Part shown: in pieces, positions 1 to 51,438 of the stretch
Position numbering within the stretch: position 1 is the first letter of the stretch
How the letters are laid out: each line of letters opens with the position of its first letter
From: a phage
Sequence record: PZ754631.1
Length of the DNA stretch: 51,438 nt
Reading direction: 5' to 3' (one strand)
Translations under genes and position numbers: made by a program
The notes under the pieces: model-generated
The model's database searches: none
Seen by the model: the letters and a program-made list of their open reading frames with translations, nothing else
What the model was told of the DNA's origin: nothing

Positions 1-522
1 ATGGCTAAAAACGTTGAGCCAGCAGTAAAGGCTTGCAATTTTAAAAAACTATATAATAAGCAATATGGCGATATTGCAAAAATGACAAAGGCGCACAAGT
101 ACACGCCGGAACAGGTATTTGATCTGGCTGTACGTTACTTTACGTGGGCGGAGGAAAACCATATACAGGCTGCGGAAACGGCATCCTTTCAGGGTGACGT
201 ATACGAAAGCAAGATTCACAAGCCGCGAGTGTTCACCTTAAACGGATTCCGATTATTCGCTGGCCTTTCTGCTTCCGTACTTGAAAAATGGCGACGTGAG
301 CCAGGATTCAGCGAGGTTATGGACTTTATCGACGGCGTTGTTTACGAGCAAAAATTCCAGCTTGCCGCAAACAATATTGTTAACGCCGGATTCATTGGTA
401 AAGAGATCGGCATTGAAAAGCCAGCTACCGTTACCATTGAGAATAACACAAGCGCCAGCGTTGACGCTGTAACGGCGGAGGAAGTCAAAGAGGCGGTAAT
501 TGACATTCTGGAGAAGATATAA
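1..522 (+). CDS. terS: terminase small subunit
   Basis: 173 aa directly upstream of and overlapping (ATAATG) the large terminase; HTH-like N-terminal region; RBS AGGAGG lies at the window end, implying circular closure. Confidence 0.6.
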   Translation: MAKNVEPAVKACNFKKLYNKQYGDIAKMTKAHKYTPEQVFDLAVRYFTWAEENHIQAAETASFQGDVYESKIHKPRVFTLNGFRLFAGLSASVLEKWRREPGFSEVMDFIDGVVYEQKFQLAANNIVNAGFIGKEIGIEKPATVTIENNTSASVDAVTAEEVKEAVIDILEKI

Positions 523-2090
523 TGCTGATTTGGGAAGACTTAACAGCGGCGCAAAAACGCGCCATTAAGGAAATGAGCGAATATTCATTCGAAAAGATGA
601 TCCGCATTTGGTTTCAACTTCTCCAGGGGCAAAGGTTCTTAGGAAACTGGCATTTCAGTTACCTATGCAGCGAAGTTGAAAAAATAATCAAAGGCGAGTC
701 ACAGAACGTAATTTTCAACATAACGCCAGGCAGTGGTAAAACAGAGATATTCTCGATCCACATGTCACCTTATGCGTCATTGAAAAGTAAGAAGGTGAGA
801 AATCTTAATTTGTCGTTTAGTGATGGCCTTGTACAGCAGAATAGCAACCGCATCAAAGAGATTATTGGTTCTCCAGAGTGGCAGGAGCTATGGCCTGGAA
901 AGCTGGCAAAGGCGAGCGCAAAGGATTTGATTGTAACCGATGGCGGCAAGGTTAAATTACAAGTTAACTCGCGCTCTATCGGAGGTCAGGTTACTGGTCT
1001 GCGTGGCGGCTACATGGACGATGGTTTTACTGGTATGTTGGTTCTTGATGATCCAGACAAGCCGGATGACATGCTTTCTAAGGTGAAGCGCGAAGCCGGA
1101 CACATGCGCCTAAAGAACACGGTGCGATCGCGTCGAATGAAGGACACCACGCCAATCGTAATGGTCCAGCAACGGCTACACGTCAATGATTCAACATGGT
1201 TCATGACAAACGGCGGCATGGGCGGCATCCAGTTTAAGGTGGTTAGTATTCCTGCGCTCGTTACTAAGGAATATCGCGAAACGCTTCCTGACTGGTTAAA
1301 GCCTGAGTTTGATCGCGATGTTTTGTCCAGTAAGCCGGTGATGATTGATGGTGTTGCTCATTATTCGTTCTGGCCTGCTAAGGAAAGCGCGGAGGAATTA
1401 CTTGCACTTCGAAATGCTGATCCGTACACATTCGCTAGTCAGTATCAGCAACAGCCTGTTGCGCTTGGCGGTAACGTGTTTAAAACAGAGTGGTTTCAGT
1501 ATTACGGCAGCAGCGAGAAATGCACGCTACCAAAACCGGATCGCTTTGAATATACATTTATCACTGTTGATACCGCACAGAAAACAGGGGAGCTTAACGA
1601 CTACTCAGTGATCTGTTATTGGGGGATGTATAAAGATCGTGTCTACTTCATTGATGGCGTTCGCGGAAAATGGGAAGCACCGGACCTTGAGACGAATTTT
1701 GTTGCATTCGTTAATCAGTGCTGGAAGCGCAATAAAGAATGCGGAACGTTGCGAAGGATTCATGTTGAAGATAAGTCATCTGGCACTGGCTTGATTCAGA
1801 GTGCAGCGAAAAAAATCATGATCAAGATCAATCCCGTTCAGCGCGATAAAGACAAGGTTACTCGCGCAATGGACGCAGCGCCAGTAATGCGCGCCGGACG
1901 CGTAGCACTTCCAGAATCACATCCTATGCTGGCTGAGATACTAGCTGAAGTTGCGGCGTTTACATTCGATGATAGCCATCCTCATGATGATATTGTTGAT
2001 AACATCATTGATGCGGTTAACATTGAAATGAACATGGCAGATGATCCGGTTGGAAGAATGAAAAAATTGGCAGGTTTGCGGAACAAATAG
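522..2090 (+). CDS. terL: terminase large subunit
   Basis: 522 aa; Walker A-like PGSGKT and Walker B-like VLDDPD ATPase motifs, C-terminal nuclease-like region; position before portal. Confidence 0.85.
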   Translation: MLIWEDLTAAQKRAIKEMSEYSFEKMIRIWFQLLQGQRFLGNWHFSYLCSEVEKIIKGESQNVIFNITPGSGKTEIFSIHMSPYASLKSKKVRNLNLSFSDGLVQQNSNRIKEIIGSPEWQELWPGKLAKASAKDLIVTDGGKVKLQVNSRSIGGQVTGLRGGYMDDGFTGMLVLDDPDKPDDMLSKVKREAGHMRLKNTVRSRRMKDTTPIVMVQQRLHVNDSTWFMTNGGMGGIQFKVVSIPALVTKEYRETLPDWLKPEFDRDVLSSKPVMIDGVAHYSFWPAKESAEELLALRNADPYTFASQYQQQPVALGGNVFKTEWFQYYGSSEKCTLPKPDRFEYTFITVDTAQKTGELNDYSVICYWGMYKDRVYFIDGVRGKWEAPDLETNFVAFVNQCWKRNKECGTLRRIHVEDKSSGTGLIQSAAKKIMIKINPVQRDKDKVTRAMDAAPVMRAGRVALPESHPMLAEILAEVAAFTFDDSHPHDDIVDNIIDAVNIEMNMADDPVGRMKKLAGLRNK

Positions 2091-2120
2091 CACGAATCGA
2101 CAAACCAATATATAATCAAA

Positions 2121-2146
2121 GGCTGGAAAATCCAGCCTTTTTTATT
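2121..2146 (+). terminator. intrinsic terminator-like hairpin after terL
   Basis: GGCTGG-loop-CCAGCC followed by T-run. Confidence 0.5.
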
Positions 2147-2158
2147 GGAGGAAAGATA

Positions 2159-3439
2159 ATGAGTAAATCACGAATCGTTAAGGCTGACGGCTACAACGAG
2201 ATCTTTAAAGGCGAAAATTGCAAATCGCGAGTAGAGCAACCATTCTACATGCAATCAATGCCATACAAGACACTTGCTGACTTTTACGAAAAAGACGGCC
2301 TAGCAAAAAGGGTTATTGACGTAGTACCAGAGGAAATGGTTTCCCCTGGCTTCACGGTTGACGGCGTGGCAGACGAGGCAGCATTCCGTTCTTTGTGGGA
2401 TGAGAAGCGATTGAATGCAAAAATTATTGATGCGCTTTGCTGGTCGCGTTTGTTTGGCGGATCTGCAATCATTGCTCTTGTTCAGGATGGGCGGGCGCTC
2501 AAATCACCTGTAAAGCCTGGGGCCATGCTGGAAGATGTGCGCGTTTATGATCGTTATCAGATTCGCGTTGAAGCGCGCGAAACTAATCCACGCAAGGTTC
2601 GCTATGGCGAGCCAGTGCTTTACACTGTAACGCCGGGCGGAGACTTGCCGGAATACCAGGTACACTACACGCGCGTTTGCATTATCGACGGTGAGCGGAT
2701 ACCTAACGCAAAGCGACGCAGCAATGATGGCTGGGGTGAGTCAGTTCTTAACAAGCGACTTGTTGAGGCTATTGTTGATTATAACTATTGTGAAACGTTG
2801 GCAACGCAATTATTGCGGCGGAAGCAACAGGCTGTATGGAAGGCTAAAGGACTCGCTGACTTGTGCGATGATGAGGAAGGTGTTAGCGCGGCACGCCTGA
2901 GACTTGCGCAGGTTGACGACGAGGGCGGTGTTGGCAAAGCAATTGGTATTGATGCTGAGGATGAGGAATATGATGTTCTTAATTCTGACATCAGCGGCGT
3001 TGATTCTTTCTTGGAAAAGAAAATGGATCGCATCGTTTCCCTTTCAGGTATTCATGAAATCATCCTGAAAAATAAAAACGTTGGCGGCGTTAGCGCAAGC
3101 CAAAACACGGCGCTTGAAACATTCTATAAGCTGATTGAACGAAAACGAGTTGAGGATTACAAGCCTATTCTTGAATTTCTATTGCCGTTCATCATTAGTG
3201 AGCAGGAGTGGAGCATTGAGTTTTCACCTTTGAGCGTACCTAGCGATAAAGATCAGGCTGAAATTCTGAATAAGAATATAGACTCAATCAGCAAGGCTAT
3301 TGATGGTCAGTTCCTTGATGTTGAAGAAGCGCGAGACACGTTGCGAGCAATCGCCCCAAGCGTTAAACTAAAGGAAACTAATAAAATCAAGCTGCCGGAG
3401 CCGACTGAGCCGGAGCCAGGCACACAGGGGAATGAGTAA
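2159..3439 (+). CDS. portal protein
   Basis: 426 aa between terminase and head-morphogenesis gene; strong RBS GGAGG. Confidence 0.75.
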   Translation: MSKSRIVKADGYNEIFKGENCKSRVEQPFYMQSMPYKTLADFYEKDGLAKRVIDVVPEEMVSPGFTVDGVADEAAFRSLWDEKRLNAKIIDALCWSRLFGGSAIIALVQDGRALKSPVKPGAMLEDVRVYDRYQIRVEARETNPRKVRYGEPVLYTVTPGGDLPEYQVHYTRVCIIDGERIPNAKRRSNDGWGESVLNKRLVEAIVDYNYCETLATQLLRRKQQAVWKAKGLADLCDDEEGVSAARLRLAQVDDEGGVGKAIGIDAEDEEYDVLNSDISGVDSFLEKKMDRIVSLSGIHEIILKNKNVGGVSASQNTALETFYKLIERKRVEDYKPILEFLLPFIISEQEWSIEFSPLSVPSDKDQAEILNKNIDSISKAIDGQFLDVEEARDTLRAIAPSVKLKETNKIKLPEPTEPEPGTQGNE

Positions 3440-4203
3440 TGAAAGTGAAAGGCGTTGTTAAACAATGGCGCTTTCCTGAAGCAAGCGAGCGGCAATTTAG
3501 CCGCTCAATTCAGGAGGCAATTAGAGATCTGGTGGTCATCATGCGCAAGCGAACAAAAGCGATGAAGTTTGACGCAACAGATAATGAGATCAACAGCGCA
3601 GAAGATGAAATTAACAACCTGGCAACTGACCTTATAGCTGGCATTGTTTCAACTCTTCCCGCAATCGCGTTGACAATTTATAAATTCAATGCGAAGCAGT
3701 TTATCAATGTTGCCAAGTCAACTGGCGGAAAGGATAATACGGCGGTAATTGTTTTGATCGCGGTTGGCGCTAACGCTAACGAGGACTGGTATCAGACGCT
3801 ATACGGTCAATGGCACGGGCTTACAGAATCATCGCTAAGGAAGTTATTCACAAACATTGTTTCTGATTGGTCAACAAACATTCGAAATGCAAACTTTCGC
3901 GGAAGCAATGATAAACAGGTTAACGATCTTGCAGAAAAGAGATTTGCTGTTTATAGCTCTTGGGGTAAAACGAGATCAGAAAACATTATCGGCGCGTGGA
4001 ATAGTCGCCTGATGCGCCAGCGCCTTTATGATGCTAAGGTGACTCATTATTTCTGGCATGGAATGTTAGATGATAGAGAGCGATTGCAGCATGTGTTATG
4101 GGAAGGTAAAAGAATAGCGCTTGATGCAATTCATGATTTCCCTGGTGAGCCGTGGGGTTGCCGTTGCTGGGCGATTCCAGATTGGAATAATAAAGGAGAG
4201 TAA
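3439..4203 (+). CDS. head morphogenesis protein (Mu F / SPP1 gp7-like)
   Basis: 254 aa following portal with overlapping start; C-terminal conserved PGEPWGCRC region typical of the family. Confidence 0.7.
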   Translation: MKVKGVVKQWRFPEASERQFSRSIQEAIRDLVVIMRKRTKAMKFDATDNEINSAEDEINNLATDLIAGIVSTLPAIALTIYKFNAKQFINVAKSTGGKDNTAVIVLIAVGANANEDWYQTLYGQWHGLTESSLRKLFTNIVSDWSTNIRNANFRGSNDKQVNDLAEKRFAVYSSWGKTRSENIIGAWNSRLMRQRLYDAKVTHYFWHGMLDDRERLQHVLWEGKRIALDAIHDFPGEPWGCRCWAIPDWNNKGE

Positions 4204-4206
4204 TTA

Positions 4207-5319
4207 ATGAAGGCAAAACAAAGATTTGATAGCGTCCAGGTTAAGGCGCATTTTGATGATAATGGCTTTTTAGTAGATCGCCCAATTGTGGCGCGAATTG
4301 GTTTGCAGGAGTACCGCACACCGTATGGAATCAGACGAGAGTTCCGACCAGCGTCAGAAGTGTTTAAGGCGGATTCGCTTGCTACGTTCGCAGGCAAGCC
4401 GATCACTATCGGTCACGTCACAGTGACGCCAGATAATGCGGATCAGGTTGTTGTTGGTTCATGCGCTGGTGCTGGTGTTCCAAATGGTGTTGGCGTTGAA
4501 GTTCCGTTAAGTATTTACTCAAAGCGAGCAATTGAGAGCGCAAAAAAGAAAGACACGGCGGAAATTTCAGTTGGTTACACATCAATTGATATTGATAAAC
4601 CAGGTTGGGGCAATAATAAAACTGGCGATTACTTGTTTGAGGAAGACATTAAGGAAGACTGGAAGCCTGACTCCCCTGATTGGGTTAAATTTGACGCCAT
4701 TCAGACGAATATCCGTGTTAATCACATTGCGCTCGTCTTTCGTGGTCGCGCTGGAATTGCCAAATTAAATCTTGATAGTGAACAGGATTTTCCGTATAGT
4801 GACGAGGTTCTAAATGACAAAGGAGATGAGGAAATGACAGTAAAAATTAAACTTGATGGCGCGGTAGAATTTGATGTTCCAAAGGCCGTTGCTGATCATA
4901 TTGAGGCGTTAAAGGCAGATGCAAAAGCTGCAACCGAAAAGGCTGATGGCCTTGAGGCCGAGCGCGACGCCCTGAAAACTAAAGTCGATGGCATTCCGAC
5001 GCAGATTGCAGAAGCTGTTAAGAAGGCAAAGACTGACGCAGAAGAACACGCCAAGCTAGTTGCAGATGCAACTGAAATTGGCATCAAGTGTGACGGCTTG
5101 GACGCTAAAGCGATCAAAGTTGCTTACGTCAAAGAAGTCACTGGCGCTGATATTTCAGAAAAAGCCGATGCATATATTGAAACAGCTTTTGACCTTGCGA
5201 AGCAGTCTGATAAAATGGCGGCGCAGCGTAAATCTGTTAAGGGCGATTCTTTCGAGTCTGGCAAGAGTGAAAAAACCGACTCCCTTGATCCGACTGCGCG
5301 TTTGAAAAAACTTAAATAA
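4207..5319 (+). CDS. head scaffolding protein (possible protease-scaffold fusion)
   Basis: 370 aa; C-terminal half is Ala/Lys/Glu/Asp-rich predicted coiled coil; located between morphogenesis gene and capsid. Confidence 0.55.
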   Translation: MKAKQRFDSVQVKAHFDDNGFLVDRPIVARIGLQEYRTPYGIRREFRPASEVFKADSLATFAGKPITIGHVTVTPDNADQVVVGSCAGAGVPNGVGVEVPLSIYSKRAIESAKKKDTAEISVGYTSIDIDKPGWGNNKTGDYLFEEDIKEDWKPDSPDWVKFDAIQTNIRVNHIALVFRGRAGIAKLNLDSEQDFPYSDEVLNDKGDEEMTVKIKLDGAVEFDVPKAVADHIEALKADAKAATEKADGLEAERDALKTKVDGIPTQIAEAVKKAKTDAEEHAKLVADATEIGIKCDGLDAKAIKVAYVKEVTGADISEKADAYIETAFDLAKQSDKMAAQRKSVKGDSFESGKSEKTDSLDPTARLKKLK

Positions 5320-5331
5320 GGAGAAATAAAC

Positions 5332-5844
5332 ATGGCTACAATTGGAGCAAGTTATTTTGCTGTAATGTCTCGTGCGTTACCTGGTCAGGTTTCTGACACT
5401 TCAGCTTATAATATTGATGGCGCTTGTGTTCTTGAGAATGCGGCAGGCAATCAGAATAAGTCTGTTTTTGTTGGTGTGGCGGTCCAGCATGGCGGCGTTG
5501 ATGCGATGGGTAATAAACTGATCAAGCCTATGGCGGCAAGCGGCAAGGCTTACGGCGTTGCAATTCGATCTCACTTTCAGACAACTTCGTCTGACGGTCG
5601 AATGATTTATGAATCTGGCGGCGGAATCAACGTAATGACTGAGGGGCGTGTTTGGATGTTGGCTAAAGACGCCACCGCGCCAGCGTTCGGCACTACAATC
5701 AAGCTGTCTGATGATGGTCAGGTTGATACAGGGTCTGGCACTATCGAAACAAACTGGATCGCAACTGGTGACTTTACCGAGTTTCAAGGCTTGAAGCTGG
5801 TAGAGGTTCAGGTGCAAAAAGTTCCGGCAGTTTCTGCTAGTTAA
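5332..5844 (+). CDS. head-associated structural protein, paralog 1 (decoration/cement-like)
   Basis: 170 aa; shares pattern GVAVQ..G.VWML..G..I.L..DG with the next gene; followed by intrinsic terminator. Confidence 0.5.
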   Translation: MATIGASYFAVMSRALPGQVSDTSAYNIDGACVLENAAGNQNKSVFVGVAVQHGGVDAMGNKLIKPMAASGKAYGVAIRSHFQTTSSDGRMIYESGGGINVMTEGRVWMLAKDATAPAFGTTIKLSDDGQVDTGSGTIETNWIATGDFTEFQGLKLVEVQVQKVPAVSAS

Positions 5845-5851
5845 TAAATAT

Positions 5852-5876
5852 GGCGCTCACTGAGCGCCTTTTTTAT
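5852..5876 (+). terminator. intrinsic terminator
   Basis: GGCGCTCA/TGAGCGCC stem plus TTTTTT. Confidence 0.6.
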
Positions 5877-5889
5877 ATTTGGAGTTATC

Positions 5890-6324
5890 ATGAGTGATTA
5901 TTCAGTCATTGTTGGCGCTGAGTCGCCAGGGTGCATGGTCGATTCTTCAATAATGGTGATTAACGGATCTTTCGTGTGCGGAGATGAATTTATTGCGCCA
6001 GGTAAGATTGTGCGACTATCACATATAACAAATGGATACAAAATAGCAAGTGTTAATGGGGATCTAGTTATTGGCGTGGCAGTAAGGCCGCCGGACTCGT
6101 GCATATATGAGGAGGGTGATACCGTTAATGTGGTTAGTAGAGGTAGTGTGTGGTGCTTAACTTCTGAGAGCGAAGCGCCAGAATATGGAGATAAAGTATT
6201 TGTAACTCAAGATGGAGATGCGGCATACAGTGAAGGAGACTTGCTGATTGGTTGGATCTTTACTGGCGAACATGTAAAGGTTGATCATGATTCATATATT
6301 GTCGGGGTAAGCATTAGCGCATAA
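5890..6324 (+). CDS. head-associated structural protein, paralog 2
   Basis: 144 aa; same motif order as 5332-5844 (IGVAVR..G.VWCL..G.KVFV.QDG); immediately upstream of major capsid gene. Confidence 0.5.
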   Translation: MSDYSVIVGAESPGCMVDSSIMVINGSFVCGDEFIAPGKIVRLSHITNGYKIASVNGDLVIGVAVRPPDSCIYEEGDTVNVVSRGSVWCLTSESEAPEYGDKVFVTQDGDAAYSEGDLLIGWIFTGEHVKVDHDSYIVGVSISA

Positions 6325-6407
6325 CACAAAATTATGTTGCACGTTTAACAAAAAATGCTATCATTGGGGCGTTACATACTAACGGCCTTTATATATGGAG
6401 GAAGAAA

Positions 6408-7382
6408 ATGGAAAAAGAAAAATTTGATCAGCTAGATGCGGATATTGTTTCTAGCTATCTAGCTACTCGCGGCGTTAAGGGTGATGCTTCTGATATGGGT
6501 ATCTGGACGGCGCAAGAGCTTCACAAGATCCGCTCAACTGCTTACGAGAAAGAGTATCCGGCAGGTTCGGCACTTCGTGTGTTCCCTGTAACTAATGAGC
6601 TTTCTGATACTGATAAAACTTTTGAATACCAGATGTTTGATAAAGTTGGTTACGCAAAAATTATTGCTGATTACACCGACGATCTGCCGACCGTTGACGC
6701 GCTGATGTCTAGCGAATTTGGTAAAGTGTTCCGCTTGGGTAACGCGTTCTTGATCTCCATTGACGAAATCAAGGCTGGTCAGCGTACTGGTAAGAGCCTT
6801 TCCACTCGCAAGGCAAACGCAGCGCAAAACGCTCATGATCAGGAAGTTAACCGCCTGGTGTTTAAGGGTTCAAAGCCGCATAAGATTCTTTCGGTGTTTG
6901 AACACCCTAACCTGACAAAGATCGTGTCAACTGGCTGGTTAAGTGCTGATGAAAACACTAAGTTCCCGCAGGCAGCATCTGATGAACTGGAAAAGGCTAT
7001 TGAAACCATTCAGACCATCACCAATGGTCAGCACCGAGCAACCAACATCCTGATTCCGCCGTCTATGCGCAAGGTTCTTTCCGTTCGAATGGAAAACACC
7101 ACTGAAAGTTATCTGGAATACTTCCAGAAACAAAACAGCGGAATCACCATTGACTCAATCGCAGAGCTTGAGGATATTGATGGCGCAGGAACGAAAGGTT
7201 GCCTGGTATATGAGAAAGACCCGATGAACATGTCGATCGAAATTCCAGAAGCATTTAACATGCTTCCTGCGCAACCAAAAGATCTGCATTTCAAAGTTCC
7301 GTGTACTTCAAAATGTACTGGCCTGACGATTTACCGTCCGTTTACGCTAGTGCTTATTACTGGCTTGAAAAAATCAGGTTAA
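6408..7382 (+). CDS. major capsid protein
   Basis: 324 aa; strong RBS GGAGG; flanked by intrinsic terminators (hallmark of highly expressed capsid gene); position in head module. Confidence 0.8.
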   Translation: MEKEKFDQLDADIVSSYLATRGVKGDASDMGIWTAQELHKIRSTAYEKEYPAGSALRVFPVTNELSDTDKTFEYQMFDKVGYAKIIADYTDDLPTVDALMSSEFGKVFRLGNAFLISIDEIKAGQRTGKSLSTRKANAAQNAHDQEVNRLVFKGSKPHKILSVFEHPNLTKIVSTGWLSADENTKFPQAASDELEKAIETIQTITNGQHRATNILIPPSMRKVLSVRMENTTESYLEYFQKQNSGITIDSIAELEDIDGAGTKGCLVYEKDPMNMSIEIPEAFNMLPAQPKDLHFKVPCTSKCTGLTIYRPFTLVLITGLKKSG

Positions 7383-7395
7383 TCGTATAACATTG

Positions 7396-7425
7396 GGGAA
7401 TCCTTAACTGGATTCCCTTTTTTAT
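7396..7425 (+). terminator. intrinsic terminator after major capsid gene
   Basis: GGGAATCC-loop-GGATTCCC stem plus TTTTTT. Confidence 0.65.
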
Positions 7426-7438
7426 TGGAGGTTATGAA

Positions 7439-7711
7439 ATGGCTAAAGAAAAAACTGTAACGCTAAAGGTTTCCGGCGTGTGCCTTATCATTGTTGATGG
7501 TGAGCATTATCATCCAGGCAAAGAGTTTGACGTAGAAGAATCAAAATTGAAAACAAGCGCGTTTGAATATCTAATTGCAAAAGGCGATCTGGAGGTTAAA
7601 GACAACTCCGCATTGAACGAAGAAATCAAACAGAGCGCAGCAAGCAAACGTAAAAAAGATCCGCGAGAGGGCAAGAGCAAAGCCGAACTTGAAGACGGCG
7701 GCATCTATTAA
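7439..7711 (+). CDS. hypothetical head-module protein
   Basis: 90 aa ORF with RBS GGAGG between two hairpin terminators. Confidence 0.5.
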
Positions 7712-7758
7712 TAAAGAGGGCGCTTATAGCGCCCTTTGTCATATCTGGAGGAAACACA

Positions 7759-8175
7759 ATGGTTGATGAATTTTTCACTGACGCAGAAATCACGCAGCAA
7801 ATCGTGAAATTAGCTCCACCGATGAAACAGATTGATCCAGATTTAATGGTGGCATGGATTGATCTGGCAAAGGAATTTGTTTGCAAGAAGCGGTTTAAAG
7901 AATCATATCCCAAAGCGGTTGCTCTTTATACGTTGCACCTTATGACGCTTGACGGAGCCATGAAGCAAGAGGGGGAAAGCGTAGAAAGTTACTCGCGGCG
8001 AGTTGCGTCATTTTCCCTGACTGGTGAATTTAGCCAGACATTTGATCGCGTGTCCGGCGATTCAAGCGGAAAAGAGATTAGACAAACTCCGTGGGGCAAA
8101 ATGTATGAGACGTTAAATAGAAAAAAAGGCGGTGGATTTGGCCTTGTGACTGGATTTCGGAGGCGCTGCAAATGA
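7759..8175 (+). CDS. head-tail connector/adaptor-like protein
   Basis: 138 aa; position between capsid and neck genes; RBS GGAGG. Confidence 0.45.
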
Positions 8176-8543
8176 ACTATAACGAGATCGCAAGAATGGC
8201 AACCGAAGGAATTAACTTCTTTAGTGATGGCAACGGTGAGTTTAAGTGCATAACGCAGCGTGGAAGCGTTGAAATCATCGGAGGCGAAGAAGTAGAAAAG
8301 CCAGAGATTAGTGTAATGATTAATGGTTTAATTAGATCACCCAAAGTCCGAGAGGTTGACGGCGAGACAATACGAGTAACCGATAAGTTGGGAGTTTTTA
8401 ACAATAAAGTTGAAATTAAGAACGGGTATCATATTGATGTTGATGGTGAATTATATGTTGTAGTTGAAGCAAGACCAATCAGGCAAACCAATGTCACTGT
8501 TGCTTATCGGCCTATTTTGAGAAGGATTTCTGTACATGGCTAA
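8172..8543 (+). CDS. head-tail joining (neck) protein
   Basis: 123 aa; translationally coupled (ATGA overlap) to neighbours in neck module. Confidence 0.45.
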
Positions 8544-8979
8544 AAACTACACGATAAGGGAATTTCACGGCAACATTGATGCGTGGATAAACGCCATTGA
8601 TAATGGCCTGAAAGATTGCGTTGAGTTGTTCGCCGAAAAAGTGCATACAGATCTTGTTAAGCGTTCTCCGGTTGATACTGGGCGTTACCGTGCAAACTGG
8701 CAGGTAACAGCAAACAAGCCGCCATTGTATGCGCTTAACCAGTACGATAAGCACGGAGACAAAACGATCGCGGAAGGCAAGCGCGCCATATACGCGATTT
8801 TACGAGGTGGCGGCGCAGTAAGAGCCATTTATTTTTCTAACATGCTTATTTATGCTAACGCGCTTGAGTACGGTCATTCAAAACAAGCGCCAGCGGGTGT
8901 GCTTGGTATTGTTGCCGTGAAATTGCGTTCATATATGGCTGAGGCAATAAAAGAGTCGAGGGCAAAAAATGCACTATGA
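8536..8979 (+). CDS. HK97 gp10-like neck/tail component
   Basis: 147 aa; contains SPVDTGRYRANW resembling the HK97 gp10 family signature. Confidence 0.6.
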   Translation: MAKNYTIREFHGNIDAWINAIDNGLKDCVELFAEKVHTDLVKRSPVDTGRYRANWQVTANKPPLYALNQYDKHGDKTIAEGKRAIYAILRGGGAVRAIYFSNMLIYANALEYGHSKQAPAGVLGIVAVKLRSYMAEAIKESRAKNAL

Positions 8980-9367
8980 ATTAATGCTATCGGCGCGTAA
9001 GGCGCTGGCGACTGAATACGAAAGCAGATTCATGATCGCTTATGAAAACGTAGAGTTTACGCCACCTGGTGACGGTTCGCCGTGGTTGAAGTTTGACTAT
9101 TCCGAAGTTGACACAGAATACTTGTCATTAGATCGCAAATGCGTTTCTTATATCGGAATGATTCAGGTTGGCATTGTGTTTCCACCAGGTTACGGAACTG
9201 ACAGGCCGCGCGTTCTCGCTAAAGAGATTGCGAAATTCTTTTACGATGGTAAAATGTTGGAGCATGGTTATATATATGAGGGTGCAAGAGTTCACAAGCC
9301 GCTCAAGAGTGAAAGCGGTTGGATTCTCCCAATAAGGTTTTATGTTCGAATTGAAACAAAGGAGTAA
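8969..9367 (+). CDS. tail completion / tail terminator-like protein
   Basis: 132 aa immediately upstream of major tail protein; overlapping start. Confidence 0.4.
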   Translation: MHYELMLSARKALATEYESRFMIAYENVEFTPPGDGSPWLKFDYSEVDTEYLSLDRKCVSYIGMIQVGIVFPPGYGTDRPRVLAKEIAKFFYDGKMLEHGYIYEGARVHKPLKSESGWILPIRFYVRIETKE

Positions 9368-9372
9368 AAATT

Positions 9373-10035
9373 ATGCATTTACCAAATGGATCGCAAATTT
9401 TCGTTGAGAGCAATCGAGACAGCGAAATCCAAGCAACAGCAGTGTCAAACGCCAAAGATCCTGTTTTCACTGTTGCATCTGGCGGCGCTGCGTACAAGAA
9501 AGGTGATTATGTGATCATCACTGCGTCTTCTTGGGGTAAGCTGATTGATCGTGTTATGCGTGTAAAGGCTAACGGTGAAGAAACAAGCGTAACGCTTGAG
9601 GGCGTTGATACGTCTGATACTAACGCGTTCCCTACTGGCGGCACAGCGTCTTTTGCAAAAATCAGCGCATGGACTGAGATCCCTTGCATTCAGGATTTGT
9701 CGCAGGAAGGAGGCGAACAGCAATACTATACTTATCAGTGTTTGGCAGACGACCAGGAACAGCAGTTACCTACCTATACGAGCGCCGTTTCTCTGACCTA
9801 CACTTTTGCGCACGAATACGATAACGCGATCTATCCGTTACTTCGTACAGCAGATGAATCAAACGCTGTAACAGCGCTTCGCATGTATATACCAAAAGCA
9901 AAAGAGATGCGTTGCTGGGCTGGTGTCCTTTCGTTTAACGAAATCCCGCAGACCACAGTTAACGAAATGGAAACTGTTTCCCTGTCTGTATCCCTGAAAG
10001 GTCGATTCACCTTTCTACCTTCTCAAGTAGCATAA
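9373..10035 (+). CDS. major tail (tube) protein
   Basis: 220 aa; position before chaperone/frameshift pair; followed by strong intrinsic terminator. Confidence 0.75.
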   Translation: MHLPNGSQIFVESNRDSEIQATAVSNAKDPVFTVASGGAAYKKGDYVIITASSWGKLIDRVMRVKANGEETSVTLEGVDTSDTNAFPTGGTASFAKISAWTEIPCIQDLSQEGGEQQYYTYQCLADDQEQQLPTYTSAVSLTYTFAHEYDNAIYPLLRTADESNAVTALRMYIPKAKEMRCWAGVLSFNEIPQTTVNEMETVSLSVSLKGRFTFLPSQVA

Positions 10036-10040
10036 TCACA

Positions 10041-10064
10041 AGGGGCGTTGCGCCCCTTTTTTTG
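10041..10064 (+). terminator. intrinsic terminator after major tail gene
   Basis: AGGGGCG-TTG-CGCCCCT plus T7. Confidence 0.7.
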
Positions 10065-10134
10065 TTACTGTACAATCATGATACACGATTCATAATCAAT
10101 TCTTTTAACAAAAAGTGCTATCAAGGAGAAAGAA

Positions 10135-10452
10135 ATGTCAAAAATGAAATTGACGATTGGGCCGCTTCCTGACTTTAAATTACCAGTGAAATTTGCAATG
10201 CCTAACGGAGAAGATCAAACAATTATCTTCACAGTTCGCCACCGCAAAACAAGTGAGATTCACGAGCGCTACACGTCAGATACTCCAATGAGCGATGTTG
10301 AAATGATCACCTTCCTTGCTTCTGGTTGGAATCTTGATGATGAATTTAACGAAGAAAATATTAAACAGCTTCTTGATTACTACCCAGCAACAGCAATCGG
10401 ATTAACTAGCGCATACATGAAAGCGCTTGCTGGGCAGCGAGTAAAAAACTAA
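10135..10452 (+). CDS. tail assembly chaperone (lambda G-like)
   Basis: 105 aa; ends at stop directly after slippery heptamer AAAAAAC; position before tape measure. Confidence 0.8.
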   Translation: MSKMKLTIGPLPDFKLPVKFAMPNGEDQTIIFTVRHRKTSEIHERYTSDTPMSDVEMITFLASGWNLDDEFNEENIKQLLDYYPATAIGLTSAYMKALAGQRVKN

Positions 10453-10763
10453 AAAGGGCGGTTTACCTGTTTTATCAGAAACCGCCGACAGATGCAGAGC
10501 TTGAGGCTGTTGGCCTTACAAGGGCAGACTATGAAGGAGAAGATCCGCCAGAGGTTATATTTGATGAAAGCATGATGCAATCATGGGATATATTTTGCGC
10601 AATGCAAACGCAATGGAGATGTTCAGGCGGTGGCGCTTACGGATTTGATTATAATGTCTTGCCTATGCTTTTTGAGATTTACAAGGTTGAGGATCGCGAG
10701 ATGGCGCTAAACGACTTGCGAATCATGGAGCAAAAAGCACTTGAAATGATGCATTCAAAATAA
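10135..10763 (+). CDS. tail assembly chaperone -1 frameshift fusion (lambda G-T like)
   Basis: -1 frame is open from the slippery site at 10443-10449 through 10763 with no stop; downstream stem-loop. Confidence 0.7.
10443..10488 (+). other. programmed -1 ribosomal frameshift site: slippery A_AAA_AAC + stop + stem-loop
   Basis: heptamer AAAAAAC 10443-10449, in-frame TAA 10450-10452, 8-bp stem GGCGGTTT/AAACCGCC at ~10457-10486. Confidence 0.7.
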
Positions 10764-10785
10764 GCGCCTACGGGCGCTTTTTTAT
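10763..10785 (+). terminator. intrinsic terminator before tape measure gene
   Basis: AGCGCC-TACG-GGCGCT plus T-run. Confidence 0.6.
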
Positions 10786-10802
10786 TACCTGGAGGATTAA
10801 TA

Positions 10803-13475
10803 ATGTCAGAACAATACGCAGGCTTGACGCTTGGGGTTGATGTTTCTCAACTCAACAATGCTGTAAAGTCTTTGCAGCAATTCAAGAAGGCAAACGACGA
10901 CGCAAAGGGAAGCGTTGAGAGTTTTGTTGATTCAGAGGTTGTTGCAAGACAAAGAGCCAAACAACTGGCTGAGGAATTGGCAAAGCAGAAGCAAGAATTT
11001 AAAGCAATTCAGTCGGCAATAGATCCGACAGCAAGCAAAATGGATAAGTTGCGCCAGGCTGCGACACAGCTTGATGCGCTTTGGAAAAAAGGAATTGTGC
11101 CGGATGATACATTCTTTGAGTTAGGATCAATTCTTGAGACGCAGCAAAATAAACTGATCGCAACTAAGAAGGCGTTAACTGAAGAAGGCCGCGCGGCGCT
11201 TGAGGAAGCAAAAAATAAGGCAAGGGCAGAGGCTGAGGCAAGAAAGTTCATTGCGGCATTGCAGGCGCAAGCTGACGCAGCGGAAAAAACAAAATCAGAG
11301 CTTGTCGAAATGAGAGCCGCACAACTTGGAGTTAGTGCAGAGGCAGCGCCATTTATTGCAAAAATGAAGGAGCAGGAAAAACAAGCCTCAAAACTTGGCG
11401 TTTCTATGGGGCAGTACAAGCAAGCAATGGCACAATTGCCAATGCAGATCACTGACGTTGTTACTTCTCTTGCTTCAGGTATGCCAGTATGGATGATCGC
11501 AATCCAGCAGGGTGGGCAAATCAAGGACTCATTCGGCGGTGTTGCTAATACGTTTAAAGCGCTAATGACATTTGTCACGCCTTTAAGTGTAGGAATGACG
11601 GCGCTGACTGGTGCTCTTGGTTATGCTGCATATAATGCATACAAAGCAAATGCACAATTGAAGGAGATCACAAAAACCGTTCAGGAGGCAACAGGTCTTT
11701 CCGGTGAGTTTGCAGAGCGGATCGCAACTGGAATCCAGGCGCTATCTGACAAGACAGGAGAGAGCGCAGACAATATCGCAAAGGCTTATATAAGCACTAA
11801 GGATGGAGCAAGCGAGGCTATACAAAAACTCGTCGATGTTGGATTTACCTATGACGAAGCAAAGGCAAAAGTAAACGAATACAAAAACGCATCAAGTTTT
11901 GTAAGTCTTAACAATGAAATTGCTGATCATAAAAACAAAGTTCTTGAGCTTGGCGATTCATGGTATGCGGTCTTAAAAGCAAAACGTGATTATGCTTCAC
12001 CGTCCGGCGGGCTGTTGGGGAAAGAACTTGGTTATGTGAATCCAATGCTGCAATTTGCGAAGAACACCTATGAGGATATAAGGAAGATCGTAAAAGATGC
12101 GAATAAGGATATGGCGGAACGAGCAGCACGCATCGACAGAGAAAACCTTTCCTTAAACAGAGTTCGAGCGGCGCAAGAGGCTTTAAACAAAGCCATAGAG
12201 GATCAGAAGAACGTAGCAAGGACAGCAGACGAAGAGTTGAAAAAACGAGCGGCTGAGAACGTGGAGTTCAGGCGAAAAGAGCTTGAAGAGGCGAAGAAGG
12301 CGCAGCAGCAAAAGGAAAAAGTTGGTGGAGTTGTAAAAGCACCAACAGAGCAGCTTGATAAGGAGCTATATGTTCTCAAAGCGCAACTTGAAACACTAAA
12401 AGAGCACCGAACTGTAAATGATGTTATTTCACGCCAGAGGCAATCTTTGTGGAGCATTGAAAAGCAGATCCAGATCCTGGAGGAAGCGCAAAGCAAACGC
12501 AAGCTGACAAAGGCTGAACAGGCGTTACTAAACGAGCAAAAAACAGTTATTGCTATGGCAAAAGAAAAGGCCGAGATAGGCGATCAGATTGTTTTGCAAC
12601 AGAGAAAGAACAAGCAATACCAGGAAGGGCTAAAGTTCATTCAGCAAACTTCAGATGCCATTGATGCTATGAACTTGCGACAGTCTGGAGCTACAGATCT
12701 GCAAATCCAGCGAGAGCTTGAGTTGAAGAAGTTGCGAACTGATTATGTTGCTGGCGGCGGTAGTATCGACGATGAAATTTATCAGCAGATGGAAGCAAAG
12801 CTGAAGGAGTATTACGCCACTGAGGATCAGCTTAGAAATAACTGGATTGCAGGAGCAAAAAACGCATGGGAGGTTTACGGACAAGATGCAATGGATATGT
12901 ACGGCAACGTGCAAGATATTGCAAGCGAGGCGCTCAGCGGTCTAACCAACCAAATGGCTACATTCCTTGCAACAGGAAAGGCAAACTTTAAGAGCTTCGC
13001 AACGTCAATCATCCAAATGATTATCCAGATGATCACGAAGATGGTTATCTTTAATGCCATATCTGGTGCGATTGGAGGTGACACTTGGACGATTGGAAGC
13101 CTTCTTAAAAATGTTGGATTTGCAACTGGTGGATACACTGGCGACGGCGGGAAGTATGAGCCAGCAGGTGTTGTCCATAAAGGCGAGTTTGTCATGACGA
13201 AGGAGGCAACGAAGCGGATCGGAGTTGGAAATCTTTACAAAATGATGCGCGGTTATGCAAATGGCGGCGTTGTTGGCGGCACTTCATACACTGGCGGCGG
13301 AGTTTCATCTGGAGCAACAAATCTTAATATTGGCGGGATCAGCGTTGATATTAACAACGGAAACGATCCGAAAGGATTGGAGACTGGCGTAAAAATGATT
13401 TTCACTGATATGATTAAGCGTTCCTGTACGCAGGGTGGGGAAGTTTACGAATTTGTTATGTCTAAGCGGGGGTGA
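10803..13475 (+). CDS. tape measure protein
   Basis: 890 aa, long coiled-coil-rich ORF downstream of G/GT chaperones; Gly-rich C-terminal segment. Confidence 0.85.
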
Positions 13476-13531
13476 TAGTGAAACTTGAGCAATTCAAATG
13501 GTGTACGCAAACGCAAGGAGGCGGCGGCACT

Positions 13532-13828
13532 ATGACCACATCAAATAACGACAGGGAAATCTCATTTGGTAATGGTTACACGCAGGTTGCGTCAGGAGGG
13601 TTTAACACGGTACGCAGGGAGTTTTCCATTGTCTATGTTGGCAAGGATTACAGAAACGTTGTTGACTTCCTGAATGGACACAGGCTGAAGCCGTTTTTAT
13701 GGTTTATGCCTGACGGTCAACCTGGTCTATTCAGGGTAAAATCTGGTAGCGTTGGATTAACTCCAATATCAGCAACCGTTCAGGAAGTGAAAGCAACATT
13801 TACTGAGCAATTTACATCGATGCAATAA
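13532..13828 (+). CDS. minor tail protein (lambda M-like)
   Basis: start moved to ATG with RBS AAGGAGG (track GTG start at 13472 rejected); position after tape measure. Confidence 0.6.
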   Translation: MTTSNNDREISFGNGYTQVASGGFNTVRREFSIVYVGKDYRNVVDFLNGHRLKPFLWFMPDGQPGLFRVKSGSVGLTPISATVQEVKATFTEQFTSMQ

Positions 13829-13832
13829 TTCA

Positions 13833-13857
13833 AGCCGCCTTTGTGCGGCTTTTTTAT
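13833..13857 (+). terminator. intrinsic terminator
   Basis: AGCCGC-loop-GCGGCT plus T-run. Confidence 0.6.
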
Positions 13858-13889
13858 TGATGATACAATGCACGAAAGGAGGTGCAATT

Positions 13890-14651
13890 ATGGCTAATGA
13901 AACAACAGGTCGCGCGGATCTTGAAAATTGTCTGCAAAGCCTTTACCCTGGCGAGATTATCACGCTAATTGAGATTGACGGCACAAAGTTTGGCGCAAAC
14001 ATTTACCGCATACACAATGAGAACATCTCATACACTGCGGAAGAATTGTTGCAGGCGCGAGAAACTGGAGTTCTTCCGCCGAAAGAGATTACATTCCGTG
14101 GTGAGGTTTACGGCGCGCGCCCGTTCGGAATATCTGGAATCAACTTCACAAGCAACGGAAAGGCTGATAAGCCACAATTGATACTATCAAACCTTGACAG
14201 CCAGGTGAGCGCGATGATTCGCAACTTTAACGGCATGATGCAAGCTAAGGTTACAATCTGGATCACGCCAGCGGAATTAATGGGTAAAGATGGCAACATT
14301 AAAGATGGAGCCTCAAGAAAGCTGGTTTACTACATTGAGCGCCCAAGCCATTACAATAGGATGATGGCAAAATTTGATCTGACATCGCCTTATGATATGG
14401 ATGGAATAATGATTCCTCCGCGAATAACTCAAAGCGTTTGTTATTGGGCGCAGCGTGGATGGTATCGAAGCGGAAAAGGTTGCGGATACAATGGATCGCG
14501 AATGTTTGACAAAGACAACAATCCTGTAACCGATCCATCTCAAGACTTTTGCGCCGGAACTGTAACAGCGTGCAAACTTCGTTTTGGTGCAGATAAGCAG
14601 CTTGATTTTGGCGGCGCACCAGTAGCAAGCCTGTTAAGGAGAAATCAGTGA
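13890..14651 (+). CDS. minor tail protein (lambda L-like)
   Basis: 253 aa; start at ATG with RBS AGGAGG; C-terminal Cys pairs; position. Confidence 0.65.
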   Translation: MANETTGRADLENCLQSLYPGEIITLIEIDGTKFGANIYRIHNENISYTAEELLQARETGVLPPKEITFRGEVYGARPFGISGINFTSNGKADKPQLILSNLDSQVSAMIRNFNGMMQAKVTIWITPAELMGKDGNIKDGASRKLVYYIERPSHYNRMMAKFDLTSPYDMDGIMIPPRITQSVCYWAQRGWYRSGKGCGYNGSRMFDKDNNPVTDPSQDFCAGTVTACKLRFGADKQLDFGGAPVASLLRRNQ

Positions 14652-15382
14652 TGATTAGTGCAAAGATAAAACTTGAAATAATGCAGCACGTAAAAGATGA
14701 ATACCCGCGCGAGGCGTGCGGGGTTATCACTCAAAAGTCGCGGGTACAGAAATATCACCGCATAACAAACGTGCATGATGATCCTGAAAATCATTTTGAG
14801 ATGGGCGCAACTGAATACGTTGAGGCGTGTGAAAGCGGTGAGCTTATTGCTGTTGTGCATAGCCACACAGGAGACGGGGCAAGTACAATTCCAAGCGCCC
14901 ATGACACATGCATGTGTGATGAAATGGGTGTTTCATGGGTTATTGTGTCATGGCCCGAAGGTGATATGAGAATAATTGAGCCTGAATCTCGTCCTCTGAT
15001 TGGTCGCCCGTGGTCGCTTGGGGCGTATGATTGCTGGGGGCTTATTATGGCATGGCACAAGCAACATGGCGTTATCCTGAATGATTTCAGGAAACCATAT
15101 GAATGGTGGAAGCCTGAGCACGGCGAAAATCTTTACCAGGAAAATTATCTGAAAGAGGGTTTTGTTGAAACAGGAGAGCCGCCAAAACCTGGTGATATGG
15201 TTATCTTTCAGCTTTCCGCGCCAGTGTGGAATCATGCAGGCATTTATCTTGGAAACAATCAGTTGCTTCATCATGCCTTTGGCAAGTTGTCAAGGGTTGA
15301 TTTGTATTCTGGATGGTATCAGGAACATGCAAAAATGGTTTGTAGACATAAGGATCTGAAATATGACTTTGAAGGTAATTAA
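14651..15382 (+). CDS. tail assembly protein (lambda K-like; JAB/MPN + NlpC/P60)
   Basis: JAMM-like motif HSHTGDGAS..D and a Cys/His peptidase-like C-terminal half; TGATG coupling to upstream gene. Confidence 0.7.
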   Translation: MISAKIKLEIMQHVKDEYPREACGVITQKSRVQKYHRITNVHDDPENHFEMGATEYVEACESGELIAVVHSHTGDGASTIPSAHDTCMCDEMGVSWVIVSWPEGDMRIIEPESRPLIGRPWSLGAYDCWGLIMAWHKQHGVILNDFRKPYEWWKPEHGENLYQENYLKEGFVETGEPPKPGDMVIFQLSAPVWNHAGIYLGNNQLLHHAFGKLSRVDLYSGWYQEHAKMVCRHKDLKYDFEGN

Positions 15383-15959
15383 ATTATCTGGATCTTTAGG
15401 CCGAAGATTTGGAGTATTTCATAAGCTGGCTGTTGATTCATACCCCGAAGCAATACGCGCACTATCTTCGCAGGTGGAAGGATTCAAGGACTACATGCAA
15501 AGCGAAGTAGGATCGCGAATGCGTTACGCTGTATTTGTTGACGGTAATAATGTAGGGCAGCACGATGAAAAAGCGTGGCAATGTGCAAAGGAAGTGAGGA
15601 TTATTCCAATCCCAACAGGTTCAAAGTCTGGCGGGTTGTTTCAGGTTGTTCTTGGCGCGGTTATTATGGCGACTGCATTTTTCACTGGCGGCTCTTCACT
15701 TGCTTTGATGGGCGCTTTTGCATCTTCTGCCTTCATGATGGGTGGAGCAATGGTACTTGGCGGAGTAATGCAAATGATCTCACCGCAGCAAGGAGGATCA
15801 AGATTGTCATCCCAATCAGCAGAAAACAAGCCGTCTTATGCTTTCGGTGGCGCTGTTAACACAACGGCAGCAGGATACCCAATACCATTGCCATATGGTC
15901 AAAGGACCGTCGGCGGAGCTATCTGGTCGGCTGGCAGCTATGCAGAGGATAAGGCTTAA
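15363..15959 (+). CDS. tail assembly protein (lambda I-like)
   Basis: 198 aa with hydrophobic Gly/Ala-rich C-terminal half; position between K-like and J-like genes. Confidence 0.6.
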   Translation: MTLKVIKLSGSLGRRFGVFHKLAVDSYPEAIRALSSQVEGFKDYMQSEVGSRMRYAVFVDGNNVGQHDEKAWQCAKEVRIIPIPTGSKSGGLFQVVLGAVIMATAFFTGGSSLALMGAFASSAFMMGGAMVLGGVMQMISPQQGGSRLSSQSAENKPSYAFGGAVNTTAAGYPIPLPYGQRTVGGAIWSAGSYAEDKA

Positions 15960-15967
15960 TATAAAAG

Positions 15968-15994
15968 AGTCGCGCGTTGCGCGGCTTTTTTTTT
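15968..15994 (+). terminator. intrinsic terminator before J-like gene
   Basis: 8-bp GC stem plus T9; TATAAT box follows at ~16000. Confidence 0.65.
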
Positions 15995-16039
15995 GCCCGT
16001 ATAATTCAACAAATCAAATAGCACAAAAGGTGAAAAAGC

Positions 16040-19000
16040 ATGGCTGAAAATATGATAACGGGCAGTAAGGGTGGATCATCAAAACCTTATGTGCCGAAAG
16101 AGATGGAAGATAACCTGATCTCAATCAACAAAATCAAAATCCTTCTTGCCGTTTCCGATGGTGAGTGCGATCCATATTTCACGCTTCGCGATCTGTATCT
16201 CGATGATGTTCCGGTAATTGCAGATGATGGAACTGTTAACTATCAGGGTGTGAAAGCTGAATTTCGACCTGGAACGCAGACGCAAGATTACATCCAGGGG
16301 TTTACTGACACATCAAGCGAAGTGACGCTGGCGCGTGACATTACTACATCAAATCCTTATGTAATTTCTGTAACCAACAAAACATTGTCGGCTATCAGAA
16401 TAAAAATGCTAATGCCAACAGGCATTAAGCAAGAGGATAACGGCGATCTTGTAGGTGTTAAGGTCACTTATGCTGTTGATATGGCTGTTGACGGAGACTC
16501 TTACAAAGAAGTATTGCGAGACACCATCGAAGGTAAAACACGTTCAGGTTACGACAGAAGCCGAAGGATTGACCTTCCGGCATTTAATGATCGTGTATTA
16601 CTTAGGGTTAGAAGGGTTACGGCAGACAGCGCATCTTCTCGCGTTACTGATCTGATTAAGCTACAAAGTTACGCTGAGGTTATTGATGCAAAATTCCGTT
16701 ATCCTCTGACTGGTCTTGTATACGTTGAATTTGACAGTGAGTTGTTCCCTAACCAGATCCCTAACATTTCAATCAAGAAGAAATGGAAGTTGATTAATGT
16801 TCCGAGCAATTACGATCCGGTAATGCGAGAGTATCACGGTTCATGGAATGGTACGTTCAAGAAAGCGTGGTCGAACAATCCGGCGTGGGTACTTTATGAC
16901 ATTATCACAAACCAGCGATACGGATTAGATCAGCGAGAACTTGGTGTGCAGGTTGACAAATGGAGTCTTTACGAAGCGGCGCAATACTGCGATCAGAAAG
17001 TACCGGACGGAAAAGGCGGCACAGAGCCGCGTTATCTATGTGATGTTGTTATTCAGAGTCAGATTGAGGCTTATCAGCTTATTCGTGACATTTGCTCTAT
17101 CTTCCGTGGAATGAGCTTTTGGAATGGCGAGAGCTTGTCAATCGTTATTGATAAGCCGCGCGATCCGTCGTACATCTTCACCAATGACAACGTTGTTGAT
17201 GGTGATTTTCAGTACACAACAGCAAGCGAAAAGAGCATGTACACGCAGTGCAACGTGACGTTTGACGACGAACAAAACATGTATCAACAGGACGTAGAGG
17301 GCGTATTCGACACAGAGGCCGCATTGCGCTTTGGATACAATCCGACAAGCATAACAGCGATCGGATGTACACGCAGGAGTGAGGCTAATCGGCGCGGTCG
17401 ATGGATACTAAAAACCAACTTGCGCAGCACTACGGTAAACTTTGCTACTGGACTGGAAGGCATGATCCCATCAATAGGTGATGTGATTGCTATTGCTGAC
17501 AACTTTCACAGCAGCAACCTGAAGTTAAACCTATCAGGGCGCGTGATGGAAGTTTCCGGCTTACAGGTATTCGTTCCGTTTAAGATTGATGCTAGACCAG
17601 GTGATTTCATTATCATCAACAAGCCGGACGGAAAGCCAGTTAAGCGCACAATCTCAAAAGTAAGCGGTGACGGAAAAACCATTGAGCTAAACATCGGGTT
17701 TGGATTTGAAGTTAAACCGGACACGGTTTTTGCAATCGACCGCGCCGATATTGCTTTGCAGCAATACGTTGTAACGAGTATCGGCAAAGGTGATGATGAT
17801 GATGAATTTACATACTCCATCACGGCTGTTGAATATGACCCGAACAAATACGACGAGATTGATTATGGAGTAAACATTGACGACAGGCCAACCTCAATTG
17901 TCCAGCCTGACACAATGGCAGCGCCTGAAAATGTGCAAATATCCTCATACTCGCGAATTGTCCAGGGTGCAAGCGTTGAAACAATGGTTGTGTCGTGGGA
18001 TAAAGTACCTTACGCATCGCTGTATGAAATGCAATGGCGAAAAGGTGATGGCAACTGGCTGAATACACCACAGACTGCAAACAAAGAAATTGAGGTTGAA
18101 GGTATTTATTCAGGAAACTACCAGGTAAGGGTTAGATCTGTTTCCGCTTCAGGTTCTACGTCTCCGTGGTCCAGAATTGTGACAGCATCACTGACTGGTA
18201 AGGTGGGAGAGCCAGGCGCGCCAGTTAACTTAACCGCATCCGACAATGAAGTGTTTGGCATTCGTGTTAAGTGGGGGATGCCAGAAGGGAGCGGAGATAC
18301 GGCATACATTGAGCTTCATCAGTCGCCGGATGGAACGGCTGAAAACTCAAGCCTGCTAACGCTGATCCCGTATCCACAATATGAATACTGGCACGGTACG
18401 CTTCCGGCTGGTCATGTTGTCTGGTATAGAATCCGCAGCGTTGACAGAATCGGCAACGTTTCCGGCTGGACTGATTTTGTTAGAGGCATGGCTTCAGATG
18501 ATGTGGAGGCTGTTTTAGGTGATATTCTTGATAAGATTTTTGATACAGAAGCAGGCAAGGATCTGAAAGAGAACGCCATTGACAGTGCAAACAAGATAAA
18601 GGACCAGGCGCAAGCAATCATCCAGAATGCCCTTGCTAATGATGCTGATATTAAGTGGACGCGAGTACAAAACGGAAAGAGAAAGGCTGAATATGGTCAC
18701 GCTCTTGAGCTTATAGCCACAGAGACTGAGGCGCGAGTGACGCAGATTGAAGAGTTGAGGGCGTCAATCGACGAGGATATTGTTTCAAGCATAAAGACAG
18801 TGCAGGAGGCTATCGCCACAGAATCTGAAACGCGAGCAACTCAAATAAATGCTTTGGATTCAAAATTTACAACTGAAATTGACGGCGTAAAACGCAATAC
18901 AGCAGCAAGCATTAATCAGGTGAATCAAACCATTGCTAATGAGTCAGAAGCGCGCGCGCAGGCCGTTAACGCTCTTGATGCGAAGTTCACAAAGGAGATC

Positions 19001-19618
19001 GAAGATTTAAATGGAGTTATTAAGACTGAGGTTGAGGCTAACATCTCTGAAGTGAAACAGGCTATCGCTAACGAGACAGAGGCAAGGGTGCAGGCTGACC
19101 AGGCGTTAACAGCTAAGTTTGGAGACGTTGAATCTGCATTGTCGCAAAAACTTGATTCATGGGCTGGTGTGTCTTCTGTTGGTGCTAAATACTCAATGAA
19201 ACTTGGGTTAACTTACAACGGGCAGAAGTACAGCGCAGGAATGGTAATGCAGCTTTCGCAGAGTTCATCCGGCCTTATCTCGCAAATCTTGTTTGACGCG
19301 AACAGGTTCGCGATCATGACAAGTTCGACTGGCGGAACGTTTACTTTGCCTTTTGTTGTTGAAAACAACCAAGTTTTCATTAATAGCCTGTTAGTTAAAA
19401 ACGGTTCAATCACAAATGCTATGATCGGTAATTATATTCAGTCGAATAACTTTGTTGCCAATCAGCAGGGTTGGAGGCTGGATAAAAGCGGAAGATTTGA
19501 GAACTACGGTTCTACATCTGGAGAAGGGGCCATGAAGTTGACAAATGAAACGATAAGTGTACGAGACGCAAACGGGCGCTTGCGTGTTCAGATTGGTAGG
19601 CTTACTGGTACGTGGTAA
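16040..19618 (+). CDS. tail tip host-specificity protein (lambda J-like)
   Basis: 1192 aa; size and position; FN3-like central segments; preceded by terminator and -10 box. Confidence 0.8.
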   Translation: MAENMITGSKGGSSKPYVPKEMEDNLISINKIKILLAVSDGECDPYFTLRDLYLDDVPVIADDGTVNYQGVKAEFRPGTQTQDYIQGFTDTSSEVTLARDITTSNPYVISVTNKTLSAIRIKMLMPTGIKQEDNGDLVGVKVTYAVDMAVDGDSYKEVLRDTIEGKTRSGYDRSRRIDLPAFNDRVLLRVRRVTADSASSRVTDLIKLQSYAEVIDAKFRYPLTGLVYVEFDSELFPNQIPNISIKKKWKLINVPSNYDPVMREYHGSWNGTFKKAWSNNPAWVLYDIITNQRYGLDQRELGVQVDKWSLYEAAQYCDQKVPDGKGGTEPRYLCDVVIQSQIEAYQLIRDICSIFRGMSFWNGESLSIVIDKPRDPSYIFTNDNVVDGDFQYTTASEKSMYTQCNVTFDDEQNMYQQDVEGVFDTEAALRFGYNPTSITAIGCTRRSEANRRGRWILKTNLRSTTVNFATGLEGMIPSIGDVIAIADNFHSSNLKLNLSGRVMEVSGLQVFVPFKIDARPGDFIIINKPDGKPVKRTISKVSGDGKTIELNIGFGFEVKPDTVFAIDRADIALQQYVVTSIGKGDDDDEFTYSITAVEYDPNKYDEIDYGVNIDDRPTSIVQPDTMAAPENVQISSYSRIVQGASVETMVVSWDKVPYASLYEMQWRKGDGNWLNTPQTANKEIEVEGIYSGNYQVRVRSVSASGSTSPWSRIVTASLTGKVGEPGAPVNLTASDNEVFGIRVKWGMPEGSGDTAYIELHQSPDGTAENSSLLTLIPYPQYEYWHGTLPAGHVVWYRIRSVDRIGNVSGWTDFVRGMASDDVEAVLGDILDKIFDTEAGKDLKENAIDSANKIKDQAQAIIQNALANDADIKWTRVQNGKRKAEYGHALELIATETEARVTQIEELRASIDEDIVSSIKTVQEAIATESETRATQINALDSKFTTEIDGVKRNTAASINQVNQTIANESEARAQAVNALDAKFTKEIEDLNGVIKTEVEANISEVKQAIANETEARVQADQALTAKFGDVESALSQKLDSWAGVSSVGAKYSMKLGLTYNGQKYSAGMVMQLSQSSSGLISQILFDANRFAIMTSSTGGTFTLPFVVENNQVFINSLLVKNGSITNAMIGNYIQSNNFVANQQGWRLDKSGRFENYGSTSGEGAMKLTNETISVRDANGRLRVQIGRLTGTW

Positions 19619-19661
19619 AATCAAAGCGGGGCATTTGCCCCGCATTTATGGAGGTTTAATA

Positions 19662-19967
19662 ATGGCTGAATATGGTGTTTCAACGTGGGATGCTAACGGG
19701 AAGTATAACAACTACGGAATCAAGCCAGTTTCCGTTGTTGGTGTCATTAGCCTTGCGGCTGGTCAGACAAGCGGATCGTGGAGCTTTAGCATTCCAAGTG
19801 GTTTTAAGGTTGGGTATGTTGTTTCGCTTGATGAGGGTGCTAGAGGGGTTGGAAGGGAAATAGTAGCATCTGGAAACACAATAAGAATCAGTCCTACATC
19901 TTCAGTTGGTGCAAATAGATATTCTTCTTCAAAGTGTGAGTTAGTTGTTTTTCTTGAGAGGGCTTAA
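19662..19967 (+). CDS. hypothetical protein, MAEYG paralog 1 (tail-tip-associated?)
   Basis: RBS GGAGG; starts MAEYGVSTWDANGKY; shares YG..WDA(N/S)GK module with next gene. Confidence 0.55.
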   Translation: MAEYGVSTWDANGKYNNYGIKPVSVVGVISLAAGQTSGSWSFSIPSGFKVGYVVSLDEGARGVGREIVASGNTIRISPTSSVGANRYSSSKCELVVFLERA

Positions 19968-19968
19968 A

Positions 19969-20610
19969 ATGGCTGAATATGGAGCAATGTTATCTTTATC
20001 AAATGGGAATCCATTTATCACACCAAAATCAACGCCATTTTGCTTATATGGCAAGTACACTTATTCATCTTCTGGCACTTCTGCCTATCATAGCGCAAGC
20101 GCAAATATACCATTGAATCAATCTTATCCATGTATGGCATTTATAAAAACAACAAACACACAGCAGCCAACTGCATTAATAGCTTACAGGAATGGTGGCA
20201 ACATTTATGTAAACGGAGGCAATCCATACGGGCAATCATTTACAATGACTGTTTATATATTTGCCATATTCCCTCAAACTCTACCCAAATATGGTATGGC
20301 TATATGGGATGCAAGCGGCAAGTTGGTTTTAACTAATGAAAGCAGGGTGCTAACAGATCTTGTTACAATTGGTACTCCTGGTTCTTCAGGTGGAACGAAT
20401 ATAGATCAAACGTTATCTGGTTCTTATGCCGTTTGCCCTTCAAGGCTTGGTGCGGTTGTAGGCATGGGTGCTTCTGATATATACACATCATGCAGGTATA
20501 ATGGTTCAAGCACAAGGATAGGTGCAGCAAGGACAACGCCAGGAACAGGATCTATAACAAATAACGGAAATTCAATAATTGCAATAAAGACTGATATTTA
20601 CGACCAATGA
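19969..20610 (+). CDS. hypothetical protein, MAEYG paralog 2 (tail-tip-associated?)
   Basis: starts MAEYGAML; contains second copy of module (KYGMAIWDASGK); Ser/Gly/Thr-rich; followed by bidirectional terminator. Confidence 0.55.
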   Translation: MAEYGAMLSLSNGNPFITPKSTPFCLYGKYTYSSSGTSAYHSASANIPLNQSYPCMAFIKTTNTQQPTALIAYRNGGNIYVNGGNPYGQSFTMTVYIFAIFPQTLPKYGMAIWDASGKLVLTNESRVLTDLVTIGTPGSSGGTNIDQTLSGSYAVCPSRLGAVVGMGASDIYTSCRYNGSSTRIGAARTTPGTGSITNNGNSIIAIKTDIYDQ

Positions 20611-20640
20611 AAAAAGGGGCTTACGCCCCTTTATTTTTAT
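20611..20640. terminator. bidirectional intrinsic terminator between convergent genes
   Basis: A-run, AGGGGC-TTAC-GCCCCT, T-run. Confidence 0.7.
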
Positions 20641-20868
20641 TTACAGACTGCAATCAGCGTTTTTAAAGTTATCAATGCTTACCCACTGAAAATTAAACGG
20701 ATAGCCAGCCTTAACAAGAGTGTGTTCGCCAACTCGTTTTACTCCAAAAATAGCAACTGAATACTGCATTCCGCTATTTTCATAAATAGCCGAGCATTCA
20801 CGCTTAGGCATATTTGCACATCCAGTCAGTGCAACGGTGGCAATCAAAACGGCGATTAACTTTTTCAT
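20641..20868 (-). CDS. small outer-membrane lipoprotein, candidate superinfection-exclusion factor (Cor/Llp-like)
   Basis: 75 aa; signal peptide plus lipobox LTGC; own promoter module upstream; located just past receptor-binding genes on opposite strand. Confidence 0.55.
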   Translation of the reverse strand: MKKLIAVLIATVALTGCANMPKRECSAIYENSGMQYSVAIFGVKRVGEHTLVKAGYPFNFQWVSIDNFKNADCSL

Positions 20869-20899
20869 TTTTGTGTCTCCTTAGTTGTTGTTGGTTGCA

Positions 20900-20943
20900 A
20901 CTATACACGATCTTGCGGTGGGCGTTTAGCAAAAAGTGCTATT
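20900..20943 (-). promoter_or_regulatory. early promoter cassette (minus) driving Cor-like lipoprotein
   Basis: on minus strand AATAGCACTTTTTGCTAAA, 19-bp spacer, TATAGT. Confidence 0.5.
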
Positions 20944-21038
20944 CTTGTTCTTTTTGTTATCCGGTGTTCTCAAATCTGCGGAGTCTTAAATTTAGCTCAA
21001 AAAGTGAACAACAATAGAGCGCAATACATACAGATAAA

Positions 21039-21120
21039 TATATACATACATATAAATCAATAAGTTAGTAGTATATATGTTTATATTTGTTTTTCTTGTT
21101 ATCTATGTTTTGTGTGATTT
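21039..21120 (+). repeat. ~75 bp AT-rich element with IHF-consensus core, copy 1
   Basis: exact 16-mer AAATCAATAAGTTAGT (21054-21069) matching WATCAANNNNTTR, followed by TATATATGT..TTATATTTGTTT..CTTGTT shared with copy 2. Confidence 0.6.
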
Positions 21121-21311
21121 TGTGTGTCTGGTGATTTTTTATGTGGTTGTGTATGTGTCAGTGTCTGTGTGTGTCTATATATCTATATCCGGCGCAAATT
21201 GAGGAACAAGAGAACAAAAAGACAACAAAGATATTTATCAATCACTTACATGTAAGTTTTGTTATCAAAGCTGGACAGAACGTTGCTAGAACAGAAAAAA
21301 CAAAACAACTA

Positions 21312-21339
21312 TTGACTAAACGCATCAAATAGCTACAAT
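21312..21339 (+). promoter_or_regulatory. sigma70-type promoter for recombination module
   Basis: TTGACT, 16-bp spacer, TACAAT; ATG about 30 nt downstream. Confidence 0.55.
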
Positions 21340-21368
21340 GCAGGCATACCAACCAACGAGGGCAAATC

Positions 21369-22430
21369 ATGAATAAGTTTATGGCGTACACCAGCGAAGA
21401 AATGAGTAACGAGCTTTATCACGATCCAGAAGCGTGGACGGCTGATTATGTTAGCGGCTCAAGCCTGGCAGAGATTTACAGCACATGCCCGGCAGCGTGG
21501 AAGTTCAAGCCGCGTGACGACAAGAGCAAGGCGCTAGTTTTTGGTACGCAGTCGCATACCAACTTTGAAAGCAGTGAGCTTTTCGAAAAAACCTATCGCC
21601 GTGCGCCAGCGCCAGAAGACTTTAAGGATCTGATAACCAGCCAAACGGCGCTTGCTGCAAAGCTAAAATCATTTGGCCTGAAAGGTACAACAGGAAAGAC
21701 TTACCCTGAACTTATAAAAATGTTGGTTGACTGCGGAGAAGACCTTAACGTTATGTGGTTAATCGACATGATCGCAGAAAGCCAGGCCATGGCCGATGGG
21801 GTTCAGTTAATCGAAGCTAAAGATTACGATGCGTGCGTGGCAATGCGCCAGGTTCTGGAATCAATACCGGAACATAACGCATGTATGAATAGCAAGACGG
21901 CACAACGTGAATTATCGTTGTTCGGTGAAATCAACGGCGTAAAAGTCAAAGTGCGATGCGATCACGTTGACGTAACAAAGAACGTCACCGCAACGCTGAT
22001 TGATGGTTACGATGAAAAAGGTCAGCCAATTTGCCGCGATATTATTTATCCAGAGGCCATTGTGATCACAGACTACAAAACCACAATGAGCGCGAATCCG
22101 GCTGAGTTTATGCGCCTGGCTTACAATCACGGCTATTATTTGAAAATGGCGTTGCAATGTGATTTATTCAGAAAAGCGTATCCAGAAGAAAAGCGACCTA
22201 TAGTTGTGCGACTGTTAGCGCAAGAGAAGAAAGAGCCTTATTTGCCGTTGGCTTTCCGCATGAACAGCGAGCAATTGAAGATCGGGCGCATTCAGTACAT
22301 GAGCGTAATTAACCAGTTTGCCATGTGCCAGCAACATAACGTTTGGCCTTCGTATTCAAACGGCGAGCCGGAGGTTTGCCTTGATACTCCTGATTGGGTG
22401 CGACGCCAGTTTAAGCAATATCTTATTTAA
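21369..22430 (+). CDS. RecB/Cas4-family (PD-(D/E)XK) exonuclease
   Basis: 353 aa; motifs CDHVD and ITDYKTT typical of RecB-like nuclease core; upstream of Erf and SSB. Confidence 0.65.
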   Translation: MNKFMAYTSEEMSNELYHDPEAWTADYVSGSSLAEIYSTCPAAWKFKPRDDKSKALVFGTQSHTNFESSELFEKTYRRAPAPEDFKDLITSQTALAAKLKSFGLKGTTGKTYPELIKMLVDCGEDLNVMWLIDMIAESQAMADGVQLIEAKDYDACVAMRQVLESIPEHNACMNSKTAQRELSLFGEINGVKVKVRCDHVDVTKNVTATLIDGYDEKGQPICRDIIYPEAIVITDYKTTMSANPAEFMRLAYNHGYYLKMALQCDLFRKAYPEEKRPIVVRLLAQEKKEPYLPLAFRMNSEQLKIGRIQYMSVINQFAMCQQHNVWPSYSNGEPEVCLDTPDWVRRQFKQYLI

Positions 22431-22511
22431 ACAGCACAAATAGCTAAACAAATGAAAAATGCGGTGTTATAATTCACCGCATAAGTTAACAACAAGCGTA
22501 AGGAAATAAAC

Positions 22512-22790
22512 ATGGAAAACAAACAAGTGTCAGAGGTAGCAATTCATATCAATAATTTTGCAACTGGCATAGCTATGTTGCTTCGTGACTTTGTTGCGCC
22601 GCTTGATCCAACGGCAGGCGCAGAAGAAATGGAGTACATCAGAAAAGTAATGGATGCAGTCGATAACGTCGTACTTGTTGCAACAATGAGCGAAGACAAC
22701 GAGGAAGCAATCAAGGCAGTAAAAGAAAGTTCTGATCGCATGATGGAAAATCTAATTAAATTACACACCAAAGAAGAAACAAAACATTAA
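22512..22790 (+). CDS. hypothetical protein
   Basis: 92 aa acidic ORF with RBS and own -10 box. Confidence 0.5.
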   Translation: MENKQVSEVAIHINNFATGIAMLLRDFVAPLDPTAGAEEMEYIRKVMDAVDNVVLVATMSEDNEEAIKAVKESSDRMMENLIKLHTKEETKH

Positions 22791-22835
22791 CAGTAACAAG
22801 GCGGCGAAAGCCGCCATTAATTACGGGAATTAATC

Positions 22836-23492
22836 ATGAAACTATCAGAGCAATTCGACAAGGTTTTACCAGCACTGCACAAGGCGCGCAGTTTGTTTGT
22901 AAAGGTTAAGAAGGATAAACAAAATACACACTTAAAAAACCGTTACGCTACACTTGATGCCGTTCTTGATGCAATCACTCCAGCATTGAACGATAACGAG
23001 CTAATGTTGATGCAGGATATGATTGAAAGCGAACAACCTAACCGCATCAAAGTTGAAACAACAGTTCTTCATGTTTCCGGTCAGTGGGTGAAATTCTATG
23101 CTGAATTACCAATCGTTAAAAACGATCCTCAAGGCGTCGGATCTGCATTCACATACGCGCGTCGTTATGCAGCCGCAGCAGCATTTGGCTTAAGCCAGGC
23201 AGACGATGACGCACAGATTGCCGTTAAATCTGCAAACGACTGGAAGCGTGACATTGAGAAATGCGAAAGCGTAAACGAATTGCAAGAAGTGCTTAAATCA
23301 GCATGGAAGGCAAGCGATCCGGCAAGCAAGCAGGTAATTAAAGAGCATTACGAGAAGCGCAAGGCAGAGCTTGAGATCGGCAAAGCACGAGGATTTAATC
23401 CAGCGCAACCAAAGCAAAATCTCGCCTCGCCAGAAGTTGACACAAAAAACGACGAGCAAGTAAAATCACAAAGTATCACTGATTTTGAATAA
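22836..23492 (+). CDS. erf: ERF-family single-strand annealing protein
   Basis: 218 aa; [13 protein letters not shown] region resembling ERF family; between exonuclease and SSB. Confidence 0.7.
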
Positions 23493-23536
23493 TTGACATG
23501 GGGCGCTTGCGCCCCTTTCTTACAGGAGAATAAATA

Positions 23537-23989
23537 ATGCATATTATTACTGGTGAGATCCGAAAAGAGCCGCGAGTAAAGCAAATGCCTAACGGCAGCA
23601 CACTTTATGTAGTTGAACTTTCAGAGCGATACAAAGATAAAGATGGAAACTGGCAATATACAAACTACAGTTTCTTTTTTAATGCGAAAACTGACGGACT
23701 TAATGGTTGGTATGCTGAGGCGTTCCAGGTTGGCAAGGTTATTTCTGTTTCTTGTGACACGCTGCGCATTGAAACGCGCGAATATAACGGAAAGATGTAT
23801 TCAAGTTTAATGCCAGGCGGATTTGCAAATCTTATCTTCAGTCAGCGCGGGGAAAGCCAGCAACAATATCAGCAGCGAACGCAAGGAGGATGGGGGCAGC
23901 CACAACAACAGAATCAACCGCAACAACCGCAACAGCCAAGACAAAGCAATCAGCCTCCTATGGACTTTGACGACGACATTCCTTTCTGA
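23537..23989 (+). CDS. ssb: single-stranded DNA-binding protein
   Basis: 150 aa; OB-fold-like N-terminus, Gln/Pro-rich linker and acidic C-terminal tail DFDDDIPF. Confidence 0.85.
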   Translation: MHIITGEIRKEPRVKQMPNGSTLYVVELSERYKDKDGNWQYTNYSFFFNAKTDGLNGWYAEAFQVGKVISVSCDTLRIETREYNGKMYSSLMPGGFANLIFSQRGESQQQYQQRTQGGWGQPQQQNQPQQPQQPRQSNQPPMDFDDDIPF

Positions 23990-23994
23990 TCAAC

Positions 23995-24018
23995 AAAGGG
24001 GCATTACGCCCCTTTTTC
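23995..24018. terminator. bidirectional terminator between ssb and leftward cluster
   Basis: GGGGC-ATTAC-GCCCC flanked by A- and T-runs. Confidence 0.6.
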
Positions 24019-24261
24019 ACTTTCAGCCATCCCAAGCACGGCAATAACCTTAACAGCAATTCGCTTTGCAAGTTCAGTTTGATGAGCGTTAAGTTTTCCA
24101 GTGGTCATTATTGACAACATTCCGCTCATACTTCCAAGCCCGTTAAAATCTGACATTGCCGATTTCATGATTGAAATTGGTGAGTGACCTTCATCAGCTA
24201 TTGTGTGCGCTCTCTCTGACAGGTCTTTAACTACCTGATCAATTCCTTCACTTTTCGTCAT
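24004..24261 (-). CDS. hypothetical protein
   Basis: 85 aa; last gene of leftward tail-fibre-downstream cluster; ends at bidirectional terminator. Confidence 0.45.
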   Translation of the reverse strand: MTKSEGIDQVVKDLSERAHTIADEGHSPISIMKSAMSDFNGLGSMSGMLSIMTTGKLNAHQTELAKRIAVKVIAVLGMAESEKGA

Positions 24262-24739
24262 TTGCTTTTCCTTCAGGAGTTGATTGCTGTTCTGGCATTA
24301 CAGGCCACGGGCTAATTGATTCCCTTTCTGCTACTGGCTTTTCAGGTTCAATTCCTAAAAACTTTCCTACAAACTCACCAACAAAATTTGAGCTATCGCT
24401 TACATAAACATGCATCCTGTCTAGATCTGCAACCGTAACGCTATTTGGTGCGATCATGATCCTCTGTTGGTGAAAACCGATATACATCACATTAGCCGGA
24501 CGCTCAAGAGTCCCCATATTTGGCGCAATTACGCCCATTATCCAACAATAATGAATGTTGCCATCAAGCGGCTCACATCCAGCGTTAAGCCAGTTTACTT
24601 TCTGGTGAGGAAACGCCATTGATGAATCAGTAGCATCACGCCGTAACGACCATTTAACGCCGCCAATCTCAATGATTTGTTTCGGCCTCATTCCGTTGAA
24701 TTGAGTCACGCCAGCGCCATTTTGATTAATGTTTTGCAT
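24248..24739 (-). CDS. hypothetical protein
   Basis: 163 aa; overlaps neighbours by a few nt (translational coupling). Confidence 0.5.
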   Translation of the reverse strand: MQNINQNGAGVTQFNGMRPKQIIEIGGVKWSLRRDATDSSMAFPHQKVNWLNAGCEPLDGNIHYCWIMGVIAPNMGTLERPANVMYIGFHQQRIMIAPNSVTVADLDRMHVYVSDSSNFVGEFVGKFLGIEPEKPVAERESISPWPVMPEQQSTPEGKANDEK

Positions 24740-24753
24740 ATCGGTTAACCTTT

Positions 24754-25077
24754 TTACATTGATTTCATTTTACGCAATGCGCAGATACAAGCGGCAGCAA
24801 GATCGGTTAATTCTTTCTCAATGCCATGATGCGAGCCGTCTGCCTTTTCGGTCATTAGCTCTTTGTATTCCATTTCTACAATCGACATTAAGCCGCCTGG
24901 CTTGTCAATGTGCGCGTCCCAGGTTTTAGGATGGTGCTTAGTTCTTTCAATAACACTTCCCATAACTGAATCATGTTCATGATCTCGATCATAATCTCCA
25001 TCATGGTCCTTTCCTCCAATTACTACTCGCGGCAAATGCACGCGCGGTAAATGATAGCCAGCGACACGAATTTTCAT
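24754..25077 (-). CDS. hypothetical His-rich protein
   Basis: 107 aa with many His/Asp (HDGDYDRDHEHD, HH pairs); RBS AAGGGGA after a terminator. Confidence 0.5.
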   Translation of the reverse strand: MKIRVAGYHLPRVHLPRVVIGGKDHDGDYDRDHEHDSVMGSVIERTKHHPKTWDAHIDKPGGLMSIVEMEYKELMTEKADGSHHGIEKELTDLAAACICALRKMKSM

Positions 25078-25093
25078 GAGTATATCCCCTTAT

Positions 25094-25117
25094 AAAAAAG
25101 CGCCCCGAAAGGCGCTT
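25094..25117 (-). terminator. intrinsic terminator (minus strand) inside leftward cluster
   Basis: on minus strand AGCGCC-loop-GGCGCT followed by T-run. Confidence 0.55.
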
Positions 25118-25123
25118 GATTTA

Positions 25124-25828
25124 TTAGCAACCGCAGCAGCCAGTCGGCGGAGTCGCCGGAGTAGGCAACTTGAAGTTTACCAATTGCTCTACATGGTTGA
25201 TTTTGCAATTCAGTGCGGCGGTCTGGTTTGCCTGAGAAAGAGCAAAACGCGCTTCCTGCAACTGAGCTTTCATATCGCAAATCAAAACAGCCTGAGAATC
25301 AGCAAACTGTTGACGAATCAGATCTCGCGTTGCGTTACCTTGTCGCTCAATGTTCAGGTTAGTCTCGCAGCAACATCTCTCCGCTGCAATCTGCGCTTGA
25401 TAGGAACGCTCAAGAGCATTAACATCAGCAGCATTAATCGCAGCAACCGTCTGGTTAGTACCGCTAACAATCGCGGTATTCAGTCCGGCGAAACCTTGCA
25501 CCGATGCAAGCAGGTTTTGCGTATTCTGGCTGGTAATGCCGTTAAAGGTTGATGCGGCGGAGCGCTCAACGGCAAGGTTTGTGGAATTTTGACCTTGCAG
25601 AGTTTGCAGCCCCAGGTTGTTTACACCTGTCTGGATGTTATTAATACCATCAAGAACAGCGTTAGCACCGACGGCAACAGCAGCGCCATCACCACCATAG
25701 CCACCACGACCATTAAAGCCGTTACCAAACCATGACCCAATCAGGCCGCCAACAGCACCGCCAAGACCAGCCGCGCCAGCTTCGCCACCAAAACCACCAC
25801 CAGTAGGGAGTAAAGTCATATCTGACAT
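25124..25828 (-). CDS. Gly-rich protein with C-terminal Cys clusters
   Basis: start at MSDM with RBS AGAGGA; N-terminal poly-Gly region, central Gln/Asn/Thr-rich coiled region, CCC and CCGC clusters. Confidence 0.55.
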   Translation of the reverse strand: MSDMTLLPTGGGFGGEAGAAGLGGAVGGLIGSWFGNGFNGRGGYGGDGAAVAVGANAVLDGINNIQTGVNNLGLQTLQGQNSTNLAVERSAASTFNGITSQNTQNLLASVQGFAGLNTAIVSGTNQTVAAINAADVNALERSYQAQIAAERCCCETNLNIERQGNATRDLIRQQFADSQAVLICDMKAQLQEARFALSQANQTAALNCKINHVEQLVNFKLPTPATPPTGCCGC

Positions 25829-26006
25829 AGTAAATTCCTCTTTGACGTTAAAAAAATTAAAAAAAGTTTGCAACATTTATGTTACGACAAAGAGTATGCG
25901 CCAAATTACCAGGAATAGATATAAAACATTTGTAAGCGATATGTCAGCAAATGGCATAAAGACGAAAAAAGGCGCAGCCGTAGCCGCGCCTTGTGATTAT
26001 TTTTTG

Positions 26007-27977
26007 TTAACTCTCAAGAGTTGTGGGCTTGTTGATCAATGCAGAAACAGCCGCCTTCAGTTCTTCAACCTCCTTTTCAAGTTTTGATATTCTTTCTTTG
26101 TTTTCAACATCACGCGCACGTAGAGCCTTTATTGCAGCCAAGCCATCAAGAAGCATCGGAGTTTGGTCAAGATGCCAAAAACCCCCAACATCCTTAACAT
26201 ATTCTCGGTCGATCTGCTTAATTTGCTGTGATATAACCCCTCTTCTTGTTGCGCCTCTGATTTCTTTAGTATGATGCTCATCTTTAAACTTGAATAGCTT
26301 AAACTCCATTCTATCTATGTTTGATAGCGCGCATTCAACGTCAAGATTTCCTAGTACATCATTCATTCTTTCATCAGACACCGCCGACGTCGTTACTTGC
26401 GCCCATGCAGACCACGAAGAAGCATTTGTCTGTATCCTTGTATAAATGCGGTTAGATGTGTCGTAGAATCTCTGTTGGTTCCACCTGCCATTAACACCTT
26501 GTGATGCAGTTTTTCCTTGAGATAATCCTTGCGTTGTTTGTGTAAATAGAGAACCATACGCATTACCAGAATAAGGTGCGTTTGAGTAAGCCCCACCAAT
26601 ATTAAGCCATCCTTGAGGAACAACATTAAAATCCTTTACATCACCAATACCAAGTATATTTGAATTTCCGTTAGGAGAAAGACCACCATCAAACGATACA
26701 TACATCCTCAGTGTTGAGTCTGGCCTTGGTATAGTAACTATGTTTCTTCCAGTGCTGTTATTCCCATTCGCAAAGAACACATTTAAAGCAGTTGACCTGT
26801 CATTCTCAAAGGATATTCTTCTTCCTATTGTGCTGTCATCAACCTGACTAGTTTTTAATGTTATAGCAGGCCAGGTTGTATGTACTGTCATACCAGCAAA
26901 AGTAGGTGAGTGTTGACTATTAAGCCCGATATTGTTACGAATCCCATTTGCATCTTTCGCACCTGTTCCACCTTTATCTATTGGTAAAGCTATACCACTA
27001 TTTGATGTAGAATCCCATGCACCCCAATCGCCATTATTTTTTACGAAAATTCGCTTTGTTCCATCAGCACTTAAAACGAAAGTTTCACCAGATTCTTCAG
27101 TTGTCTGCTTCAATCTGTCTACGCTTAGGTTTTTTCTTGCCTCACCTTTATCTGCAACATCGCTAAGGTTGTTGTTTTTGTTAAGCATATTTGCCGGATT
27201 TATGCTATCCGCATATTCTTTCGCCTTATCTTCAGAAGCCTTAGCGGCATTTTTTGAAGCCAGAGCATCAGAAGCAGATCTGGCAGCTTCGCTTTTGCTT
27301 GTACTCGCCGCGATTTCTGAATTTTTGGCATTTGTCTCGGACGTCTTTGCTGCATTCTGAGAAGCGAGCGCAGCATCCTGAGAATTTTTAGCGGCAATCT
27401 TGCTTTCATTGGCTGCATTCTCTGAATTTTTGGCATTTGTCTCCGACGTCTTTGCTGCGATCTTGCTCGCGTTGGCTGCGTTTTCTGACTCTTTGGCATT
27501 AGTCTCTGACGCTTCTGCTTCGTTCTTTGAATTAAGCGCATCAGCAGCAGATCTTGCCGCGGCATCCTTACTTTGATTCGCAGACGCTGCGTTTTCTTCC
27601 ACCTGTTTAGCCAAATCCTGATAATGCTTCCAATCAAACGTCTTAAAAAATTCCAGCGCTTCCCCGATCTCTGATTCTTTACTCTGATAGTAGCGCAATG
27701 TTTCAGCTACATCTTGAGCAAGCCCATCAACAGTTATTGAGTCATGAAGCAAGATCGCGTAATTTGAGCGAGTAACTACCGCGCCACCAGTTGTAATTGC
27801 ACGAATGCTTGTATCGTTAATAACTTCAGTTATCACGGCAATCTGCAACGGCTGAGTTAAAAATACAATAGTTGCACCAGGGCGAATGAGCGTTAGTTGC
27901 TCTCGCCATTTCGTGTCGTATCCAGTGATATAACCTTGAGCGTCCATTGACGCTTGTCCGGTTCTGTAAATTGCCAT
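26007..27977 (-). CDS. tail fibre protein with C-terminal intramolecular-chaperone-like domain
   Basis: 656 aa (start at MAIYRTG with RBS AGGAGA); Ala/Ser/Asn/Lys/Glu-rich tandem repeats; C-terminal SDERMN segment resembling S74 self-cleaving chaperone domains. Confidence 0.7.
   Translation of the reverse strand: MAIYRTGQASMDAQGYITGYDTKWREQLTLIRPGATIVFLTQPLQIAVITEVINDTSIRAITTGGAVVTRSNYAILLHDSITVDGLAQDVAETLRYYQSKESEIGEALEFFKTFDWKHYQDLAKQVEENAASANQSKDAAARSAADALNSKNEAEASETNAKESENAANASKIAAKTSETNAKNSENAANESKIAAKNSQDAALASQNAAKTSETNAKNSEIAASTSKSEAARSASDALASKNAAKASEDKAKEYADSINPANMLNKNNNLSDVADKGEARKNLSVDRLKQTTEESGETFVLSADGTKRIFVKNNGDWGAWDSTSNSGIALPIDKGGTGAKDANGIRNNIGLNSQHSPTFAGMTVHTTWPAITLKTSQVDDSTIGRRISFENDRSTALNVFFANGNNSTGRNIVTIPRPDSTLRMYVSFDGGLSPNGNSNILGIGDVKDFNVVPQGWLNIGGAYSNAPYSGNAYGSLFTQTTQGLSQGKTASQGVNGRWNQQRFYDTSNRIYTRIQTNASSWSAWAQVTTSAVSDERMNDVLGNLDVECALSNIDRMEFKLFKFKDEHHTKEIRGATRRGVISQQIKQIDREYVKDVGGFWHLDQTPMLLDGLAAIKALRARDVENKERISKLEKEVEELKAAVSALINKPTTLES
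27250..27560 (-). repeat. in-frame tandem repeats inside tail fibre gene (~105 bp period with sub-repeats)
   Basis: near-identical 38-mers TCTGAATTTTTGGCATTTGTCTC(G/C)GACGTCTTTGCTGC at ~27316 and ~27421; protein-level NAK(N/E)SENAAN(A/E)SKIAAK repeats. Confidence 0.6.
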
Positions 27978-28035
27978 GCGTTTTCTCCTATGTTGCATGT
28001 TAATGTCAATGCAGATAATAGCATTTGCTAAGGCC

Positions 28036-28058
28036 AAAAAAAACCCCGCAATGCGGGG
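28036..28058 (-). terminator. intrinsic terminator (minus strand) between primase and tail fibre
   Basis: CCCCGC-AAT-GCGGGG with run of T on minus strand. Confidence 0.6.
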
Positions 28059-28075
28059 TAAATTAGCAGTGACAT

Positions 28076-29008
28076 TTAGAGAATTGATTCAGGTTTGAAA
28101 ACCCTCCTCTCTATCCCTTGCCTGTAATTATCATTAATCGGCATCATAATTTCAAGTCCTCTTTCCTCGGCAGCAATGATCGCGTCACGATCTGTGCTCT
28201 TACAGACAACTCGCATTCTTCTGTTGCCTTTGTACCTGTAAGCTACAATCTCAATGTTAGTTGCATCAAAACAGGCCCAAACCTCCTGACCAGTTGCAAG
28301 ATGAATATGTTGCGCATCAATCCAGTCAACGCAAAGATAGATCGTCTTATCTGTACTTCCTGTTCTCACAACCGATCCGCGCGTGTAGTCCTTTGCGAGA
28401 AAAGACTGTTTACCTTCTTCATCAATGAAAAGCACATTGCACATTTCATCATCAACATCATCGGAATGTACCAGGTAACATGGGAGCGCGTGAATGTATC
28501 GACCATCTTTAACGCCGCAATCATAATGACCATCTTCAGGCGGGTATATTCCTTCATATGTGCTTAACGGCGTGCGATCAAATTTTAATGTTTTTGACAT
28601 AACGCGCTCGCAGCATTCATGGCTTGCCTGCTTCCCAAACGAATAACCAGAATCACGAGACACTCGCTTATTTGCCTTGATTCTATAGTCCTGCGGAACT
28701 TTTCCAAGAAAGCGGCCCAAAATATTGATCACTTCGCTGTAAGGTTCTCCGGTTAGCTTCATGATCCAACCAATTCCAGTATCATTACCGCACACGTTGC
28801 AGATCGCACCGCCATCGCCTTTTTTATCGCCAAGTTTATCTGTCCACCTGAATCGATCCTTTCCGCCGCAGTGGGGGCAAGATTGATGCTTGCCGTTAAA
28901 AACTTCATTTGGAAGACCGCAAATACTTTGTAGCGCCTCACGCCACAATCCTTGCATATATGGGAGAACATCTTCCTTTTGGTAAACCATAAAGTTTTCG
29001 TTGTTCAT
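28076..29008 (-). CDS. DNA primase-like protein (zinc-ribbon)
   Basis: N-terminal CPHCGG...CNVCG zinc ribbon; between HTH protein and tail fibre on leftward unit; start choice uncertain. Confidence 0.6.
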   Translation of the reverse strand: MNNENFMVYQKEDVLPYMQGLWREALQSICGLPNEVFNGKHQSCPHCGGKDRFRWTDKLGDKKGDGGAICNVCGNDTGIGWIMKLTGEPYSEVINILGRFLGKVPQDYRIKANKRVSRDSGYSFGKQASHECCERVMSKTLKFDRTPLSTYEGIYPPEDGHYDCGVKDGRYIHALPCYLVHSDDVDDEMCNVLFIDEEGKQSFLAKDYTRGSVVRTGSTDKTIYLCVDWIDAQHIHLATGQEVWACFDATNIEIVAYRYKGNRRMRVVCKSTDRDAIIAAEERGLEIMMPINDNYRQGIERRVFKPESIL

Positions 29009-29062
29009 ATGCACCTCAAACAAAAAGCCTGACAGATGATAACATCATGCCAGGCATTGTTT

Positions 29063-29536
29063 TTAGCAATTAGTGCTTTCAGGTTTATACAGGAATCCGC
29101 CAGGTTCATAATCTGACATTCTTACCACTCGCAACATTTCACGCTTATCACATCTCTTTGTGAGCGGTTTACCATTGGAATCAAATCGCAGGTCTGGACG
29201 GCAGAATGAAGCGCGATAGCCTTGACAGCCATATTTTTTGTAATCGTTATGCACCTTTTGAGCGCCAGCGGCTGAAATCATACCGCGAACGCGCCACTGA
29301 TTTACAGTTTGCTGGCTAACGTTAAGACGCTTTGCCATTGCTGACACGCTGCCGTAATACTCAATAAGAATGTCAAGCCGTGCTTTTAGTCCGGCGCGCA
29401 CTTCATCTTTTAAAACATAGTATCCTGTAGGGCGCTTGCGCTTCTTCTTATCCTTCCCTCGTCGAGTTCCGTTGTTTCCATTAATTGTGCGCTTGTCAAT
29501 CTTGCCAGTTGATACTGCGATTCGCTGTTCTTTCAT
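29063..29536 (-). CDS. HTH DNA-binding protein (Cro/CI-type)
   Basis: 157 aa; basic N-terminus and HTH-like segment MAKRLNVSQQTVNQWRVRGMIS. Confidence 0.6.
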   Translation of the reverse strand: MKEQRIAVSTGKIDKRTINGNNGTRRGKDKKKRKRPTGYYVLKDEVRAGLKARLDILIEYYGSVSAMAKRLNVSQQTVNQWRVRGMISAAGAQKVHNDYKKYGCQGYRASFCRPDLRFDSNGKPLTKRCDKREMLRVVRMSDYEPGGFLYKPESTNC

Positions 29537-29548
29537 TATTCATTCTCC

Positions 29549-29592
29549 AATAGCATTTTTTGTTAAACGATGATTTAATGATTGTGTATTAT
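29549..29592 (+). promoter_or_regulatory. early promoter cassette driving helicase operon
   Basis: AATAGCATTTTTTGTTAAAC, 18-bp spacer, TATTAT. Confidence 0.5.
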
Positions 29593-29625
29593 ACACGCCA
29601 AATGGCATTACTCAAAGGTTTTAGA

Positions 29626-31671
29626 ATGATTCCAAACATTGAAAAGCAAATATCAGCACTTGGTGAAGCGGTAATTAAATCCATTCAGGAGCGATTCACT
29701 GTTGGCGAGATTGTGCCTTACCCTTACCAGTGCGTTGCATACGCTGAGATCGCAAAGCGTATGAAAAATTATGAGCATCCATTCTTTGTTAAAGCGTCCG
29801 TATCGGCTGGCAAAACATTGATGTTTGCAATGGTTGCTCACCAGTGCCGGAAAATGGGATTGAAAATGATGGTCCTTGCTCGCCAGGCTGAGATTGTGGA
29901 TCAGGATTCTGAAGAGATAACAAATCTTGGTGTGCCGAACTCCATCTATTGTGCAGGACTGAAGACAAAAAGCGCATACTTTCCGATCGTTGTTGGTTCT
30001 GAGGGAACTGTAGTTAATGGACTGTTTAAAGCGCTTGGCGACTATGTTCCGCACGTTATCGGGATTGATGAATGTCACCAGGTGGATTGGGAAGACCTTG
30101 CCGACGCAATAGAGAAAGACGAATCATTTTTACAAATGACAACGAAGAAAGGCGAAAAAGTACCAAATCCAGATTATGACATAACAAAGGGAAGCAGGAA
30201 CAGAAATACAGAGTTCCTGATTGGTGAGGATGGCTTGCCAATGGAGGGAACAGGCCGCACACAATACACTGTCATCATCATGGAAATGATGCGACGTTGC
30301 AGGAAAGCATATGGCCATGAACTGCGCATATTTGGCATGACTGGATCGGAGTTTCGCGGCGTAGTCCCAATCCTGGTAGAAGACAAAAAACAGAAAGGAT
30401 TCTGGCGAGAACAGGTTACTAATATTGACACCAACTACCTTATCAAGTTTGGCTCGGTTGTTCCTACAAATTTTGGAGACGTTGGCGATCTAGGGTATGA
30501 CCTTTCAGAGTTTGAGGCATCCAGTGAGGATGGCGTTGCAGACTTTGACGCTAAAACGCTTCGCAGGATGGAACAAAAAATTCATGAAGAAGCGACCATG
30601 ACAAAGCGCATCATGGCGAAAGTTCACGAGATCTGTAAAAACCGCAACGGCGTACTTGTGACATGTGCAGGAGAAAGGCATTGCAAAGAGGCAGCGGCAG
30701 CGTTGCCACCTGGAACTACTTACAGGATAATTACTGGCAAGACTGGCGACAATCAGCGCAAGGAGTGGCTGAGGGAAGCATACGAGGGGAAGGTTAAATA
30801 CATCTTCCAGGTGCAGGCGCTAACAACTGGCGTTAACGTGCCGTTTTGGGATACGTCTGTTATTCTGCGTAAGATTGGATCGCTAACTTTGCTGATTCAG
30901 CTTTTAGGACGCGGAATGCGACTTCTTAAGAAATGGCATAAGGAACAAGGCTTCAAGAAAGATGATCACCTGGTTATGGATTTTTCAGGAACGATGGACG
31001 AGTTAGGTGAGCTTTATTTTGATCCGATACTGGAACAGGCGCAACATCAGAAGCGATTCAGGAACGGTAAAGATCCGAAGCCTTGCCCTATTTGCGGAAC
31101 TCTTAACAGCTATTACGCTCGTCGTTGTATGCACGTAGACGAAAACGGAAACAGATGCGAGTGGTTCTTTAAATTCAGGACGTGTGATGATCAGATTGAC
31201 CCGCGCACTAAAAAGATTATTCAGCGCGGCTGTGGAACTAAAAATGATATTGCGGCCAGGGTATGCAGACATTGCGACATGTCATTGATTGACCCTAACG
31301 AGAAGTTAAGCGGAAAGCACTACACAAAAAACGACTGGTTCCAGGTGCAATCTTTCTCGGTTGACATGACGAAAAACCAGAAAGGGATAATATTTAATTA
31401 TGAGCTTTCCGATGGCATAGACACTTTCAGGGCGAGAGAGATATTTTTCCCTGAGTCTGAGAGCCAAATTTGCCGCGCAAAATGGCGAAGCGTTGCTCTT
31501 AAGCACATACCGGATCTCCGTGTTGCTGGCATGGTGGCGAGCTATCGTAACGCACGAAAAATAATGCAATATGTTAATCACATCATGCCACCATCGCGCG
31601 TGACTCACCGCAAGACTAGCAAGGGTGAAGATAATTTGTACAAGAAGGACTTTAATTATGGCAATGACTGA
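29626..31671 (+). CDS. superfamily 2 DEAH-box helicase with C-terminal Cys-rich zinc-finger region
   Basis: Walker A-like VSAGKT, DEAH-like GIDECHQ, multiple CxxC pairs C-terminally; start at ATG after promoter module (alternative leaderless ATG ~29602). Confidence 0.7.
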   Translation: MIPNIEKQISALGEAVIKSIQERFTVGEIVPYPYQCVAYAEIAKRMKNYEHPFFVKASVSAGKTLMFAMVAHQCRKMGLKMMVLARQAEIVDQDSEEITNLGVPNSIYCAGLKTKSAYFPIVVGSEGTVVNGLFKALGDYVPHVIGIDECHQVDWEDLADAIEKDESFLQMTTKKGEKVPNPDYDITKGSRNRNTEFLIGEDGLPMEGTGRTQYTVIIMEMMRRCRKAYGHELRIFGMTGSEFRGVVPILVEDKKQKGFWREQVTNIDTNYLIKFGSVVPTNFGDVGDLGYDLSEFEASSEDGVADFDAKTLRRMEQKIHEEATMTKRIMAKVHEICKNRNGVLVTCAGERHCKEAAAALPPGTTYRIITGKTGDNQRKEWLREAYEGKVKYIFQVQALTTGVNVPFWDTSVILRKIGSLTLLIQLLGRGMRLLKKWHKEQGFKKDDHLVMDFSGTMDELGELYFDPILEQAQHQKRFRNGKDPKPCPICGTLNSYYARRCMHVDENGNRCEWFFKFRTCDDQIDPRTKKIIQRGCGTKNDIAARVCRHCDMSLIDPNEKLSGKHYTKNDWFQVQSFSVDMTKNQKGIIFNYELSDGIDTFRAREIFFPESESQICRAKWRSVALKHIPDLRVAGMVASYRNARKIMQYVNHIMPPSRVTHRKTSKGEDNLYKKDFNYGND

Positions 31672-32077
31672 TAAAGGCGATTATCTGGAGTTTTACGAAA
31701 GAGATCCGACGGATACGCTAAAAGAGGAATCTCACCAGATCGGGGCGTTTCAATGGTTAACTTATGCTCATCCTGAATTTCTTGCCTGGCATACTAAAAA
31801 TGAGGGTGACAAGGGGATCGCCACGGCAATGATGGATCAGCAAGCCGGACTAGTTAAGGGCGTAAGTGATTTTATCATCCTGATTGGATTAAAAGGCCGT
31901 TACCCTTTCGCGGCTATTGAGATGAAACGCGTCAATAAGTCTGGCAAGGGTAAGGCTTCACCAGTCAGCAAGGAGCAAAAAGCCTTCTTGCGCCGTGTGC
32001 GTGAGCTTGGCGGATTCGCTGCCGTAACATACGGATATAAGCAATTCATGATCGCAGTAGAATACATGATGAAATAG
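31658..32077 (+). CDS. VRR-NUC domain nuclease
   Basis: PD-(D/E)XK-like GVSDFIIL...AAIEMK motif; stop TAG embedded in promoter module. Confidence 0.6.
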   Translation: MAMTDKGDYLEFYERDPTDTLKEESHQIGAFQWLTYAHPEFLAWHTKNEGDKGIATAMMDQQAGLVKGVSDFIILIGLKGRYPFAAIEMKRVNKSGKGKASPVSKEQKAFLRRVRELGGFAAVTYGYKQFMIAVEYMMK

Positions 32078-32117
32078 CACTTTTTGTTAAAACAGGCGCG
32101 AAGGATTGCGCCATAAT
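32072..32117 (+). promoter_or_regulatory. early promoter cassette (stop codon embedded)
   Basis: AAATAGCACTTTTTGTTAAAAC, 19 bp with GC hairpin, CATAAT. Confidence 0.5.
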
Positions 32118-32151
32118 AACACCAGTTCAACAAGCAACAGGTAATTAAGAA

Positions 32152-32853
32152 ATGAGTAAAGAAACTGAAGTGACATTTGAACAAATAGAACGAGAAACAT
32201 TCATTGGCAATGCTCTTGCTACTGGAGGCCATTACCAGGCCGTTAAACCAAATCAATATTATAAAGTCACTGGCAACCGCTATAACGGCAGCAATACGCC
32301 GGACGTTGTGCGAGATTTGTGGTCTACGCCGTCTGAGCTTGTCGCATGGATGGAAATCGAATACGGTGATTATGACATCGACGCGGCGGCAAGCAAAGAA
32401 AATGCTGTATGTGAAAAATTCTACAGCAAGGAAACAAATTGCTTAAAGCGTTGGTGGGGTAGTAATAAGCATATATGGCTGAATCCACCGTACAGCAATA
32501 TTACGCCATTTGTTAAGAAGGCGATTGAGCAAATGGAGCACAACAACCAGATCGACATTCTGTTACCTTGCGACACATCAACAGGATGGTTTTATGAGGC
32601 GCAACAGCACGCAGCGGAAATAATCTGGATCACTGGAGAAGTTTACCAGGAGGACGGAACAGAATATTCCCGTACCGGACGCCTGGCGTTCACTTCAGCG
32701 CTTACAGGCAAACCAGTGCAGGGTAACAATAAAGGAAGCGTTATTTTCATCATGCGCGAACTTAAAGAAGGCGAGCAGCAGAAAACGCGATACGTTAAGA
32801 TCAGCGACATTTGCCCTTCAGTGGCAGAGCGTCGCGCACGGAAACGGAGCTAA
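32152..32853 (+). CDS. dam: DNA N6-adenine methyltransferase (phage Dam-type)
   Basis: 233 aa with catalytic NPPY motif (LNPPYSN). Confidence 0.7.
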   Translation: MSKETEVTFEQIERETFIGNALATGGHYQAVKPNQYYKVTGNRYNGSNTPDVVRDLWSTPSELVAWMEIEYGDYDIDAAASKENAVCEKFYSKETNCLKRWWGSNKHIWLNPPYSNITPFVKKAIEQMEHNNQIDILLPCDTSTGWFYEAQQHAAEIIWITGEVYQEDGTEYSRTGRLAFTSALTGKPVQGNNKGSVIFIMRELKEGEQQKTRYVKISDICPSVAERRARKRS

Positions 32854-32857
32854 AACC

Positions 32858-33115
32858 ATGCAGAAAGAAAGAAGAGTTTTACTTAATGAAGATGGCGAAT
32901 TTCTTTTGTATCGCGCTATGGTATGCGATGCACTTGATAAAAACCCTAACGTGAAAAAGATGATTGATTGCGATCCGTGGGAATTTTCAAGCGCATTAGA
33001 TATGAGCTTTGAGGAGACAAAAAAACTCCCGCTTGAAAAATGGCACGAACAAATCAGAAATGACATGCAAGAATTTGTCGATTCCTGGAATTTTCAGAAC
33101 GGAATGATCCAATAA
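32858..33115 (+). CDS. hypothetical protein
   Basis: 85 aa ORF coupled to dam; followed by promoter module. Confidence 0.5.
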   Translation: MQKERRVLLNEDGEFLLYRAMVCDALDKNPNVKKMIDCDPWEFSSALDMSFEETKKLPLEKWHEQIRNDMQEFVDSWNFQNGMIQ

Positions 33116-33158
33116 TAGCACTTTTTGTTAAAACGCCCGGCCTTGTGTCGGGCATAAT
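33114..33158 (+). promoter_or_regulatory. early promoter cassette
   Basis: AATAGCACTTTTTGTTAAAAC, 19 bp hairpin spacer, CATAAT. Confidence 0.5.
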
Positions 33159-33190
33159 TATTTCATCAAAACGAACAAGAGGAAAATAAA

Positions 33191-33370
33191 ATGGTTGTTT
33201 ACGATCCACGCGCTTTTAAAATTGCTCAAGAAGTTTCACGCGAATCTGTTGCTGGCGGTTCTGTTAACGGCTATCAGTTTGATTGGTCGGCAGCAATGAC
33301 CCTGCTTAAGGTTGCATATGGTCACGCGCCAATTGAAACAGCGGAGGAATATTATAAGCATGAAGGTTGA
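33191..33370 (+). CDS. hypothetical small protein (59 aa)
   Basis: below track threshold; RBS AAGAGGAA, promoter module upstream, ATGA coupling to next ORF. Confidence 0.45.
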   Translation: MVVYDPRAFKIAQEVSRESVAGGSVNGYQFDWSAAMTLLKVAYGHAPIETAEEYYKHEG

Positions 33371-33602
33371 ACAAGGTAGGCAGGCCGTATGGGATCACGC
33401 AAAGGAGTGCGGGATCTCTGAAGACATAGCCAGGATAGCAAAATATTTTGATATTGCTGACATAAGCATTATCAGCGGCGACAAAATGACATTTCTCAAT
33501 GAACGACCGCGCAAGATGCATCGCGTACCAGCAATACCAACAAAGATTGATTTTAAAGAGGCTATGGCGAAAATTCGCGAGCCGCGCAAATACTACAAAT
33601 GA
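33360..33602 (+). CDS. hypothetical protein
   Basis: 80 aa from internal ATG overlapping upstream stop. Confidence 0.45.
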   Translation: MKVEQGRQAVWDHAKECGISEDIARIAKYFDIADISIISGDKMTFLNERPRKMHRVPAIPTKIDFKEAMAKIREPRKYYK

Positions 33603-33613
33603 GGATTATTATC

Positions 33614-33688
33614 ATGTGGCGTTTGTTACTTTTGCCCTTACCTGTTATGATGGCGATCTCTATTGTATACGTTGTCATAATGAGATAA
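33614..33688 (+). CDS. possible 24-aa hydrophobic micro-peptide
   Basis: MWRLLLLPLPVMMAISIVYVVIMR with RBS GAGGA; very small, speculative. Confidence 0.25.
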   Translation: MWRLLLLPLPVMMAISIVYVVIMR

Positions 33689-33700
33689 GGAGAATTTTTG

Positions 33701-34816
33701 ATGAAGCAAATCAAAATCACAGATGAACAATTTATCAATGAGCGCAAGCAGGGAAAGACATATAAGCAGATCGCTAATGAGTATGGCATGAACGTTCGCA
33801 GCATTGAGCGCCGCGCGGCACGATTAGCAAAGCAAGGTAAAGTTACAACCATCGGATCACCTGGTTTTGGTGTTACTGGAGAATCAAAGCTAATTGATAA
33901 AGATGGCAATGTGGTTATGACATGGATTAAGACAAGTAAGGACCGCGAACAGTTAGAAGCATTAATGCAGGCCGCTATGGATGCATTTAGCGAAGAAGTT
34001 CCTAGACTTGATCCACAGCCAGAATCACAAAAGGATTATAGCGAGACGTTATCACTGTATCCGATCTTTGACATGCACTTGGGCGCAATGGCGCATAAGC
34101 ATGAATGCGGCGAGAATTGGGATACAGCAACAGCAGAGCGCGTAATGAATAATTTCATTGATTATTCCATCCAGTGCGCGCCGGATAGTGAAAAAGCTGT
34201 TTTGCTGATTGGTGGTGATATGCTTCACAGCGACGGACTGGAAGCGGTGACACCTGCAAGCGGTCACGTATTGGATCAAGATAGTAGATATGCAAAACTT
34301 GTTTATGTTGCCATCCGGTCAGTGCGTCGAGCAATTACAAAGCTGTTATCAAAACACAAAAACGTCGAGATTCAGATCATTGAAGGCAACCACGACCAAA
34401 GCGGCATGATCTGGTTGCGCGCAGCAATGGCGGCAGCATATGAGAATGAGCCACGAGTGCATGTTGATGTGTCTCCGCGAGTAGTTCATCACACACAATA
34501 TGGCAAAACGTTCCTGGCATACCATCACGGGCATACTATCCGCAAACCTGAAACATTGCTAATGATGTGCGCGGCAGACTGGCGCGAAGACTTCGGCAAT
34601 TCAAAAATGATGTATGCTCACGTAGGGCACTGGCATCATCAAACAGTAACTGAAACAAGCCTGGGAATTGTTGAAGTGCATAGCACTATGGCGGCAAAAG
34701 ATGCATATGCGGCGCGCGGTGGATGGCGTTCTCGTCGCCGTGCGGCTGTTATTGTTTATGATAAAGAATACGGAGAAGTCGGGCGATTTATGCATTATCC
34801 AGAAATGGCTGGTTGA
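33701..34816 (+). CDS. HTH-domain metallophosphoesterase (calcineurin/Mre11-like fold)
   Basis: N-terminal HTH-like segment (TYKQIANEYGMNVRSIERRAARL); motifs D-x-H (FDMHLG), GD (GGDMLH), GNHD, HHGH, GHWHH in canonical order. Confidence 0.65.
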   Translation: MKQIKITDEQFINERKQGKTYKQIANEYGMNVRSIERRAARLAKQGKVTTIGSPGFGVTGESKLIDKDGNVVMTWIKTSKDREQLEALMQAAMDAFSEEVPRLDPQPESQKDYSETLSLYPIFDMHLGAMAHKHECGENWDTATAERVMNNFIDYSIQCAPDSEKAVLLIGGDMLHSDGLEAVTPASGHVLDQDSRYAKLVYVAIRSVRRAITKLLSKHKNVEIQIIEGNHDQSGMIWLRAAMAAAYENEPRVHVDVSPRVVHHTQYGKTFLAYHHGHTIRKPETLLMMCAADWREDFGNSKMMYAHVGHWHHQTVTETSLGIVEVHSTMAAKDAYAARGGWRSRRRAAVIVYDKEYGEVGRFMHYPEMAG

Positions 34817-34859
34817 ACTTTTAATCATTGAAATATAAATATAAATCATCAATTTAATT

Positions 34860-34891
34860 GGGCGTGGCATTTTGCTTCGCCCTTTTTTTAT
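34860..34891 (+). terminator. intrinsic terminator upstream of lysis cassette (approximate)
   Basis: GGGCG...CGCCC stem followed by long T-run. Confidence 0.5.
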
Positions 34892-34962
34892 TCCTTTTTG
34901 TGCGTTCAATGGTTAGGATACAATCAATTAATTGTTGACTTTTATATACAGGAGATCTAATC

Positions 34963-35178
34963 ATGAAAGATTTTTTAAACGCTGCAACTTCCGGCACTGG
35001 CGGCGCGTCAATCACTGGCGCTGTAACTGGTCAAACAACCATTGCAATAGCCAGCTTCGTTTTGATGGCTGCATTTGGTATGTGGGGCGCTTATCTTCGC
35101 TGGCGTGATAGTAAGGCGCTACGTGACGCGCTTGAATGCGGTGATATTAAGAAAGCTATTGAGATCAGAGGTAAATAA
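34963..35178 (+). CDS. holin (probable pinholin)
   Basis: 71 aa; hydrophobic TM segment(s) and charged C-terminus; directly upstream of SAR endolysin. Confidence 0.7.
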
Positions 35179-35666
35179 TGAGTATAAAACAAAGAGTGAC
35201 CGCTGCGGCTTTTGGCGTTGCTCTTGCCCTTACTTCTCCGCTACTGGAGGAAATAGAAGGAGTAAAACATAAGCCTTACAAAGATATTGCTGGGATATGG
35301 ACGGTTTGCGCCGGAATAACTGGACCTGACGTAATACCAGGCAAAACGTACACACAAAGAGAGTGCGATGCGCTACTGGCAAAGCATATCAAGATCGCAA
35401 AGGATGAAGTTGATAAACGTGTGAAGGTTGACATTCCTGATACAATGCGCGCGGCGATGTATTCATTCACATACAATGCTGGCACTGGTGCTTTTAGAAA
35501 TTCAACTATGCTTAAGCTGATTAATAACGGTCGTTATATGGAAGCGTGCAATCAGTTATGGCGATGGACAAAATACACCAATCCAAAAACAGGAAAGAAA
35601 GAAACGTCTAAAGGACTGCGTAACCGCCGCGCGGTGGAATTTAAATATTGCATTAAGGATCTGTAA
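35178..35666 (+). CDS. SAR endolysin (lysozyme, E-x8-D-x5-T catalytic triad)
   Basis: weakly hydrophobic Gly/Ala-rich N-terminal SAR-like segment; [16 protein letters not shown] triad spacing. Confidence 0.8.
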
Positions 35667-35668
35667 TC

Positions 35669-36055
35669 ATGAGAAAGTTATCAGCAATCGCGATCGCTGT
35701 TATTTTGTCTGGATGTTCAAGCGTTACGCCACTGACCGGATTGATAGGAAGCAAGCCTGAGATAACAGCACAGGCAGGAGCAGAGAACGTAAAGCAGACC
35801 GTTGGCGTTACCGCAAAGCAGGACACCAGTACAAAACAGGAAACTACAATAAAGGAATCTGCGGTTGATAAGGTGGACACGTCCAGCAAGAAGGATTTCA
35901 CTACATCAACCATTCAGGCTAACACCATCAAGGCTGATAAAATCCAGGTCGTGCAAGGTAATAACGGCAGATGGTACGACCCCATAATCATATGCGTGGT
36001 TGTGCTCATTGTGCTGATTTGGCTTTACTGGAGGGAAAAGAAAAAGGAGGCTTAA
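35669..36055 (+). CDS. unimolecular spanin (T1 gp11-like)
   Basis: N-terminal lipobox LSGC plus C-terminal TM helix (IIICVVVLIVLIWLYW); last gene of lysis cassette. Confidence 0.75.
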   Translation: MRKLSAIAIAVILSGCSSVTPLTGLIGSKPEITAQAGAENVKQTVGVTAKQDTSTKQETTIKESAVDKVDTSSKKDFTTSTIQANTIKADKIQVVQGNNGRWYDPIIICVVVLIVLIWLYWREKKKEA

Positions 36056-36068
36056 CGCCTCCTTTGTT
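36041..36068. terminator. bidirectional terminator after spanin gene
   Basis: GGAGGC-TTAAC-GCCTCC flanked by A-run and T-rich tail. Confidence 0.6.
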
Positions 36069-36261
36069 ATTCAATACGCTTTACAGTAACCAACAAAACG
36101 CCGTCCTCATCACACAAATTATGCTCTGATATATCAAACGCTCGCATGTCAGAATGAATGAGCGTTAACATTGCGTGCATGAAATCGTCATGTGAGATTG
36201 AACTTACGGCGCAGAACTTCAATATTTTGTCTATTAGCATTTGACGTAAACAATTCTTCAT
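36067..36261 (-). CDS. hypothetical small protein
   Basis: 64 aa ORF overlapping upstream gene end by 74 nt; start uncertain. Confidence 0.3.
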   Translation of the reverse strand: MKNCLRQMLIDKILKFCAVSSISHDDFMHAMLTLIHSDMRAFDISEHNLCDEDGVLLVTVKRIE

Positions 36262-36580
36262 CGCTCATTTCTCCGATCCGTAAAACATCCCTTACCCATT
36301 CGTTTTGCATACCTTCAAGGCTGTAAAGTTCAAACGAGAAAGGGCGATTTGCCGATCCTTTCTTACACCAGAACTTTCCACCAACTCCATCAAGATAACC
36401 AGCGGTCATCATTCTTGCGCAAAACTCTTTTGAAACAGCAGTCGCAAACATTCTCGGCGTAAATCCTGCGGCCCTTGCGAGCCGCTCACATTCTCTATGC
36501 TGAAATATAAATTTTGCGATATGTTGACGTGTAAACCATTCGAATGACTCACACCAGCGATACAGATCCAGAAGAAACAT
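36188..36580 (-). CDS. hypothetical protein
   Basis: 130 aa; start overlaps stop region of ATPase gene (coupled). Confidence 0.5.
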   Translation of the reverse strand: MFLLDLYRWCESFEWFTRQHIAKFIFQHRECERLARAAGFTPRMFATAVSKEFCARMMTAGYLDGVGGKFWCKKGSANRPFSFELYSLEGMQNEWVRDVLRIGEMSDEELFTSNANRQNIEVLRRKFNLT

Positions 36581-36582
36581 AA

Positions 36583-38166
36583 TTACCCCAGCAATGTTGG
36601 ATTTACGAAAACAACGCCATTAATCACGCAAATATAGTTTCTTTCCTCAAGCATCGGAAGCAGTTGCGTTTCCATGCGCTTCATTACGCCAGCCTGACCA
36701 ACAAACGGCTTAACTTTTCGTGCAGCCTCATATATGGCGCGAACATTCAAGATTCCCTTATTAGCCTTTCCGTGTCGAGTGATAATCTCGATTAGTTTAC
36801 CCATTTCAGCATCATCACCAGCGTAGCCAGAAGCGTTGGCGGCGCTAATGTATGTTTTGCTCAACTCGCTAAACATCAGCAGTGCTTCCTGAACGGTTTC
36901 AACCTCAATCTCTTTCGACTTTTGAGGGTATCCACCAGGATTAAACCAATTGCGGATAGTGTGCAAAACTGAAGCAATCCTGATCACCTGCTTATCCATT
37001 TTGCCAAGCGCACCGCGCAGCATTGTATGCGAATACTTTCCTCCATCAGCAAGGTGCGGCTCCATCTCCTGACGAGCCATGTTAAGAACTCGCATTGCTG
37101 ATTTGCTGATCTTAAGCTGGATGTTTGATTCACTCATGATGTTATGGATCAGCTTAAAATATTGACTTTTCAGTTCTCCATCAACAGGCTCATAAGTCGA
37201 ATCACCGTTATCATCAACAAACTTTCTACGGCCTAAAAATGATTCCTCACGCACAAGCAAATAACGCTCACTTACACCGATACCGCGCGATCCTGCATCC
37301 ATGATGGCATTGATTGTTTCATCCTGGGCAATTACCGCCATACAGCCAAGAGCTTTAAAACTCATATTGTTGTCAGCGTTTGCACGAGCTATAGAAACAT
37401 GACCATGATCCCATGCTTTCAGCACAAGTTCGCTGTTGGTTTTACGTTCGCTATTGGCATATGTCAGACCTAAAAGGCTGTTAATACTCGTTGCCTCGTC
37501 TGAAATCACAGCAAAGTTACCCTGGCGATTGTTGATTCTTGCAAGTCCTTCCGGCGTGGTGTCGGACACAGGGAAAACGATGTCACACATCTTTTCCAGC
37601 TTTTCTTCCAGATCTTCTTTCTCCTGGTACAGAGATTCCATATCAGCGCCGGAACGCTCGCTTTTCATCTCTTTTGCAAGACCTGCCAACTTTGCCTGAA
37701 TCTTTTTTCTTTCCTTCTTTCGCTGATCGTTAATTCTTTCCACTTCCGCAACCATTGGAGCAAGTGCCAGGCTGTTAACGGCAGATTTACCAGTTGAAGG
37801 AGGCTGGCTTGTGACAACATAAAGAGCGGTCGGCTGATCCGTTCCGTGATACTCAACCGTGAAGCGTCCAAGCATTGCAGCAGACACGCAGCCGATAAAA
37901 TGCATATATGCCGATGATTCAGGGAACTGAACTGATCGAGCAATGTTGCGCGCCAACTTTCCAACAACATCAACATCATTGCCAAGAGAAATTACAGGGT
38001 AGCGATCGTTTCCGTTATTAACATCATTAACCTCACCCCAAAAGCTGGACGATTGACGGTATCCGTTTGCCTGAATGGACACGCGCACCGGAGACAATCC
38101 TTGTGCATCAGCTAATTCGATAATTTGTTTTGGTGTTAGTTTATTGGTTTCAAACGAAAAATTCAT
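36583..38166 (-). CDS. P-loop NTPase (primase-associated/D5-like ATPase candidate)
   Basis: 527 aa from MNFSFETNK (RBS AAGGAG); Walker A-like PPSTGKS and Walker B-like FAVISDE; Lys/Glu coiled-coil insert; own promoter module. Confidence 0.6.
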   Translation of the reverse strand: MNFSFETNKLTPKQIIELADAQGLSPVRVSIQANGYRQSSSFWGEVNDVNNGNDRYPVISLGNDVDVVGKLARNIARSVQFPESSAYMHFIGCVSAAMLGRFTVEYHGTDQPTALYVVTSQPPSTGKSAVNSLALAPMVAEVERINDQRKKERKKIQAKLAGLAKEMKSERSGADMESLYQEKEDLEEKLEKMCDIVFPVSDTTPEGLARINNRQGNFAVISDEATSINSLLGLTYANSERKTNSELVLKAWDHGHVSIARANADNNMSFKALGCMAVIAQDETINAIMDAGSRGIGVSERYLLVREESFLGRRKFVDDNGDSTYEPVDGELKSQYFKLIHNIMSESNIQLKISKSAMRVLNMARQEMEPHLADGGKYSHTMLRGALGKMDKQVIRIASVLHTIRNWFNPGGYPQKSKEIEVETVQEALLMFSELSKTYISAANASGYAGDDAEMGKLIEIITRHGKANKGILNVRAIYEAARKVKPFVGQAGVMKRMETQLLPMLEERNYICVINGVVFVNPTLLG

Positions 38167-38193
38167 TGGTGATAACTCCTTTTTGATGCGGCA

Positions 38194-38239
38194 ATAATAC
38201 CGCACCAATGCTACCCGCATTTAACAAAAAATGCTATTT
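38194..38239 (-). promoter_or_regulatory. early promoter cassette (minus) driving P-loop ATPase gene
   Basis: minus strand AAATAGCATTTTTTGTTAAAT, ~19 bp, TATTAT. Confidence 0.45.
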
Positions 38240-38455
38240 GATCCGCTCTATGCTAACTAAGATTTTTTCTGGTTCCCTTGCGCTATTGCAATGCGCGGTT
38301 ACAGAATCAGCAAAATCAAAGTAAAGTGATTTGTGATATGATAATCCAATCAGCCACCCAACCATTGTTTTCTTTATTGGCCTGACTATATCGCCAGGCT
38401 TGAAGGTTTTTGTTGCTGAATGAGTCACCTTATAGCGATATTCAGCCTTGATCAC
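38234..38455 (-). CDS. hypothetical protein
   Basis: 73 aa; stop TAG embedded in promoter motif. Confidence 0.5.
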   Translation of the reverse strand: MIKAEYRYKVTHSATKTFKPGDIVRPIKKTMVGWLIGLSYHKSLYFDFADSVTAHCNSAREPEKILVSIERIK

Positions 38456-38838
38456 TTATACATAGCCTCAAACAAATGACATCCACCAGCGGAAAATCCA
38501 ACTTCTTCGCGGTATAGCGTCCAGCGGTCGCCAGCCTCATCAAACACATAACCAGCAACAGCGCCAAGCGCGCGGCCTTGCTCAATCTGGTAGCGCTTTC
38601 CTTCTTTGAAATGCTTTTTGCACGGAATCTTGTGATCTACAAAGGTGCATTTAATTGTTTTTGTTTTGATATGACGATAGTCAGACTCAACAGCGTTTTG
38701 CCACTTGCTACCCTTTGTAATGTTCTTTACCTGGAATTGCTCCAACTCGATCACATCATTGCTACCAGCAATTTTTTCGTATACAGCTTTATAACGACCG
38801 TTCATCAAAACGTTGGTTTTATTGCAGATAACTTTCAT
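38452..38838 (-). CDS. hypothetical protein
   Basis: 128 aa; RBS AAGGAG; preceded by promoter module. Confidence 0.55.
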   Translation of the reverse strand: MKVICNKTNVLMNGRYKAVYEKIAGSNDVIELEQFQVKNITKGSKWQNAVESDYRHIKTKTIKCTFVDHKIPCKKHFKEGKRYQIEQGRALGAVAGYVFDEAGDRWTLYREEVGFSAGGCHLFEAMYK

Positions 38839-38869
38839 CGTTTATTTCTCCTTTCGTTTCGGTGAGTTG

Positions 38870-38915
38870 ATTATGCCAGGCTTTTACACCTGGCTTTTAA
38901 CAAAAAGTGCTATTT
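38870..38915 (-). promoter_or_regulatory. early promoter cassette (minus)
   Basis: minus strand AAATAGCACTTTTTGTTAAAA, 19 bp hairpin (GCCAGG..CCTGGC), CATAAT. Confidence 0.5.
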
Positions 38916-39620
38916 TGCGTTTGCTTCAAAGACTGCGCGAGCAAAACCGCGCGGAGTGAGGGAGCGGATCATCTTTGTGCGAGATGATTTTCCGCCAGTT
39001 TTGGCCCAACCTGGATTATCCTTGTCGCCATCTTTAGGAATGATTGTTGCGCGCGGAGGAATAACAAATCCGTTTCCAGTCCAAAGGCATGTTTTCTTAA
39101 AGTACCGATCCCGCGCCGGAATAATATCAGGGAAGTCGGGATGCTTATCATCTTCCGGCAGATAGCCAGCATAATCGCACGGATGGAACGTATAATCAGG
39201 CTTTCGCCATAACGTTGACAACTTGCCAACCGGATTTTCGATCATGTAAGGAACACCGAAATAATCAGCTATATCAGCCGCGATCCTGCAAGTGTCGGCG
39301 GCCTCATCCTGGAATGATGGATTCTCAAGGCGCTTTTTGGCCCAATGGCGAGATCCGCTATTTGCAAGGTCGGTGCACGGCGGAAATGCCATAATAAAGT
39401 CAGGAATACCCCATTCCTCACAGCGCGCGCGGTGGTAAAATATTTCATCAATCCAGACGTTAACGTATTCGATATTCTCATGCTGTATGCGCACTGAGTG
39501 GTAATCACCGTGATCAGCATCATCGTAATTAAAGCAAATGCATTTATATCCAGCACCAGCCCAATCTTTAACGGCTTTACCAGATCCATCAAACAAAGAG
39601 AAAATTAAACCCTTATACAT
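38910..39620 (-). CDS. compact C5-cytosine methyltransferase-like protein
   Basis: motif I-like LFDGSG, motif IV-like FPPCTDLANSG (Cys present, Q replaced by T), motif VI-like ENPVG, motif IX-like LTPRGFARAV; 236 aa, no obvious target-recognition domain. Confidence 0.55.
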   Translation of the reverse strand: MYKGLIFSLFDGSGKAVKDWAGAGYKCICFNYDDADHGDYHSVRIQHENIEYVNVWIDEIFYHRARCEEWGIPDFIMAFPPCTDLANSGSRHWAKKRLENPSFQDEAADTCRIAADIADYFGVPYMIENPVGKLSTLWRKPDYTFHPCDYAGYLPEDDKHPDFPDIIPARDRYFKKTCLWTGNGFVIPPRATIIPKDGDKDNPGWAKTGGKSSRTKMIRSLTPRGFARAVFEANAK

Positions 39621-39629
39621 TTCATCACC

Positions 39630-39854
39630 TCAAAACGGAAAGCATCGTGGGCAGTTAGGATCGAAGTTGCAGCCGCAATCATTTACAATCATGGTTGGAT
39701 CTGCAAATGCAGCGCCGCATTCGTGATCCATATCCATTTCACCAAGCGCATCATCAAGCTTTCTGATCTTATATGCAACTTCAAGAGCGGCCTCTTTATT
39801 CAGCCCAGCATCTTCCGCTTTTTGCAGTCGCTCAAAAAATCCGTCCTGGCTCAT
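39630..39854 (-). CDS. hypothetical Cys-rich small protein
   Basis: 74 aa; C-terminal CGCNFDPNCPRC cluster. Confidence 0.5.
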   Translation of the reverse strand: MSQDGFFERLQKAEDAGLNKEAALEVAYKIRKLDDALGEMDMDHECGAAFADPTMIVNDCGCNFDPNCPRCFPF

Positions 39855-39973
39855 TTCATAAACTCCTTCATAAACTCCTTGATAACAATCAGAATAATAG
39901 CAATACCAGCAGTGACAACTAAAAGACCAACAAGGCCAATCATCACACCAAATAAAATATCAAGAAATTTCAT
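39851..39973 (-). CDS. small single-TM membrane peptide (~40 aa)
   Basis: below track threshold; RBS AGGTGA; hydrophobic core GVMIGLVGLLVVTAGIAIILIVI; TGA overlaps next ATG. Confidence 0.4.
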   Translation of the reverse strand: MKFLDILFGVMIGLVGLLVVTAGIAIILIVIKEFMKEFMK

Positions 39974-40022
39974 CATTATTATCACCTTTATTTAAAGGGA
40001 GGCGAAACCTCCCGTTTATTAA

Positions 40023-40250
40023 TTAGATAGCCTTCCAGCTTTCAATAAACATGCTGTTTTCTTCCAGCAGTTTAATCAATTCTTCGCGCGTATATTTGCG
40101 AATTTTACTACCTGGATGTGAGCCAACAACAAACACACCTTTACCACTCGTGATGGTTAACTGGTTGATTCCGCAAGATTTATCCATCTTGATGGCGACG
40201 CGGTGATGTGCATCAACAGTGTGCATTATGTTAGTGACTTTAGCTTTCAT
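40023..40250 (-). CDS. hypothetical protein
   Basis: 75 aa from MKAKV (RBS GAGGA, promoter module upstream); followed by hairpin. Confidence 0.5.
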   Translation of the reverse strand: MKAKVTNIMHTVDAHHRVAIKMDKSCGINQLTITSGKGVFVVGSHPGSKIRKYTREELIKLLEENSMFIESWKAI

Positions 40251-40281
40251 TATGCGATCCTCGTTCGTTGTCGATGCGCTT

Positions 40282-40326
40282 AATATACCAATCAGGCGCA
40301 TACCGGTTTTAACAAAAAGTGCTATT
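40282..40326 (-). promoter_or_regulatory. early promoter cassette (minus)
   Basis: minus strand motif, 19 bp, TATATT. Confidence 0.5.
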
Positions 40327-40612
40327 CAACAACAGATCCAGTTAAAGAGATAAGTGCTCTTGTGATCTTGTGTCTGCGATACTGCCGCGCAACAACCGGA
40401 AGATTTTCACCGCTTTGATGACCGAAGCAGATCGGCAACTCACCTTCAAGAGAGCGGAAGCCGCCAAATTCAAGATCCCGCACTGGCTTTGAGCGCCACG
40501 CTTCAATAAATCCGCGTTCGTCACGCGTGATATAGCGGTATATGTTCGGGAGGGGCAATTGTATCCCCTCAAAATCCACGGTATCGGTATAGCTGTAAAA
40601 CTTAGAACTCAT
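40322..40612 (-). CDS. hypothetical protein
   Basis: 96 aa; stop TAG in promoter motif. Confidence 0.5.
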   Translation of the reverse strand: MSSKFYSYTDTVDFEGIQLPLPNIYRYITRDERGFIEAWRSKPVRDLEFGGFRSLEGELPICFGHQSGENLPVVARQYRRHKITRALISLTGSVVE

Positions 40613-40754
40613 AGTCAACAACTCCAAATTCGTTTACGATTTGCGCCTTATAGAAGCCGCCATTTTTCGCCAGGTTATAACATGCCGCTACAGTTTCAAA
40701 TTCGCGCACTTCCGGCTGGCTGTTTTCGTGTTCCCAGGTAATCAGAGTAACCAT
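40602..40754 (-). CDS. hypothetical small protein
   Basis: 50 aa from MVTL; track start rejected because it covers the promoter -10. Confidence 0.4.
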   Translation of the reverse strand: MVTLITWEHENSQPEVREFETVAACYNLAKNGGFYKAQIVNEFGVVDYEF

Positions 40755-40787
40755 TTTCAAATCCTCGCATTCGTTTTCGATGTGTGT

Positions 40788-40831
40788 AATGTACAGGAAC
40801 ACGAGGATTGAGTTTTAACAAAAAGTGCTAT
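40788..40831 (-). promoter_or_regulatory. early promoter cassette (minus)
   Basis: minus strand motif, 19 bp, TACATT. Confidence 0.5.
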
Positions 40832-41098
40832 TTAGTCCAGGAATTCGATTTCACGTTCTCCAGTTGAAGGATTTACAAGCCAGAATCCGAGCGGTTCGCC
40901 GTAAATACCGCCATAGAATCCAAGCGCCGCCAGATCTTCACCGTTAACAAAGGCCAGATTCCCGCTACGGCTTACGTGCGACACGTTGACGATAGCCGGA
41001 AAGGTGCGTTTTTTAAAATCAGGCCGCAGGGCGTAACATCCATTGTTAAGCAGTCGTGCTTTGCGTTTTACTGGAATAGGTGCATTGATTCGCGCCAT
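40832..41098 (-). CDS. hypothetical protein
   Basis: 88 aa; RBS AAGGAGA. Confidence 0.55.
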   Translation of the reverse strand: MARINAPIPVKRKARLLNNGCYALRPDFKKRTFPAIVNVSHVSRSGNLAFVNGEDLAALGFYGGIYGEPLGFWLVNPSTGEREIEFLD

Positions 41099-41113
41099 CT
41101 TTATTTCTCCTTA

Positions 41114-41386
41114 TTAATCATCTTCAAGCGGATCGTAATCATCAACCACAAAATCAAGCGGGGAATAGTTATCAACCTCAAAGTCAATACATTTTGCCTG
41201 TTCATCACAGTTAGATGTTTCAATCAAATATTCACCGTAATGATCTGGATCATCAAGCCTGGTAACAATGACGCGCGTCATGTGTCGCCCACATCCGTAA
41301 CGATCTGCAAGGTGATCTCGCTGTACGCTAAATCCGTTTTTATATGCGCGTTCAAGCGCGTTTCGTAATGCTTCGTGCTTAACCAT
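41114..41386 (-). CDS. hypothetical protein with acidic C-terminus
   Basis: 90 aa from MVKHEAL; C-terminal DFVVDDYDPLEDD. Confidence 0.5.
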   Translation of the reverse strand: MVKHEALRNALERAYKNGFSVQRDHLADRYGCGRHMTRVIVTRLDDPDHYGEYLIETSNCDEQAKCIDFEVDNYSPLDFVVDDYDPLEDD

Positions 41387-41618
41387 GTTTAACGATCTCC
41401 AGAACATCACAGGACTCGTTAATGAATTTAGCCATACGTTTATCATCACCAACAGGGATTAGCGCATTACACTCGCGTTTGCTACTGAATACCGTCACTT
41501 TATGAAACGATGCGAACGGCATCGACGGGAACTCGACTGTTTTCGTCAAGATCCGCAATCCAATCTTTTTGGCCCTTACCTGGGCCTCTGCAAGTTCAAA
41601 ATCCACTTCATCAATCAT
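41379..41618 (-). CDS. hypothetical protein
   Basis: 79 aa; ATGA coupling to upstream gene. Confidence 0.5.
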   Translation of the reverse strand: MIDEVDFELAEAQVRAKKIGLRILTKTVEFPSMPFASFHKVTVFSSKRECNALIPVGDDKRMAKFINESCDVLEIVKHG

Positions 41619-41887
41619 TTCTTGATCTCCTCAGCAATAAACTTCAGGACTTTGCGCAAAAACACTTCATTATTGATGGTCGCTGGCAATTCCTCTTTCA
41701 CTTCTTGCGGCAGATAGATATTGCCGTGCCAGGTTAAGCAATCGTAATTGATGCGATAAGAGCAAAGCCACTCGCAATCGTTATCCGCTTCCCAAATGCA
41801 GAGTTGCAGAACATCGCCAAAATTCTCAACAGTCAGGTCCAGACCATGACGCTTGGCGAAATTGAAAGTGGTTTTGCTGATGTTCAT
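41615..41887 (-). CDS. hypothetical protein (first gene of leftward early arm)
   Basis: 90 aa; RBS AGGAGAAAG; promoter module immediately upstream. Confidence 0.55.
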   Translation of the reverse strand: MNISKTTFNFAKRHGLDLTVENFGDVLQLCIWEADNDCEWLCSYRINYDCLTWHGNIYLPQEVKEELPATINNEVFLRKVLKFIAEEIKK

Positions 41888-41925
41888 TTGCTTTCTCCTG
41901 ATGGGTATCTCGTTTCGATGTGTCT

Positions 41926-41971
41926 AATGTACCCGATCAGGATGATTCAGTTTTAACAAAAAGTGCTATTT
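41926..41971 (-). promoter_or_regulatory. early promoter cassette (minus), first of leftward arm
   Basis: minus strand motif, 19 bp, TACATT; RBS and ATG of gene 41887. Confidence 0.5.
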
Positions 41972-41982
41972 CTCAACTGGCG

Positions 41983-42024
41983 ATTATTCCAACTATTCCA
42001 TTAATCAGGAATAACAAGAATAAC
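41983..42024. promoter_or_regulatory. operator-like nested inverted repeat in non-coding hub
   Basis: ATTATTCC-AAC-TATTCC-ATTAATCA-GGAATA-ACAA-GAATAAC; half-sites TATTCC/GGAATA duplicated around an ATTAAT centre. Confidence 0.4.
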
Positions 42025-42249
42025 TCATTCGCGATCACCTGGATTGTGAGACTTTGAGTTTGGTCAATTTTAATCAAGTGATTAACTTTTTGTGTGGAGG
42101 GGATAGAGAAACGCGGTCCTCTTGCATCCTTTCCGGCATTCCTGGCGCGCAACATGTTCATTATGTTTCCAGCCGTTCACGCAAATAAGCCTCCGCAGTT
42201 CTTCTACGTTTCATGCCGTCATGCACACAAAAGAAACAAAGTAAAATCT

Positions 42250-42325
42250 ATATAAATACACATTAAATCAATAAGTTAGTTATATATGTATTTATATTTG
42301 TTTCTTATTGTTCTTGTTGTGTGAT
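42250..42325 (+). repeat. ~75 bp AT-rich element with IHF-consensus core, copy 2
   Basis: same 16-mer at 42265-42280 and ~80% identity over flanks to copy 1, same orientation. Confidence 0.6.
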
Positions 42326-42569
42326 GGTTATTGGTATATGTTGCGATTTTTGTTTTGGTGGATATTGATTGTTTATTGTTCGATTTGGTTGGTGATCATG
42401 ATTGCTCATGGTCGCGTATGATTCTTGATGTATTTATGTATATATCCGCGAAAATTCGTGAACAGCCACACAGCCAAAAAACATGACGAGGATTCTTTTA
42501 AAATCATGCGCTTAAGTGTGAATTTTGTTTCCGCGCAATCTCCACACGTATAGCAAACAATTAGAACGC

Positions 42570-42599
42570 TTGACATAGACACGACGCGGTGGCAACATT
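42570..42599 (+). promoter_or_regulatory. candidate rightward early promoter (consensus -35)
   Basis: perfect TTGACA followed 17-18 bp later by weak AACATT; ~40 nt upstream of gene 42638. Confidence 0.35.
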
Positions 42600-42637
42600 G
42601 CAATCACCAACAAACAAGGCAAATAGGAGTTACACTC

Positions 42638-43096
42638 ATGACTATGACAAGTAAAGAATTTTGCGATATGTTGCGAGTCAATGCAGCCTCACTAGCTAAC
42701 GGTGATGTTAGCGAACTGCAAATCAAGGAGCTTGACTTGCAATGTAATATTGCGCCGGAAGACTTGAGGAAAATTAACGCCTCATACATCAGAACGATTA
42801 TGAATCGAACGCCGGAGGTGAAGGCTGTTGGCGCGGTGAAGGTTGAACGCGTTCGAGGTGATGCGGATATTCCTGATTGTTATCGCGTAACCATTAACAA
42901 GAATCCAAAGCGCCGCTTGCTGACAGATGAAGAATTGCCAAAACTTGAAAGCAAGTGGCGAGCAAAGTTTATTGCTCAACTGCTTAAAACACAGCCGCGA
43001 ATCAGCGATCTGGAAGGTGAGCGCCTGGAAGGTGCAGCAATCGCACTTGAGCGAATGAATGAAATGCTTAACGAGATGGTAAAGATGGAGGATTAA
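42638..43096 (+). CDS. hypothetical protein (first gene of rightward early arm)
   Basis: 152 aa; RBS AGGAG; downstream of consensus TTGACA box. Confidence 0.55.
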   Translation: MTMTSKEFCDMLRVNAASLANGDVSELQIKELDLQCNIAPEDLRKINASYIRTIMNRTPEVKAVGAVKVERVRGDADIPDCYRVTINKNPKRRLLTDEELPKLESKWRAKFIAQLLKTQPRISDLEGERLEGAAIALERMNEMLNEMVKMED

Positions 43097-43098
43097 TT

Positions 43099-43362
43099 AT
43101 GGTTATGATGAAAATTCGCAAAGCAACAGATGATTTCATTCGCAGTAATGCGGAAAGCGGTCGCCTGTATGTTGCATTCGTGGAACGCAAGAGAAAGCGC
43201 GGAAAGATCGTTGCGACTGAGCGGTTATTCAAGATGAAGCCGAGAAATGAATGCGAATGCAAAAAGGATTCCGGTTTTTACTTCGGATGCTGTTGCAGCA
43301 CGATAGAAAACGCGCGAATGCTTATAGATGAAGGAAAAGTATACTTCAATCCGGCAGAATAG
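43099..43362 (+). CDS. hypothetical Cys-rich protein
   Basis: 87 aa; CECKK...GCCCS cluster; stop TAG embedded in promoter motif. Confidence 0.5.
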   Translation: MVMMKIRKATDDFIRSNAESGRLYVAFVERKRKRGKIVATERLFKMKPRNECECKKDSGFYFGCCCSTIENARMLIDEGKVYFNPAE

Positions 43363-43402
43363 CACTTTTTGTTAAAACGCCAGGCGCAAAGCCTGGCATA
43401 AT
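43358..43402 (+). promoter_or_regulatory. early promoter cassette (stop codon embedded)
   Basis: AATAGCACTTTTTGTTAAAAC, 19 bp hairpin GCCAGG..CCTGGC, TG-n-CATAAT. Confidence 0.55.
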
Positions 43403-43434
43403 AGCCTCATCGAAACGAGATTGAGGAAAACAAA

Positions 43435-43620
43435 ATGGCACGTCGCATCACCAAAGACCTTAAAGTTCTGAACAAAGAAAACGTAGTTAAAATCCTGGTC
43501 ATCTGGGGATACAACGAAGAAACAGCAAAGCAGAAGGTAGAGGCAGGTTATGACCTGGCTGTAAAAGCAATGCCAAACGACGACGCCAAAGGCATTGCAA
43601 ACTATGTAGCTTTCTTTTAA
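43435..43620 (+). CDS. hypothetical protein
   Basis: 61 aa; promoter module and RBS GAGGA upstream. Confidence 0.5.
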   Translation: MARRITKDLKVLNKENVVKILVIWGYNEETAKQKVEAGYDLAVKAMPNDDAKGIANYVAFF

Positions 43621-43635
43621 TTAGCAGGTGAATAA

Positions 43636-43821
43636 ATGAAAACGAAATTAGTCCATAAATCAGAAATCAAGATCGGCGATACTGTAATTCACAACGGCGA
43701 GCTTAGAACTGTTGGCAAAGAGTCAATAAGCCACGATGAATTTATGGGGATCTTGTTGTTCGGTGACTCTTATCGGTTGGGCTATAAAATGGTTGAGCTT
43801 GTGGAAGAGGTCAAATTCTAA
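43636..43821 (+). CDS. hypothetical protein
   Basis: 61 aa; RBS AGGTGA. Confidence 0.5.
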   Translation: MKTKLVHKSEIKIGDTVIHNGELRTVGKESISHDEFMGILLFGDSYRLGYKMVELVEEVKF

Positions 43822-43865
43822 ATAGCACTTTTTGTTAAAACGCCAATCTGAAAACCTGGCATAAT
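43820..43865 (+). promoter_or_regulatory. early promoter cassette
   Basis: AATAGCACTTTTTGTTAAAAC, 19 bp, CATAAT. Confidence 0.5.
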
Positions 43866-43906
43866 GCATCACATAGGGCGGCACGGGCCGCAGTAACGAG
43901 GATAAT

Positions 43907-44092
43907 ATGATGAAATGCTTCACCACAAAAACAGAATGCGAAACCTATATCAAATCCCAATATGGGGAATGTGCCTTTCAGGTTGGCGTAATATTCGCCT
44001 ATCGCGTCAAGCCAATCGAAGCGAAGGCTTTTGGCGACCTGGTTGAAGGTTCATACATGGCCAGTAACGAGTTCGACGAGGTAACGCGTTGA
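43907..44092 (+). CDS. hypothetical protein
   Basis: 61 aa; promoter module upstream. Confidence 0.5.
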   Translation: MMKCFTTKTECETYIKSQYGECAFQVGVIFAYRVKPIEAKAFGDLVEGSYMASNEFDEVTR

Positions 44093-44301
44093 TGAACTAC
44101 ATCCCAAAATGCCTCAGGGGGACACCTAAGGCAAAAACGAAGCCGCGCAGGCAGGCGATAAAGGAAGCCCAAGTGGCGGCGTTCAATCAGGCAATTAGCG
44201 TCGTGCTGGACAAGTGCCGAATTGAAAAATCTGAAAGAATGAAAGCGAACATGTACGCCGCAGTAAGCGAAATAGCGCGACTGCGAGACAGTGTTAAATA
44301 G
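44089..44301 (+). CDS. hypothetical basic protein
   Basis: 70 aa; coupled start; followed by GC hairpin. Confidence 0.5.
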   Translation: MMNYIPKCLRGTPKAKTKPRRQAIKEAQVAAFNQAISVVLDKCRIEKSERMKANMYAAVSEIARLRDSVK

Positions 44302-44356
44302 CCAACCATGCCCCACTTCACGTGGGGCCAATAACTAATAACAGAGGTAAAATCCT

Positions 44357-44402
44357 GAATAGCATTTTTTGTTAAAACTCAAAAACGATAACCAGGCATA
44401 AT
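44357..44402 (+). promoter_or_regulatory. early promoter cassette
   Basis: GAATAGCATTTTTTGTTAAAAC, 19 bp, CATAAT. Confidence 0.5.
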
Positions 44403-44456
44403 AAATCACATAGGGCGGCACGGCGTCGCCCACAAAACCAATCAGGAGAAAGCACC

Positions 44457-45362
44457 ATGTTAAAACTTGCTAACATTAAATTCCCGATCACTTTCCAATC
44501 TCGCGGCGTTGGTCACTTCATGTTTTCAGACGAAAATACATGCACTAAGTTTAACGAATACGGCAAGCCTGATGTTTCAACAATGGAGATTGAGCACTTC
44601 ATTGATGCGCATAACAGGCACTACAACTCACTCAAAGACTACGGCTATGCAATGCCAGGCTACACTTGCTTGCACTATAAGCCATACAGGGGCCAGGTGT
44701 TACCAGTTCGCTCACCAGAACGCGCAGAGATTCCGGCGGTCGAGATGAAAACCTGCGACTATAAAAAATTGTGGTGCTTAAGCGTGGATAACATCAAGTA
44801 TCCGATCGTATTCCACACTGTTGGTTACTCAACGATTCGTTATACGTCACCAGACAACGGCGTTTATAGCGATGGTCAGAAATCAGATTTTAAAGTTGAT
44901 TTCTTTGTTGATGCTCATAACAAATTCAATCCGCACAACGAAAAGGATAAAGTGTATTACGTGGAAGATATTACTAAACACTTGTTTGGAGAAACTCCAT
45001 TCGGCGGCGGGAAGACGTCTATTGCTCAGGCTATAGATAACGTTGCGCGACGTATTGGTGAGCAGATTCACAGTCAAACAATTAAGGCGTCCGGAGGCTG
45101 GCGTATTGATAAGAGCGGCATTGCCTGTCAAGAAATCGTAACGCAGGGCGCGATTGAAGACATGCCGCTTGGCGCCACGCTAAAAGGCGTCCAAATTGCG
45201 GATGGCACATGGTTTGAATTAACGGCTAAGCCAAAGACGATCGAGATTCATGATGACGTTGTTATTCTTCTTCTTCACTATGGCAGCGCGAAAAACCGGA
45301 CTGTTGCAGGTGAGATAAGCATCAAGCGCGGAACGATGGTTAAGTGGAACGTCAAAGTGTAA
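44457..45362 (+). CDS. hypothetical protein with internal tandem domain duplication
   Basis: 301 aa; N-terminal and central segments are homologous (NIKFPITF...FIDAHNRHYN vs NIKYPIVF...FVDAHNKFNP). Confidence 0.6.
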   Translation: MLKLANIKFPITFQSRGVGHFMFSDENTCTKFNEYGKPDVSTMEIEHFIDAHNRHYNSLKDYGYAMPGYTCLHYKPYRGQVLPVRSPERAEIPAVEMKTCDYKKLWCLSVDNIKYPIVFHTVGYSTIRYTSPDNGVYSDGQKSDFKVDFFVDAHNKFNPHNEKDKVYYVEDITKHLFGETPFGGGKTSIAQAIDNVARRIGEQIHSQTIKASGGWRIDKSGIACQEIVTQGAIEDMPLGATLKGVQIADGTWFELTAKPKTIEIHDDVVILLLHYGSAKNRTVAGEISIKRGTMVKWNVKV

Positions 45363-45405
45363 ATAGCACGAATTGTTAAAACTCAAATGTGGGGTCAGGT
45401 ATAAT
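45361..45405 (+). promoter_or_regulatory. early promoter cassette
   Basis: AAATAGCACGAATTGTTAAAAC, 18 bp, TATAAT. Confidence 0.5.
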
Positions 45406-45434
45406 GGCCTCACTTTCAACGAAGGGGATAAACG

Positions 45435-45680
45435 ATGATTATTGAACAGCATTTTCTTTGCGTTAAGAGCAATAGACCATTCTTCACACCTGGCAAGGTG
45501 TACCAGGGCAAGAAGAATGGCAAGGACGGTCATTCTTATCACGTCCATTGCAATAACGGTAGCAAGTTCTACCTGAATGGATGCGGCGGCACTAAGATTA
45601 TGGCATTTGATCACGTAATTGCTGAATTTGAGCAAATCACCGACGCTGAATTTGAGGAAGTGAAAGATGGAAACAAATAA
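45435..45680 (+). CDS. hypothetical protein
   Basis: 81 aa; promoter module and RBS upstream. Confidence 0.5.
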   Translation: MIIEQHFLCVKSNRPFFTPGKVYQGKKNGKDGHSYHVHCNNGSKFYLNGCGGTKIMAFDHVIAEFEQITDAEFEEVKDGNK

Positions 45681-45888
45681 TCGCGTTAAGCACAAGTTTA
45701 TTGATAATCATGGCGATGCACTTGAGGTATATAAGTTTGGCGATCGCGTGTTTATTGATGGCACGTTTGAAGGTGGGCGCAGGCCGGATTTTAGGTCGAT
45801 ACTCACTATTGACCAGGTGCGCAAGCTGGCGGATAAGTTAAATGATCTGGCAGATGAAATCGAATACAAGCAAATTCATTTTAATTGA
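45667..45888 (+). CDS. hypothetical protein
   Basis: 73 aa; overlapping start. Confidence 0.5.
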   Translation: METNNRVKHKFIDNHGDALEVYKFGDRVFIDGTFEGGRRPDFRSILTIDQVRKLADKLNDLADEIEYKQIHFN

Positions 45889-45899
45889 TAGGTTTGATA

Positions 45900-46541
45900 A
45901 TGAAAAAATACGAATTTGAACTTTTGGGCAGCAAATACCATTTTTCCACGAGCAAGCCGATTGTTATCGTTGACCTGGACGGAACGTTATCAGACGGAAC
46001 GCATCGCTTGCACCTGCTTCCGACAGAAGATTTGCACCTTACAGAAAGTTGGTCTGAGTTCAATAAGGCGGCTGTTGGCGATTCGCCGATTAAGAGCACG
46101 GTTGCAGTGGTTAACGGATTGTGGATGTCGGGATTTGCTATCGTTATCCTGACCGGACGCAGCGATGAAGTGATGGCGGATACCTGCAAATGGCTTAACG
46201 AAAACGGCATCAAGCACGATGCGTTAATCATGCGCCGCAAGGAAGACAACCGAAAAGACACAATCATCAAAGAAGAAGTCTTGCGCGCTATTGGACTGGA
46301 AAACATTGTGTGCGCTTTTGATGATTCGCCAAACGTGGTTAAGCACTTCCGAAGCCTGGGAATCACAACCTATCAGGTCACGGAATACGACAAGCCACAC
46401 GCTCACCTGAAATCTCACGGCGTGGATGAATTGAAGCCAAAAATCGAATGCGAAGGAGAGCACTGTTTTAGTGTGGTTGATGGTAAATGTTTGCGTTGCG
46501 GCGTGGAGGAATTGAAAAATGATGCAATCAACAGTGATTAA
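45900..46541 (+). CDS. HAD-family phosphatase with C-terminal zinc ribbon (PNK 3'-phosphatase-like)
   Basis: HAD motif I VIVDLDGTL; C-terminal CEGEHC...CLRCG. Confidence 0.6.
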   Translation: MKKYEFELLGSKYHFSTSKPIVIVDLDGTLSDGTHRLHLLPTEDLHLTESWSEFNKAAVGDSPIKSTVAVVNGLWMSGFAIVILTGRSDEVMADTCKWLNENGIKHDALIMRRKEDNRKDTIIKEEVLRAIGLENIVCAFDDSPNVVKHFRSLGITTYQVTEYDKPHAHLKSHGVDELKPKIECEGEHCFSVVDGKCLRCGVEELKNDAINSD

Positions 46542-46698
46542 ATTCCTGGGTAGTGACTGCGAGGAAGTCAACGAATGTTTCACCGCTGGCAAGCGTTATC
46601 ATGCCGATGTGTCGAGTGCTGGCAATTACTTTGTGTACGACGACCACGGCAGCACCTGGGCCATTGATCCAGATGATGATGATTTTTCGGTTGAATAG
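46519..46698 (+). CDS. hypothetical small acidic protein (59 aa)
   Basis: below track threshold; RBS GGAGG; stop TAG embedded in promoter motif, as for other early genes. Confidence 0.45.
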   Translation: MMQSTVIKFLGSDCEEVNECFTAGKRYHADVSSAGNYFVYDDHGSTWAIDPDDDDFSVE

Positions 46699-46738
46699 CA
46701 CTTTTTGCAAAAACAGATTATCGGGCTTGCGGTATAGT
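46695..46738 (+). promoter_or_regulatory. early promoter cassette
   Basis: AATAGCACTTTTTGCAAAAAC, 19 bp, TATAGT. Confidence 0.5.
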
Positions 46739-46769
46739 AAGCCCATCAACAACAAACGAGGATTAAATC

Positions 46770-47033
46770 ATGGTTAATAAAGTTGAGTTTTTCAAAGCGG
46801 TAGACAAGATTGACGGCGAGCCAAGTTTCTTTGCTATCCATTCCATTGACCGAGAAGACGTTGCATACAACGTGATTAATAAAAAAGGTATATCAAAACT
46901 TAGTGACCTGGTTGGTTATATTGTGGCAAACGGGAAATGTGCATGGCCCGATTCTCCACGAGAGCCGCGCCGCCGCGACATGCAAAATCCAGTTCTGCTT
47001 TACACGCTGGTAATTGAAGGAGTCAACAAATGA
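46770..47033 (+). CDS. hypothetical protein
   Basis: 87 aa; promoter module and RBS upstream. Confidence 0.5.
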   Translation: MVNKVEFFKAVDKIDGEPSFFAIHSIDREDVAYNVINKKGISKLSDLVGYIVANGKCAWPDSPREPRRRDMQNPVLLYTLVIEGVNK

Positions 47034-47215
47034 TTTGGTTACTTGTATTTTTAGTGGTTTTCTTTTATATTTCAGGATTATTCATCTTCCGCGCATTGGT
47101 TAAAGAGTGTGATTGCACTGATAAAGATCAGCCTCTTGTTCTGATATTCTGGTTTGTGTGGTTTTGGGTGGCGTTTTACCAGATTGTGCGGGATGAAAGC
47201 GGCTTTAAGTGGTGA
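47030..47215 (+). CDS. small membrane protein (2 TM)
   Basis: 61 aa, two hydrophobic segments; ATGA coupling. Confidence 0.5.
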   Translation: MIWLLVFLVVFFYISGLFIFRALVKECDCTDKDQPLVLIFWFVWFWVAFYQIVRDESGFKW

Positions 47216-47270
47216 TTCTTACTATAGCGCATTCATGCAGTGCGCTATGTTGATATAACAACAGGAGATC

Positions 47271-47408
47271 ATGAAGATGCGAAACTTCGAAAAAATCGTA
47301 ACCAAGAAGAAGCGCTACAGCTATGACGAGCACCGCGAGATGAATCAACGCTATCGCAAAAAGCGCCAGCGCCCAGGTAAAAACTCAAGTCGATATGGAG
47401 GCAACTAA
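47271..47408 (+). CDS. small basic protein (45 aa)
   Basis: below track threshold; RBS AGGAGA; Lys/Arg-rich; stop adjacent to kinase start. Confidence 0.4.
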   Translation: MKMRNFEKIVTKKKRYSYDEHREMNQRYRKKRQRPGKNSSRYGGN

Positions 47409-47409
47409 T

Positions 47410-48000
47410 ATGAAACGCGACATTATCATTCTTAACGGACCGCCAGGAGTTGGCAAAGATACGCTTGCGGCATACTTAACGGGTCATCGTTACGCAGCGG
47501 TTAAAGCGTCATTTAAACAGCCTATGTTCGATATTGCATTCTCCATGCTTGGCGTTTTCCGATATGACGAGTTCATTGATCTGTATAACGACCGTGAGCA
47601 GAAAGAAAAGCCTCAAGCAATCTTGCAAGGTAAGTCTCCGCGACAATTCATGATCTGGATTAGCGAAGAAGTCATGAAGCCAGCTTTTGGCGAGCAATAT
47701 TTTGGGAATCGCATGGTTGAGCAAGTACACGAGATGTACAGAGATTTAGCTGTTGTAATTAGTGATGGCGGATTCCCTGAAGAAATCAAGCCGCTCGTTA
47801 AGGCGGGCCATGAAGTTCACATTTGCCGACTGCATCGCGAAGGATTCACGTTTGATGGCGATTCGCGAAACTATATTGACCTGAGCGGATACCATCACCG
47901 CGTCAAGCATTACGACTTCACAATGACTGATGGCGAGCCAGAAAAGACTGTTGACGAGATCATCAAAACTGTCCAGTGGAAACACATTAAGATCAAATAG
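47410..48000 (+). CDS. P-loop kinase (dNMP kinase-like)
   Basis: N-terminal IIILNGPPGVGKDT P-loop resembling phage deoxynucleoside monophosphate kinases; RBS GGAGG. Confidence 0.6.
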   Translation: MKRDIIILNGPPGVGKDTLAAYLTGHRYAAVKASFKQPMFDIAFSMLGVFRYDEFIDLYNDREQKEKPQAILQGKSPRQFMIWISEEVMKPAFGEQYFGNRMVEQVHEMYRDLAVVISDGGFPEEIKPLVKAGHEVHICRLHREGFTFDGDSRNYIDLSGYHHRVKHYDFTMTDGEPEKTVDEIIKTVQWKHIKIK

Positions 48001-48040
48001 CACGAATTGCTAAAAGCGGGGCGCAATGCCTCGCTATAAT
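47995..48040 (+). promoter_or_regulatory. early promoter cassette
   Basis: AAATAGCACGAATTGCTAAAAG, 19 bp hairpin, TATAAT. Confidence 0.5.
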
Positions 48041-48071
48041 GCAAACACCAATCAACGAGAGGGCTTGGAAC

Positions 48072-48473
48072 ATGTTAGAACTTAACGACATTCGCGTTGG
48101 AACAAAATTTCGCGTAACCTGGGCAGATAAATATTGCGGCGTTAGCAAGGGCCAGGTTGTTACTGTGGATAGTATTTATCGCGGATGCAGCAAAGACTTT
48201 CGCCGCCCACGCATCAAGAATGGCTATATCATTACTCGCCGTTTTGGATTTGATCATTATTGCGTAGTGTCAACTCAAGGCGCTTTGATTGAGCTTAAGC
48301 GAATAAGCGATCATCGCGGCTGTCATGTTAAGACAATGAAAACACCATTTCAGCGAGCGCGATACGATGCGCGACGGATGCGCCGACTTGCTCGAAATGC
48401 GATCAAGTTCAAAAATCCTGGCAGTAATTTTTACAGAATGTACAAAGGGATTGCGCGAAATGCTGGGAAATAA
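48072..48473 (+). CDS. hypothetical basic protein
   Basis: 133 aa from MLELND; track start at 48039 rejected because it overlaps the promoter -10. Confidence 0.5.
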   Translation: MLELNDIRVGTKFRVTWADKYCGVSKGQVVTVDSIYRGCSKDFRRPRIKNGYIITRRFGFDHYCVVSTQGALIELKRISDHRGCHVKTMKTPFQRARYDARRMRRLARNAIKFKNPGSNFYRMYKGIARNAGK

Positions 48474-48591
48474 CAACAACGCAACCAATCCAAAGCCGCC
48501 ATTTGATTTTCATGAAATCATGATTGTGTTATTCTTGATTCTCTTAGTTGTTTATTCAGTGAGGGCCGCAATATGGTTTTTAATGCACTAA
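48460..48591 (+). CDS. small membrane peptide (43 aa)
   Basis: internal ATG overlapping upstream stop; hydrophobic IMIVLFLILLVVYSV segment; weak RBS. Confidence 0.35.
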   Translation: MLGNNNNATNPKPPFDFHEIMIVLFLILLVVYSVRAAIWFLMH

Positions 48592-48836
48592 AACGAATCT
48601 TTAAACCTGAATACCGGATCGTTGCTTGCACAGAATGCAAGATTTATTATCTGCAACGCCGCCGCGTTATTAGTGGGGATTGGGAATATCTGACGGATGA
48701 TGCTTTCGGCTTTTGGGCTATGGAGTTCAATAGCTACAGCGAAGCGCGTGAGTACGCTAAAAAGTTGCACAAGTTCAGACCTTACAAGCTACGTTTGCTG
48801 GTTGTCAAAAAATGCGATGTGTGGGATCACGAATGA
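48573..48836 (+). CDS. hypothetical protein
   Basis: 87 aa ORF in early arm. Confidence 0.45.
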   Translation: MVFNALKRIFKPEYRIVACTECKIYYLQRRRVISGDWEYLTDDAFGFWAMEFNSYSEAREYAKKLHKFRPYKLRLLVVKKCDVWDHE

Positions 48837-49012
48837 AAAGAGTAATTATCATTTTTATTGCCCTTATCGCTGGTTGCTACCTGGCATATAATTATAGCGG
48901 CATTGTTGAGTCAATCGGCGGGTTGATTATCTTCATGGCTGGCGGGTATGCTGGCTATTGTGATGGATTCGAAAACGGAAAGCGTTACATGCTGACCGGA
49001 AAAAAGAAGTAA
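48833..49012 (+). CDS. small membrane protein
   Basis: 59 aa from MKRVIII; two hydrophobic segments; ATGA coupling. Confidence 0.45.
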   Translation: MKRVIIIFIALIAGCYLAYNYSGIVESIGGLIIFMAGGYAGYCDGFENGKRYMLTGKKK

Positions 49013-49054
49013 TGTTAACCGCGCCGCTTAGGTGGCGCTAAAAGGAGGAAACAA

Positions 49055-49342
49055 ATGGCTAAAAGCAATCGTAAAATGTTGATTAACGCATTCGAAAAGG
49101 CAGCGCTTGAGCGTGGTTGGAATGACTCATTTCACACAGCAAACTGTATCCGCCGTTACGGATTCAAGAATTGCCGATCCTGGGCGCGTCAAATGGCTTC
49201 ATGGTATGATCTTGATGCGCATTACCTTGATATGGATTGCGCCCTGGTTGAAATGATTGAGCAGGCCGCATTAGAGGATCGACCATTAACGCAATCTGAT
49301 TTTGACGATTTTGTGCGCGATGAAATCTATTACATGAGCTAA
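49055..49342 (+). CDS. hypothetical protein
   Basis: 95 aa; RBS AGGAGG; stop adjacent to promoter motif. Confidence 0.5.
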   Translation: MAKSNRKMLINAFEKAALERGWNDSFHTANCIRRYGFKNCRSWARQMASWYDLDAHYLDMDCALVEMIEQAALEDRPLTQSDFDDFVRDEIYYMS

Positions 49343-49385
49343 TAGCACTTTTTGTTAAAACTTCCGCGAGGGCATTTGTTAAAGT
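49341..49385 (+). promoter_or_regulatory. early promoter cassette (weaker -10)
   Basis: AATAGCACTTTTTGTTAAAAC, 19 bp, TAAAGT. Confidence 0.4.
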
Positions 49386-49417
49386 GTCCTCATTGAAGCG
49401 AAACAGAGGAAATAAAA

Positions 49418-49630
49418 ATGAAAATTCGAATCACCAGGGTTGACATTGACCGTAACGACGGAATCATTACCCTTGAGCAATGCGGATTCAAAGTTGGTGA
49501 CATTGTAGAGGTTGACGGATTCTTTCGCGATGGTTCTTACTGCGTGTTAGCAATACGAAACACAGAAGAAATTCGAATCGGTGATAACATCGGCGTAAAC
49601 CATGACGAATGCGAGGTAGTAGAAGAATGA
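49418..49630 (+). CDS. hypothetical protein
   Basis: 70 aa; RBS GAGGAAA. Confidence 0.5.
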   Translation: MKIRITRVDIDRNDGIITLEQCGFKVGDIVEVDGFFRDGSYCVLAIRNTEEIRIGDNIGVNHDECEVVEE

Positions 49631-49860
49631 TCACGATTAACCTGTCAGAGCAGCAAGCAGCACAGATTATGCGTCATATTTCCGTAATGGGTATTGATGG
49701 TGATTTCTCTGAAGTGGTGAAGCAGATTTATCGCCAACTTGCGCCAGCATCAACAATGGCGTCTGAGGTTGCAGTATGGCGTCACGAGGCAGGATACACG
49801 CAAAGGATGATTGAAGACTGGAAGCGCAAAAACGAGACTGCGGAGGATGCAGGATTATGA
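49627..49860 (+). CDS. hypothetical protein
   Basis: 77 aa from MITINL; ATGA coupling. Confidence 0.45.
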   Translation: MITINLSEQQAAQIMRHISVMGIDGDFSEVVKQIYRQLAPASTMASEVAVWRHEAGYTQRMIEDWKRKNETAEDAGL

Positions 49861-50171
49861 TTTACATTCACTACTACCAGATCGGGACAAACGAAAACAA
49901 GCATGATCGCAGAGCAATTTGTGACACGTTCGAAGATGCGAAAGCACAGCAACGCGTTTTGGGTGGTGTAATTCAGGCTTTTGAGCCAGTGGAAGACATA
50001 GAGCACAGAGAGCATTTGAAAGAGATTGTTGTTGATGAAATTTCATCACTAATCGACGACATGACAAATCACGGTCCTGGTTCTCCGTGGGAAGAAGCTG
50101 GATCGACGGAGTGGGATTGCGCTAAAGTTGCAACGCTTAACAACTTTCGTGATTTGCTCGACGATTTTTAA
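49857..50171 (+). CDS. hypothetical acidic protein
   Basis: 104 aa, Asp/Glu-rich; followed by intrinsic terminator. Confidence 0.5.
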   Translation: MIYIHYYQIGTNENKHDRRAICDTFEDAKAQQRVLGGVIQAFEPVEDIEHREHLKEIVVDEISSLIDDMTNHGPGSPWEEAGSTEWDCAKVATLNNFRDLLDDF

Positions 50172-50180
50172 TTAAAATTG

Positions 50181-50227
50181 AATGCCTCATACAGAGAACA
50201 GGACGCATTTTGACGAGGCATTTTTTA
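50181..50227 (+). terminator. terminator-like hairpin plus T6
   Basis: AATGCCTC...GAGGCATT 8-bp stem (long loop) followed by TTTTTT. Confidence 0.45.
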
Positions 50228-50241
50228 GGTAAGGTGATTCA

Positions 50242-50370
50242 ATGGGTAGCTACATAAAACCGTCGCAGTGGTGCGCACAGAAGCAAGAGGAAGCACTAGA
50301 ACGCGGCGACACTGAAACAGCAATGCACTATTTCGAAATGTACAACTTGTGGAAGAGTAGAGGTCTGTAA
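50242..50370 (+). CDS. hypothetical small protein (42 aa)
   Basis: below track threshold; RBS GGTGA after terminator; TAATG coupling to next gene. Confidence 0.4.
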   Translation: MGSYIKPSQWCAQKQEEALERGDTETAMHYFEMYNLWKSRGL

Positions 50371-50600
50371 TGTTTGGAATGAACGAGGCGCAATTCAACG
50401 CTGCAAAACGCCAGGCTAAGAAGTGCGGCGAGGCAATGAAGGCGGATGTTGAAAAGCGCGGGAAGTATGTTGATGAGGTTATGAAGGGCATTATTGCCGA
50501 ACATTATCAGCCAGTTGCGCCAATGCTGACAATTACTCAATTCATCTGGTTGTGTGGTTATCTTCGTGGGAGATGGGGAAACGCATTTGACCGCGAATGA
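50370..50600 (+). CDS. hypothetical protein
   Basis: 76 aa ORF. Confidence 0.5.
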   Translation: MFGMNEAQFNAAKRQAKKCGEAMKADVEKRGKYVDEVMKGIIAEHYQPVAPMLTITQFIWLCGYLRGRWGNAFDRE

Positions 50601-50746
50601 TTGACAACGATTTCCTGATTGGTTAGCATATTCAACGTTTACATAAGAGCGGCATTAGTGCCGAACGGGTGGCGCGGTTGCCACGCAACAACGGCGATAT
50701 GCAGGTTTTTACCGTAAGACGTATCGCCTTTTTTATAGGTGAATAT

Positions 50747-50980
50747 ATGGAAAAGTACAAATTAACAATTCTTTTTGGCGGTCTTGTTTTTCATCCTTTC
50801 AATGGCTACCACTGCAACAGTTTTACCGTAACTGTATCCGAGGACGACATTGATGATGATGGCAAATTCATTCGAATTGGTGAATGCTTGTACCCAGTGC
50901 ACAATATCAATTGCATCAAGCGCGAGATCGTAAAAGATGATGTACAAGGTAAGGTTGACGATCAGACGGATGGGGCGTAA
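50747..50980 (+). CDS. hypothetical protein
   Basis: 77 aa from MEKYKL with RBS GGTGA. Confidence 0.45.
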   Translation: MEKYKLTILFGGLVFHPFNGYHCNSFTVTVSEDDIDDDGKFIRIGECLYPVHNINCIKREIVKDDVQGKVDDQTDGA

Positions 50981-51122
50981 TTGCTCGTCATGCAAACAAA
51001 GTTTTGAATGTGAGGTTGAAGCGCGCGGAGAGCTTGAGGCAGCAGCAAGAGCAAAAGAGTTGTCCGGCGCTAATCAAGACACTCACCAGTTTTCAATAGA
51101 TCTTGTAAGGAAAATGTCATGA
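50937..51122 (+). CDS. hypothetical Cys-containing protein
   Basis: 61 aa; overlaps upstream gene by 44 nt; ATGA coupling to downstream gene; start uncertain. Confidence 0.35.
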   Translation: MMYKVRLTIRRMGRNCSSCKQSFECEVEARGELEAAARAKELSGANQDTHQFSIDLVRKMS

Positions 51123-51358
51123 GTTCTGTAATTATTGGTTTGGTTGCTTTAATCATTGGTGTTCTAATCGGCTTTGTTGCTGTATCTTTCGTGGTGGCTG
51201 TTGGTGTTCGCTATAAGTCAAAAAAGGGTGAATTTGCTTTAGCGTTTTGGGATGAAGATCAGAAAGTTTGGCAGGTTCGCGGTCACTACTTATCAATCGG
51301 TGGCAGGATTCACAGCACTATGAAGACAAATCCAGAAAAAGTAAAATACAAGTATTGA
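51119..51358 (+). CDS. small membrane protein
   Basis: 79 aa with N-terminal TM helix; followed by intrinsic terminator. Confidence 0.5.
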   Translation: MSSVIIGLVALIIGVLIGFVAVSFVVAVGVRYKSKKGEFALAFWDEDQKVWQVRGHYLSIGGRIHSTMKTNPEKVKYKY

Positions 51359-51366
51359 ACAACTAC

Positions 51367-51389
51367 CCGCCAAATGGCGGGTTTTTTAT
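51367..51389 (+). terminator. intrinsic terminator before the packaging genes (wraps to position 1)
   Basis: CCCGCC-AAAT-GGCGGG plus TTTTTT; TATAAT at 51406-51411 and RBS AGGAGG follow. Confidence 0.65.
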
Positions 51390-51438
51390 TGTCTGCAATT
51401 TGTCTATAATGAGTCTTTGTTATAAAGGAGGGCGCATT

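Follow-up and report, generated by a model that had tools for sequence, protein, structure and literature searches.

Can a protein of 236 residues that carries the signature motifs of DNA cytosine-C5 methyltransferases (C5-MTases), but neither an obvious target-recognition domain (TRD) nor motif X, be a working enzyme, and if so, what does it methylate and what does the phage gain from it? The question arises from a gene on the minus strand (38910..39620) of a 51,438-nucleotide stretch of DNA (PZ754631.1), hereafter the window, which belongs to a Hanrivervirus-like T1-type coliphage. The ATG-started ORF spans 711 bp and encodes 236 amino acids plus the stop codon; the gene is referred to as dcm and its product, a compact DNA cytosine-C5 methyltransferase, as Dcm. 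Taken as a whole, the evidence is best explained, at a probability of about 0.85, if the gene encodes an active orphan AdoMet-dependent DNA C5-methyltransferase of a compact, phage-borne, DNMT3-like family. The fold, the conservation, the family size, the synteny and the identity to the Dcm of KarlJaspers (Bas06) were established in the present analysis, and the formation of 5mC, its dependence on C82/E128/K175/K176 and the triggering of a retron were established by others on the enzyme of phage K42.

Motif composition of the window Dcm

The sequence-only reading of the locus had reported C5-MTase-like motifs in canonical order, and all four are found in that order in the translation: LFDGSG (residues 9-14), FPPCTDLANSG (79-89), ENPVG (128-132) and LTPRGFARAV (221-230). 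Judged from the sequence, the combination of the ORF, the ordered motifs and the family matches far exceeds what chance would yield. Conservation was assessed in 85 diverse family members that are 33-57% identical to the window Dcm, and C82, E128, P147, Y173, W180 and P188 are invariant in all of them. Motif coordinates given below refer to the minus strand.

Motif I (L9-F-D-G-S-G14, 39579..39596), read from the translation, is the AdoMet-binding loop directly after strand beta-1. Its F10-D-G-S-G14 pairs with 'SLFDGIATG' of DNMT3A/B in HMMER and hhalign alignments, and the 85 members share the consensus [FY]-D-x-[TS]-G, which permits more variation than FxGxG. Motif IV (F79-P-P-C82-T83-D-L-A-N-S-G89, 39354..39386) pairs with 'SPCNDLS' of DNMT3A/B in profile alignments and holds the catalytic nucleophile Cys82 (39375-39377), followed by Thr83 in the place usually taken by Gln. 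This exchange, remarked upon from the letters alone, is typical of the family, with Thr in 77/85 members and the canonical Gln in 1/85, and it is not disqualifying because the bona fide enzymes DNMT3A/B have Asn at this position, so that Gln is not a defining feature. Motif VI (E128-N-P-V-G132, 39225..39239), in which ENPV is a variant of the usual ENV, is found where predicted strand beta-5 ends (residues 125-129 in the model), and next to the invariant E128 it keeps N129 in 81/85 and P130 in 84/85 members.

A motif VIII-like segment (R170-D-R-Y-F-K-K-T-C-L-W180, 39081..39113) leads into strand beta-7 and resembles 'RARYFWGN' of DNMT3A by eye. Set against the canonical QxRxR, the window Dcm reads R170-D-R172-Y-F, R172 is replaced by Ala in 52/85 members, and the profile alignments stop short of this region; D171 (81/85), K175 and T177 (84/85 each) are conserved alongside the invariant Y173 and W180. 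Between motifs VIII and IX there is no separate small domain but a stretch of 38 residues, a vestigial target-recognition segment (residues 181-218, 38967..39080) that is modelled as a loop and two short helices and in which model confidence is lowest (pLDDT 70-84 in 10-residue blocks over 191-220). The distance W180..R219 has a median of 36 aa in the 85 members (range 28-70), against ~100 aa for its counterpart in M.HhaI and ~60 aa in DNMT3A by our own count on verified reference sequences.

The motif IX-like segment (R219-S-L-T-P-R-G-F-A-R-A-V230, 38931..38966) sits on the C-terminal helix. It resembles 'RKLHPRECARVM' of the verified M.HhaI sequence by eye only; profile alignments never covered the region. 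It matches the pattern R-x-x-T-x-R-E-x-A-R-L-Q-x-F, likewise by eye, but with Gly225 in the usual place of Glu; R219 (83/85), S220 (78/85), P223 (81/85), G225 (83/85) and A229 (80/85) are conserved. Neither the GN(A/S)V of motif X nor the accompanying AdoMet-pocket helix was found: six residues remain after motif IX in the window Dcm, and the family tails past residue 230, with a median length of 9 aa and a range of 5-33 aa, are too short to accommodate a canonical motif X. Asn234, present in 63/85 members and placed by the model at the end of a helix and not at its start, could be a remnant of this motif.

Fold and family

The AF2 model of the window Dcm (pLDDT 91.1) contains a class I AdoMet-MTase Rossmann-like domain with a seven-stranded sheet, and its best structural matches are DNMT3B and DNMT3A; going by this model, the protein is a C5-MTase-fold enzyme, as had been surmised. 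The accompanying profile evidence is marginal and confined to motifs I-IV: hhalign against DNMT3A gave a probability of 57%, the matches to solved C5-MTases reached E=0.17, and motifs VIII-X were left unaligned by hhalign and hmmsearch against verified M.HhaI and DNMT3A, even with the 85-sequence profile. No significant sequence match to M.HhaI was found. In Pfam and in NCBIfam, dcm models included, the window Dcm had no match even at E<=10. At that threshold 20 of 38 family members match Pfam PF00145, and the top scorer (P0109) reaches 25.4 bits against a gathering cut-off of 22 bits, over model positions 4-81 only. Because the window Dcm falls below the PF00145 threshold, its place in the superfamily follows from transitive homology and fold. 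Its own family is recognised readily, with a match to PHROG 757 'DNA methyltransferase' over residues 2-235 (E=1.1e-84, profile search) and a family HMM match over positions 1-229 (315 bits).

The kinship with DNMT3 is a distant one. The catalytic domain of DNMT3A/DNMT3B (PDB 5yx2, 6u8p, 6kdl) is only 15-18% identical to the window Dcm and comprises ~285 aa, with a TRD of ~60 aa and a full motif IX-X region that forms the dimer/tetramer interfaces, whereas the phage Dcm ends 6 residues past motif IX; the target of DNMT3 is CpG, unlike the presumed CCWGG of the phage enzyme, and the residue after the catalytic Cys is Asn in DNMT3A/B and Thr in the phage protein. Compared with canonical bacterial type II C5-MTases (E. 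coli Dcm, M.HhaI, M.HaeIII), the window Dcm is ~90-240 aa shorter, has PCT and ENP instead of PCQ and ENV, and shows no QxRxR that the alignments place in register, no large TRD and no GN(A/S)V motif X. By this comparison of sequences, 'Dcm-like' is a label for a presumed function and not a sign of close kinship with the host Dcm.

The small size and the missing TRD and motif X, which had been singled out at first inspection, are traits of the whole family, which is uniformly compact (mostly 210-260 aa). Homologs of the window Dcm occur by tblastn in 1,502 phage records, and the family falls into 3,147 clusters when grouped at 90% identity and into 2,095 when grouped at 50% (E<=1e-3). Some of its members already carry names. 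In phage TLS the gene is called dcm, and its product gp75 is 67% identical to the window Dcm, syntenic, and of the same compact size and motif set; in BASEL phages it is listed as 'Dcm-like C5 cytosine methyltransferase', and 'DNA cytosine methylase' genes of other Drexlerviridae, Vequintavirus-like phages and Klebsiella Webervirus phages fall into PHROG 757 and are known by annotation. No biochemical data were found for TLS gp75 or the other annotated phage homologs. The novelty implied by the sequence-only reading has to be withdrawn, given these names and the characterisation of a close relative as trigger of retron Ec86/Eco1: the window protein is a real, unusually small DNA C5-methyltransferase, ordinary in function and already known.

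The shortness of the protein, its scores under the Pfam and NCBIfam thresholds and the lack of motif X and TRD might also mark a degenerate, catalytically dead methyltransferase relic. This can be given next to no credence, since none of the 85 diverse members, drawn from a family of ~2,100 clusters, departs from the catalytic Cys and Glu, since the dcm ORF is intact in 46 of the 48 loci that cover the slot, the remaining two being sequencing artefacts, and since the published activity of the K42 Dcm, including LC-MS data, already contradicts it.

The K42 enzyme and retron Ec86/Eco1

The enzymatic activity is documented for the Dcm of phage K42 (Wang et al., bioRxiv 10.1101/2023.08.16.553469; peer-reviewed version Cell Rep 2024;43:114857). 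K42 is a KarlJaspers strain with a genome 95.4% identical to that of Bas06 and a dcm gene of 711 bp (bioRxiv 10.1101/2023.08.16.553469). The window shares with K42/KarlJaspers the phage group at genus level, the genomic slot, the gene length (711 bp/236 aa) and the residues C82, E128, K175 and K176, the positions mutated in the inactive K42 enzyme, all in the same numbering. As a matter of sequence comparison, orthology to the K42 Dcm is measured through the Bas06 protein, not the K42 protein: the window Dcm and the KarlJaspers Bas06 Dcm (QXV82308) are 92% identical across 236 aa without gaps, and the 19 substitutions leave the conserved motifs untouched.

All four escapers of K42 (4/4) selected on Ec86 carried a disrupted dcm, two of them through a dC-to-dA exchange located 9 bp before the gene's start, and escapers that lost the gene, one through a 2.3-kb deletion, stayed viable on laboratory hosts (Wang et al., bioRxiv 10.1101/2023.08.16.553469). 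Expression of K42 Dcm was toxic only in the presence of Ec86, and growth of MG1655 without the retron was unharmed. By LC-MS against a 5mC standard, 5mC in the msDNA was high with the wild-type enzyme and not with the empty vector or the quadruple mutant C82A/E128A/K175A/K176A, in which the residues were changed jointly and not singly. In MG1655, the strain used for these experiments, control msDNA carried only little 5mC without self-activation of the retron, and mutation of CCTGG in the msDNA abolished defence by Ec86 (Wang et al., bioRxiv 10.1101/2023.08.16.553469). Later papers have accepted the K42 Dcm as a trigger of Ec86/Eco1.

These data bear out the earlier suggestion of a minimalist cytosine methylase, given that the K42 dcm makes 5mC through the C82/E128/K175/K176 set and that the window protein is its close relative. 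They weigh against the companion suggestion of a C5-MTase fold repurposed for another base, substrate or transferred group, for instance a DNMT2-like tRNA m5C methyltransferase or an enzyme that carboxymethylates cytosine at C5. Such an activity is very unlikely, because the K42 Dcm yields 5mC on DNA in dependence on its active-site residues, because the top structural matches, DNMT3A/B, are DNA enzymes, and because family genes adjoin Dam genes and one family member is a C5-core fused to a D12 N6A-MTase, a DNA methyltransferase.

By orthology to the K42 enzyme, the window Dcm is expected to activate retron Ec86/Eco1 through methylation of the msDNA stem-loop. The phage of the window should then be sensitive to hosts with Retron-Eco1 such as BL21, and its escapers should lose dcm. 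We suggest that the gene should be annotated as a Dcm-type C5 cytosine methyltransferase and predicted trigger of retron Ec86/Eco1.

Catalysis and target recognition

In the mechanism we propose from the chemistry of the family and its conserved residues, Cys82 in the P-C-T loop would attack a flipped-out cytosine at C6, with Glu128 of E-N-P donating a proton to N3, and the methyl group of AdoMet would move to C5. DNA would be contacted by the beta-7 segment (D171, Y173, K175, T177, W180) and by the segment 181-218, the two jointly replacing a full TRD. We infer a CCWGG specificity, an anti-restriction role and the functions of residues other than C82 and E128.

How so small a protein reads DNA can be addressed tentatively. 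The compact Dcm family might represent a DNMT3-like core that works without TRD and motif X and recognises its target through the conserved beta-6/beta-7 insertion (148-176) and the 36-aa segment after beta-7, or through obligate oligomerisation as in DNMT3, and it might not share the specificity or substrate preference of the host Dcm, for example in its tolerance of the central base or of hairpin DNA. If true, such a different preference would explain how, in a dcm+ cell, the retron distinguishes the phage enzyme from that of the host. Of the autonomous DNA C5-methyltransferase architectures known to us, this may be the smallest. A 236-aa enzyme that is seemingly site-specific without TRD and motif X would be a compact model for DNA reading by C5-MTases and possibly a small methylation 'writer' for tools, with mammalian DNMT3 enzymes as its closest solved relatives.

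The inner C of CCWGG is the likeliest site of methylation. For the K42 enzyme this specificity was taken over from the literature on host Dcm and assumed, not mapped (bioRxiv 10.1101/2023.08.16.553469), and a literature search for the compact Dcm family found neither a methylome nor a measured specificity. An active C5-methyltransferase that is not strictly bound to CCWGG, recognising a shorter or degenerate site (CCNGG, CC/GG half-sites) or preferring DNA with hairpins or mismatches, like the stem-loop of the msDNA, is therefore to be weighed, given also a recognition segment of merely ~36 aa, and we regard it as rather unlikely though not negligible. MG1655 is dcm+, and the low 5mC of its control msDNA, strongly raised by the phage enzyme, is easier to understand if targets or substrate preferences differ. 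Furthermore, CCSGG is purged from the window and from TLS (3 and 0 sites, ~35 expected), in both of which CCWGG is kept, and this would fit a CCNGG enzyme if C-mC-GGG draws methyl-dependent restriction; McrA has the specificity Y-mC-GR. However, the purge, which a comparison of the window and TLS with T1 had hinted to be a trait linked to dcm, is not tied to the gene, since 17/46 dcm+ loci keep CCSGG at normal levels.

Several observations speak, indirectly, for CCWGG and against a different target. CCWGG is not avoided in the window (126 sites against 48.7 expected), and it is kept or enriched in all dcm+ relatives, at 1.45-3.86x the first-order Markov expectation in 48/48 T1-like sequences with an intact dcm. 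The mutation of CCTGG that ended retron defence points in the same direction. MG1655 is McrA+ and McrBC+, and the harmlessness of expression in this strain without the retron would speak against widespread new R-mC or Y-mC-GR methylation.

A further argument comes from the dcm-carrying Hanrivervirus 2019SD1, whose genome is a nanopore-only assembly (Albacore + Canu). CCWGG is correct there at 0/34 positions, against 20/27 for the control motif GCWGC; the errors are motif-centred indels and stereotyped substitutions, and control motifs survive. The miscalls form a pattern that is the hallmark of modified bases at virtually all CCWGG sites of the virion DNA, in which methylation by phage and by host enzymes is not separable, and they argue, indirectly, against a non-CCWGG target. 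They also dispose of an apparent natural decay of dcm with total CCWGG purge in two loci (L056 and L058; nominal Fisher p ~0.005), which is a sequencing artefact because the lost CCWGG sites are motif-centred errors and 2019SD1 is nanopore-only; the 'frameshift' of L056 is a T-homopolymer length error. A practical consequence is that every CCWGG is corrupted in the public genomes of these phages that were assembled from nanopore reads alone, which gives rise to false frameshifts and false 'motif avoidance'.

Genomic context and role of the methylation

Expressed from the leftward block of replication genes, the enzyme would methylate phage DNA and any other cellular DNA. The most likely benefit would be a shield against restriction of the CCWGG/CCNGG type in hosts that lack a Dcm of their own or have one that acts too slowly. 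The CCTGG-containing stem-loop of the Ec86/Eco1 msDNA would be methylated incidentally, turning on the filament-bound effector and aborting the infection. Since methylation of the msDNA switches the retron on, dcm is also a liability to the phage.

The selected role might instead lie outside anti-restriction, in the timing of expression, in replication or packaging, or in countering a non-classical defence. For the Drexlerviridae of the BASEL collection, no association of methyltransferase content with restriction resistance was seen; dcm-loss escapers of K42 are viable, T1 and RTP do without dcm, and a conserved hairpin with two CCWGG lies directly downstream of the gene. This hairpin (GCCAGGU-GUAAAA-GCCUGGC, 38875..38894, minus strand) begins 15 nt past the stop codon, has a 7-bp stem and no T-run, folds at -15 kcal/mol (z=-3.5) and is identical in sequence in JakobBernoulli and KarlJaspers; a terminator scan of the window did not flag it. 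We nevertheless consider a role of this kind improbable, because dcm is kept in ~1,500 phage records from several families although it triggers the retron, and because Dam is found alongside it, a combination that is classical for anti-restriction. EcoRII is never mentioned for the BASEL panel, so that CCWGG-specific restriction may lie outside what the panel covers.

The Dam-type enzyme that had been noticed elsewhere in the window is indeed present: an orphan N6-adenine methyltransferase of 233 aa is encoded on the plus strand (32152..32853; Pfam PF05869, E=7.6e-61), separate from the dcm gene but within one methylation repertoire with it. GZ7 and DIBBI, two phages unrelated to that of the window, also have a Dam-type gene adjoining or near their compact dcm, and in Mingus the neighbour is another gene annotated as a DNA methyltransferase, whose type is not given.

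In its own neighbourhood, dcm follows a helicase gene (DUF3987) and two small ORFs on the same strand, an arrangement that the window shares with JakobBernoulli, KarlJaspers and TLS and that recurs in 46/51 helicase-anchored loci. The Cys-rich 74-aa ORF immediately upstream was considered as a specificity subunit and is unlikely to be one, as Dcm alone was enough in the published assays and the neighbours of distant homologs differ. The stop codon TGA of this ORF overlaps the Shine-Dalgarno sequence of dcm (GAGGTGA, 39625..39631, minus strand), which lies 4 nt upstream of the ATG and is kept in JakobBernoulli and KarlJaspers. Position -9 of the window dcm is the third base of GAGG, and if dcm is on the minus strand in K42 as well, the -9 change of its escapers would correspond to a G-to-T exchange on the coding strand within the Shine-Dalgarno core.

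Gene identity and genomic setting

The phage is a T1-like siphovirus of the Hanrivervirus group (Drexlerviridae, Tempevirinae), with about 93% nucleotide identity to phages herni, egaa, pSf-1 and JakobBernoulli. Its compact dcm gene lies on the minus strand (38910..39620); the ATG start, the 236-aa product and the coordinates put forward in the sequence-only reading are exactly right, as are the four motifs and their order, LFDGSG (residues 9-14), FPPCTDLANSG (79-89, in which Cys82 is followed by Thr83), ENPVG (128-132) and LTPRGFARAV (221-230). The Dam-type gene claimed in the same reading was found at 32152..32853 on the plus strand (PF05869, E=7.6e-61). In public records dcm is labelled variously as "hypothetical", "DNA methyltransferase", "dcm" (TLS gp75) or "Dcm-like C5 cytosine methyltransferase" (BASEL phages).

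The gene shares a minus-strand block with a DUF3987 helicase (36583..38220), and the order helicase, two small ORFs, dcm is common to the window, the BASEL phages JakobBernoulli and KarlJaspers, and TLS, recurring in 46 of 51 helicase-anchored T1-like loci from IMG/VR. Directly 5' of dcm on the same strand is a 74-aa ORF (39630-39854) with a Cys-rich C-terminus (CGCNFDPNCPRCFPF), which had no match in a Pfam search and is kept in relatives (bas07_0055). Its stop codon is overlapped by the minus-strand Shine-Dalgarno sequence GAGGTGA, located 4 nt 5' of the dcm ATG, which suggests that the two genes may be translationally coupled. On the 3' side, 15 nt past the dcm stop codon, the minus-strand transcript contains a stable 7-bp hairpin (GCCAGGU-GUAAAA-GCCUGGC, 38875-38894; -15 kcal/mol, z=-3.5) that has no T-run, encloses two CCWGG sites and is identical in sequence in JakobBernoulli and KarlJaspers; it could play a role in RNA stability or be a methylation-sensitive element. 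Elsewhere, a 645-bp cassette of JakobBernoulli, comprising the putative homing endonuclease bas07_0059 and two small ORFs, is absent from the window at ~40257-40262, a clean presence/absence polymorphism.

Protein family and fold

Searches of the window Dcm against Pfam and NCBIfam gave no match even at E<=10, while PHROG 757 ("DNA methyltransferase") matched with E=1.1e-84. Judged by orthology and synteny, the protein is a member of this compact phage Dcm family. The name "Dcm-like" denotes presumed function rather than kinship with host Dcm, because there is no NCBIfam match. Homologs are found in 1,502 phage records (Escherichia, Klebsiella, Salmonella, Shigella, Vibrio, Xanthomonas and others); clustering gives 3,147 groups of them at 90% identity and 2,095 at 50% identity (E<=1e-3). 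The shortness that had been remarked on from the sequence is a family trait and not a truncation, since most full-length members measure 210-260 aa and cover the entire profile. Among close family members, 20 of 38 touch Pfam PF00145, the best with 25.4 bits (gathering score 22 bits) and over motifs I-IV only. The solved proteins reached by sequence were only DNMT3B/3A and M.HaeIII, with marginal E-values and again over motifs I-IV only, and profile alignments of the family with M.HhaI and DNMT3A did not extend beyond motif IV. Rare longer members include P0254 and P0260, in which the compact C5 core is fused to a D12-class N6-adenine DNA methyltransferase (563 aa) or has an HNH_2 insertion (348 aa), and in BFVD the core lies within phage proteins of 1,126-1,397 aa (A0A6J5SE15, A0A6J5NPY6), one of which is annotated with a helicase N-terminal domain.

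The likeness to DNA C5 methyltransferases is borne out by structure prediction. A confident AlphaFold2 model built from the family alignment (pLDDT 91.1, pTM 0.89) contains all seven class I methyltransferase strands, and the best 50 Foldseek matches in the PDB were exclusively DNMT3A, DNMT3B and DNMT3C chains (lowest E 1.4e-7), DNMT3A/B being the nearest solved relatives; among predicted viral structures, near-identical twins are annotated as DNA-cytosine methylases. Conservation was counted over 85 diverse members that are 33-57% identical to the window Dcm. Invariant residues are C82, E128, P147, Y173, W180 and P188, and at least 90% conserved are F79, P80, T83, G89, N129, P130, D171, K175, T177, R219, S220, P223, G225 and A229. 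The Thr in place of Gln after the catalytic Cys, singled out in the sequence-only reading, turns out to be a family hallmark (Thr in 77/85, Gln in 1/85), and it is not disqualifying, because DNMT3A/B have Asn at the same position. That reading was also right in seeing no obvious target-recognition domain (TRD) and no motif X. From W180 in beta-7 to the motif IX-like R219 the median distance is 36 aa, compared with ~100 aa in M.HhaI and ~60 aa in DNMT3A (hand count on verified reference sequences), and the tail past the motif IX-like helix is so short (median 9 aa, range 5-33) that a canonical motif X is impossible. Between beta-6 and beta-7 there is, in addition, a conserved insertion of ~25 aa. 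By fold and by motifs I, IV and VI, the window Dcm belongs to the C5 methyltransferase superfamily, of which it lacks the canonical TRD, motif X and a Pfam score above threshold.

Activity and the retron Ec86 response

The best-supported account is that the window Dcm works on its own as an AdoMet-dependent C5 methyltransferase, with chemistry based on Cys82 and Glu128, and would methylate both phage and bystander DNA, CCWGG being the most probable target. The presumed gain, together with the phage Dam, would be evasion of CCWGG/CCNGG-type restriction; this benefit is an inferred one, and in the BASEL collection restriction resistance shows no simple correlation with methyltransferase content, while phage escapers of retron Ec86 that have lost dcm are viable. 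The documented cost is methylation of the retron msDNA stem-loop, which triggers abortive infection.

The observation holds true, but publications already describe the gene, its activity and the retron consequence, the activity having been shown on the Dcm of K42, the KarlJaspers strain used for that work. Selecting K42 escapers of retron Ec86, Wang et al. found the 711-bp dcm disrupted in 4/4 escapers, two of which carried a change 9 bp 5' of the start codon; Dcm expression was toxic only in cells with the retron, msDNA 5mC was high by LC-MS with wild-type Dcm and not with a C82A/E128A/K175A/K176A mutant, defence was lost when the stem-loop CCTGG was mutated, and Dcm was encoded by 34/35 Ec86-sensitive phages of their collection (bioRxiv 10.1101/2023.08.16.553469; peer-reviewed as Cell Rep 43:114857). 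Later papers accept Dcm as an established Ec86 trigger. The Dcm of KarlJaspers (Bas06) is 92% identical to the window Dcm, gapless and of equal length, and all four mutated residues are kept. Since in the window the third base of GAGG, the Shine-Dalgarno core, stands at -9, the two upstream escapers would most simply be ribosome-binding-site mutants.

MG1655 is dcm+, and BL21, the native retron host, is dcm-minus. In MG1655, the strain used for the retron-trigger experiments, 5mC on control msDNA was low and the retron did not activate itself; why host Dcm leaves the retron untriggered is not taken up in the preprint (bioRxiv 10.1101/2023.08.16.553469). A difference in specificity, substrate access or expression level may account for this.

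CCWGG sites and a nanopore artefact

The CCWGG target of K42 Dcm is an assumption carried over from the host Dcm literature (bioRxiv 10.1101/2023.08.16.553469). The window does not avoid this motif (126 sites, 48.7 expected from dinucleotide shuffles). Relative to first-order Markov expectation, CCWGG stands at 1.45-3.86x in all 48 T1-like sequences with intact dcm, and at 1.59 and 0.83 in the dcm-less phages T1 and RTP, respectively. Three loci have essentially no CCWGG, two of them with apparently decayed dcm. This co-loss was rejected as an artefact of nanopore-only assembly and homopolymer length error. The first of the two, Shigella phage 2019SD1 (MT360681/NC_049820), was assembled from nanopore R9.4/Albacore reads only and also carries homopolymer errors; compared with a 92%-identical relative it keeps 0/34 CCWGG and 20/27 of the control GCWGC, the lost sites being replaced by motif-centred deletions and stereotyped substitutions. 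The other, IMGVR_UViG_2974785742 (nearest relatives STSR3, Vc1 and HCF1), keeps 0/21 CCWGG in a similar pattern, and its dcm frameshift is a homopolymer length error. It is known that modified bases give rise to nanopore errors of this kind, and Albacore-era data are prone to them at Dcm sites specifically. Indirectly, the artefact thus provides physical evidence that virion DNA of 2019SD1, a dcm-carrying Hanrivervirus, was modified at essentially every CCWGG, by phage or host methylation. Such errors in these two assemblies make dcm look like a pseudogene and CCWGG look avoided, and they inflate CCSGG (CCCGG/CCGGG) counts, so that searches of phage databases for motif avoidance or pseudogenes will be misled.

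In an 11.6-kb metagenomic T1-like contig (IMGVR_UViG_3300048920_000084), both CCWGG (1, expected 15.7) and CCSGG (0, expected 12.1) are scarce, through either natural avoidance or sequencing artefact; the contig ends before the dcm slot and its best relative is only 70% identical.

Other motif avoidance

CCSGG occurs 3 times in the window (~35 expected, first-order Markov), 0 times in TLS and 65 times in T1, and is nearly absent from 29 of 46 dcm+ T1-like loci. A link of this purge to dcm was ruled out, because the other 17 dcm+ loci have normal CCSGG levels; the purge is lineage-specific. A restriction enzyme recognising CCSGG or CCNGG may have exerted the selection, with CCWGG sites being exempt. 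Neither CCGG overall (84 sites in the window) nor the Dam target GATC (O/E 0.99, maximal-order Markov; 275 sites, 186 in dinucleotide shuffles) is avoided. The window, T1 and TLS all strongly avoid the palindromes GCCGGC (0, expected 9.3), TCCGGA (1, expected 19) and ACCGGT (1), along with GGCC (O/E 0.53), AGCT (0.64) and CTAG (0.55).

Follow-up and report, generated by a model that had tools for sequence, protein, structure and literature searches.

The window analysed here, 51,438 nucleotides of phage DNA (PZ754631.1), is a complete Hanrivervirus genome (Drexlerviridae), to which phage aaroes is 94-95% identical; no tRNAs were found. By the annotation of the 94%-identical aaroes, the largest gap of the genome spans positions 41888-42637 (750 bp), flanked by genes running leftward (41615-41887) and rightward (42638-43096), and the second is the cor/recE gap of 500 nt. 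A sequence-only reading had described the larger gap as the largest non-coding stretch, lying between two divergent arms, which is borne out by the aaroes annotation and by the absence of a coding signature in the ORFs of the gap. The features it had listed were all recovered at their places when the sequence was read directly (Table 1): the nested inverted repeat consists of TATTCC at 41985 and 41994, GGAATA at 42008 and aGAATA at 42018; the IHF-like element holds the core WATCAANNNNTTR at 42266-42278, with a second match at 42072; the GT-skewed tract has a GC skew of +0.69 and an AT skew of -0.62 at 42300-42399; the TTGACA at 42570-42575 is perfect and is followed, after 17 nt, by TGg-CAACAT; and the first leftward promoter cassette (41950-41972) is a T1-type direct repeat (DR), of which the genome carries 16-19 copies, each oriented like its gene arm (the count of 16 refers to copies with at most five mismatches). 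The gap is a known type of T1-like non-coding "left-end" region, dense in signals, and not a new kind of element.

Table 1. Features of the gap and of the paralogous copy of its right half (positions in the whole window).
Feature	Position	Strand	Basis and remarks
5' leader of the left gene	41888-41925	-	Shine-Dalgarno AGGAG 41895-41899; start codon at 41887; read from the sequence
Conserved non-coding block, likely pac recognition region	41888-42150		Unique in the genome except the DR part
10-nt inverted repeat around the -10 hexamer	41896-41942		Repeat search, 90% complementary; overlap of 3' arm and Shine-Dalgarno
-10-like hexamer TACATT of the first leftward DR promoter	41926-41931	-	19 nt beyond the DR 19-mer
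T1-type DR, GAAATAGCACTTTTTGTTAAAAC	41950-41972	-	About -50 to -32 of the promoter; matches the TLS consensus aaATAGCACnnnTTGnTAAAA
TATTCC/GGAATA array, two direct and two inverted half-sites, 9-nt phasing	41983-42024		Alignment, pattern search, shuffle test
Perfect palindrome TTAATCA-AG-TGATTAA	42070-42085		Also an IHF-core match; arms invariant in relatives
G-rich box TGTGTGGAGGGGATAGAGAAAC, ending in ATAGAGAAAC	42091-42112	+	Motif conservation
Putative zone of the first pac cut	42110-42160		Position transfer from MSK and the SU57 record start; three relative families lose homology here
Three 9-nt-phased (T/C)GTTnnn repeats (TGTTCAT, TGTTTCC, CGTTCAC), then box CAAATAAGCCTCCGCAG	42156-42198	+	Comparison
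AT-rich imperfect inverted repeat, 40-nt arms	42224-42323		73% complementary; centred on IHF core AATCAATAAGTTA, 42266-42278
GT-rich, C-poor tract	42300-42440	+	GC skew up to +0.69; comparable tract at the same place in the paralogous module and TLS
Box ATATATCCGCGAAAATTCGTGAACAGCCAC	42440-42469	+	CGTGAAC inverted relative to the copy at 42174-42180; TLS version CCCGCGAAAAATCGTGAACACGTGAACAGCG
Rightward host-type promoter TTGACA, 17 nt, TGg-CAACAT (extended -10)	42570-42598	+	Own scan
Leader ending in ACCAACAAACAAGGCAAAT and Shine-Dalgarno AGGAG (42625-42629)	42599-42637	+	Precedes the DUF7174 gene; conserved in the paralogous module
Paralogous copy of the right half, upstream of recE	20946-21372	+	75% identity over 395 aligned columns, z = 13 against shuffles

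The leftward element on the minus strand is an exact match to the DR and lies 85 nt from the ATG at 41887, the DR being characterised as intergenic, transcription-oriented and placed about 76 nt before a start codon. A -10-like hexamer occurs at offset 18-19 in 18 of 19 DR copies, against a background of 0.021 per position, and because these 21-nt repeats keep a fixed distance from -10 hexamers they behave as promoter elements; other DR cassettes have similar inverted repeats around their -10. The cassette thus combines a good -10 with a conserved upstream box at fixed distance, the -35 hexamer being absent at the usual spacing, and our own scan of the gap found no leftward sigma-70 promoter besides it. 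T4 MotA-dependent middle promoters also do without a -35 hexamer and use an upstream box, the MotA box, centred near -30. From general knowledge, the two are alike in having such a box in place of the -35 hexamer, but the DR box is differently positioned, at about -50 to -32, and no activator is known for it; in the TLS study, what the 21-nt repeats do is named among the open questions (PMC11447400).

Upstream of this DR, at about -52 to -105 relative to the leftward promoter, stands the TATTCC/GGAATA array. Its half-sites are invariant and its spacer positions variable among 11 Hanrivervirus sequences, the aGAATA half-site at 42018 having a G in most relatives, and when the whole genome was shuffled 300 times with dinucleotides preserved, two of the shuffled sequences had a 45-nt stretch with at least three exact half-sites. 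An array 13-14 nt from the first DR is also found in T1 and in 20 of the 22 IMG/VR matches to the pattern; in T1-type hubs an additional TATTCC overlaps the DR end. The conservation on which the sequence-only reading had made its palindrome depend is therefore present, at the same place in T1 and other lineages as in the Hanriverviruses, and since the half-sites are kept in at least six T1-like lineages, T1 included, they are likely to be bound by a protein.

The right half of the gap is duplicated in the genome. Its copy upstream of recE is collinear, with AT core, GT tract, box, a TTGACT-N17-TACAAT promoter and leader, and the conserved block left of the putative cut is not represented in it. 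The phased repeats and the TCCGCA box recur in distant hubs, and equivalent tandem TGTTATC/TGTTCTC repeats are found in the JakobBernoulli- and pSf-1-type variants. GC content falls to 22-24% at 42200-42350, where the AT-rich repeat, folded as single-stranded DNA, reaches -16.7 kcal/mol compared with -7.6 +/- 2.1 for shuffles (z -4.3), and could thus form a cruciform. The AATCAATAAGTTA at its centre fits the IHF core and has an A/T-rich 5' flank; this core is kept in 15 distinct sequences, TLS and the second copy of the window among them, four of the ten core matches in the genome fall within the two divergent gaps, and 42266-42278 is a predicted IHF-binding site. Around this core, CGTGAAC is placed at -91 and +192 in the window and at -90, +180 and +188 in TLS; other variants of the box are CGATAAC, twice in L097/L098, and CGATTAACA, three times in T1. 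A co-variation of the DUF7174 helix with the CGTGAACA box held in four phages and broke in L097/L098, and was discarded. The rightward promoter has a -35 matching the sigma-70 consensus at all six positions, a 17-nt spacer and an extended TG, its CAACAT being weak (3/6; A2, T6). Positional equivalents with a near-consensus -35 are found in TLS (P01), T1, JakobBernoulli and MSK, P01 being one of only three host-type sigma-70 promoters in TLS (PMC11447400); T1-like genomes have very few promoters of this type. Neither hub promoter is listed by a standard promoter scan, whose matches were one promoter inside the right gene and one weak terminator-like hairpin, and nothing usable was found in the literature on transcription starts or transcriptomes of the Drexlerviridae; from their sequence, both promoters are predicted to be active.

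What sets the left block apart is its strong conservation (92-98% identity in relatives), which ends at a sharp homology breakpoint near 42150, and its uniqueness, since no second copy of 41888-42150 was found in the window, the DR part excepted. Toward its right end, the motif GGGG..ATAG(A/T)GAAAC is kept across hub types that differ in palindrome, and the mapped ends of MSK and SU57 fall just to the right of the equivalent G-rich box. In TLS, pac was mapped by restriction digests to the neighbourhood of the hub (PMC11447400), at low resolution and with the final base picked by resemblance to the pac of P22; the first base of the TLS record is about 120 nt to the right of the first TLS DR, and the T1 record likewise begins inside the hub. 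The PhageTerm start of MSK, at 36862 (forward) in a record marked UNVERIFIED, lies between the DR, about 150 nt to its left, and the AT-rich core, about 140 nt to its right, just after the G-rich box, and the SU57 end, determined independently, also with PhageTerm, is 21 nt from the MSK position. Position homology with these mapped DNA ends of Braunvirinae and TLS would place the pac cut of the window between the DR and the AT-rich core, at about 42110-42160 (by transfer from MSK and SU57, 150-170 nt from the DR end and 125-140 nt from the core), and packaging most likely starts within the gap. The left block co-occurs with a TerS at least 97% identical, and the other hub-left type with a TerS of 70-82% identity, a correspondence drawn from two lineage groups only; genes between the hub and terS are 96-100% identical in both groups, and T1 shares the GGAATA sub-motif with a TerS only 50-56% identical. 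An older proposal, as cited in PMC8421802, places the T1 pac at ATATA repeats, i.e., in the AT-rich part.

The left-end regions of TLS and T1 (PMC11447400) resemble the gap in lying between two divergent arms of small genes, in having a DR beside the leftward gene, an AT-rich core, the CGTGAACA box and a sigma-70 promoter (P01 in TLS), and in that both records start inside them. However, TLS has 2x AGACCGATTGGTCT in place of the GGAATA array, T1 has the array together with GTTGCA..TGCAAC palindromes and an additional leftward DR but lacks a clear IHF core, and most of the nucleotide sequence cannot be aligned with that of the window. Other pac and cos sites are also built of repeated terminase-binding sites with a host bending protein, such as the P1 pac, the SPP1 pacL/pacC/pacR and the lambda cosB with its IHF site I1. 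As far as general knowledge goes, the gap is like these in having arrays of short repeats flanking the putative cut, an IHF consensus nearby, GATC by the repeats and a predicted directional packaging away from the site. Unlike them, it is located about 8.8 kb upstream of terS and not in or next to it, its putative cut is about 135 nt from the IHF core, and its AT-rich/IHF part is duplicated elsewhere in the genome, which an element for pac alone does not need.

We slightly favor, as just the better side of an even chance, the explanation that the gap is a T1-type left-end control region made of two units, a leftward promoter/pac block and a right early-promoter module. The left third (41888 to about 42150) would hold the first leftward phage-type promoter, in which the DR replaces the -35 and the -10 lies 19 nt downstream, followed beyond the DR by a unique non-coding block of putative protein-binding repeats (the GGAATA array, the TTAATCA palindrome and the G-rich ATAGAGAAAC box). 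On this block the terminase would assemble and make the first (pac) cut at about 42110-42160, from which headful packaging would proceed rightwards to terS and the structural genes. In the right two-thirds (about 42160-42637), which comprise the phased repeats, the AT-rich/IHF inverted repeat, the GT tract, the CGTGAACA box, the sigma-70 promoter and the leader, the TTGACA-17-TGgCAACAT promoter would drive the rightward early operon, whose first gene is that for DUF7174, and the second copy of the module would drive the recE operon. The former description of the gap as the master early control region holds in part, as regards its non-coding nature and divergent promoters; it had not considered the pac site, which is the main documented role in relatives.

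Alternatively, though this is rather unlikely, a DNA-binding regulator of the phage may use the array as its operator or activator site and so control, separately from packaging, the leftward DR promoter next to it and perhaps both divergent promoters. Four half-sites in 9-nt phasing, invariant amid varying spacers and kept at the same 13-14-nt distance from the first DR in T1 and at least five other lineages, are consistent with this, and TLS has another tandem palindrome at the spot of the array, which looks like a specificity swap. The array also shows no co-variation with TerS, as would be expected if another protein were the binder: T1 shares it despite an N-terminal TerS identity of 50%, on which the pairing of array and TerS failed, and phages at 82% N-terminal identity are without it. 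However, its distance from the promoter leaves the array outside the core promoter, the left neighbor gene is 96-97% identical in phages without the array, and the 79-aa gene at 41379-41618, which is the only neighbor co-occurring with the array and the single weak lead from comparing neighbor-gene presence with hub class, is missing from T1 and L014. Among the ten hub-flanking genes, Pfam and PHROGs returned families of unknown function only, without HTH or other DNA-binding family matches; a comparison of all proteins of the window, T1 and TLS gave no convincing candidate binder, nor did a PDB sequence search with two small HTH-like proteins and the DUF3987 helicase give a meaningful match. 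DUF7174 is excluded as partner of the array because the array is present with all DUF7174 alleles, and the Cro/C2-like regulator is encoded 12 kb from the hub and is 100% identical in phages with different hub variants. The hub has neither the dyads overlapping -35/-10 nor the adjacent cognate HTH gene of lambdoid OR/OL-type operators. The specific proposal of an operator for an HTH protein is thus not sustained, since the array lies upstream of the cassette without overlapping the core promoter and no HTH protein can be linked to it.

Equally tentative, and compatible with the two-unit explanation, is the view of the right half (about 42156-42470) as a replication origin, with the paralogue at 20.9-21.4 kb as a second origin or cis-acting partner; an initiator would bind the repeats flanking an AT-rich unwinding element with its IHF site, and divergent transcription would aid melting. 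An origin had been among the possibilities of the sequence-only reading, and the architecture of the right half is compatible with one; that of TLS is given as unknown (PMC11447400). The AT-rich inverted repeat of low GC content (z -4.3), with its conserved IHF core, is suggestive in this respect, as are the inverted lineage-specific 8-9-mers at fixed distances from the core (CGTGAAC in the window and TLS, CGATAAC in L097/L098) and, in T1, CGATTAACA/GTGTAACA, with 9 of 10 copies within the two gaps. Of the iteron features, the AT-rich element is present in the window, and the repeat pattern is clearer in TLS and T1. A P4 parallel is offered by the two copies of TGTTCACG in TLS, which share seven of eight bases with the type-1 repeat TGTTCACC of the P4 ori (annotated in NC_001609), by the two separate region copies per genome, which recall the P4 ori plus crr, and by a primase homologous to the P4 alpha primase domain (E 6e-13); a confidently predicted C-terminal winged helix in the DUF3987 helicase also speaks for the origin view. 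On the other hand, the window has only two clear CGTGAAC copies, one each way, plus three loose 9-nt-phased GTT repeats; of the P4-type repeat there are 2-3 degenerate copies, compared with the 6 and 10 of TGTTCACC in P4, and no co-variation of repeat type with replication proteins was found, the repeats of JakobBernoulli being different despite replication proteins 97-100% identical. Whereas P4 alpha is a primase-helicase, helicase and primase are separate proteins in the window phage, in which no homologue of the P4 origin-binding domain was detected and whose DUF3987 protein has no sequence similarity to the alpha helicase. Moreover, promoter and leader are part of the duplicated unit, and the paralogy is therefore accounted for just as well by a role in transcription alone.

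A combination of two machines seems improbable to us. It would join a pac machine, in which the conserved block with GGGG..ATAGAGAAAC at its end is recognized by the terminase, the cut falls at about 42110-42160 and the GGAATA array acts as a switch linking leftward transcription with packaging, to a P4-like origin pair, formed by the AT-rich/IHF module and its recE-upstream paralogue, with (C/T)GTTCAC-type repeats bound by the winged-helix DUF7174 or by the DUF3987 C-terminus; if true, it would supply sequence determinants never before defined for T1-like phages. Finally, a real gene within the gap (the minus-strand 62-aa ORF at 41973-42161, which is longer in JakobBernoulli) and a structured non-coding RNA are both most improbable: the ORF is open in 10 of 10 relatives compared and ORFs of the gap are annotated in two GenBank records (aaroes_22, 62 aa; bas07_0066, 108 aa), and a small hairpin at 42113-42125 has both stem sides changed in two relatives, but both possibilities are largely refuted by 32 variable columns split 11/11/10 over the codon positions, non-synonymous differences equal to or exceeding synonymous ones in 9 of 10 relatives, a stop codon lost in relatives, whose frame then runs through the promoter cassette, no leftward promoter for the ORF in our scan, no Rfam match at the gathering threshold, chance-level matches only in a permissive search (E up to 10), and no excess folding stability of the block on either strand (z -1.16 and -0.73 against shuffles).

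T1-like phages are common laboratory contaminants, generalized transducers and therapy candidates, and to our knowledge neither the pac site nor the replication origin nor the promoter logic of these phages has yet been defined in terms of sequence. By the present analysis, two ORFs of the hub that are annotated as "hypothetical proteins" are probably spurious, the likely pac cut is confined to some 50 bp with identified conserved boxes adjoining it, and the AT-rich/IHF module is shown to be a duplicated unit.

The window comprises an entire T1-like genome, with a record that begins at the small-terminase gene and 94-95% identity to Escherichia phage aaroes (a Hanrivervirus; Drexlerviridae, Tempevirinae). 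Its largest gap, the 750-nt hub at 41888-42637, separates a leftward arm (small genes, Dcm, the DUF3987 helicase and others) from a rightward one (small genes, pnk, terminase and structural genes); the second gap, between cor and recE, measures 500 nt. The sequence-only reading was thus right that the hub is the largest non-coding stretch, and all the features it listed there were found where it had placed them. The hub is the counterpart of the left-end region of T1 and TLS, and its gross features (non-coding, bearing the packaging start site, pac, and 21-nt repeats) are already in the literature. About 20 records labelled "Campylobacter phage" (MG065636-MG065687), with C. jejuni as host, reach as much as 95% identity to the window; this host label looks doubtful, and coliphage contamination is a possible cause.

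Features of the hub and related elements (window positions unless a record is named; DR, 21-nt direct repeat)
Feature	Position	Strand	Detail
Hub DR, leftward cassette	41950-41972	-	one copy of a repeat present 16-19 times
-10 hexamer of hub cassette	41926-41931	-	TACATT, 19 nt after the DR
AGGAG in leader of hub cassette	41895-41899	-	sequence
Further DR copies (examples of the 19)	43356-43378; 38894-38916; 45360-45382	+; -; +	
GC-rich inverted repeats (examples)	41896-41942 (hub); 43379-43397		
Array half-sites	TATTCC 41985, 41994; GGAATA 42008; aGAATA 42018		nested repeat
aaroes_22 ORF	41973-42161; aaroes record (L001) 3375-3563	- (window)	annotated hypothetical protein
bas07_0066 ORF	JakobBernoulli record (L002) 3339-3665		annotated hypothetical protein
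G-rich box	just left of ~42150		GGGGATAGAGAAAC; kept in hubs with different palindromes
IHF-like core	42266-42278		perfect WATCAANNNNTTR match
Predicted rightward promoter	TTGACA 42570-42575		TTGACA, 17 nt, TGg-CAACAT
Leader common to both modules			ACCAAC-AAC-AGGGCAAAT
Primase gene	28076-29023	-	
DUF3987 helicase gene	36583-38220	-	

GenBank records contain ORFs inside the hub, a 62-aa one for aaroes and a 108-aa one for JakobBernoulli. In an alignment of 11 distinct sequences over the columns of 41976-42150, the 32 variable columns were distributed 11/11/10 over the codon positions, whichever the frame, non-synonymous codon differences equalled or exceeded synonymous ones in 9/10 relatives, and the stop codon of the 62-aa ORF was missing in several relatives, where the frame continues through the promoter cassette. 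All three lines of data speak against a gene and for the non-coding character first proposed; aaroes_22 and bas07_0066, which lack a coding signature and sit in a conserved non-coding block, are probably mis-annotations. The structured RNA for which a search had been proposed did not emerge either, given that Rfam yielded no match and that folding of either strand of the left block (approximately 41888-42150) added no stability over shuffled sequence (z -1.16 and -0.73). Since relatives nevertheless share the block at 92-98% identity, we conclude that its conservation reflects constraint on the DNA itself.

The GenBank records of T1 and TLS both start within the hub. Restriction digests assigned the pac of TLS to the position where its record starts, and resemblance to the P22 pac decided which base was taken (PMC11447400); the SU57 paper places the pac of T1-like phages in the untranslated region equivalent to the hub. 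In phage MSK, the forward start called by PhageTerm is 36862 (record L071), which lies ~150 nt right of its first DR, immediately past a G-rich box, and ~140 nt left of its AT-rich core; the independently determined boundary of the SU57 record is 21 nt away. Two rulers transferred from relatives would put the cut in the window at 42122-42142 and 42126-42141, an interval we widened to 42110-42160. At ~42150, three sequence families of close relatives cease to be alignable to each other, as illustrated by pSf-1, 98% identical up to 42150, and by the JakobBernoulli type. Phages that carry the left block in full have a small terminase (TerS) at least 97% identical, and phages with another left block have a TerS 70-82% identical; in both groups, identity of genes from the hub to terS is 96-100%. 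This pattern, seen in only two lineage groups, would support a link between the left block and TerS. Together, the ends mapped in relatives, the breakpoint, the G-rich box and the TerS co-occurrence argue for a pac in the left block, and its recognition and cutting would be the best-supported function of that block in this phage. MSK and SU57 (L071 at 36862; L074/L075) are nearly identical until ~20 nt beyond the mapped packaging start and then unrelated, which may tentatively mirror the ~42150 breakpoint, as the two ends of the SU57 record are possibly not contiguous.

Within the left block, at 41983-42024, lies the array of TATTCC/GGAATA half-sites. At least three exact half-sites in 45 nt occurred in only 2/300 dinucleotide-preserving shuffles of the genome. 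Among Hanriverviruses all four half-sites are invariant, with variable intervening and surrounding bases, and T1, which is of another subfamily and has an otherwise unalignable hub, carries ATTATTCC-N9-GGAATA-N3-GGAATAA in the same place. In IMG/VR, 22 loci matched a search with the array pattern, 20 of them T1-like hubs from at least six lineages, with differing spacers and the array 13-14 nt past the first leftward DR. Other motifs occupy this position elsewhere: two tandem copies of AGACCGATTGGTCT in TLS, five GTAATCA direct repeats in another Hanrivervirus-like group and four TTGC-N8-GCAA palindromes in Braunvirinae. With invariant half-sites and motifs swapped at one position, the objection that the palindrome is not conserved in relatives therefore fails, and the array appears to behave like a site bound by protein whose specificity can be exchanged. 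The operator-like palindrome thus stands as an element conserved across T1-like lineages, but its proposed tie to an HTH protein was not borne out, no partner having been found: the array did not co-vary with TerS (T1 has it at 50% N-terminal TerS identity, and phages at 82% lack it), with the left neighbour gene or with DUF7174 alleles, and the genes flanking the hub matched no DNA-binding family. In an unrelated 41-kb IMG/VR contig (L077, 1240-1330), three TTATCCACA-like DnaA boxes adjoin a ATTATTCC...GGAATAATTGGAATAA array.

The leftward promoter cassette recognized in the hub proved to belong to a genome-wide family. Its DR matches the 21-nt direct repeat of TLS (consensus aaATAGCACnnnTTGnTAAAA), whose function was unknown to the TLS authors and named by them as an open question (PMC11447400). 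A -10-like hexamer (CATAAT, TATAAT and TACATT among them) follows 18-19 nt downstream in 18 of the 19 window copies, against a background of 0.021 per position. At such spacing the DR covers about -50 to -32, and the cassettes of the window have no -35 hexamer at the normal distance from the -10. This fixed geometry without a -35 suggests that the DRs serve as upstream elements in promoters of a special class. Many cassettes have GC-rich inverted repeats between DR and -10, or bracketing the -10 (e.g., GCCAGGC-GCAAA-GCCTGGC), and the 3' arm of the one in the hub overlaps the Shine-Dalgarno sequence. The cassette at 10102-10124 (-), equivalent to DR7 of TLS (PMC11447400), opposes the late structural operon, is followed by a terminator-like hairpin and could yield a short antisense RNA.

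The description of the hub as an early control region fits its right half, a predicted promoter module. Positions 42161-42640 are collinear with 20946-21372, upstream of recE (75% identity over 395 columns, z = 13 vs shuffles), sharing in order an AT-rich repeat with an IHF core, a GT-rich tract, a TATATCC-GCGAAAAT-GAACA box, a TTGAC(A/T) promoter and a leader; TLS has the same arrangement in both its gaps. The IHF-like element and the TTGACA box noted earlier are perfect matches, and the GT-skewed tract reaches a GC skew of +0.69. The predicted rightward hub promoter is equivalent to P01 of TLS, for which only three sigma-70-type promoters were reported (P01, P51 before recE and P57 before a regulator gene; PMC11447400). 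The AT-rich repeat, whose core AATCAAT(A/T)(A/G)GTTAGT is kept in 15 distinct sequences, has clear predicted potential for a hairpin or cruciform (single-stranded DNA fold of -16.7 vs -7.6 +/- 2.1 kcal/mol), and four of the 10 IHF-core matches in the genome (2.3 expected) fall in the two gaps. The cor/recE gap (20869-21368) contains a DR, an AT-rich IHF core at 21055, the GT tract, the box and TTGACT-N17-TACAAT; it has no counterpart of the hub block left of the inferred cut.

It is possible, though we consider it rather unlikely, that the right half is a replication origin, a role that would not exclude packaging or promoter functions. Inverted short repeats flank the AT core at fixed distances, CGTGAAC at -91/+192 in the window and at -90, +180 and +188 in TLS, replaced by CGATTAACA and GTGTAACA in T1 (9/10 copies in the two gaps) and by CGATAAC in other lineages. 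Moreover, the tandem TGTTCACG of TLS equals the type-1 origin repeat of the annotated P4 record, TGTTCACC, in 7/8 bases, the phage primase shows homology to the primase domain of alpha from P4 (E 6e-13), and the DUF3987 helicase is confidently predicted to end in a winged helix. However, such a fold is generic, its top matches did not include the P4 origin-binding domain, and the repeats differ among phages with 97-100% identical replication proteins. Because the duplicated unit contains promoter and leader, transcription alone can account for the paralogy.

Beyond the descriptions that we found for this family, the promoter-module and packaging readings of the hub add a GGAATA array conserved across genera, a fixed DR-to-(-10) geometry, the duplication of the AT-rich/IHF promoter module, and a packaging cut that, as placed from relatives, would coincide with a recombination breakpoint.

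Follow-up and report, generated by a model that had tools for sequence, protein, structure and literature searches.

A hypothetical protein of T1-like phages combines two divergent, homologous N-terminal modules with a C-terminal module predicted to form a β-barrel

The stretch of DNA analysed here (the window, 51,438 bp, the full genome size for the group) belongs to a phage of the Drexlerviridae/Tempevirinae, and the region under study shares 86–90% nucleotide identity with Escherichia and Shigella phages of the Tempevirinae, with the Hanrivervirus phages Henu8 and SFP17 as its closest matches. At the locus (Table 1), an open reading frame on the plus strand encodes a 301-aa protein, in agreement with an earlier, sequence-only reading of this DNA, and is preceded by a Shine-Dalgarno sequence, a recurrent promoter-like cassette and, farther upstream, a DUF7174 gene and an 87-aa gene for which searches of Pfam at E 1e-3 and of PHROGs at E 1e-5 returned no match. 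Tempevirinae orthologues of the protein span 289–310 aa, and wherever a relative is annotated the entry reads ‘hypothetical protein’ (Henu8 gp11, SECphi27 gp30, Bas07 bas07_0071), an entry to which the Henu8 paper adds nothing further, and a six-frame HMM scan of the genome found no paralogues elsewhere. As a side observation, 12–18 records labelled ‘Campylobacter phage’ (e.g., MG065680.1 A113 and MG065687.1 A136) are 77–90% identical to the region; they carry no annotation and give the host as C. jejuni, an odd label for Tempevirinae.

Table 1. Features at and around the locus of the 301-aa protein, in window coordinates
Feature	Position	Strand	Remarks
Direct-repeat copies, examples	10103-10121, 38895-38913, 40307-40325, 40813-40831, 41951-41969	-	
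Direct-repeat copies, examples	32074-32092, 33115-33133, 43359-43377, 43822-43840, 47997-48015, 49342-49360	+	
DUF7174 gene	42638-43096		152 aa; clear match, E 5.8e-44
87-aa neighbour gene	43099-43362		DUF4884 according to the annotation of relatives
GC-rich hairpin	44310..44328	+	7-bp stem GCCCCAC/GTGGGGC, 5-nt loop; after the stop of a 70-aa gene, without U tract
Direct-repeat element	44359..44377	+	ATAGCAtTTTTTGTTAAAA = ATAGCATTTTTTGTTAAAA; putative UP/-35 part of promoter
-10-like hexamer CATAAT	44397..44402	+	19 nt past TTAAAA
5' leader hairpin	44413..44431	+	GGGCGGC/GUCGCCC; -14.1 kcal/mol, z -1.6
Shine-Dalgarno AGGAG	44444..44448	+	8 nt 5' of ATG; read from sequence
CDS	44457..45362	+	301 aa (stop included), N1-linker-N2-linker-C
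N1 module	44457..44696	+	Residues 1-80; extra divergent copy; pLDDT 89-96
Linker 1	44697..44774	+	Residues 81-106; pLDDT 33-54
N2 module	44775..44990	+	Residues 107-178; positional counterpart of the T1-type single N module
Linker 2	44991..45131	+	Residues 179-225; variable, low-confidence helix/coil; pLDDT 35-58
C module	45132..45359	+	Residues 226-301; predicted seven-stranded SH3-like beta-barrel
Next direct-repeat copy	45363..45381	+	1 nt past stop codon; then TATAAT ending 45405; for next gene

The upstream element of the cassette is a copy of an already known Tempevirinae direct repeat with the consensus aaATAGCACnnnTTGnTAAAA (ATAGCACnnnTTGnTAAAA), of which the window holds 19 copies against 0.26 expected by chance (the additional sites in Table 1 are examples out of these 19). 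In 7 of 7 cassettes aligned between 40.3 and 45.4 kb, a -10-like hexamer (CATAAT, TATAAT, TACATT or TATATT) lies ~19 nt past TTAAAA, and a promoter consensus scan that admits spacers of 16–18 nt only did not call the TTAAAA-19 nt-CATAAT arrangement. The sequence-only reading had assigned the gene its own promoter cassette and had termed the protein early: the recurrent cassette does stand before the gene and again directly after it, but its promoter function, as well as the timing of expression, is deduced from sequence and position. Our literature search yielded no transcriptome for the T1-like phage group. In phage TLS, the same 21-nt direct repeat is oriented with transcription and found ~76 nt 5' of start codons, its role being left open by the authors between a stoperator, an enhancer site and a UP element (PMC11447400).

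Two further elements flank the cassette. The GC-rich hairpin on its 5' side folds with -14.1 kcal/mol (z -3.0), was not called in a terminator scan and could be involved in RNA stability or processing instead of serving as an intrinsic terminator. Furthermore, the cassettes at 43822 and 44359 are followed by a common leader, CACATAGGGCGGCACGG (43867-43890 and 44404-44431), that may represent a conserved 5'-UTR element, with hairpin folds whose z scores (-1.2 and -1.6, respectively) are not significant.

One alternative is that the 301-aa protein is itself a DNA-binding regulator of the 19 ATAGCAC...TTGnTAAAA sites, i.e., an enhancer-binding or stoperator-type factor as envisaged for TLS, whose tandem N modules would read them. 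No factor is known to bind the repeat, and neither an RNA polymerase nor a sigma factor is encoded by the phage (PMC11447400); the repeat element has been reported across T1-like phages, as has the protein family, and bipartite sites would suit tandem modules. Against this, the searches revealed neither an HTH nor any other family or fold that binds DNA; with a pI of 8.1, the protein is close to neutral (net charge +2.5, 35 D+E versus 37 K+R, and N2 at pI 6.0); relatives with two N modules are strongly acidic (P0145, pI 4.5; P0139, pI 5.3), which argues against DNA binding; and variants with the C module only or with multiple N modules exist. We consider a repeat-binding regulator highly improbable.

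Turning to the protein itself, residues 2–54 and 107–156 of the 301-aa chain are homologous. In BLASTP comparison of residues 1–100 with residues 101–301, residues 2–54 pair with 108–156 at 28% identity and 31.6 bits, with an E value of 7e-7 that holds for the small search space of such a self-comparison. Smith-Waterman alignment gives the repeat a score of 71, and the best of 5000 shuffles scores 60 (mean 27.8, sd 4.8; Gumbel p ~5e-6). When the first 100 residues of 162 orthologues are turned into a profile, hhalign aligns it to the N module of the single-module family with a probability of 98.8% and an E value of 4.9e-17 over 75 columns, and a module HMM finds two stretches in the 301-aa protein, 1–68 (E 8.9e-14) and 107–174 (E 1.4e-26). 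The homology put forward in the sequence-only reading for residues ~1–60 and ~105–165 is thus borne out by these comparisons, and the self-alignment statistics on which that reading had been staked are significant. At the DNA level, the trace of the repeat comes down to one 27-nt stretch of 78% identity (44590-44616 versus 44896-44922) over the F(I/V)DAHN motif; its spacing of 306 nt equals 102 codons and the trace is consequently in frame, and the survival of such a mere remnant indicates that the duplication, if there was one, is ancient.

An AlphaFold2 (AF2) model of the 301-aa protein, computed from a 39-sequence alignment (mean pLDDT 78.6; pTM 0.33), features three confidently predicted domains (1–80, 105–178 and 226–300) separated by low-confidence linkers with pLDDT values below 50 at residues 85–102 and 180–225. 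The N module is an α/β unit of ~65–75 aa that is predicted with similar confidence when modelled alone (pLDDT 94.7 for N2), and in the model both copies adopt a similar order of elements, a β-meander (three or four strands) and then a helix (pLDDT >90), a fold without an assigned known relative. The two copies represent divergent subtypes: the family motif HNxxNPxN is retained in N2 but missing from N1, whose tail instead carries a strongly conserved DYGYAMPGYTCxHYKPY sequence. The third domain, a C-terminal module spanning residues 226–301 and present in more of the family's architectures than any other module, had been left out of the earlier two-copy view. Kinship between the N and C modules was rejected, with an hhalign probability of 0.2%.

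Two homologous domains in one chain had been read as a pseudo-dimeric architecture, and the first half of that statement stands. In a true pseudo-dimer, N1 and N2 would associate about a pseudo-twofold axis and together present a single, composite binding surface, which the single-module relatives would create by homodimerisation. Homodimers have commonly been replaced by duplicated proteins in the course of evolution, the predicted secondary structure elements of the two homologous copies follow a similar order, and the 26-residue, strongly conserved linker 1 is long enough to allow back-folding. Nevertheless, the AF2 model offers no confident inter-domain arrangement, and the combination of three confident domains, low-confidence linkers and a pTM of 0.33 does not support a packed pseudo-dimer; moreover, an obligate dimer is ill-suited to a family whose members carry 0, 1, 2 or 3 N modules, and the two copies have diverged into subtypes with different C-terminal motifs. 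On balance we regard a pseudo-dimer as unlikely.

The C module carries the motifs IEDMPxGA, IE(V/I)HDD and GExxIKRGT, and among 39 diverse family members residues E234, P237 and E263 are invariant, with E286 invariant or nearly so and H265, D266 and D267 conserved in most. Its predicted fold recalls the five- or six-stranded SH3-like/KOW barrels of the translation machinery (EF-P domain I, 6j7m_M; EfpL, 8s8u_B; the L2 C-terminal domain; the eIF5A N-domain), with which it shares the barrel topology in the model. A C barrel that docks on the ribosome or on RNA in the manner of the EF-P, eIF5A, L2 or Pelota barrels could in principle redirect host translation. Yet the two groups have no sequence relationship (13–15% identity and no Pfam match), the Pfam families KOW, EFP_N and Ribosomal_L2_C are absent from the 301-aa protein and from the 39 relatives scanned, the domain context differs, the surface is neutral to acidic, and the level of similarity is typical of generic small barrels. 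A role as a translation or RNA factor strikes us as improbable.

The conserved acidic and histidine residues of the C module (E234, E263, H265, D266, D267 and E286) could form a metal or active site, and as such they would be the core of an enzyme, for instance one with the early host-DNA degradation function of T1 and TLS, whose responsible early products have not been identified (PMC11447400). Set against the conservation of this cluster are the modelled fold, a small all-β SH3-like barrel rather than a known nuclease fold, the lack of any enzyme family hit in the libraries searched, and the absence from the sequence of the PD-(D/E)xK or HNH spacing. We deem an enzymatic function very improbable.

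The linkers differ markedly from each other. Linker 1 has the highest conservation of all segments, with a majority-residue frequency of 0.94 among 162 orthologues, and linker 2 shows the most gaps and the highest entropy of the same alignment. Such strong conservation despite low AF2 confidence is a pattern typical of peptides that fold on a partner, and we infer that linker 1 may be a candidate short linear motif of this kind. Translation could also begin internally at its conserved Met97 and yield a T1-like N2-C product; the EC147 annotation has a separate N2-C open reading frame in the linker-1 part of the gene.

Nei-Gojobori estimates from 11 distinct Tempevirinae coding sequences give the whole gene a dN/dS of 0.21 and show that N1 (0.21), N2 (0.15), the C module (0.20) and linker 1 (0.17) are under purifying selection, which implies that each of these parts is functional and, for N1 and N2, that both N copies are maintained by selection. 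The constraint on linker 1 equals that on the folded domains, and the relaxed regions are limited to the N1 loop formed by residues 24–44 (0.41) and to linker 2 (0.31).

We then asked how the three-module protein relates to its homologues. An exhaustive HMMER scan of 1.84 billion cluster representatives retrieved only 41 clusters at E ≤1e-3, and the family is small and phage-restricted; 108 records of our phage collection contain the full-length form, and a second large search with a single-module profile mostly led back to the close Tempevirinae proteins already found, with little gain. The family has a catalogued core in PHROG 7116, whose profile covers residues 107–300 over its positions 1–173 of 173 (E 4.4e-73) and matches a second stretch in addition. 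PHROG 7116 comprises functionally unassigned T1-type proteins of 160–190 aa such as AZS32503.1 of phage T1 (MK213796 2904..3389), which share with the 301-aa protein the same N and C modules, at 35–41% identity over the common part, and the same locus 5' of polynucleotide kinase. Phage T1 and other T1-type relatives, with genes of ~480–560 nt, match residues ~108–300 only in tblastn, indicating that the added part is the N-terminal ~105 aa; consistently, both repeats of the 301-aa protein map to one 504-nt stretch in phages UP30 and ECO104. In other words, whereas PHROG 7116 members are built from a single N module and a C module (~165–190 aa), the 301-aa protein carries an extra divergent N module and a conserved linker (residues 1–106) in front and is an expanded N-N-C variant. 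PHROG 10425, in turn, consists of stand-alone C modules of ~80 aa (e.g., Cronobacter phages CS01 and ESP2949-1; P0149, P0151 and P0157) that share the barrel with its IEDMPxGA, IEVHDD and NIKRGT motifs but have no N module.

An HMM census of 204 family proteins assigns 165 to the NNC architecture, 19 to NC, 12 to C only and 6 to N only, with single cases of NNNC and NCNC, so that the N-module count ranges from 0 to 3 across the family. The C module takes part in the largest number of architectures, whether alone, after one to three N modules or after unrelated N-termini, and the N module precedes an unrelated C-terminus in some proteins. We checked the fusion partners (P0160, P0132, P0158 and P0161) for functional clues and found none, all of them being functionally unassigned. 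The 374-aa metagenomic protein P0083 has an N1-N'-N2-C organisation in which a third, divergent N module is placed exactly within linker 1, and the distant lineages P0139, P0145 and P0146/P0148 possess two N modules that were apparently gained separately. Natural split genes break at the linkers (N1 / N2-C in EC147; N1N2 / C in tonnikala), which fits separable modules, but sequencing errors may explain both cases.

The NCNC protein P0121 (375 aa; Shigella phage 2019SD1 gp57) was rejected as a real architecture: its ~187-aa units are exact copies and its C-terminus is frameshifted, which together make it look like an assembly or annotation artefact. The corresponding stretch of the 2019SD1 genome (L009; NC_049820.1, 1501-2952) contains a frameshift in N1, then the exact tandem ~187-aa unit, then a C-terminus that is out of frame, and the probable artefact has spread into databases (P0121; UniProt A0A6M5CCR1).

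How the second N module arose is less clear-cut than its presence. Domain duplication is common among phage ORFans, and an internal tandem duplication had been proposed from the sequence; the homology of the two segments stands, but duplication is only one of several possible origins. A crude neighbour-joining tree calculated for 34 N modules does not join N1 and N2 as sisters, although so short a domain allows no firm conclusion, and the distant single-module protein P0152 contains an N1-type module; fusion or module shuffling is therefore as possible as intragenic duplication. In distant relatives the gene lies 3' of DUF7174/DUF4884 and 5' of the polynucleotide kinase/phosphatase gene (PNKP). 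Both contigs retrieved for P0139 (two N modules) and P0152 (one N1-type N module) place the family gene in the rightward small-gene block 5' of PNKP, and in the P0152 contig it comes after the DUF7174 and DUF4884 genes. We hold these statements on architecture and evolution with high confidence. With them, a protein listed as ‘hypothetical’ in >200 T1-like phage genomes, including those of the widely used model phages SECphi27 (gp30) and BASEL Bas07 (bas07_0071), receives a domain map (N1, linker 1, N2, linker 2, C) and can be described as a well-documented but functionally anonymous modular ORFan, the two-N variant of a catalogued Drexlerviridae family.

Searches for function returned no enzyme or defence family for the 301-aa protein in sequence and profile comparisons with Pfam, NCBIfam, PADLOC and the PDB; in particular, Pfam and the PADLOC-DB defence models each gave no family at E ≤1. 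Foldseek comparison with BFVD returned uncharacterised family members only at E ≤1e-3 and, below that level, weak matches to small phage proteins, and our literature searches on anti-defence genes or transcriptomes of the Drexlerviridae turned up nothing on the gene. Several specific identities were considered and rejected: the RAZR trigger of SECphi27 is Gp77, an Erf-like protein; the protein that triggers Mokosh has 128 aa; CapRel is triggered by Gp54, a different small barrel; and a DNA mimic of the Ocr/ArdA type would be strongly acidic, which the 301-aa protein, with its near-neutral pI of 8.1, is not.

Gp54 is nonetheless informative as a precedent. This small β-barrel protein of Bas11 (Pfam PF25180), also from the Drexlerviridae, has no assigned function and is non-essential in the laboratory, and the immunity protein CapRel (CapRel-SJ46) senses it directly (PMC11578894). 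It demonstrates that proteins of such a kind in the Drexlerviridae interact with host immunity proteins. In one of the loci compared (L020), a Gp54-family gene is found in the leftward block that adjoins the locus of the 301-aa protein.

As the best overall explanation, we tentatively propose that the 301-aa protein is soluble and modular, probably lacks enzymatic activity and acts as an accessory protein of T1-like phages through multivalent binding of a host or defence target; the binding, host-interaction mechanism is our best guess within this proposal and a somewhat more doubtful one. A pseudo-dimer, a translation or RNA factor, a repeat-binding regulator and an enzyme are each less well supported than such a modular binder. 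In the proposed mechanism, host RNA polymerase would transcribe the gene as its own unit from a promoter corresponding to the family’s recurrent ATAGCAC...TTGnTAAAA / (C/T)ATAAT cassette, and the gene’s position in the small-gene block 5' of polynucleotide kinase suggests early expression. The protein would work by binding and not by catalysis. Its conserved C barrel would contribute the function that stays constant, be it docking or oligomerisation; the N modules, possibly together with the conserved linker-1 peptide, would be recognition units that can be repeated, and their number would determine the valency of the protein or the spectrum of host or defence targets that it engages.

Several observations temper the binder model. 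The selection seen at the level of whole regions is purifying and bears no arms-race signature, the presence of the family at the same locus in several Drexlerviridae lineages would fit a housekeeping role as well, and the conserved acidic and histidine residues of the C module, as a candidate metal or active site, also speak against pure binding. All the same, a single locus, early by position and sequence, that varies in module number among lineages makes for a tractable experimental candidate, and, should the N module turn out to recognise a host immunity protein or a hub protein, its varying copy number would be a clear case of domain-accordion evolution affecting a counter-defence gene of phages.

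What the first reader, a model, noticed from the sequence alone, without database searches (positions are those of the whole stretch)
45900..48000. Split kinase / HAD-phosphatase pair with intervening small genes
A HAD phosphatase (DxDGT motif, zinc ribbon) and a separate dNMP-kinase-like P-loop kinase lie ~0.9 kb apart in the same early arm, separated by four small ORFs (two membrane or basic peptides). Together they resemble the two halves of polynucleotide kinase-phosphatase, or a nucleotide-salvage pair. No RNA ligase was seen, so an RNA-repair role is unproven.
Basis: partly seen in the sequence, partly recalled or inferred. Interest (0 to 1): 0.4.

Follow-up and report, generated by a model that had tools for sequence, protein, structure and literature searches.

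The report
Phage phosphatase plus dNMP kinase cassette
A T1-like coliphage carries a Pnkp-type phosphatase gene and a deoxynucleotide kinase gene that travel together in many phages; this is an already annotated pair, most likely for recycling host DNA into phage DNA, not a split RNA-repair enzyme.

Summary
The window is a Hanrivervirus (T1-like, Drexlerviridae) genome.

**Phosphatase.** ORF 45900-46541 is a stand-alone DxDxT (HAD) phosphatase of the T4 Pnkp phosphatase family. All catalytic residues are present.

**Kinase.** ORF 47410-48000 is not a polynucleotide kinase. Its fold and motifs match T4 gp1 dNMP kinase. It is 96% identical to the phage KarlJaspers DNK, which was cloned and shown to trigger the Kongming defence. 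It is 46% identical to Rao1 DNK, which phosphorylates all four dNMPs in vitro.

**Linkage.** The pairing is not chance. In 72 of 80 related viral loci the phosphatase sits directly upstream of the kinase, often overlapping it. Two natural phosphatase-kinase fusion proteins exist. Here four small ORFs (871 bp) have been inserted between the genes.

**Interpretation.** No ligase is encoded. The "split PNKP / RNA repair" reading is not supported.

**Open point.** The phosphatase's substrate is untested: 3'-phosphate DNA ends or 3'-dNMPs, versus 5'-dNMPs as for T5 Dmp.

**Novelty.** The pair is already annotated in GenBank ("PNK" plus "dNMP kinase") and discussed in the literature, so interest is low to moderate.

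The parts
45900..46541 (+). Stand-alone HAD (DxDxT) phosphatase of the T4 Pnkp-phosphatase family, 213 aa (an alternative TTG start lies at 45885). Motif I is D25-L-D27-G-T, motif II T85-G-R87, motif III K119, motif IV D141-D142. The core ends at about residue 178.
46449..46502 (+). C-terminal Cys/His knuckle of the phosphatase (C184, H188, C189, C197, C200): an optional zinc-knuckle-like tail.
   Evidence: Read directly from the sequence. Modelled as a beta-hairpin at residues 182-191 with pLDDT about 67. Present in only a minority of homologues, and Cys189 is replaced by Trp in several.
46519..46698 (+). Small ORF of 59 aa that overlaps the phosphatase stop by 23 nt. It is homologous to the ~55-aa C-terminal domain that is fused to the phosphatase in 236-264-aa variants.
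   Evidence: phrog_11551 at 6.3e-12. BLASTP against the tail of P0123 gives 37% identity over 49 aa, E 4e-8. Fused variants P0122 and P0123 are shown.
46770..47033 (+). Small ORF of 87 aa, function unknown. Part of the lineage-specific insert between the two enzymes.
   Evidence: phrog_25318 and phrog_12951 at about 4e-5. Annotated as hypothetical in JakobBernoulli and KarlJaspers.
47030..47215 (+). Small ORF of 61 aa with two hydrophobic segments: a predicted membrane peptide.
   Evidence: phrog_9755 at 1.5e-27. Sequence.
47271..47408 (+). Small, very basic ORF of 45 aa (16 K/R).
   Evidence: phrog_8176 at 2.5e-4. A weak, sub-threshold match to T7 protein 1.1 (PF08200, E 0.022).
47410..48000 (+). 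Deoxynucleoside monophosphate kinase (DNK), 196 aa, of the T4 gp1 / T5 DNK / Rao1 DNK family. GenBank relatives annotate a 201-aa version starting at 47395.
33698..34816 (+). Homologue of Rao1 gp56; a calcineurin-like-looking motif pattern by eye, but no Pfam family matched. In Rao1 this gene sits immediately upstream of the phosphatase-kinase cassette. The ST20 gene at that position carries a depositor's calcineurin-like annotation, and its homology to this ORF was not tested. Here it lies about 11 kb away, beside the lysis genes.
   Evidence: 58% identical to Rao1 gp56 over 377 aa. The KanT1 paper calls it 'DNA repair exonuclease'. No Pfam hit at 1e-3, here or for Rao1 gp56.

Best explanation
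The region holds a conserved two-enzyme cassette for deoxynucleotide and DNA-end metabolism. In this lineage it has been pulled apart by four inserted small genes.

**Kinase.** The downstream gene encodes a dNMP kinase (DNK). It uses ATP to convert free 5'-dNMPs to dNDPs, and host Ndk then makes dNTPs. This step is shown experimentally for a 46%-identical homologue. It is supported indirectly for a 96%-identical orthologue.

**Phosphatase.** The upstream gene encodes a stand-alone Mg-dependent aspartyl-phosphate (DxDxT) phosphomonoesterase of the T4 Pnkp phosphatase family. D25 is the nucleophile and D27 the acid/base. T85 and K119 hold the phosphate, and D142 binds Mg.

**Inferred pathway.** I infer that the phosphatase removes 3'-phosphates. 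The substrates would be DNA fragments or 3'-phosphorylated deoxynucleotides produced while T1-like phages degrade the host chromosome. Exonucleases can then finish the job and the 5'-dNMPs can be re-phosphorylated by the kinase. The cassette is thus a salvage module feeding phage DNA synthesis in a phage that has no polymerase, ligase or de novo nucleotide genes.

**What it is not.** It is not a split PNKP in the evolutionary sense, and it is not an RNA-repair system.

**Status of each step.** Shown: gene identities, catalytic motifs, fold matches, synteny, fusions, and kinase activity of relatives. Inferred: the phosphatase's substrate and the coupling of the two steps.
For: Identity of the phage:
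- 91-95% nucleotide identity to Hanrivervirus genomes.

Kinase:
- hhalign covers 73 columns with gp1, including GKDT, D-R-E and L-x-GKSP.
- A MAFFT alignment maps the gp1 dNMP-phosphate ligands R68 and R132, the sugar contact M135, D175, E181 and the lid residue R197 onto invariant R62, R78, M81, D119, E125 and R140 (residue roles from PMC10653934).
- 193 of 201 residues are identical to KarlJaspers DNK, which triggers Kongming.
- Rao1 DNK (46% identical) phosphorylates dAMP, dGMP, dCMP and dTMP in vitro. Its escape mutation R61Q hits the equivalent of window R62.
- Elsewhere the kinase sits beside dUTPase, thymidylate synthase/RNR, an NT5C nucleotidase or a nucleoside deoxyribosyltransferase.

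Phosphatase:
- The T4 catalytic roles come from PMC3592404.

Coupling of the two genes:
- 72 of 80 IMG/VR loci that carry the kinase have the phosphatase upstream on the same strand.
- In 23 of these the genes overlap or abut, and in 11 they lie within 150 bp.
- The same pair occurs in other Drexlerviridae, in the Guernseyvirinae phage ST20, in the Autographiviridae phage MR4 and in Yersinia phage 526-1.
- Two natural HAD_PNKP-DNK fusion proteins share a conserved linker. One of them is seen on 3 phage-like contigs.

Genomic context:
- A 44%-identical stand-alone phosphatase lies in the nrdA-nrdB operon of a Krischvirus. A second place in that genome also matched and was not inspected; it may be that phage's pseT.
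- T1/TLS degrade host DNA and reuse the nucleotides, and the genes responsible are unassigned (PMC11447400).
- There is no terminator-like site on the + strand between the two genes.
Against: - The phosphatase's substrate has never been measured for any T1-type member.
- It shares a PHROG with T5 Dmp, a 5'-dNMP phosphatase.
- Deleting the kinase in Rao1 had no measurable fitness cost in the laboratory, so salvage is not essential there.
- E. coli already has 3'-phosphatases (Xth, Nfo; from general knowledge). No phage nuclease known to leave 3'-phosphates has been identified.
- The gp1 residues K37 and R177 are not conserved in this kinase family: F40 and G121 stand at those positions.
Confidence: 0.55

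Rival explanations
1. The phosphatase is a T5 Dmp-like 5'-deoxynucleotidase. It dephosphorylates free 5'-dNMPs, dAMP among them. This would balance pools against its partner kinase, or keep the kinase from feeding dITP alarm synthesis by the Kongming defence.
For: - T5 Dmp and Vibrio phage VPG01 Dmp, both experimentally anti-Kongming, fall in the same PHROG (phrog_415: 3.6e-57 and 1.9e-39) as the window phosphatase (1.2e-66).
- VPG01 Dmp aligns over the whole core: 24% over 152 aa, E 7e-7.
- The motif I to motif II spacer is 60 residues here, 63-64 in the Dmps and 46 in T4 Pnkp. The D-L-D-G-T-x4-H-R signature is shared with the Dmps.
- The Kongming paper reports frequent co-existence of Dmp homologues with DNKs.
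- rV5-like phages pair the same kinase with an NT5C nucleotidase.
Against: - Rao1 carries the same cassette: gp57 is 59% identical to the window phosphatase and lies 49 bp upstream of its DNK. Yet Rao1 is sensitive to Kongming, accumulates dAMP, dADP and dATP, and is rescued by T5 Dmp supplied in trans. Its own phosphatase therefore does not do Dmp's job. One caveat: Bas26 is also sensitive despite having a functional Dmp.
- Sequence and profile similarity is stronger to T4 Pnkp (35.8 bits) than to the Dmps (9-10 bits). The motif II-IV half, with R-K-D-x-x-x-K-E-E, is Pnkp-like.
- Natural fusion of a 5'-dNMP phosphatase to a dNMP kinase would create a futile cycle.
Confidence: 0.2
2. The two proteins together act as a non-orthologous polynucleotide kinase-phosphatase. 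The phosphatase heals 3'-phosphate or 2',3'-cyclic ends and the gp1-like kinase phosphorylates 5'-OH ends. A host ligase then seals broken DNA or RNA.
For: - The phosphatase is a true Pnkp-family member with every catalytic residue.
- The gene pair is tightly coupled and sometimes fused into one polypeptide.
- In Autographiviridae the order is phosphatase-kinase-DNA ligase, or kinase-DNA ligase.
- A gene annotated or described as a nuclease (no Pfam family matched it) precedes the cassette in Rao1 and ST20.
- No one has tested the kinase on polynucleotides.
Against: - The kinase aligns with T4 Pnkp only over the P-loop. It has no conserved Asp at the position of the Pnk general base. It keeps the NMP-phosphate arginines of gp1.
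- Its relatives phosphorylate free dNMPs.
- In other phages it neighbours dUTPase, ThyA, RNR and nucleotidases.
- No ligase of any kind is encoded in the window.
- E. coli RtcB joins 3'-P/5'-OH RNA ends directly, so removing the 3'-phosphate would not help RNA repair (general knowledge).
- In T7, ligase and a nucleotide kinase are also neighbours without any PNK role (general knowledge).
Confidence: 0.12
3. The two genes are functionally independent early genes. They merely share an inherited neighbourhood and have no common pathway.
For: - Each gene also occurs without the other. The kinase occurs alone in 4HA13, rV5-like phages, LAh_6, K1-ULIP33 and 8 of 80 IMG/VR loci. The phosphatase occurs alone in P1 (pap) and in Krischvirus.
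- In this genus 0.9 kb of unrelated genes separates them.
Against: - The linkage is kept across the Drexlerviridae, Guernseyvirinae and Autographiviridae representatives examined and an unclassified Yersinia phage. These phages otherwise differ in gene order.
- The genes have overlapping stop and start codons in 23 loci.
- Independent fusion proteins exist.
Confidence: 0.08

Closest known systems
Escherichia phage KarlJaspers (Bas06, MZ501090) genes bas06_0071 'putative polynucleotide kinase' and bas06_0076 'P-loop NTPase' (DNK QXV82329.1)
   Same: Same genus. Same layout: phosphatase, four small ORFs, then kinase. The kinase is 96.4% identical. That DNK was cloned and triggers the Kongming defence.
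   Different: The KarlJaspers phosphatase is the 179-aa form without the Cys/His tail, and the small domain that follows is a separate ORF there.
Escherichia phage Rao1 gp57 / gp58 (R1DNK)
   Same: Same cassette. The phosphatase is 59% identical and the kinase 46% identical. R1DNK phosphorylates all four dNMPs in vitro and raises dADP in vivo.
   Different: In Rao1 the two genes are 49 bp apart. They directly follow the nuclease-like gene gp56 (no Pfam family matched) and precede the lysis genes. In the window the cassette sits in the right-hand early arm and is interrupted.
T4 polynucleotide kinase-phosphatase (Pnkp, PseT; PDB 1LTQ, 5UJ0)
   Different: T4 Pnkp is one polypeptide in the order kinase-phosphatase. 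It has a Pnk-type kinase and works with the T4 RNA ligase. Here the kinase is of the gp1 type, the gene order is phosphatase-kinase, the proteins are separate and there is no ligase. The window phosphatase has about 14 extra residues between motifs I and II.
T4 gp1 and T5 dNMP kinases (PDB 1DEK; phrog_139)
   Same: Same fold, GKDT P-loop and NMP-phosphate arginines. Same PHROG as T5 DNK.
   Different: Only 27-30% identity over the N-terminal half. It lacks the ~35-residue insert of gp1 and the residues K37 and R177. It does not reach the Pfam DNMK model that T5 DNK matches.
T5 Dmp 5'-deoxynucleotidase (anti-Kongming)
   Same: Same PHROG (phrog_415). Same DxDxT chemistry and a similar motif I-II spacer. 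It also occurs in phages that encode a DNK.
   Different: Direct similarity to T5 Dmp is limited to motif I, and the C-terminal half is Pnkp-like. Rao1's copy does not protect against Kongming.

Membership tests
Bifunctional polynucleotide kinase-phosphatase (T4 Pnkp type) | DxDxT acylphosphatase domain with a nucleophile Asp, an acid/base Asp, a motif II Ser/Thr, a motif III Lys and a motif IV Asp | tested here: met
   D25, D27, T85, K119 and D141/D142 are invariant in 35 homologues. They align to T4 S211, K258 and D277/D278. Residue roles come from PMC3592404.
Bifunctional polynucleotide kinase-phosphatase (T4 Pnkp type) | Pnk-type P-loop 5'-kinase domain (homology beyond the P-loop; general-base Asp after strand 2) | tested here: not met
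Bifunctional polynucleotide kinase-phosphatase (T4 Pnkp type) | Kinase and phosphatase in one polypeptide | tested here: not met
   The two genes are separate and 868-871 bp apart. Fusions exist elsewhere, but with the gp1-type kinase and in the reverse order.
Bifunctional polynucleotide kinase-phosphatase (T4 Pnkp type) | Partner RNA or DNA ligase in the same genome | tested here: not met
   No ligase domain in the 13 non-structural window ORFs of at least 180 aa that were scanned. The other 13 sit at the positions of JakobBernoulli's structural genes, or overlap one on the opposite strand (11009-11578). None is annotated in the collinear JakobBernoulli genome.
Bifunctional polynucleotide kinase-phosphatase (T4 Pnkp type) | Activity on polynucleotide 5'-OH and 3'-phosphate ends | not testable with these tools
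   This needs enzyme assays. None has been published for T1-type proteins, as far as the held literature shows.
Pfam HAD_PNKP (PF25109) | Score above the curated gathering threshold | tested here: met
   77.3 bits against a cut-off of 27.6, covering profile positions 3-140 of 143.
Phage dNMP kinase (DNK; T4 gp1 / T5 / Rao1, phrog_139) | Family-level sequence match and gp1 fold | tested here: met
Phage dNMP kinase (DNK; T4 gp1 / T5 / Rao1, phrog_139) | GKDT P-loop and dNMP-phosphate-binding residues of gp1 (K37, R68, R132, R177) | tested here: inconclusive
   GKDT, R62 (= R68) and R78 (= R132) are invariant. K37 aligns to F40, with an invariant K36 nearby. R177 aligns to G121.
Phage dNMP kinase (DNK; T4 gp1 / T5 / Rao1, phrog_139) | Demonstrated dNMP kinase activity of a close relative | tested here: met
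   96.4% identical to KarlJaspers DNK, which triggers Kongming. 46% identical to R1DNK, which was assayed in vitro. The window protein itself has not been assayed.
Pfam DNMK (PF21448) | Match to the curated model | tested here: not met
   The window kinase gives no hit. T5 DNK hits at 4e-11.
T5 Dmp-type 5'-deoxynucleotidase | Sequence relationship to T5 Dmp or VPG01 Dmp | tested here: inconclusive
   Same PHROG. Directly, only 24% over 152 aa to VPG01 Dmp, and motif I only to T5 Dmp.
T5 Dmp-type 5'-deoxynucleotidase | 5'-dNMP phosphatase activity / protection from Kongming | not testable with these tools
   Indirect literature evidence points against it. Rao1 has the homologue yet is sensitive, and is rescued by T5 Dmp in trans.

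The most novel reading that the evidence does not exclude
The conserved, sometimes fused, Pnkp-type phosphatase plus gp1-type kinase could be a previously unrecognised bifunctional unit acting on one substrate. One possibility is a non-orthologous PNKP in which a dNMP-kinase fold has been recruited to phosphorylate 5'-OH polynucleotide ends. Another is a '3'-phosphate salvage' enzyme pair that converts 3'-phosphorylated deoxynucleotides or DNA fragments into dNDPs. No such pathway has been described for phages.
Probability: 0.12. Interest if true: 0.55.

Novelty: already known. Interest (0 to 1): 0.25.

Why it matters
Practically, the result corrects a widespread mis-annotation. The T1-type "polynucleotide kinase" has no kinase domain, and its neighbour annotated as "ATP-binding protein / P-loop NTPase" is a dNMP kinase. 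That kinase is also the trigger sensed by the Kongming defence system, so this phage is predicted to be Kongming-sensitive.

The only open biology is what the Pnkp-like phosphatase dephosphorylates, and why it is so tightly linked, and occasionally fused, to a dNMP kinase. Answering that could identify the long-missing enzymes of host-DNA recycling in T1-like phages. It would not overturn any current view.

Tried and rejected
- Sequence searches of the kinase against PDB, both single sequence and profile, gave only P-loop matches. The relationship to gp1 needed a fold search and an alignment.
- NCBIfam gave nothing useful for either protein.
- The promoter and terminator scan was no better than shuffled sequence, so it cannot define the operon.
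- I considered that the calcineurin-like protein upstream of the kinase in K1-ULIP33 was a non-homologous replacement of the HAD phosphatase. I set this aside because genes of similar size and annotation sit upstream of the HAD gene in MR4 and ST20, where the HAD is also present. Homology between these genes was tested only for Rao1 gp56 against the window ORF 33698-34816.
- I tested whether the N-terminal (cap) half of the phosphatase is specifically Dmp-like. Half-profiles gave only weak, motif-I-limited scores for the Dmps and for T4 Pnkp alike. Apart from spacer length, the idea is not supported.
- A search for the alanine-scan paper on the T4 Pnkp phosphatase found nothing in the library.
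- The retron Eco2 paper matched the search terms only through its methods text.
- RNA repair through host RtcB was considered and rejected on logic. RtcB needs the 3'-phosphate that this enzyme would remove.
Full report
**What the window is.** The 4 kb around the finding is 91-95% identical at the nucleotide level to many Escherichia, Shigella and Salmonella phages of the genus Hanrivervirus (Drexlerviridae, T1-like). Examples are slyngel, JLBYU09, egaa, pSf-1 and JakobBernoulli. The window is collinear with the complete JakobBernoulli genome. It starts with the terminase genes and has all genes from about 43 kb to the end on the + strand.

**The observation.**
- The phosphatase runs 45900-46541 (ATG start, as in homologues). 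It carries DLDGT and scores far above threshold for Pfam HAD_PNKP (E 1.7e-21) and phrog_415 (1.2e-66).
- The kinase ORF is 47395-48000. GGAGG lies 7 nt before the ATG at 47410 and homologues are 196 aa, so the real start is 47410.
- The kinase has a GPPGVGKDT P-loop and hits phrog_139, 'deoxynucleoside monophosphate kinase', at 1.2e-51.
- The gap is 868-871 bp and holds four small + strand ORFs. One is a two-segment hydrophobic peptide and one a very basic 45-mer. All four have PHROG relatives.
- The 'zinc ribbon' is a short C-x3-H-C ... C-x2-C tail. It is modelled as a hairpin at moderate confidence. It is present only in a minority of homologues, and one Cys is often replaced.
- No ligase domain was found in the 13 non-structural ORFs of at least 180 aa that were scanned. 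The remaining 13 occupy the positions of JakobBernoulli's terminase, portal, capsid and tail genes, or overlap one on the opposite strand. None is annotated in that genome.

**The phosphatase.**
- By sequence, its nearest solved relatives are Pnkp1 of the Pnkp1-Rnl-Hen1 RNA-repair complex (4xrp) and the T4 Pnkp phosphatase domain (1ltq, 5uj0).
- Profile comparison with T4 Pnkp gives probability 96% over motifs II-IV. I checked my recalled T4 sequence against PDB first.
- The residues that carry out T4 Pnkp chemistry are Asp165 (nucleophile), Asp167 (acid/base), Ser211, Lys258 and Asp278 (PMC3592404). They correspond to D25, D27, T85, K119 and D142, all invariant in 35 homologues.
- It is therefore a competent DxDxT phosphomonoesterase of the Pnkp phosphatase family. 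It has no kinase domain, so the common GenBank label 'polynucleotide kinase' is a misnomer.

**The kinase.**
- Sequence searches against PDB see only the P-loop.
- The model is very confident (pLDDT 91.6).
- Profile comparison aligns 73 columns with gp1, covering GKDT, D-R-E and L-x-G-K-S-P. With T4 Pnkp only the 27 P-loop columns align. The gp1 sequence was verified.
- An alignment with gp1 places its dNMP-phosphate ligands R68 and R132, sugar contact M135, D175, E181 and lid R197 on invariant R62, R78, M81, D119, E125 and R140. K37 and R177 are not conserved (residue roles from PMC10653934).
- There is no conserved acidic residue where polynucleotide kinases place their general base.

**Experimental anchor from the literature.** The Kongming defence paper (bioRxiv 10.1101/2024.12.20.629578) shows that phage dNMP kinases (DNKs) trigger that system.
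- The DNKs work by helping to make dITP.
- One DNK the authors cloned and found toxic with Kongming is from phage KarlJaspers, also a Hanrivervirus.
- Its sequence, given in their supplement, matches the window ORF at 193 of 201 residues. KarlJaspers has the same layout: phosphatase, four small ORFs, kinase.
- Their model enzyme, Rao1 DNK, is 46% identical to the window kinase. It phosphorylates dAMP, dGMP, dCMP and dTMP in vitro and raises dADP in cells.
- One Rao1 escape mutation, R61Q, hits the equivalent of window R62.
- A Webervirus (T1-like) DNK, 43% identical, also triggers the system.
- The kinase's activity on free dNMPs is therefore as good as established. Activity on polynucleotide ends has simply not been tested.

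**Is the pairing meaningful?** Yes.
- Among 80 viral contigs that carry a relative of the kinase, 72 have the phosphatase upstream on the same strand.
  - In 23 the genes overlap or abut, typically by 1-4 nt.
  - In 11 they are within 150 bp.
  - In 38 they are separated by 0.15-2.1 kb of small genes, as here.
- The pair is adjacent in Klebsiella T1-like phages, in the Kagunavirus ST20, in Yersinia phage 526-1 and in the Pseudomonas phage MR4 (Autographiviridae). In MR4 a DNA ligase follows.
- A search of 1.8 billion representative proteins found two natural fusions of about 400-460 aa: HAD_PNKP at the N-terminus and the gp1-like kinase at the C-terminus.
  - Both halves are intact, and the two fusions share a linker motif.
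  - One occurs on three phage-like contigs.
- The two proteins therefore very probably work in one pathway. The 0.9 kb spacing in this genus is a secondary insertion.
- In Rao1 the cassette directly follows a gene the KanT1 paper calls a DNA repair exonuclease, and it precedes the lysis genes. The ST20 gene at that position carries a calcineurin-like annotation.
- In the window the homologue of the Rao1 gene (58% identical) is at 33698-34816, next to the lysis genes. No Pfam family matched it. The cassette has moved about 11 kb away.

**What the pathway is.** The context of each gene elsewhere points to deoxynucleotide metabolism.
- The kinase sits next to dUTPase and DNA ligase (4HA13).
- It sits next to an NT5C-type deoxynucleotidase, thymidylate synthase and RNR (rV5-like phages).
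- It sits next to a nucleoside deoxyribosyltransferase and RNR (LAh_6).
- A stand-alone phosphatase 44% identical to the window's overlaps the end of nrdB in a T4-like Krischvirus. A second matching place in that genome was not inspected and may be its pseT.
- T1 and TLS are known to degrade the host chromosome and reuse its nucleotides. The TLS re-annotation states that the responsible early genes are unidentified (PMC11447400).
- A recent T1-like genome paper already calls the two genes 'PNK' and 'dNMP kinase', and suggests they extend the replication module to enhance nucleotide supply (PMC13164509).

My best reading is a salvage module. The phosphatase clears 3'-phosphates from DNA breakdown products (fragments, 3'-dNMPs or bisphosphates). 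The kinase pushes 5'-dNMPs to dNDPs, and host Ndk finishes the conversion. The kinase step is shown for relatives. The phosphatase substrate and the coupling are inference.

**The main rival for the phosphatase.**
- T5 Dmp is a 5'-dNMP phosphatase that protects T5 from Kongming. It and the VPG01 Dmp fall in the same PHROG as the window phosphatase.
- They share the DLDGT-x4-HR signature and a long motif I-II spacer: 63-64 residues against 60 here and 46 in T4 Pnkp.
- The Kongming authors note that Dmp homologues often co-exist with DNKs.
- Direct similarity is weak, however. It is 24% over 152 aa to VPG01 Dmp and motif I only to T5 Dmp. The profile scores 9-10 bits for the Dmps against 35.8 bits for T4 Pnkp.
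- More tellingly, Rao1 carries a 59%-identical copy right next to its DNK. Yet it is Kongming-sensitive, accumulates dAMP, dADP and dATP, and is rescued by T5 Dmp supplied in trans. The T1-type enzyme evidently does not do what Dmp does.
- Fusing a 5'-dNMP phosphatase to a dNMP kinase would also be a futile cycle.

I give this rival about 0.2.

The split-PNKP reading, possibly for RNA repair, gets about 0.12. The phosphatase half fits, and so do the tight coupling, the fusions and the occasional downstream DNA ligase. Against it:
- the kinase is a gp1-type NMP kinase with proven dNMP activity in relatives;
- no ligase is encoded;
- removing 3'-phosphates would work against the host's RtcB RNA ligase (general knowledge).

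**Verdict.** The pair is an ordinary, already annotated feature of T1-like phages. The kinase's function is effectively known. The residual interest lies in the untested substrate of the mis-named 'PNK' phosphatase and in its strikingly conserved partnership with a dNMP kinase.

Noticed in passing
window 46519-46698 (and phosphatase C-terminus 46430-46541): The C-terminus of the phosphatase is modular across relatives. Four forms occur: core only (~179 aa), core plus Cys/His knuckle (~206 aa), core plus a ~55-aa domain (236-237 aa), or all three (264 aa). In the window that ~55-aa domain is a separate ORF that overlaps the phosphatase stop by 23 nt in another frame, so this is a gene fission/fusion polymorphism.
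   Followed up: partly
proteins P0257 (403 aa; locus L097 6001-7212) and P0265 (461 aa; L098 498-1883): These are natural single-polypeptide fusions of a HAD_PNKP phosphatase (N-terminal) with the gp1-like dNMP kinase (C-terminal). They are joined by a linker with a shared G-x-F-x-G-P-E-L-H-G motif. P0257 lies in a 60.8 kb phage-like contig with RdgC, NinH, a PAPS-reductase-like gene and a Dam methylase.
   Followed up: partly
GenBank MG0656xx records found: Twenty records named 'Campylobacter phage' with host Campylobacter jejuni are 86-94% identical in nucleotide sequence to this E. coli T1-like phage. They are unannotated. They look like T1-like coliphage contaminants or mislabelled records rather than true Campylobacter phages.
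   Followed up: no
L085 4606-5199 (Escherichia phage rV5_ev158): In rV5-like phages the same kinase family is followed, with overlapping codons, by an NT5C-family 5'(3')-deoxyribonucleotidase. Thymidylate synthase and RNR come next. This is a second, different phosphatase partner for the kinase.
   Followed up: partly
L090 3498-3974 (Shigella phage JK32, Krischvirus): A 158-aa stand-alone HAD_PNKP phosphatase, 44% identical to the window's, overlaps the end of nrdB. A second place in the same genome also matched the query. It was not inspected and may be the phage's pseT.
   Followed up: partly
L091 2983-3489 (phage P1 pap): The P1 gene pap (annotated Pap) is a member of the same HAD_PNKP family (39% identity to the window phosphatase; Pfam 5.4e-12). 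It stands alone with no kinase nearby.
   Followed up: no
window 44457-45362: A 301-aa ORF just upstream of the cassette matches phrog_7116 in two stretches, suggesting an internal duplication. It has no Pfam family and its function is unknown.
   Followed up: no
window 47271-47408: The very basic 45-aa peptide immediately before the kinase has a weak, sub-threshold resemblance to T7 protein 1.1 (PF08200, E 0.022).
   Followed up: no
window 33698-34816: This 372-aa ORF shows a calcineurin-like-looking motif pattern by eye (GDMLHSD, GNHD, HGH, GHWHH), yet no Pfam family matched at 1e-3. It is 58% identical to Rao1 gp56. In Rao1 this gene directly precedes the phosphatase-kinase cassette. In this genus the two have been separated by about 11 kb.
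   Followed up: partly

Follow-up and report, generated by a model that had tools for sequence, protein, structure and literature searches.

Elements at the two ends of the window

We analysed a phage DNA of 51,438 nucleotides (sequence record PZ754631.1), the whole of which is hereafter called the window and whose last gene and first genes are all read rightward. The elements found at its two ends are the following.

51119..51358, + strand: gene of 79 aa (DUF7299) that closes the rightward small-gene block, taken from the list of open reading frames and matched by Pfam PF23973 at 92.7 bits
51365..51388, + strand: intrinsic (rho-independent) terminator, with the stem ACCCGCC/GGCGGGT (51365-51382), the loop AAAT and a run of six T (51383-51388)
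51389..51404, + strand: spacer TTGTCTGCAATTTGTC, from the T-run to the -10, which holds the conserved box TG(Y)C(Y)G as well as a TG displaced by one base from the extended -10 register
51405..51410, + strand: TATAAT, the -10 hexamer of a predicted promoter for terS (late/packaging operon), placed as TAnnnT is in relatives
51424..51432, + strand: Shine-Dalgarno sequence (SD) AAAGGAGGG, 6 nt (CGCATT) before the end of the window, its AGGAG conserved in relatives
1..522, + strand: terS, small terminase subunit, 173 aa, P22 gp3-like (GP3_package PF16677, 37.2 bits, cut-off 29.4)
522..2090, + strand: terL, large terminase subunit (Terminase_6C), its start overlapping the terS stop; annotated in egaa, G29-2 and KarlJaspers
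2159-3439, + strand: portal gene (Pfam portal match), next after terL

The 79-aa gene, whose homologues are annotated as CDS in egaa, G29-2 and KarlJaspers, ends with the TGA codon 51356-51358, and the stem of the terminator lies 7 nt further on. The hairpin comprises seven pairs, six of them G-C, with a computed RNA folding energy of -13.8 kcal/mol (z = -2.5 relative to shuffled sequences), and it was also called by a terminator scan. We thus find the usual signature of an intrinsic terminator: beyond a stop codon, the transcribed strand carries a G+C-rich hairpin with a T-run directly behind it. An Rfam scan of the contiguous homologous region in a related contig (L006, described below) returned only sub-threshold terminator-like matches, for instance Trp_leader at 21 bits for a gathering score of 41, and no known RNA family. 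Downstream of the predicted promoter, terS transcription would start near 51416-51419. When the two ends are joined, the SD stands 6-7 nt and the -10 hexamer 28 nt from the ATG of terS, a gene annotated as such in egaa, G29-2 and KarlJaspers.

An initial annotation of the same DNA had reported a terminator at 51367-51389, a perfect TATAAT at 51406-51411 and a ribosome-binding site at the extreme 3' end. All three elements are present, although the terminator actually occupies 51365-51388, the hexamer is shifted by a single base to 51405-51410, and the ribosome-binding site is separated from the end by six nucleotides. Its reading of position 1 as the ATG of the small terminase is borne out by the match to PF16677 above the gathering score, and the spacing to that ATG is, as it had proposed, correct once the ends are joined.

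The terS upstream module in Drexlerviridae

The conservation of these elements was examined starting from a protein alignment of terS, which gave 80 loci in IMG/VR, from each of which we took the 110 nt preceding terS. The resulting sample consists of 66 distinct full-length upstream sequences from Drexlerviridae, with terS identities ranging from 49 to 100%. A hairpin abutting a run of five to eight T is present in all 66, with folding energies between -6.4 and -14.7 kcal/mol. Twenty combinations of stem and loop occur, always adjoining the T-run, and six perfectly complementary stems could be distinguished (CCCGC/GCGGG, CCCCGC/GCGGGG, CCCGCC/GGCGGG, GCCCTC/GAGGGC, CCGCC/GGCGG and CCGC/GCGG). 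Stems that differ and yet remain complementary represent compensatory changes, which argues that a real hairpin structure is maintained. A terminator is already annotated at the homologous place in G29-2 and in T1 (NC_005833).

The hexamer is equally constant in its position: in all 66 sequences, TAnnnT lies 8-17 nt after the T-run and 24-37 nt before the ATG, with an AGGAG-type SD. The variants are TATAAT (32 sequences), TATACT (18), TAAAAT (11) and TACAAT (4). The hexamer is preceded by TGn in 58 of the 66 sequences, including every one with an imperfect hexamer; re-reading one further locus (L049) by eye as TGATAAAAT brings these counts to 12 for TAAAAT and to 59/66 for TGn. Only two clades are devoid of an in-register TG, namely that of the window (TGTC-TATAAT) and that of phage TLS (TAGC-TATAAT), and both have the perfect hexamer.

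The same arrangement can be followed in T1 and TLS. The order of elements in T1 (small open reading frame, rho-independent terminator at 8322-8344, -10, SD, and terS at 8396) is that of the window, even though the T1 small terminase is only about 53% identical to its counterpart in the window. The T1 terS -10, TGGTAAAAT, is an extended -10 with an imperfect hexamer, unlike the perfect hexamer of the window. TLS (AY308796), which belongs like the window to the subfamily Tempevirinae, displays the same module of terminator, TATAAT, SD and terS. A family-wide terminator and -35-independent promoter in front of terS extends the annotations of T1 and G29-2, with nothing new in kind.

The class of this promoter deserves some precision. 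No -35 hexamer with at least four matches out of six was found 16-18 nt upstream of 51405-51410, the corresponding position being occupied by the T-run of the terminator (GTTTTT/TTTTTA), and a sigma-70 scan omits the terS promoter for want of a -35. Among the relatives, the shortest versions have their T-run and -10 just 8-10 nt apart, a distance too short to accommodate a -35. A canonical -35/-10 promoter was considered for terS and was not accepted, since the -35 is absent. The initial annotation had placed a promoter of the packaging genes at the far end of the window; its TATAAT is a conserved -10, and the site has neither a -35 nor an in-register TG. In the extended -10 promoters of E. 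coli sigma-70 (TGnTATAAT), TG lies one base upstream of the hexamer, whereas that of the window lies two bases upstream (TGTCTATAAT), so that TGn does not immediately precede the hexamer in TGTC-TATAAT. The likeness to the extended -10 class resides in the invariant T1, A2 and T6, in the lack of a usable -35 and in the TGn of most relatives. Judged by its sequence, the terS site of the window would work like a -10-only promoter, and strictly it is a member of neither the canonical nor the extended -10 class.

Statistics within the window were of no help in this respect. TATAAT occurs 23 times on both strands, for 29.9 occurrences expected from shuffles, and is not enriched; such counts were therefore rejected as evidence. 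The significance of the end module comes from the comparison with relatives. When up to three mismatches were allowed, the 25-nt promoter region had no copy in the window other than the site itself, which is not one of a repeated promoter family.

The comparison nonetheless argues that the terS promoter is probably functional: selection on a -35-independent sigma-70 extended -10 would keep positions 1, 2 and 6 invariant and leave positions 3-5 free, with TG and hexamer quality trading off against each other, as is seen here. In the mechanism that we propose, transcripts running rightward through the small genes (42.6-51.4 kb) would end at the hairpin and T-run of 51365-51388, and host RNA polymerase would re-initiate about 30 nt downstream at the -35-independent -10 (51405-51410). 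The resulting transcript, with an SD-containing leader of about 20 nt, would direct the synthesis of TerS, of TerL from the overlapping ATG at 522, then of the portal protein and so forth. The activities of both terminator and promoter are predictions from sequence, and a promoter of constitutive appearance is not enough to account for the late expression of the packaging genes.

The alternative that survives best accepts that the ends join and holds that TATAAT is not a working promoter, terS and terL being expressed by partial read-through of the terminator and the hexamer serving another purpose or being merely carried along. It draws on the window having neither a -35 nor an in-register TG, on the lack of enrichment of TATAAT, and on a literature search that found no mapping of transcription starts for any Drexlerviridae. 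We consider it unlikely, because TAnnnT occupies a constant place throughout the 66 distinct sequences although the bases around it vary, because variation of the hexamer is restricted to positions 3-5, and because the association of TGn with every imperfect hexamer, within the 58 sequences that carry it, is the pattern expected of a selected extended -10. Moreover, a strong conserved terminator would starve the operon unless transcription re-initiated, and the late region of T1, as far as the citation given in PMC11447400 goes, is made of terminator-flanked transcriptional modules with RpoD promoters.

Continuity across the record boundary

To follow the joined ends in other genomes, the last 700 and the first 700 nt of the window were combined into a junction query of 1400 nt, which was searched against a phage collection. 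This junction is contained as a single ungapped piece, at least 80% covered and with 91-99% identity, in 27 phage records. In Escherichia phage egaa, identity reaches 99.0% over the 1400 nt, and a longer alignment across the junction gives 95.9% over 4400 nt. An IMG/VR contig of 51,859 bp (L006) also spans the junction, with 97.9% identity over 3519 nt and no gap, and in another contig (L023) the 110-113 nt leading to the terS ATG are identical to the joined sequence of the window. Compared with these three independently assembled relatives, no base has been gained or lost at the junction. Its position varies from record to record (43.8 kb in egaa, 38.5 kb in phiE31-2, 10.9 kb in Henu8, 25 kb in pSf-1, 26.6 kb in herni and 2.5 kb in slyngel), a scatter that is expected if circular assemblies were opened at arbitrary points.

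The window itself belongs to a well-populated group. Over positions 1-20000, Hanrivervirus genomes (JLBYU09, Henu8, KarlJaspers, egaa and others) share 95-97% nucleotide identity with it and the same gene order; over the last 20 kb, relatives cover 84-88% of the window with about 94% identity. Similarity and synteny with pSf-1, egaa and KarlJaspers are those of a T1-like unit genome of Drexlerviridae/Hanrivervirus. The closest match in the searched collection is JLBYU09, with 97% over the first 20 kb, and no record there is identical to the window. Two Hanrivervirus records of the BASEL collection, KarlJaspers/Bas06 (MZ501090) and JakobBernoulli/Bas07 (MZ501079), are about 96% identical to the window in the structural half, and in both the ATG of terS is base 1, as in the window. 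The likeness to KarlJaspers extends to the other end: the record stops 80 nt after its last CDS, exactly as the window does, its tail carries the same terminator, TATAAT and AAAGGAGGGCGCATT, and its first and last bases align to the first and last bases of the window, respectively. According to the BASEL methods, genomes assembled as circles were opened so that the record begins with the first base of the small terminase gene. The boundary of the window corresponds to this stated convention, and its sister records open at the same base; the cause of the layout is a deposit convention and not a physical end.

We therefore read the window as the complete genome of a virulent T1-like siphovirus (Drexlerviridae, Tempevirinae, Hanrivervirus), assembled to unit length in circular form and reopened at the first base of terS, with a probability of about 90%. 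Opening at this base relegates the terminator, promoter and ribosome-binding site of terS to the far end of the sequence, and the cut separates the gene from its own 5' control region, so that the last 75 nt functionally belong to position 1. The proposal that the two ends form one regulatory unit is supported by a junction contiguous in 27 records and a module conserved in 66 distinct relatives. The closed or permuted genome suggested at the same time is likewise supported, by the contiguous junction and the terS-opening convention for the former term and by homology with relatives for the latter. "Closed" applies to the assembly only; by homology, the virion DNA would be linear, terminally redundant and partly permuted.

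According to a second alternative, the genome is linear and physically ends at the boundaries of the window, with cos ends or short direct terminal repeats, and promoter and ribosome-binding site lie near the other end by coincidence. The record is indeed linear, and six IMG/VR contigs (L022, L042, L052, L054, L070 and L098) likewise open 19-88 nt upstream of terS. The boundary of the window, however, falls exactly between the 6-nt SD spacer and the ATG, as the documented annotation convention requires. Between its two extremities there is no direct repeat of at least 5 bp, hence no signature of direct terminal repeats, and the junction is internal in relatives, being contiguous in the 27 records. 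The window encodes a small terminase of the P22 gp3 (pac) type, and the data on T1, TLS and Hanrivervirus point to a start of pac headful packaging about 9 kb upstream. Physical ends at the boundary are thus very improbable. The chance that the window is instead a fragment (an incomplete contig or a piece of prophage) that happens to start at terS is smaller still, since its 51,438 bp agree with the lengths of KarlJaspers (51,474), egaa (51,643) and pSf-1 (51,821), since both extremities of KarlJaspers align to its own, and since the junction has no missing or duplicated bases relative to egaa, L006 and L023.

For a linearised circular assembly, position 1 is an arbitrary opening point and the 5' control region of terS is to be looked for at 51365-51438; analyses of operons, promoters or repeats in the window need to treat it as circular. 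Overall, what the ends display is an annotation convention combined with the known boundary of a T1 "transcripton", and as such it is ordinary and already known. Each component is of a known kind, be it the circular assembly of a pac-headful phage linearised by convention, the intrinsic terminator or the sigma-70 -10/extended -10 promoter.

Two observations concern other records. The six contigs named above open within the promoter/terminator region, which reflects a similar, though not identical, opening convention used by other depositors; there too, the terS control region is split or truncated. Separately, about 21 records labelled "Campylobacter phage" (MG065636-MG065685, host C. jejuni) are 91-98% identical to Hanrivervirus across terS/terL and the replication half, and are probably T1-like contaminants or phages with mis-assigned hosts.

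Probable packaging start and a repeated element

If the boundary is a convention, the start of packaging should be sought elsewhere, near 42.1-42.6 kb, where we delineated one region.

42105..42637, no strand assigned: candidate pac or terminal-redundancy start, divergent, AT-rich, mostly non-coding and repeat-laden, located by synteny with the starts of the TLS and G29-2 records

This region, about 9 kb upstream of terS, separates the leftward gene block from the rightward one, and the first rightward open reading frame after it (42638-43096) is homologous to TLS gp01. Within it, 476 nt (42162-42637) are non-coding, AT-rich and T/G-rich, with imperfect inverted repeats of 40 nt (42224-42263 and 42284-42323), and make a candidate pac, early-promoter or origin region. 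The first approximately 590 nt of TLS are syntenic and partly alignable with 42.1-42.6 kb of the window. More precisely, TLS positions from about 60 to 590 and G29-2 positions 1-222 align to 42105-42640; the TLS alignment is weak at the exact pac site, and its reliable part stops just short of the TLS pac bases themselves (AGATTT at position 1). The leftward genes beside the region differ from those of TLS, the window having about 1.3 kb extra. Positions 1-1200 of T1 showed no meaningful nucleotide similarity to the window, and the mapping of the pac region onto the window therefore uses TLS and G29-2 only.

The known members of the family offer several points of reference. TLS DNA has been described as terminally redundant and packaged by the headful mechanism from pac, in three to four partly permuted variants, and its pac was assigned from restriction mapping and from its resemblance to that of P22 (PMC11447400); TLS is the only one of these phages in which the site has been experimentally mapped. 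In the TLS record (AY308796), the assigned pac AGATTT stands at the start, a HindIII site at 5876 and terS at 8792. The T1 record (NC_005833) carries a repeat_region at 1-2800 and terS at 8396-8920, which places the terminally redundant region about 8.4 kb upstream of terS; this record is numbered from the terminal repeat, while the window is numbered from terS. The pac of T1-like phages has been located in the untranslated region before the rightward small open reading frames (SU57 paper, PMC7718038), and the Hanrivervirus vB_EcoS-149_4M was typed as "Headful (pac)" by PhageTermVirome (PMC13507304). The paper on phage G29-2 holds no data on the termini of that phage. At the level of genes, the window has the pac-type arrangement of a P22 gp3-like small terminase adjoining the large terminase.

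Homology with T1, TLS and the PhageTerm-typed Hanrivervirus thus suggests where pac would lie in the phage of the window, and that its genome would be terminally redundant. Its virion DNA would be linear and partly circularly permuted, with headful packaging initiated at pac from about 42.1-42.6 kb. If packaging starts about 9 kb before terS, most virion molecules would contain the 51438/1 junction internally and not as a physical end.

The window further contains a repeated element, AAATAGCAC, found in nine exact copies for 0.61 expected. Every copy lies between genes or at a gene end, in the direction of local transcription.

2085, 16016, 32072, 43820, 45361 and 47995, + strand: exact copies of AAATAGCAC
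38907, 40825 and 41963, - strand: exact copies of AAATAGCAC

Seven of the nine copies are extended as AAATAGCAC-N4-TTG(T/C)TAAAA, followed after 19-21 nt by TATAAT, CATAAT or TACATT. The element corresponds to the 21-nt direct repeat reported for TLS, the function of which was left open there (PMC11447400), and from its sequence context it looks like the -35 or upstream half of a class of phage promoters. The terS promoter of the window clade is devoid of AAATAGCAC. In the T1 clade (L019, which is T1, at 8340-8396; L062-L072, L049 and L055), the terS -10 TGGTAAAAT overlaps AAATAGCAC-N4-TGTTAAAC, which lies between the -10 and the SD. The repeat being downstream and not upstream of the promoter in this clade suggests an operator or leader role there.

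One might picture the terS module of all sampled Drexlerviridae, with its strong terminator whose T-run takes the -35 position, its TG(Y)C(Y)G box and its -35-independent -10, not just as a passive end of an operon but as a switch point for late (packaging and structural) expression, at which the box, or in the T1 clade the overlapping AAATAGCAC, would bind a phage-encoded regulator of late timing; we regard this as a speculative and rather doubtful idea.

The gap between terL and the portal gene (2085-2158) contains in succession AAATAGCAC, TATAAT (2111-2116), a 10-bp terminator hairpin (2118-2140) with its T-run, an SD and the ATG. A transcript starting from this TATAAT would begin inside the 5' arm of the hairpin and would thus escape the terminator that stops transcripts arriving from upstream. 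A terminator is annotated between terL and the portal gene in both G29-2 and T1.
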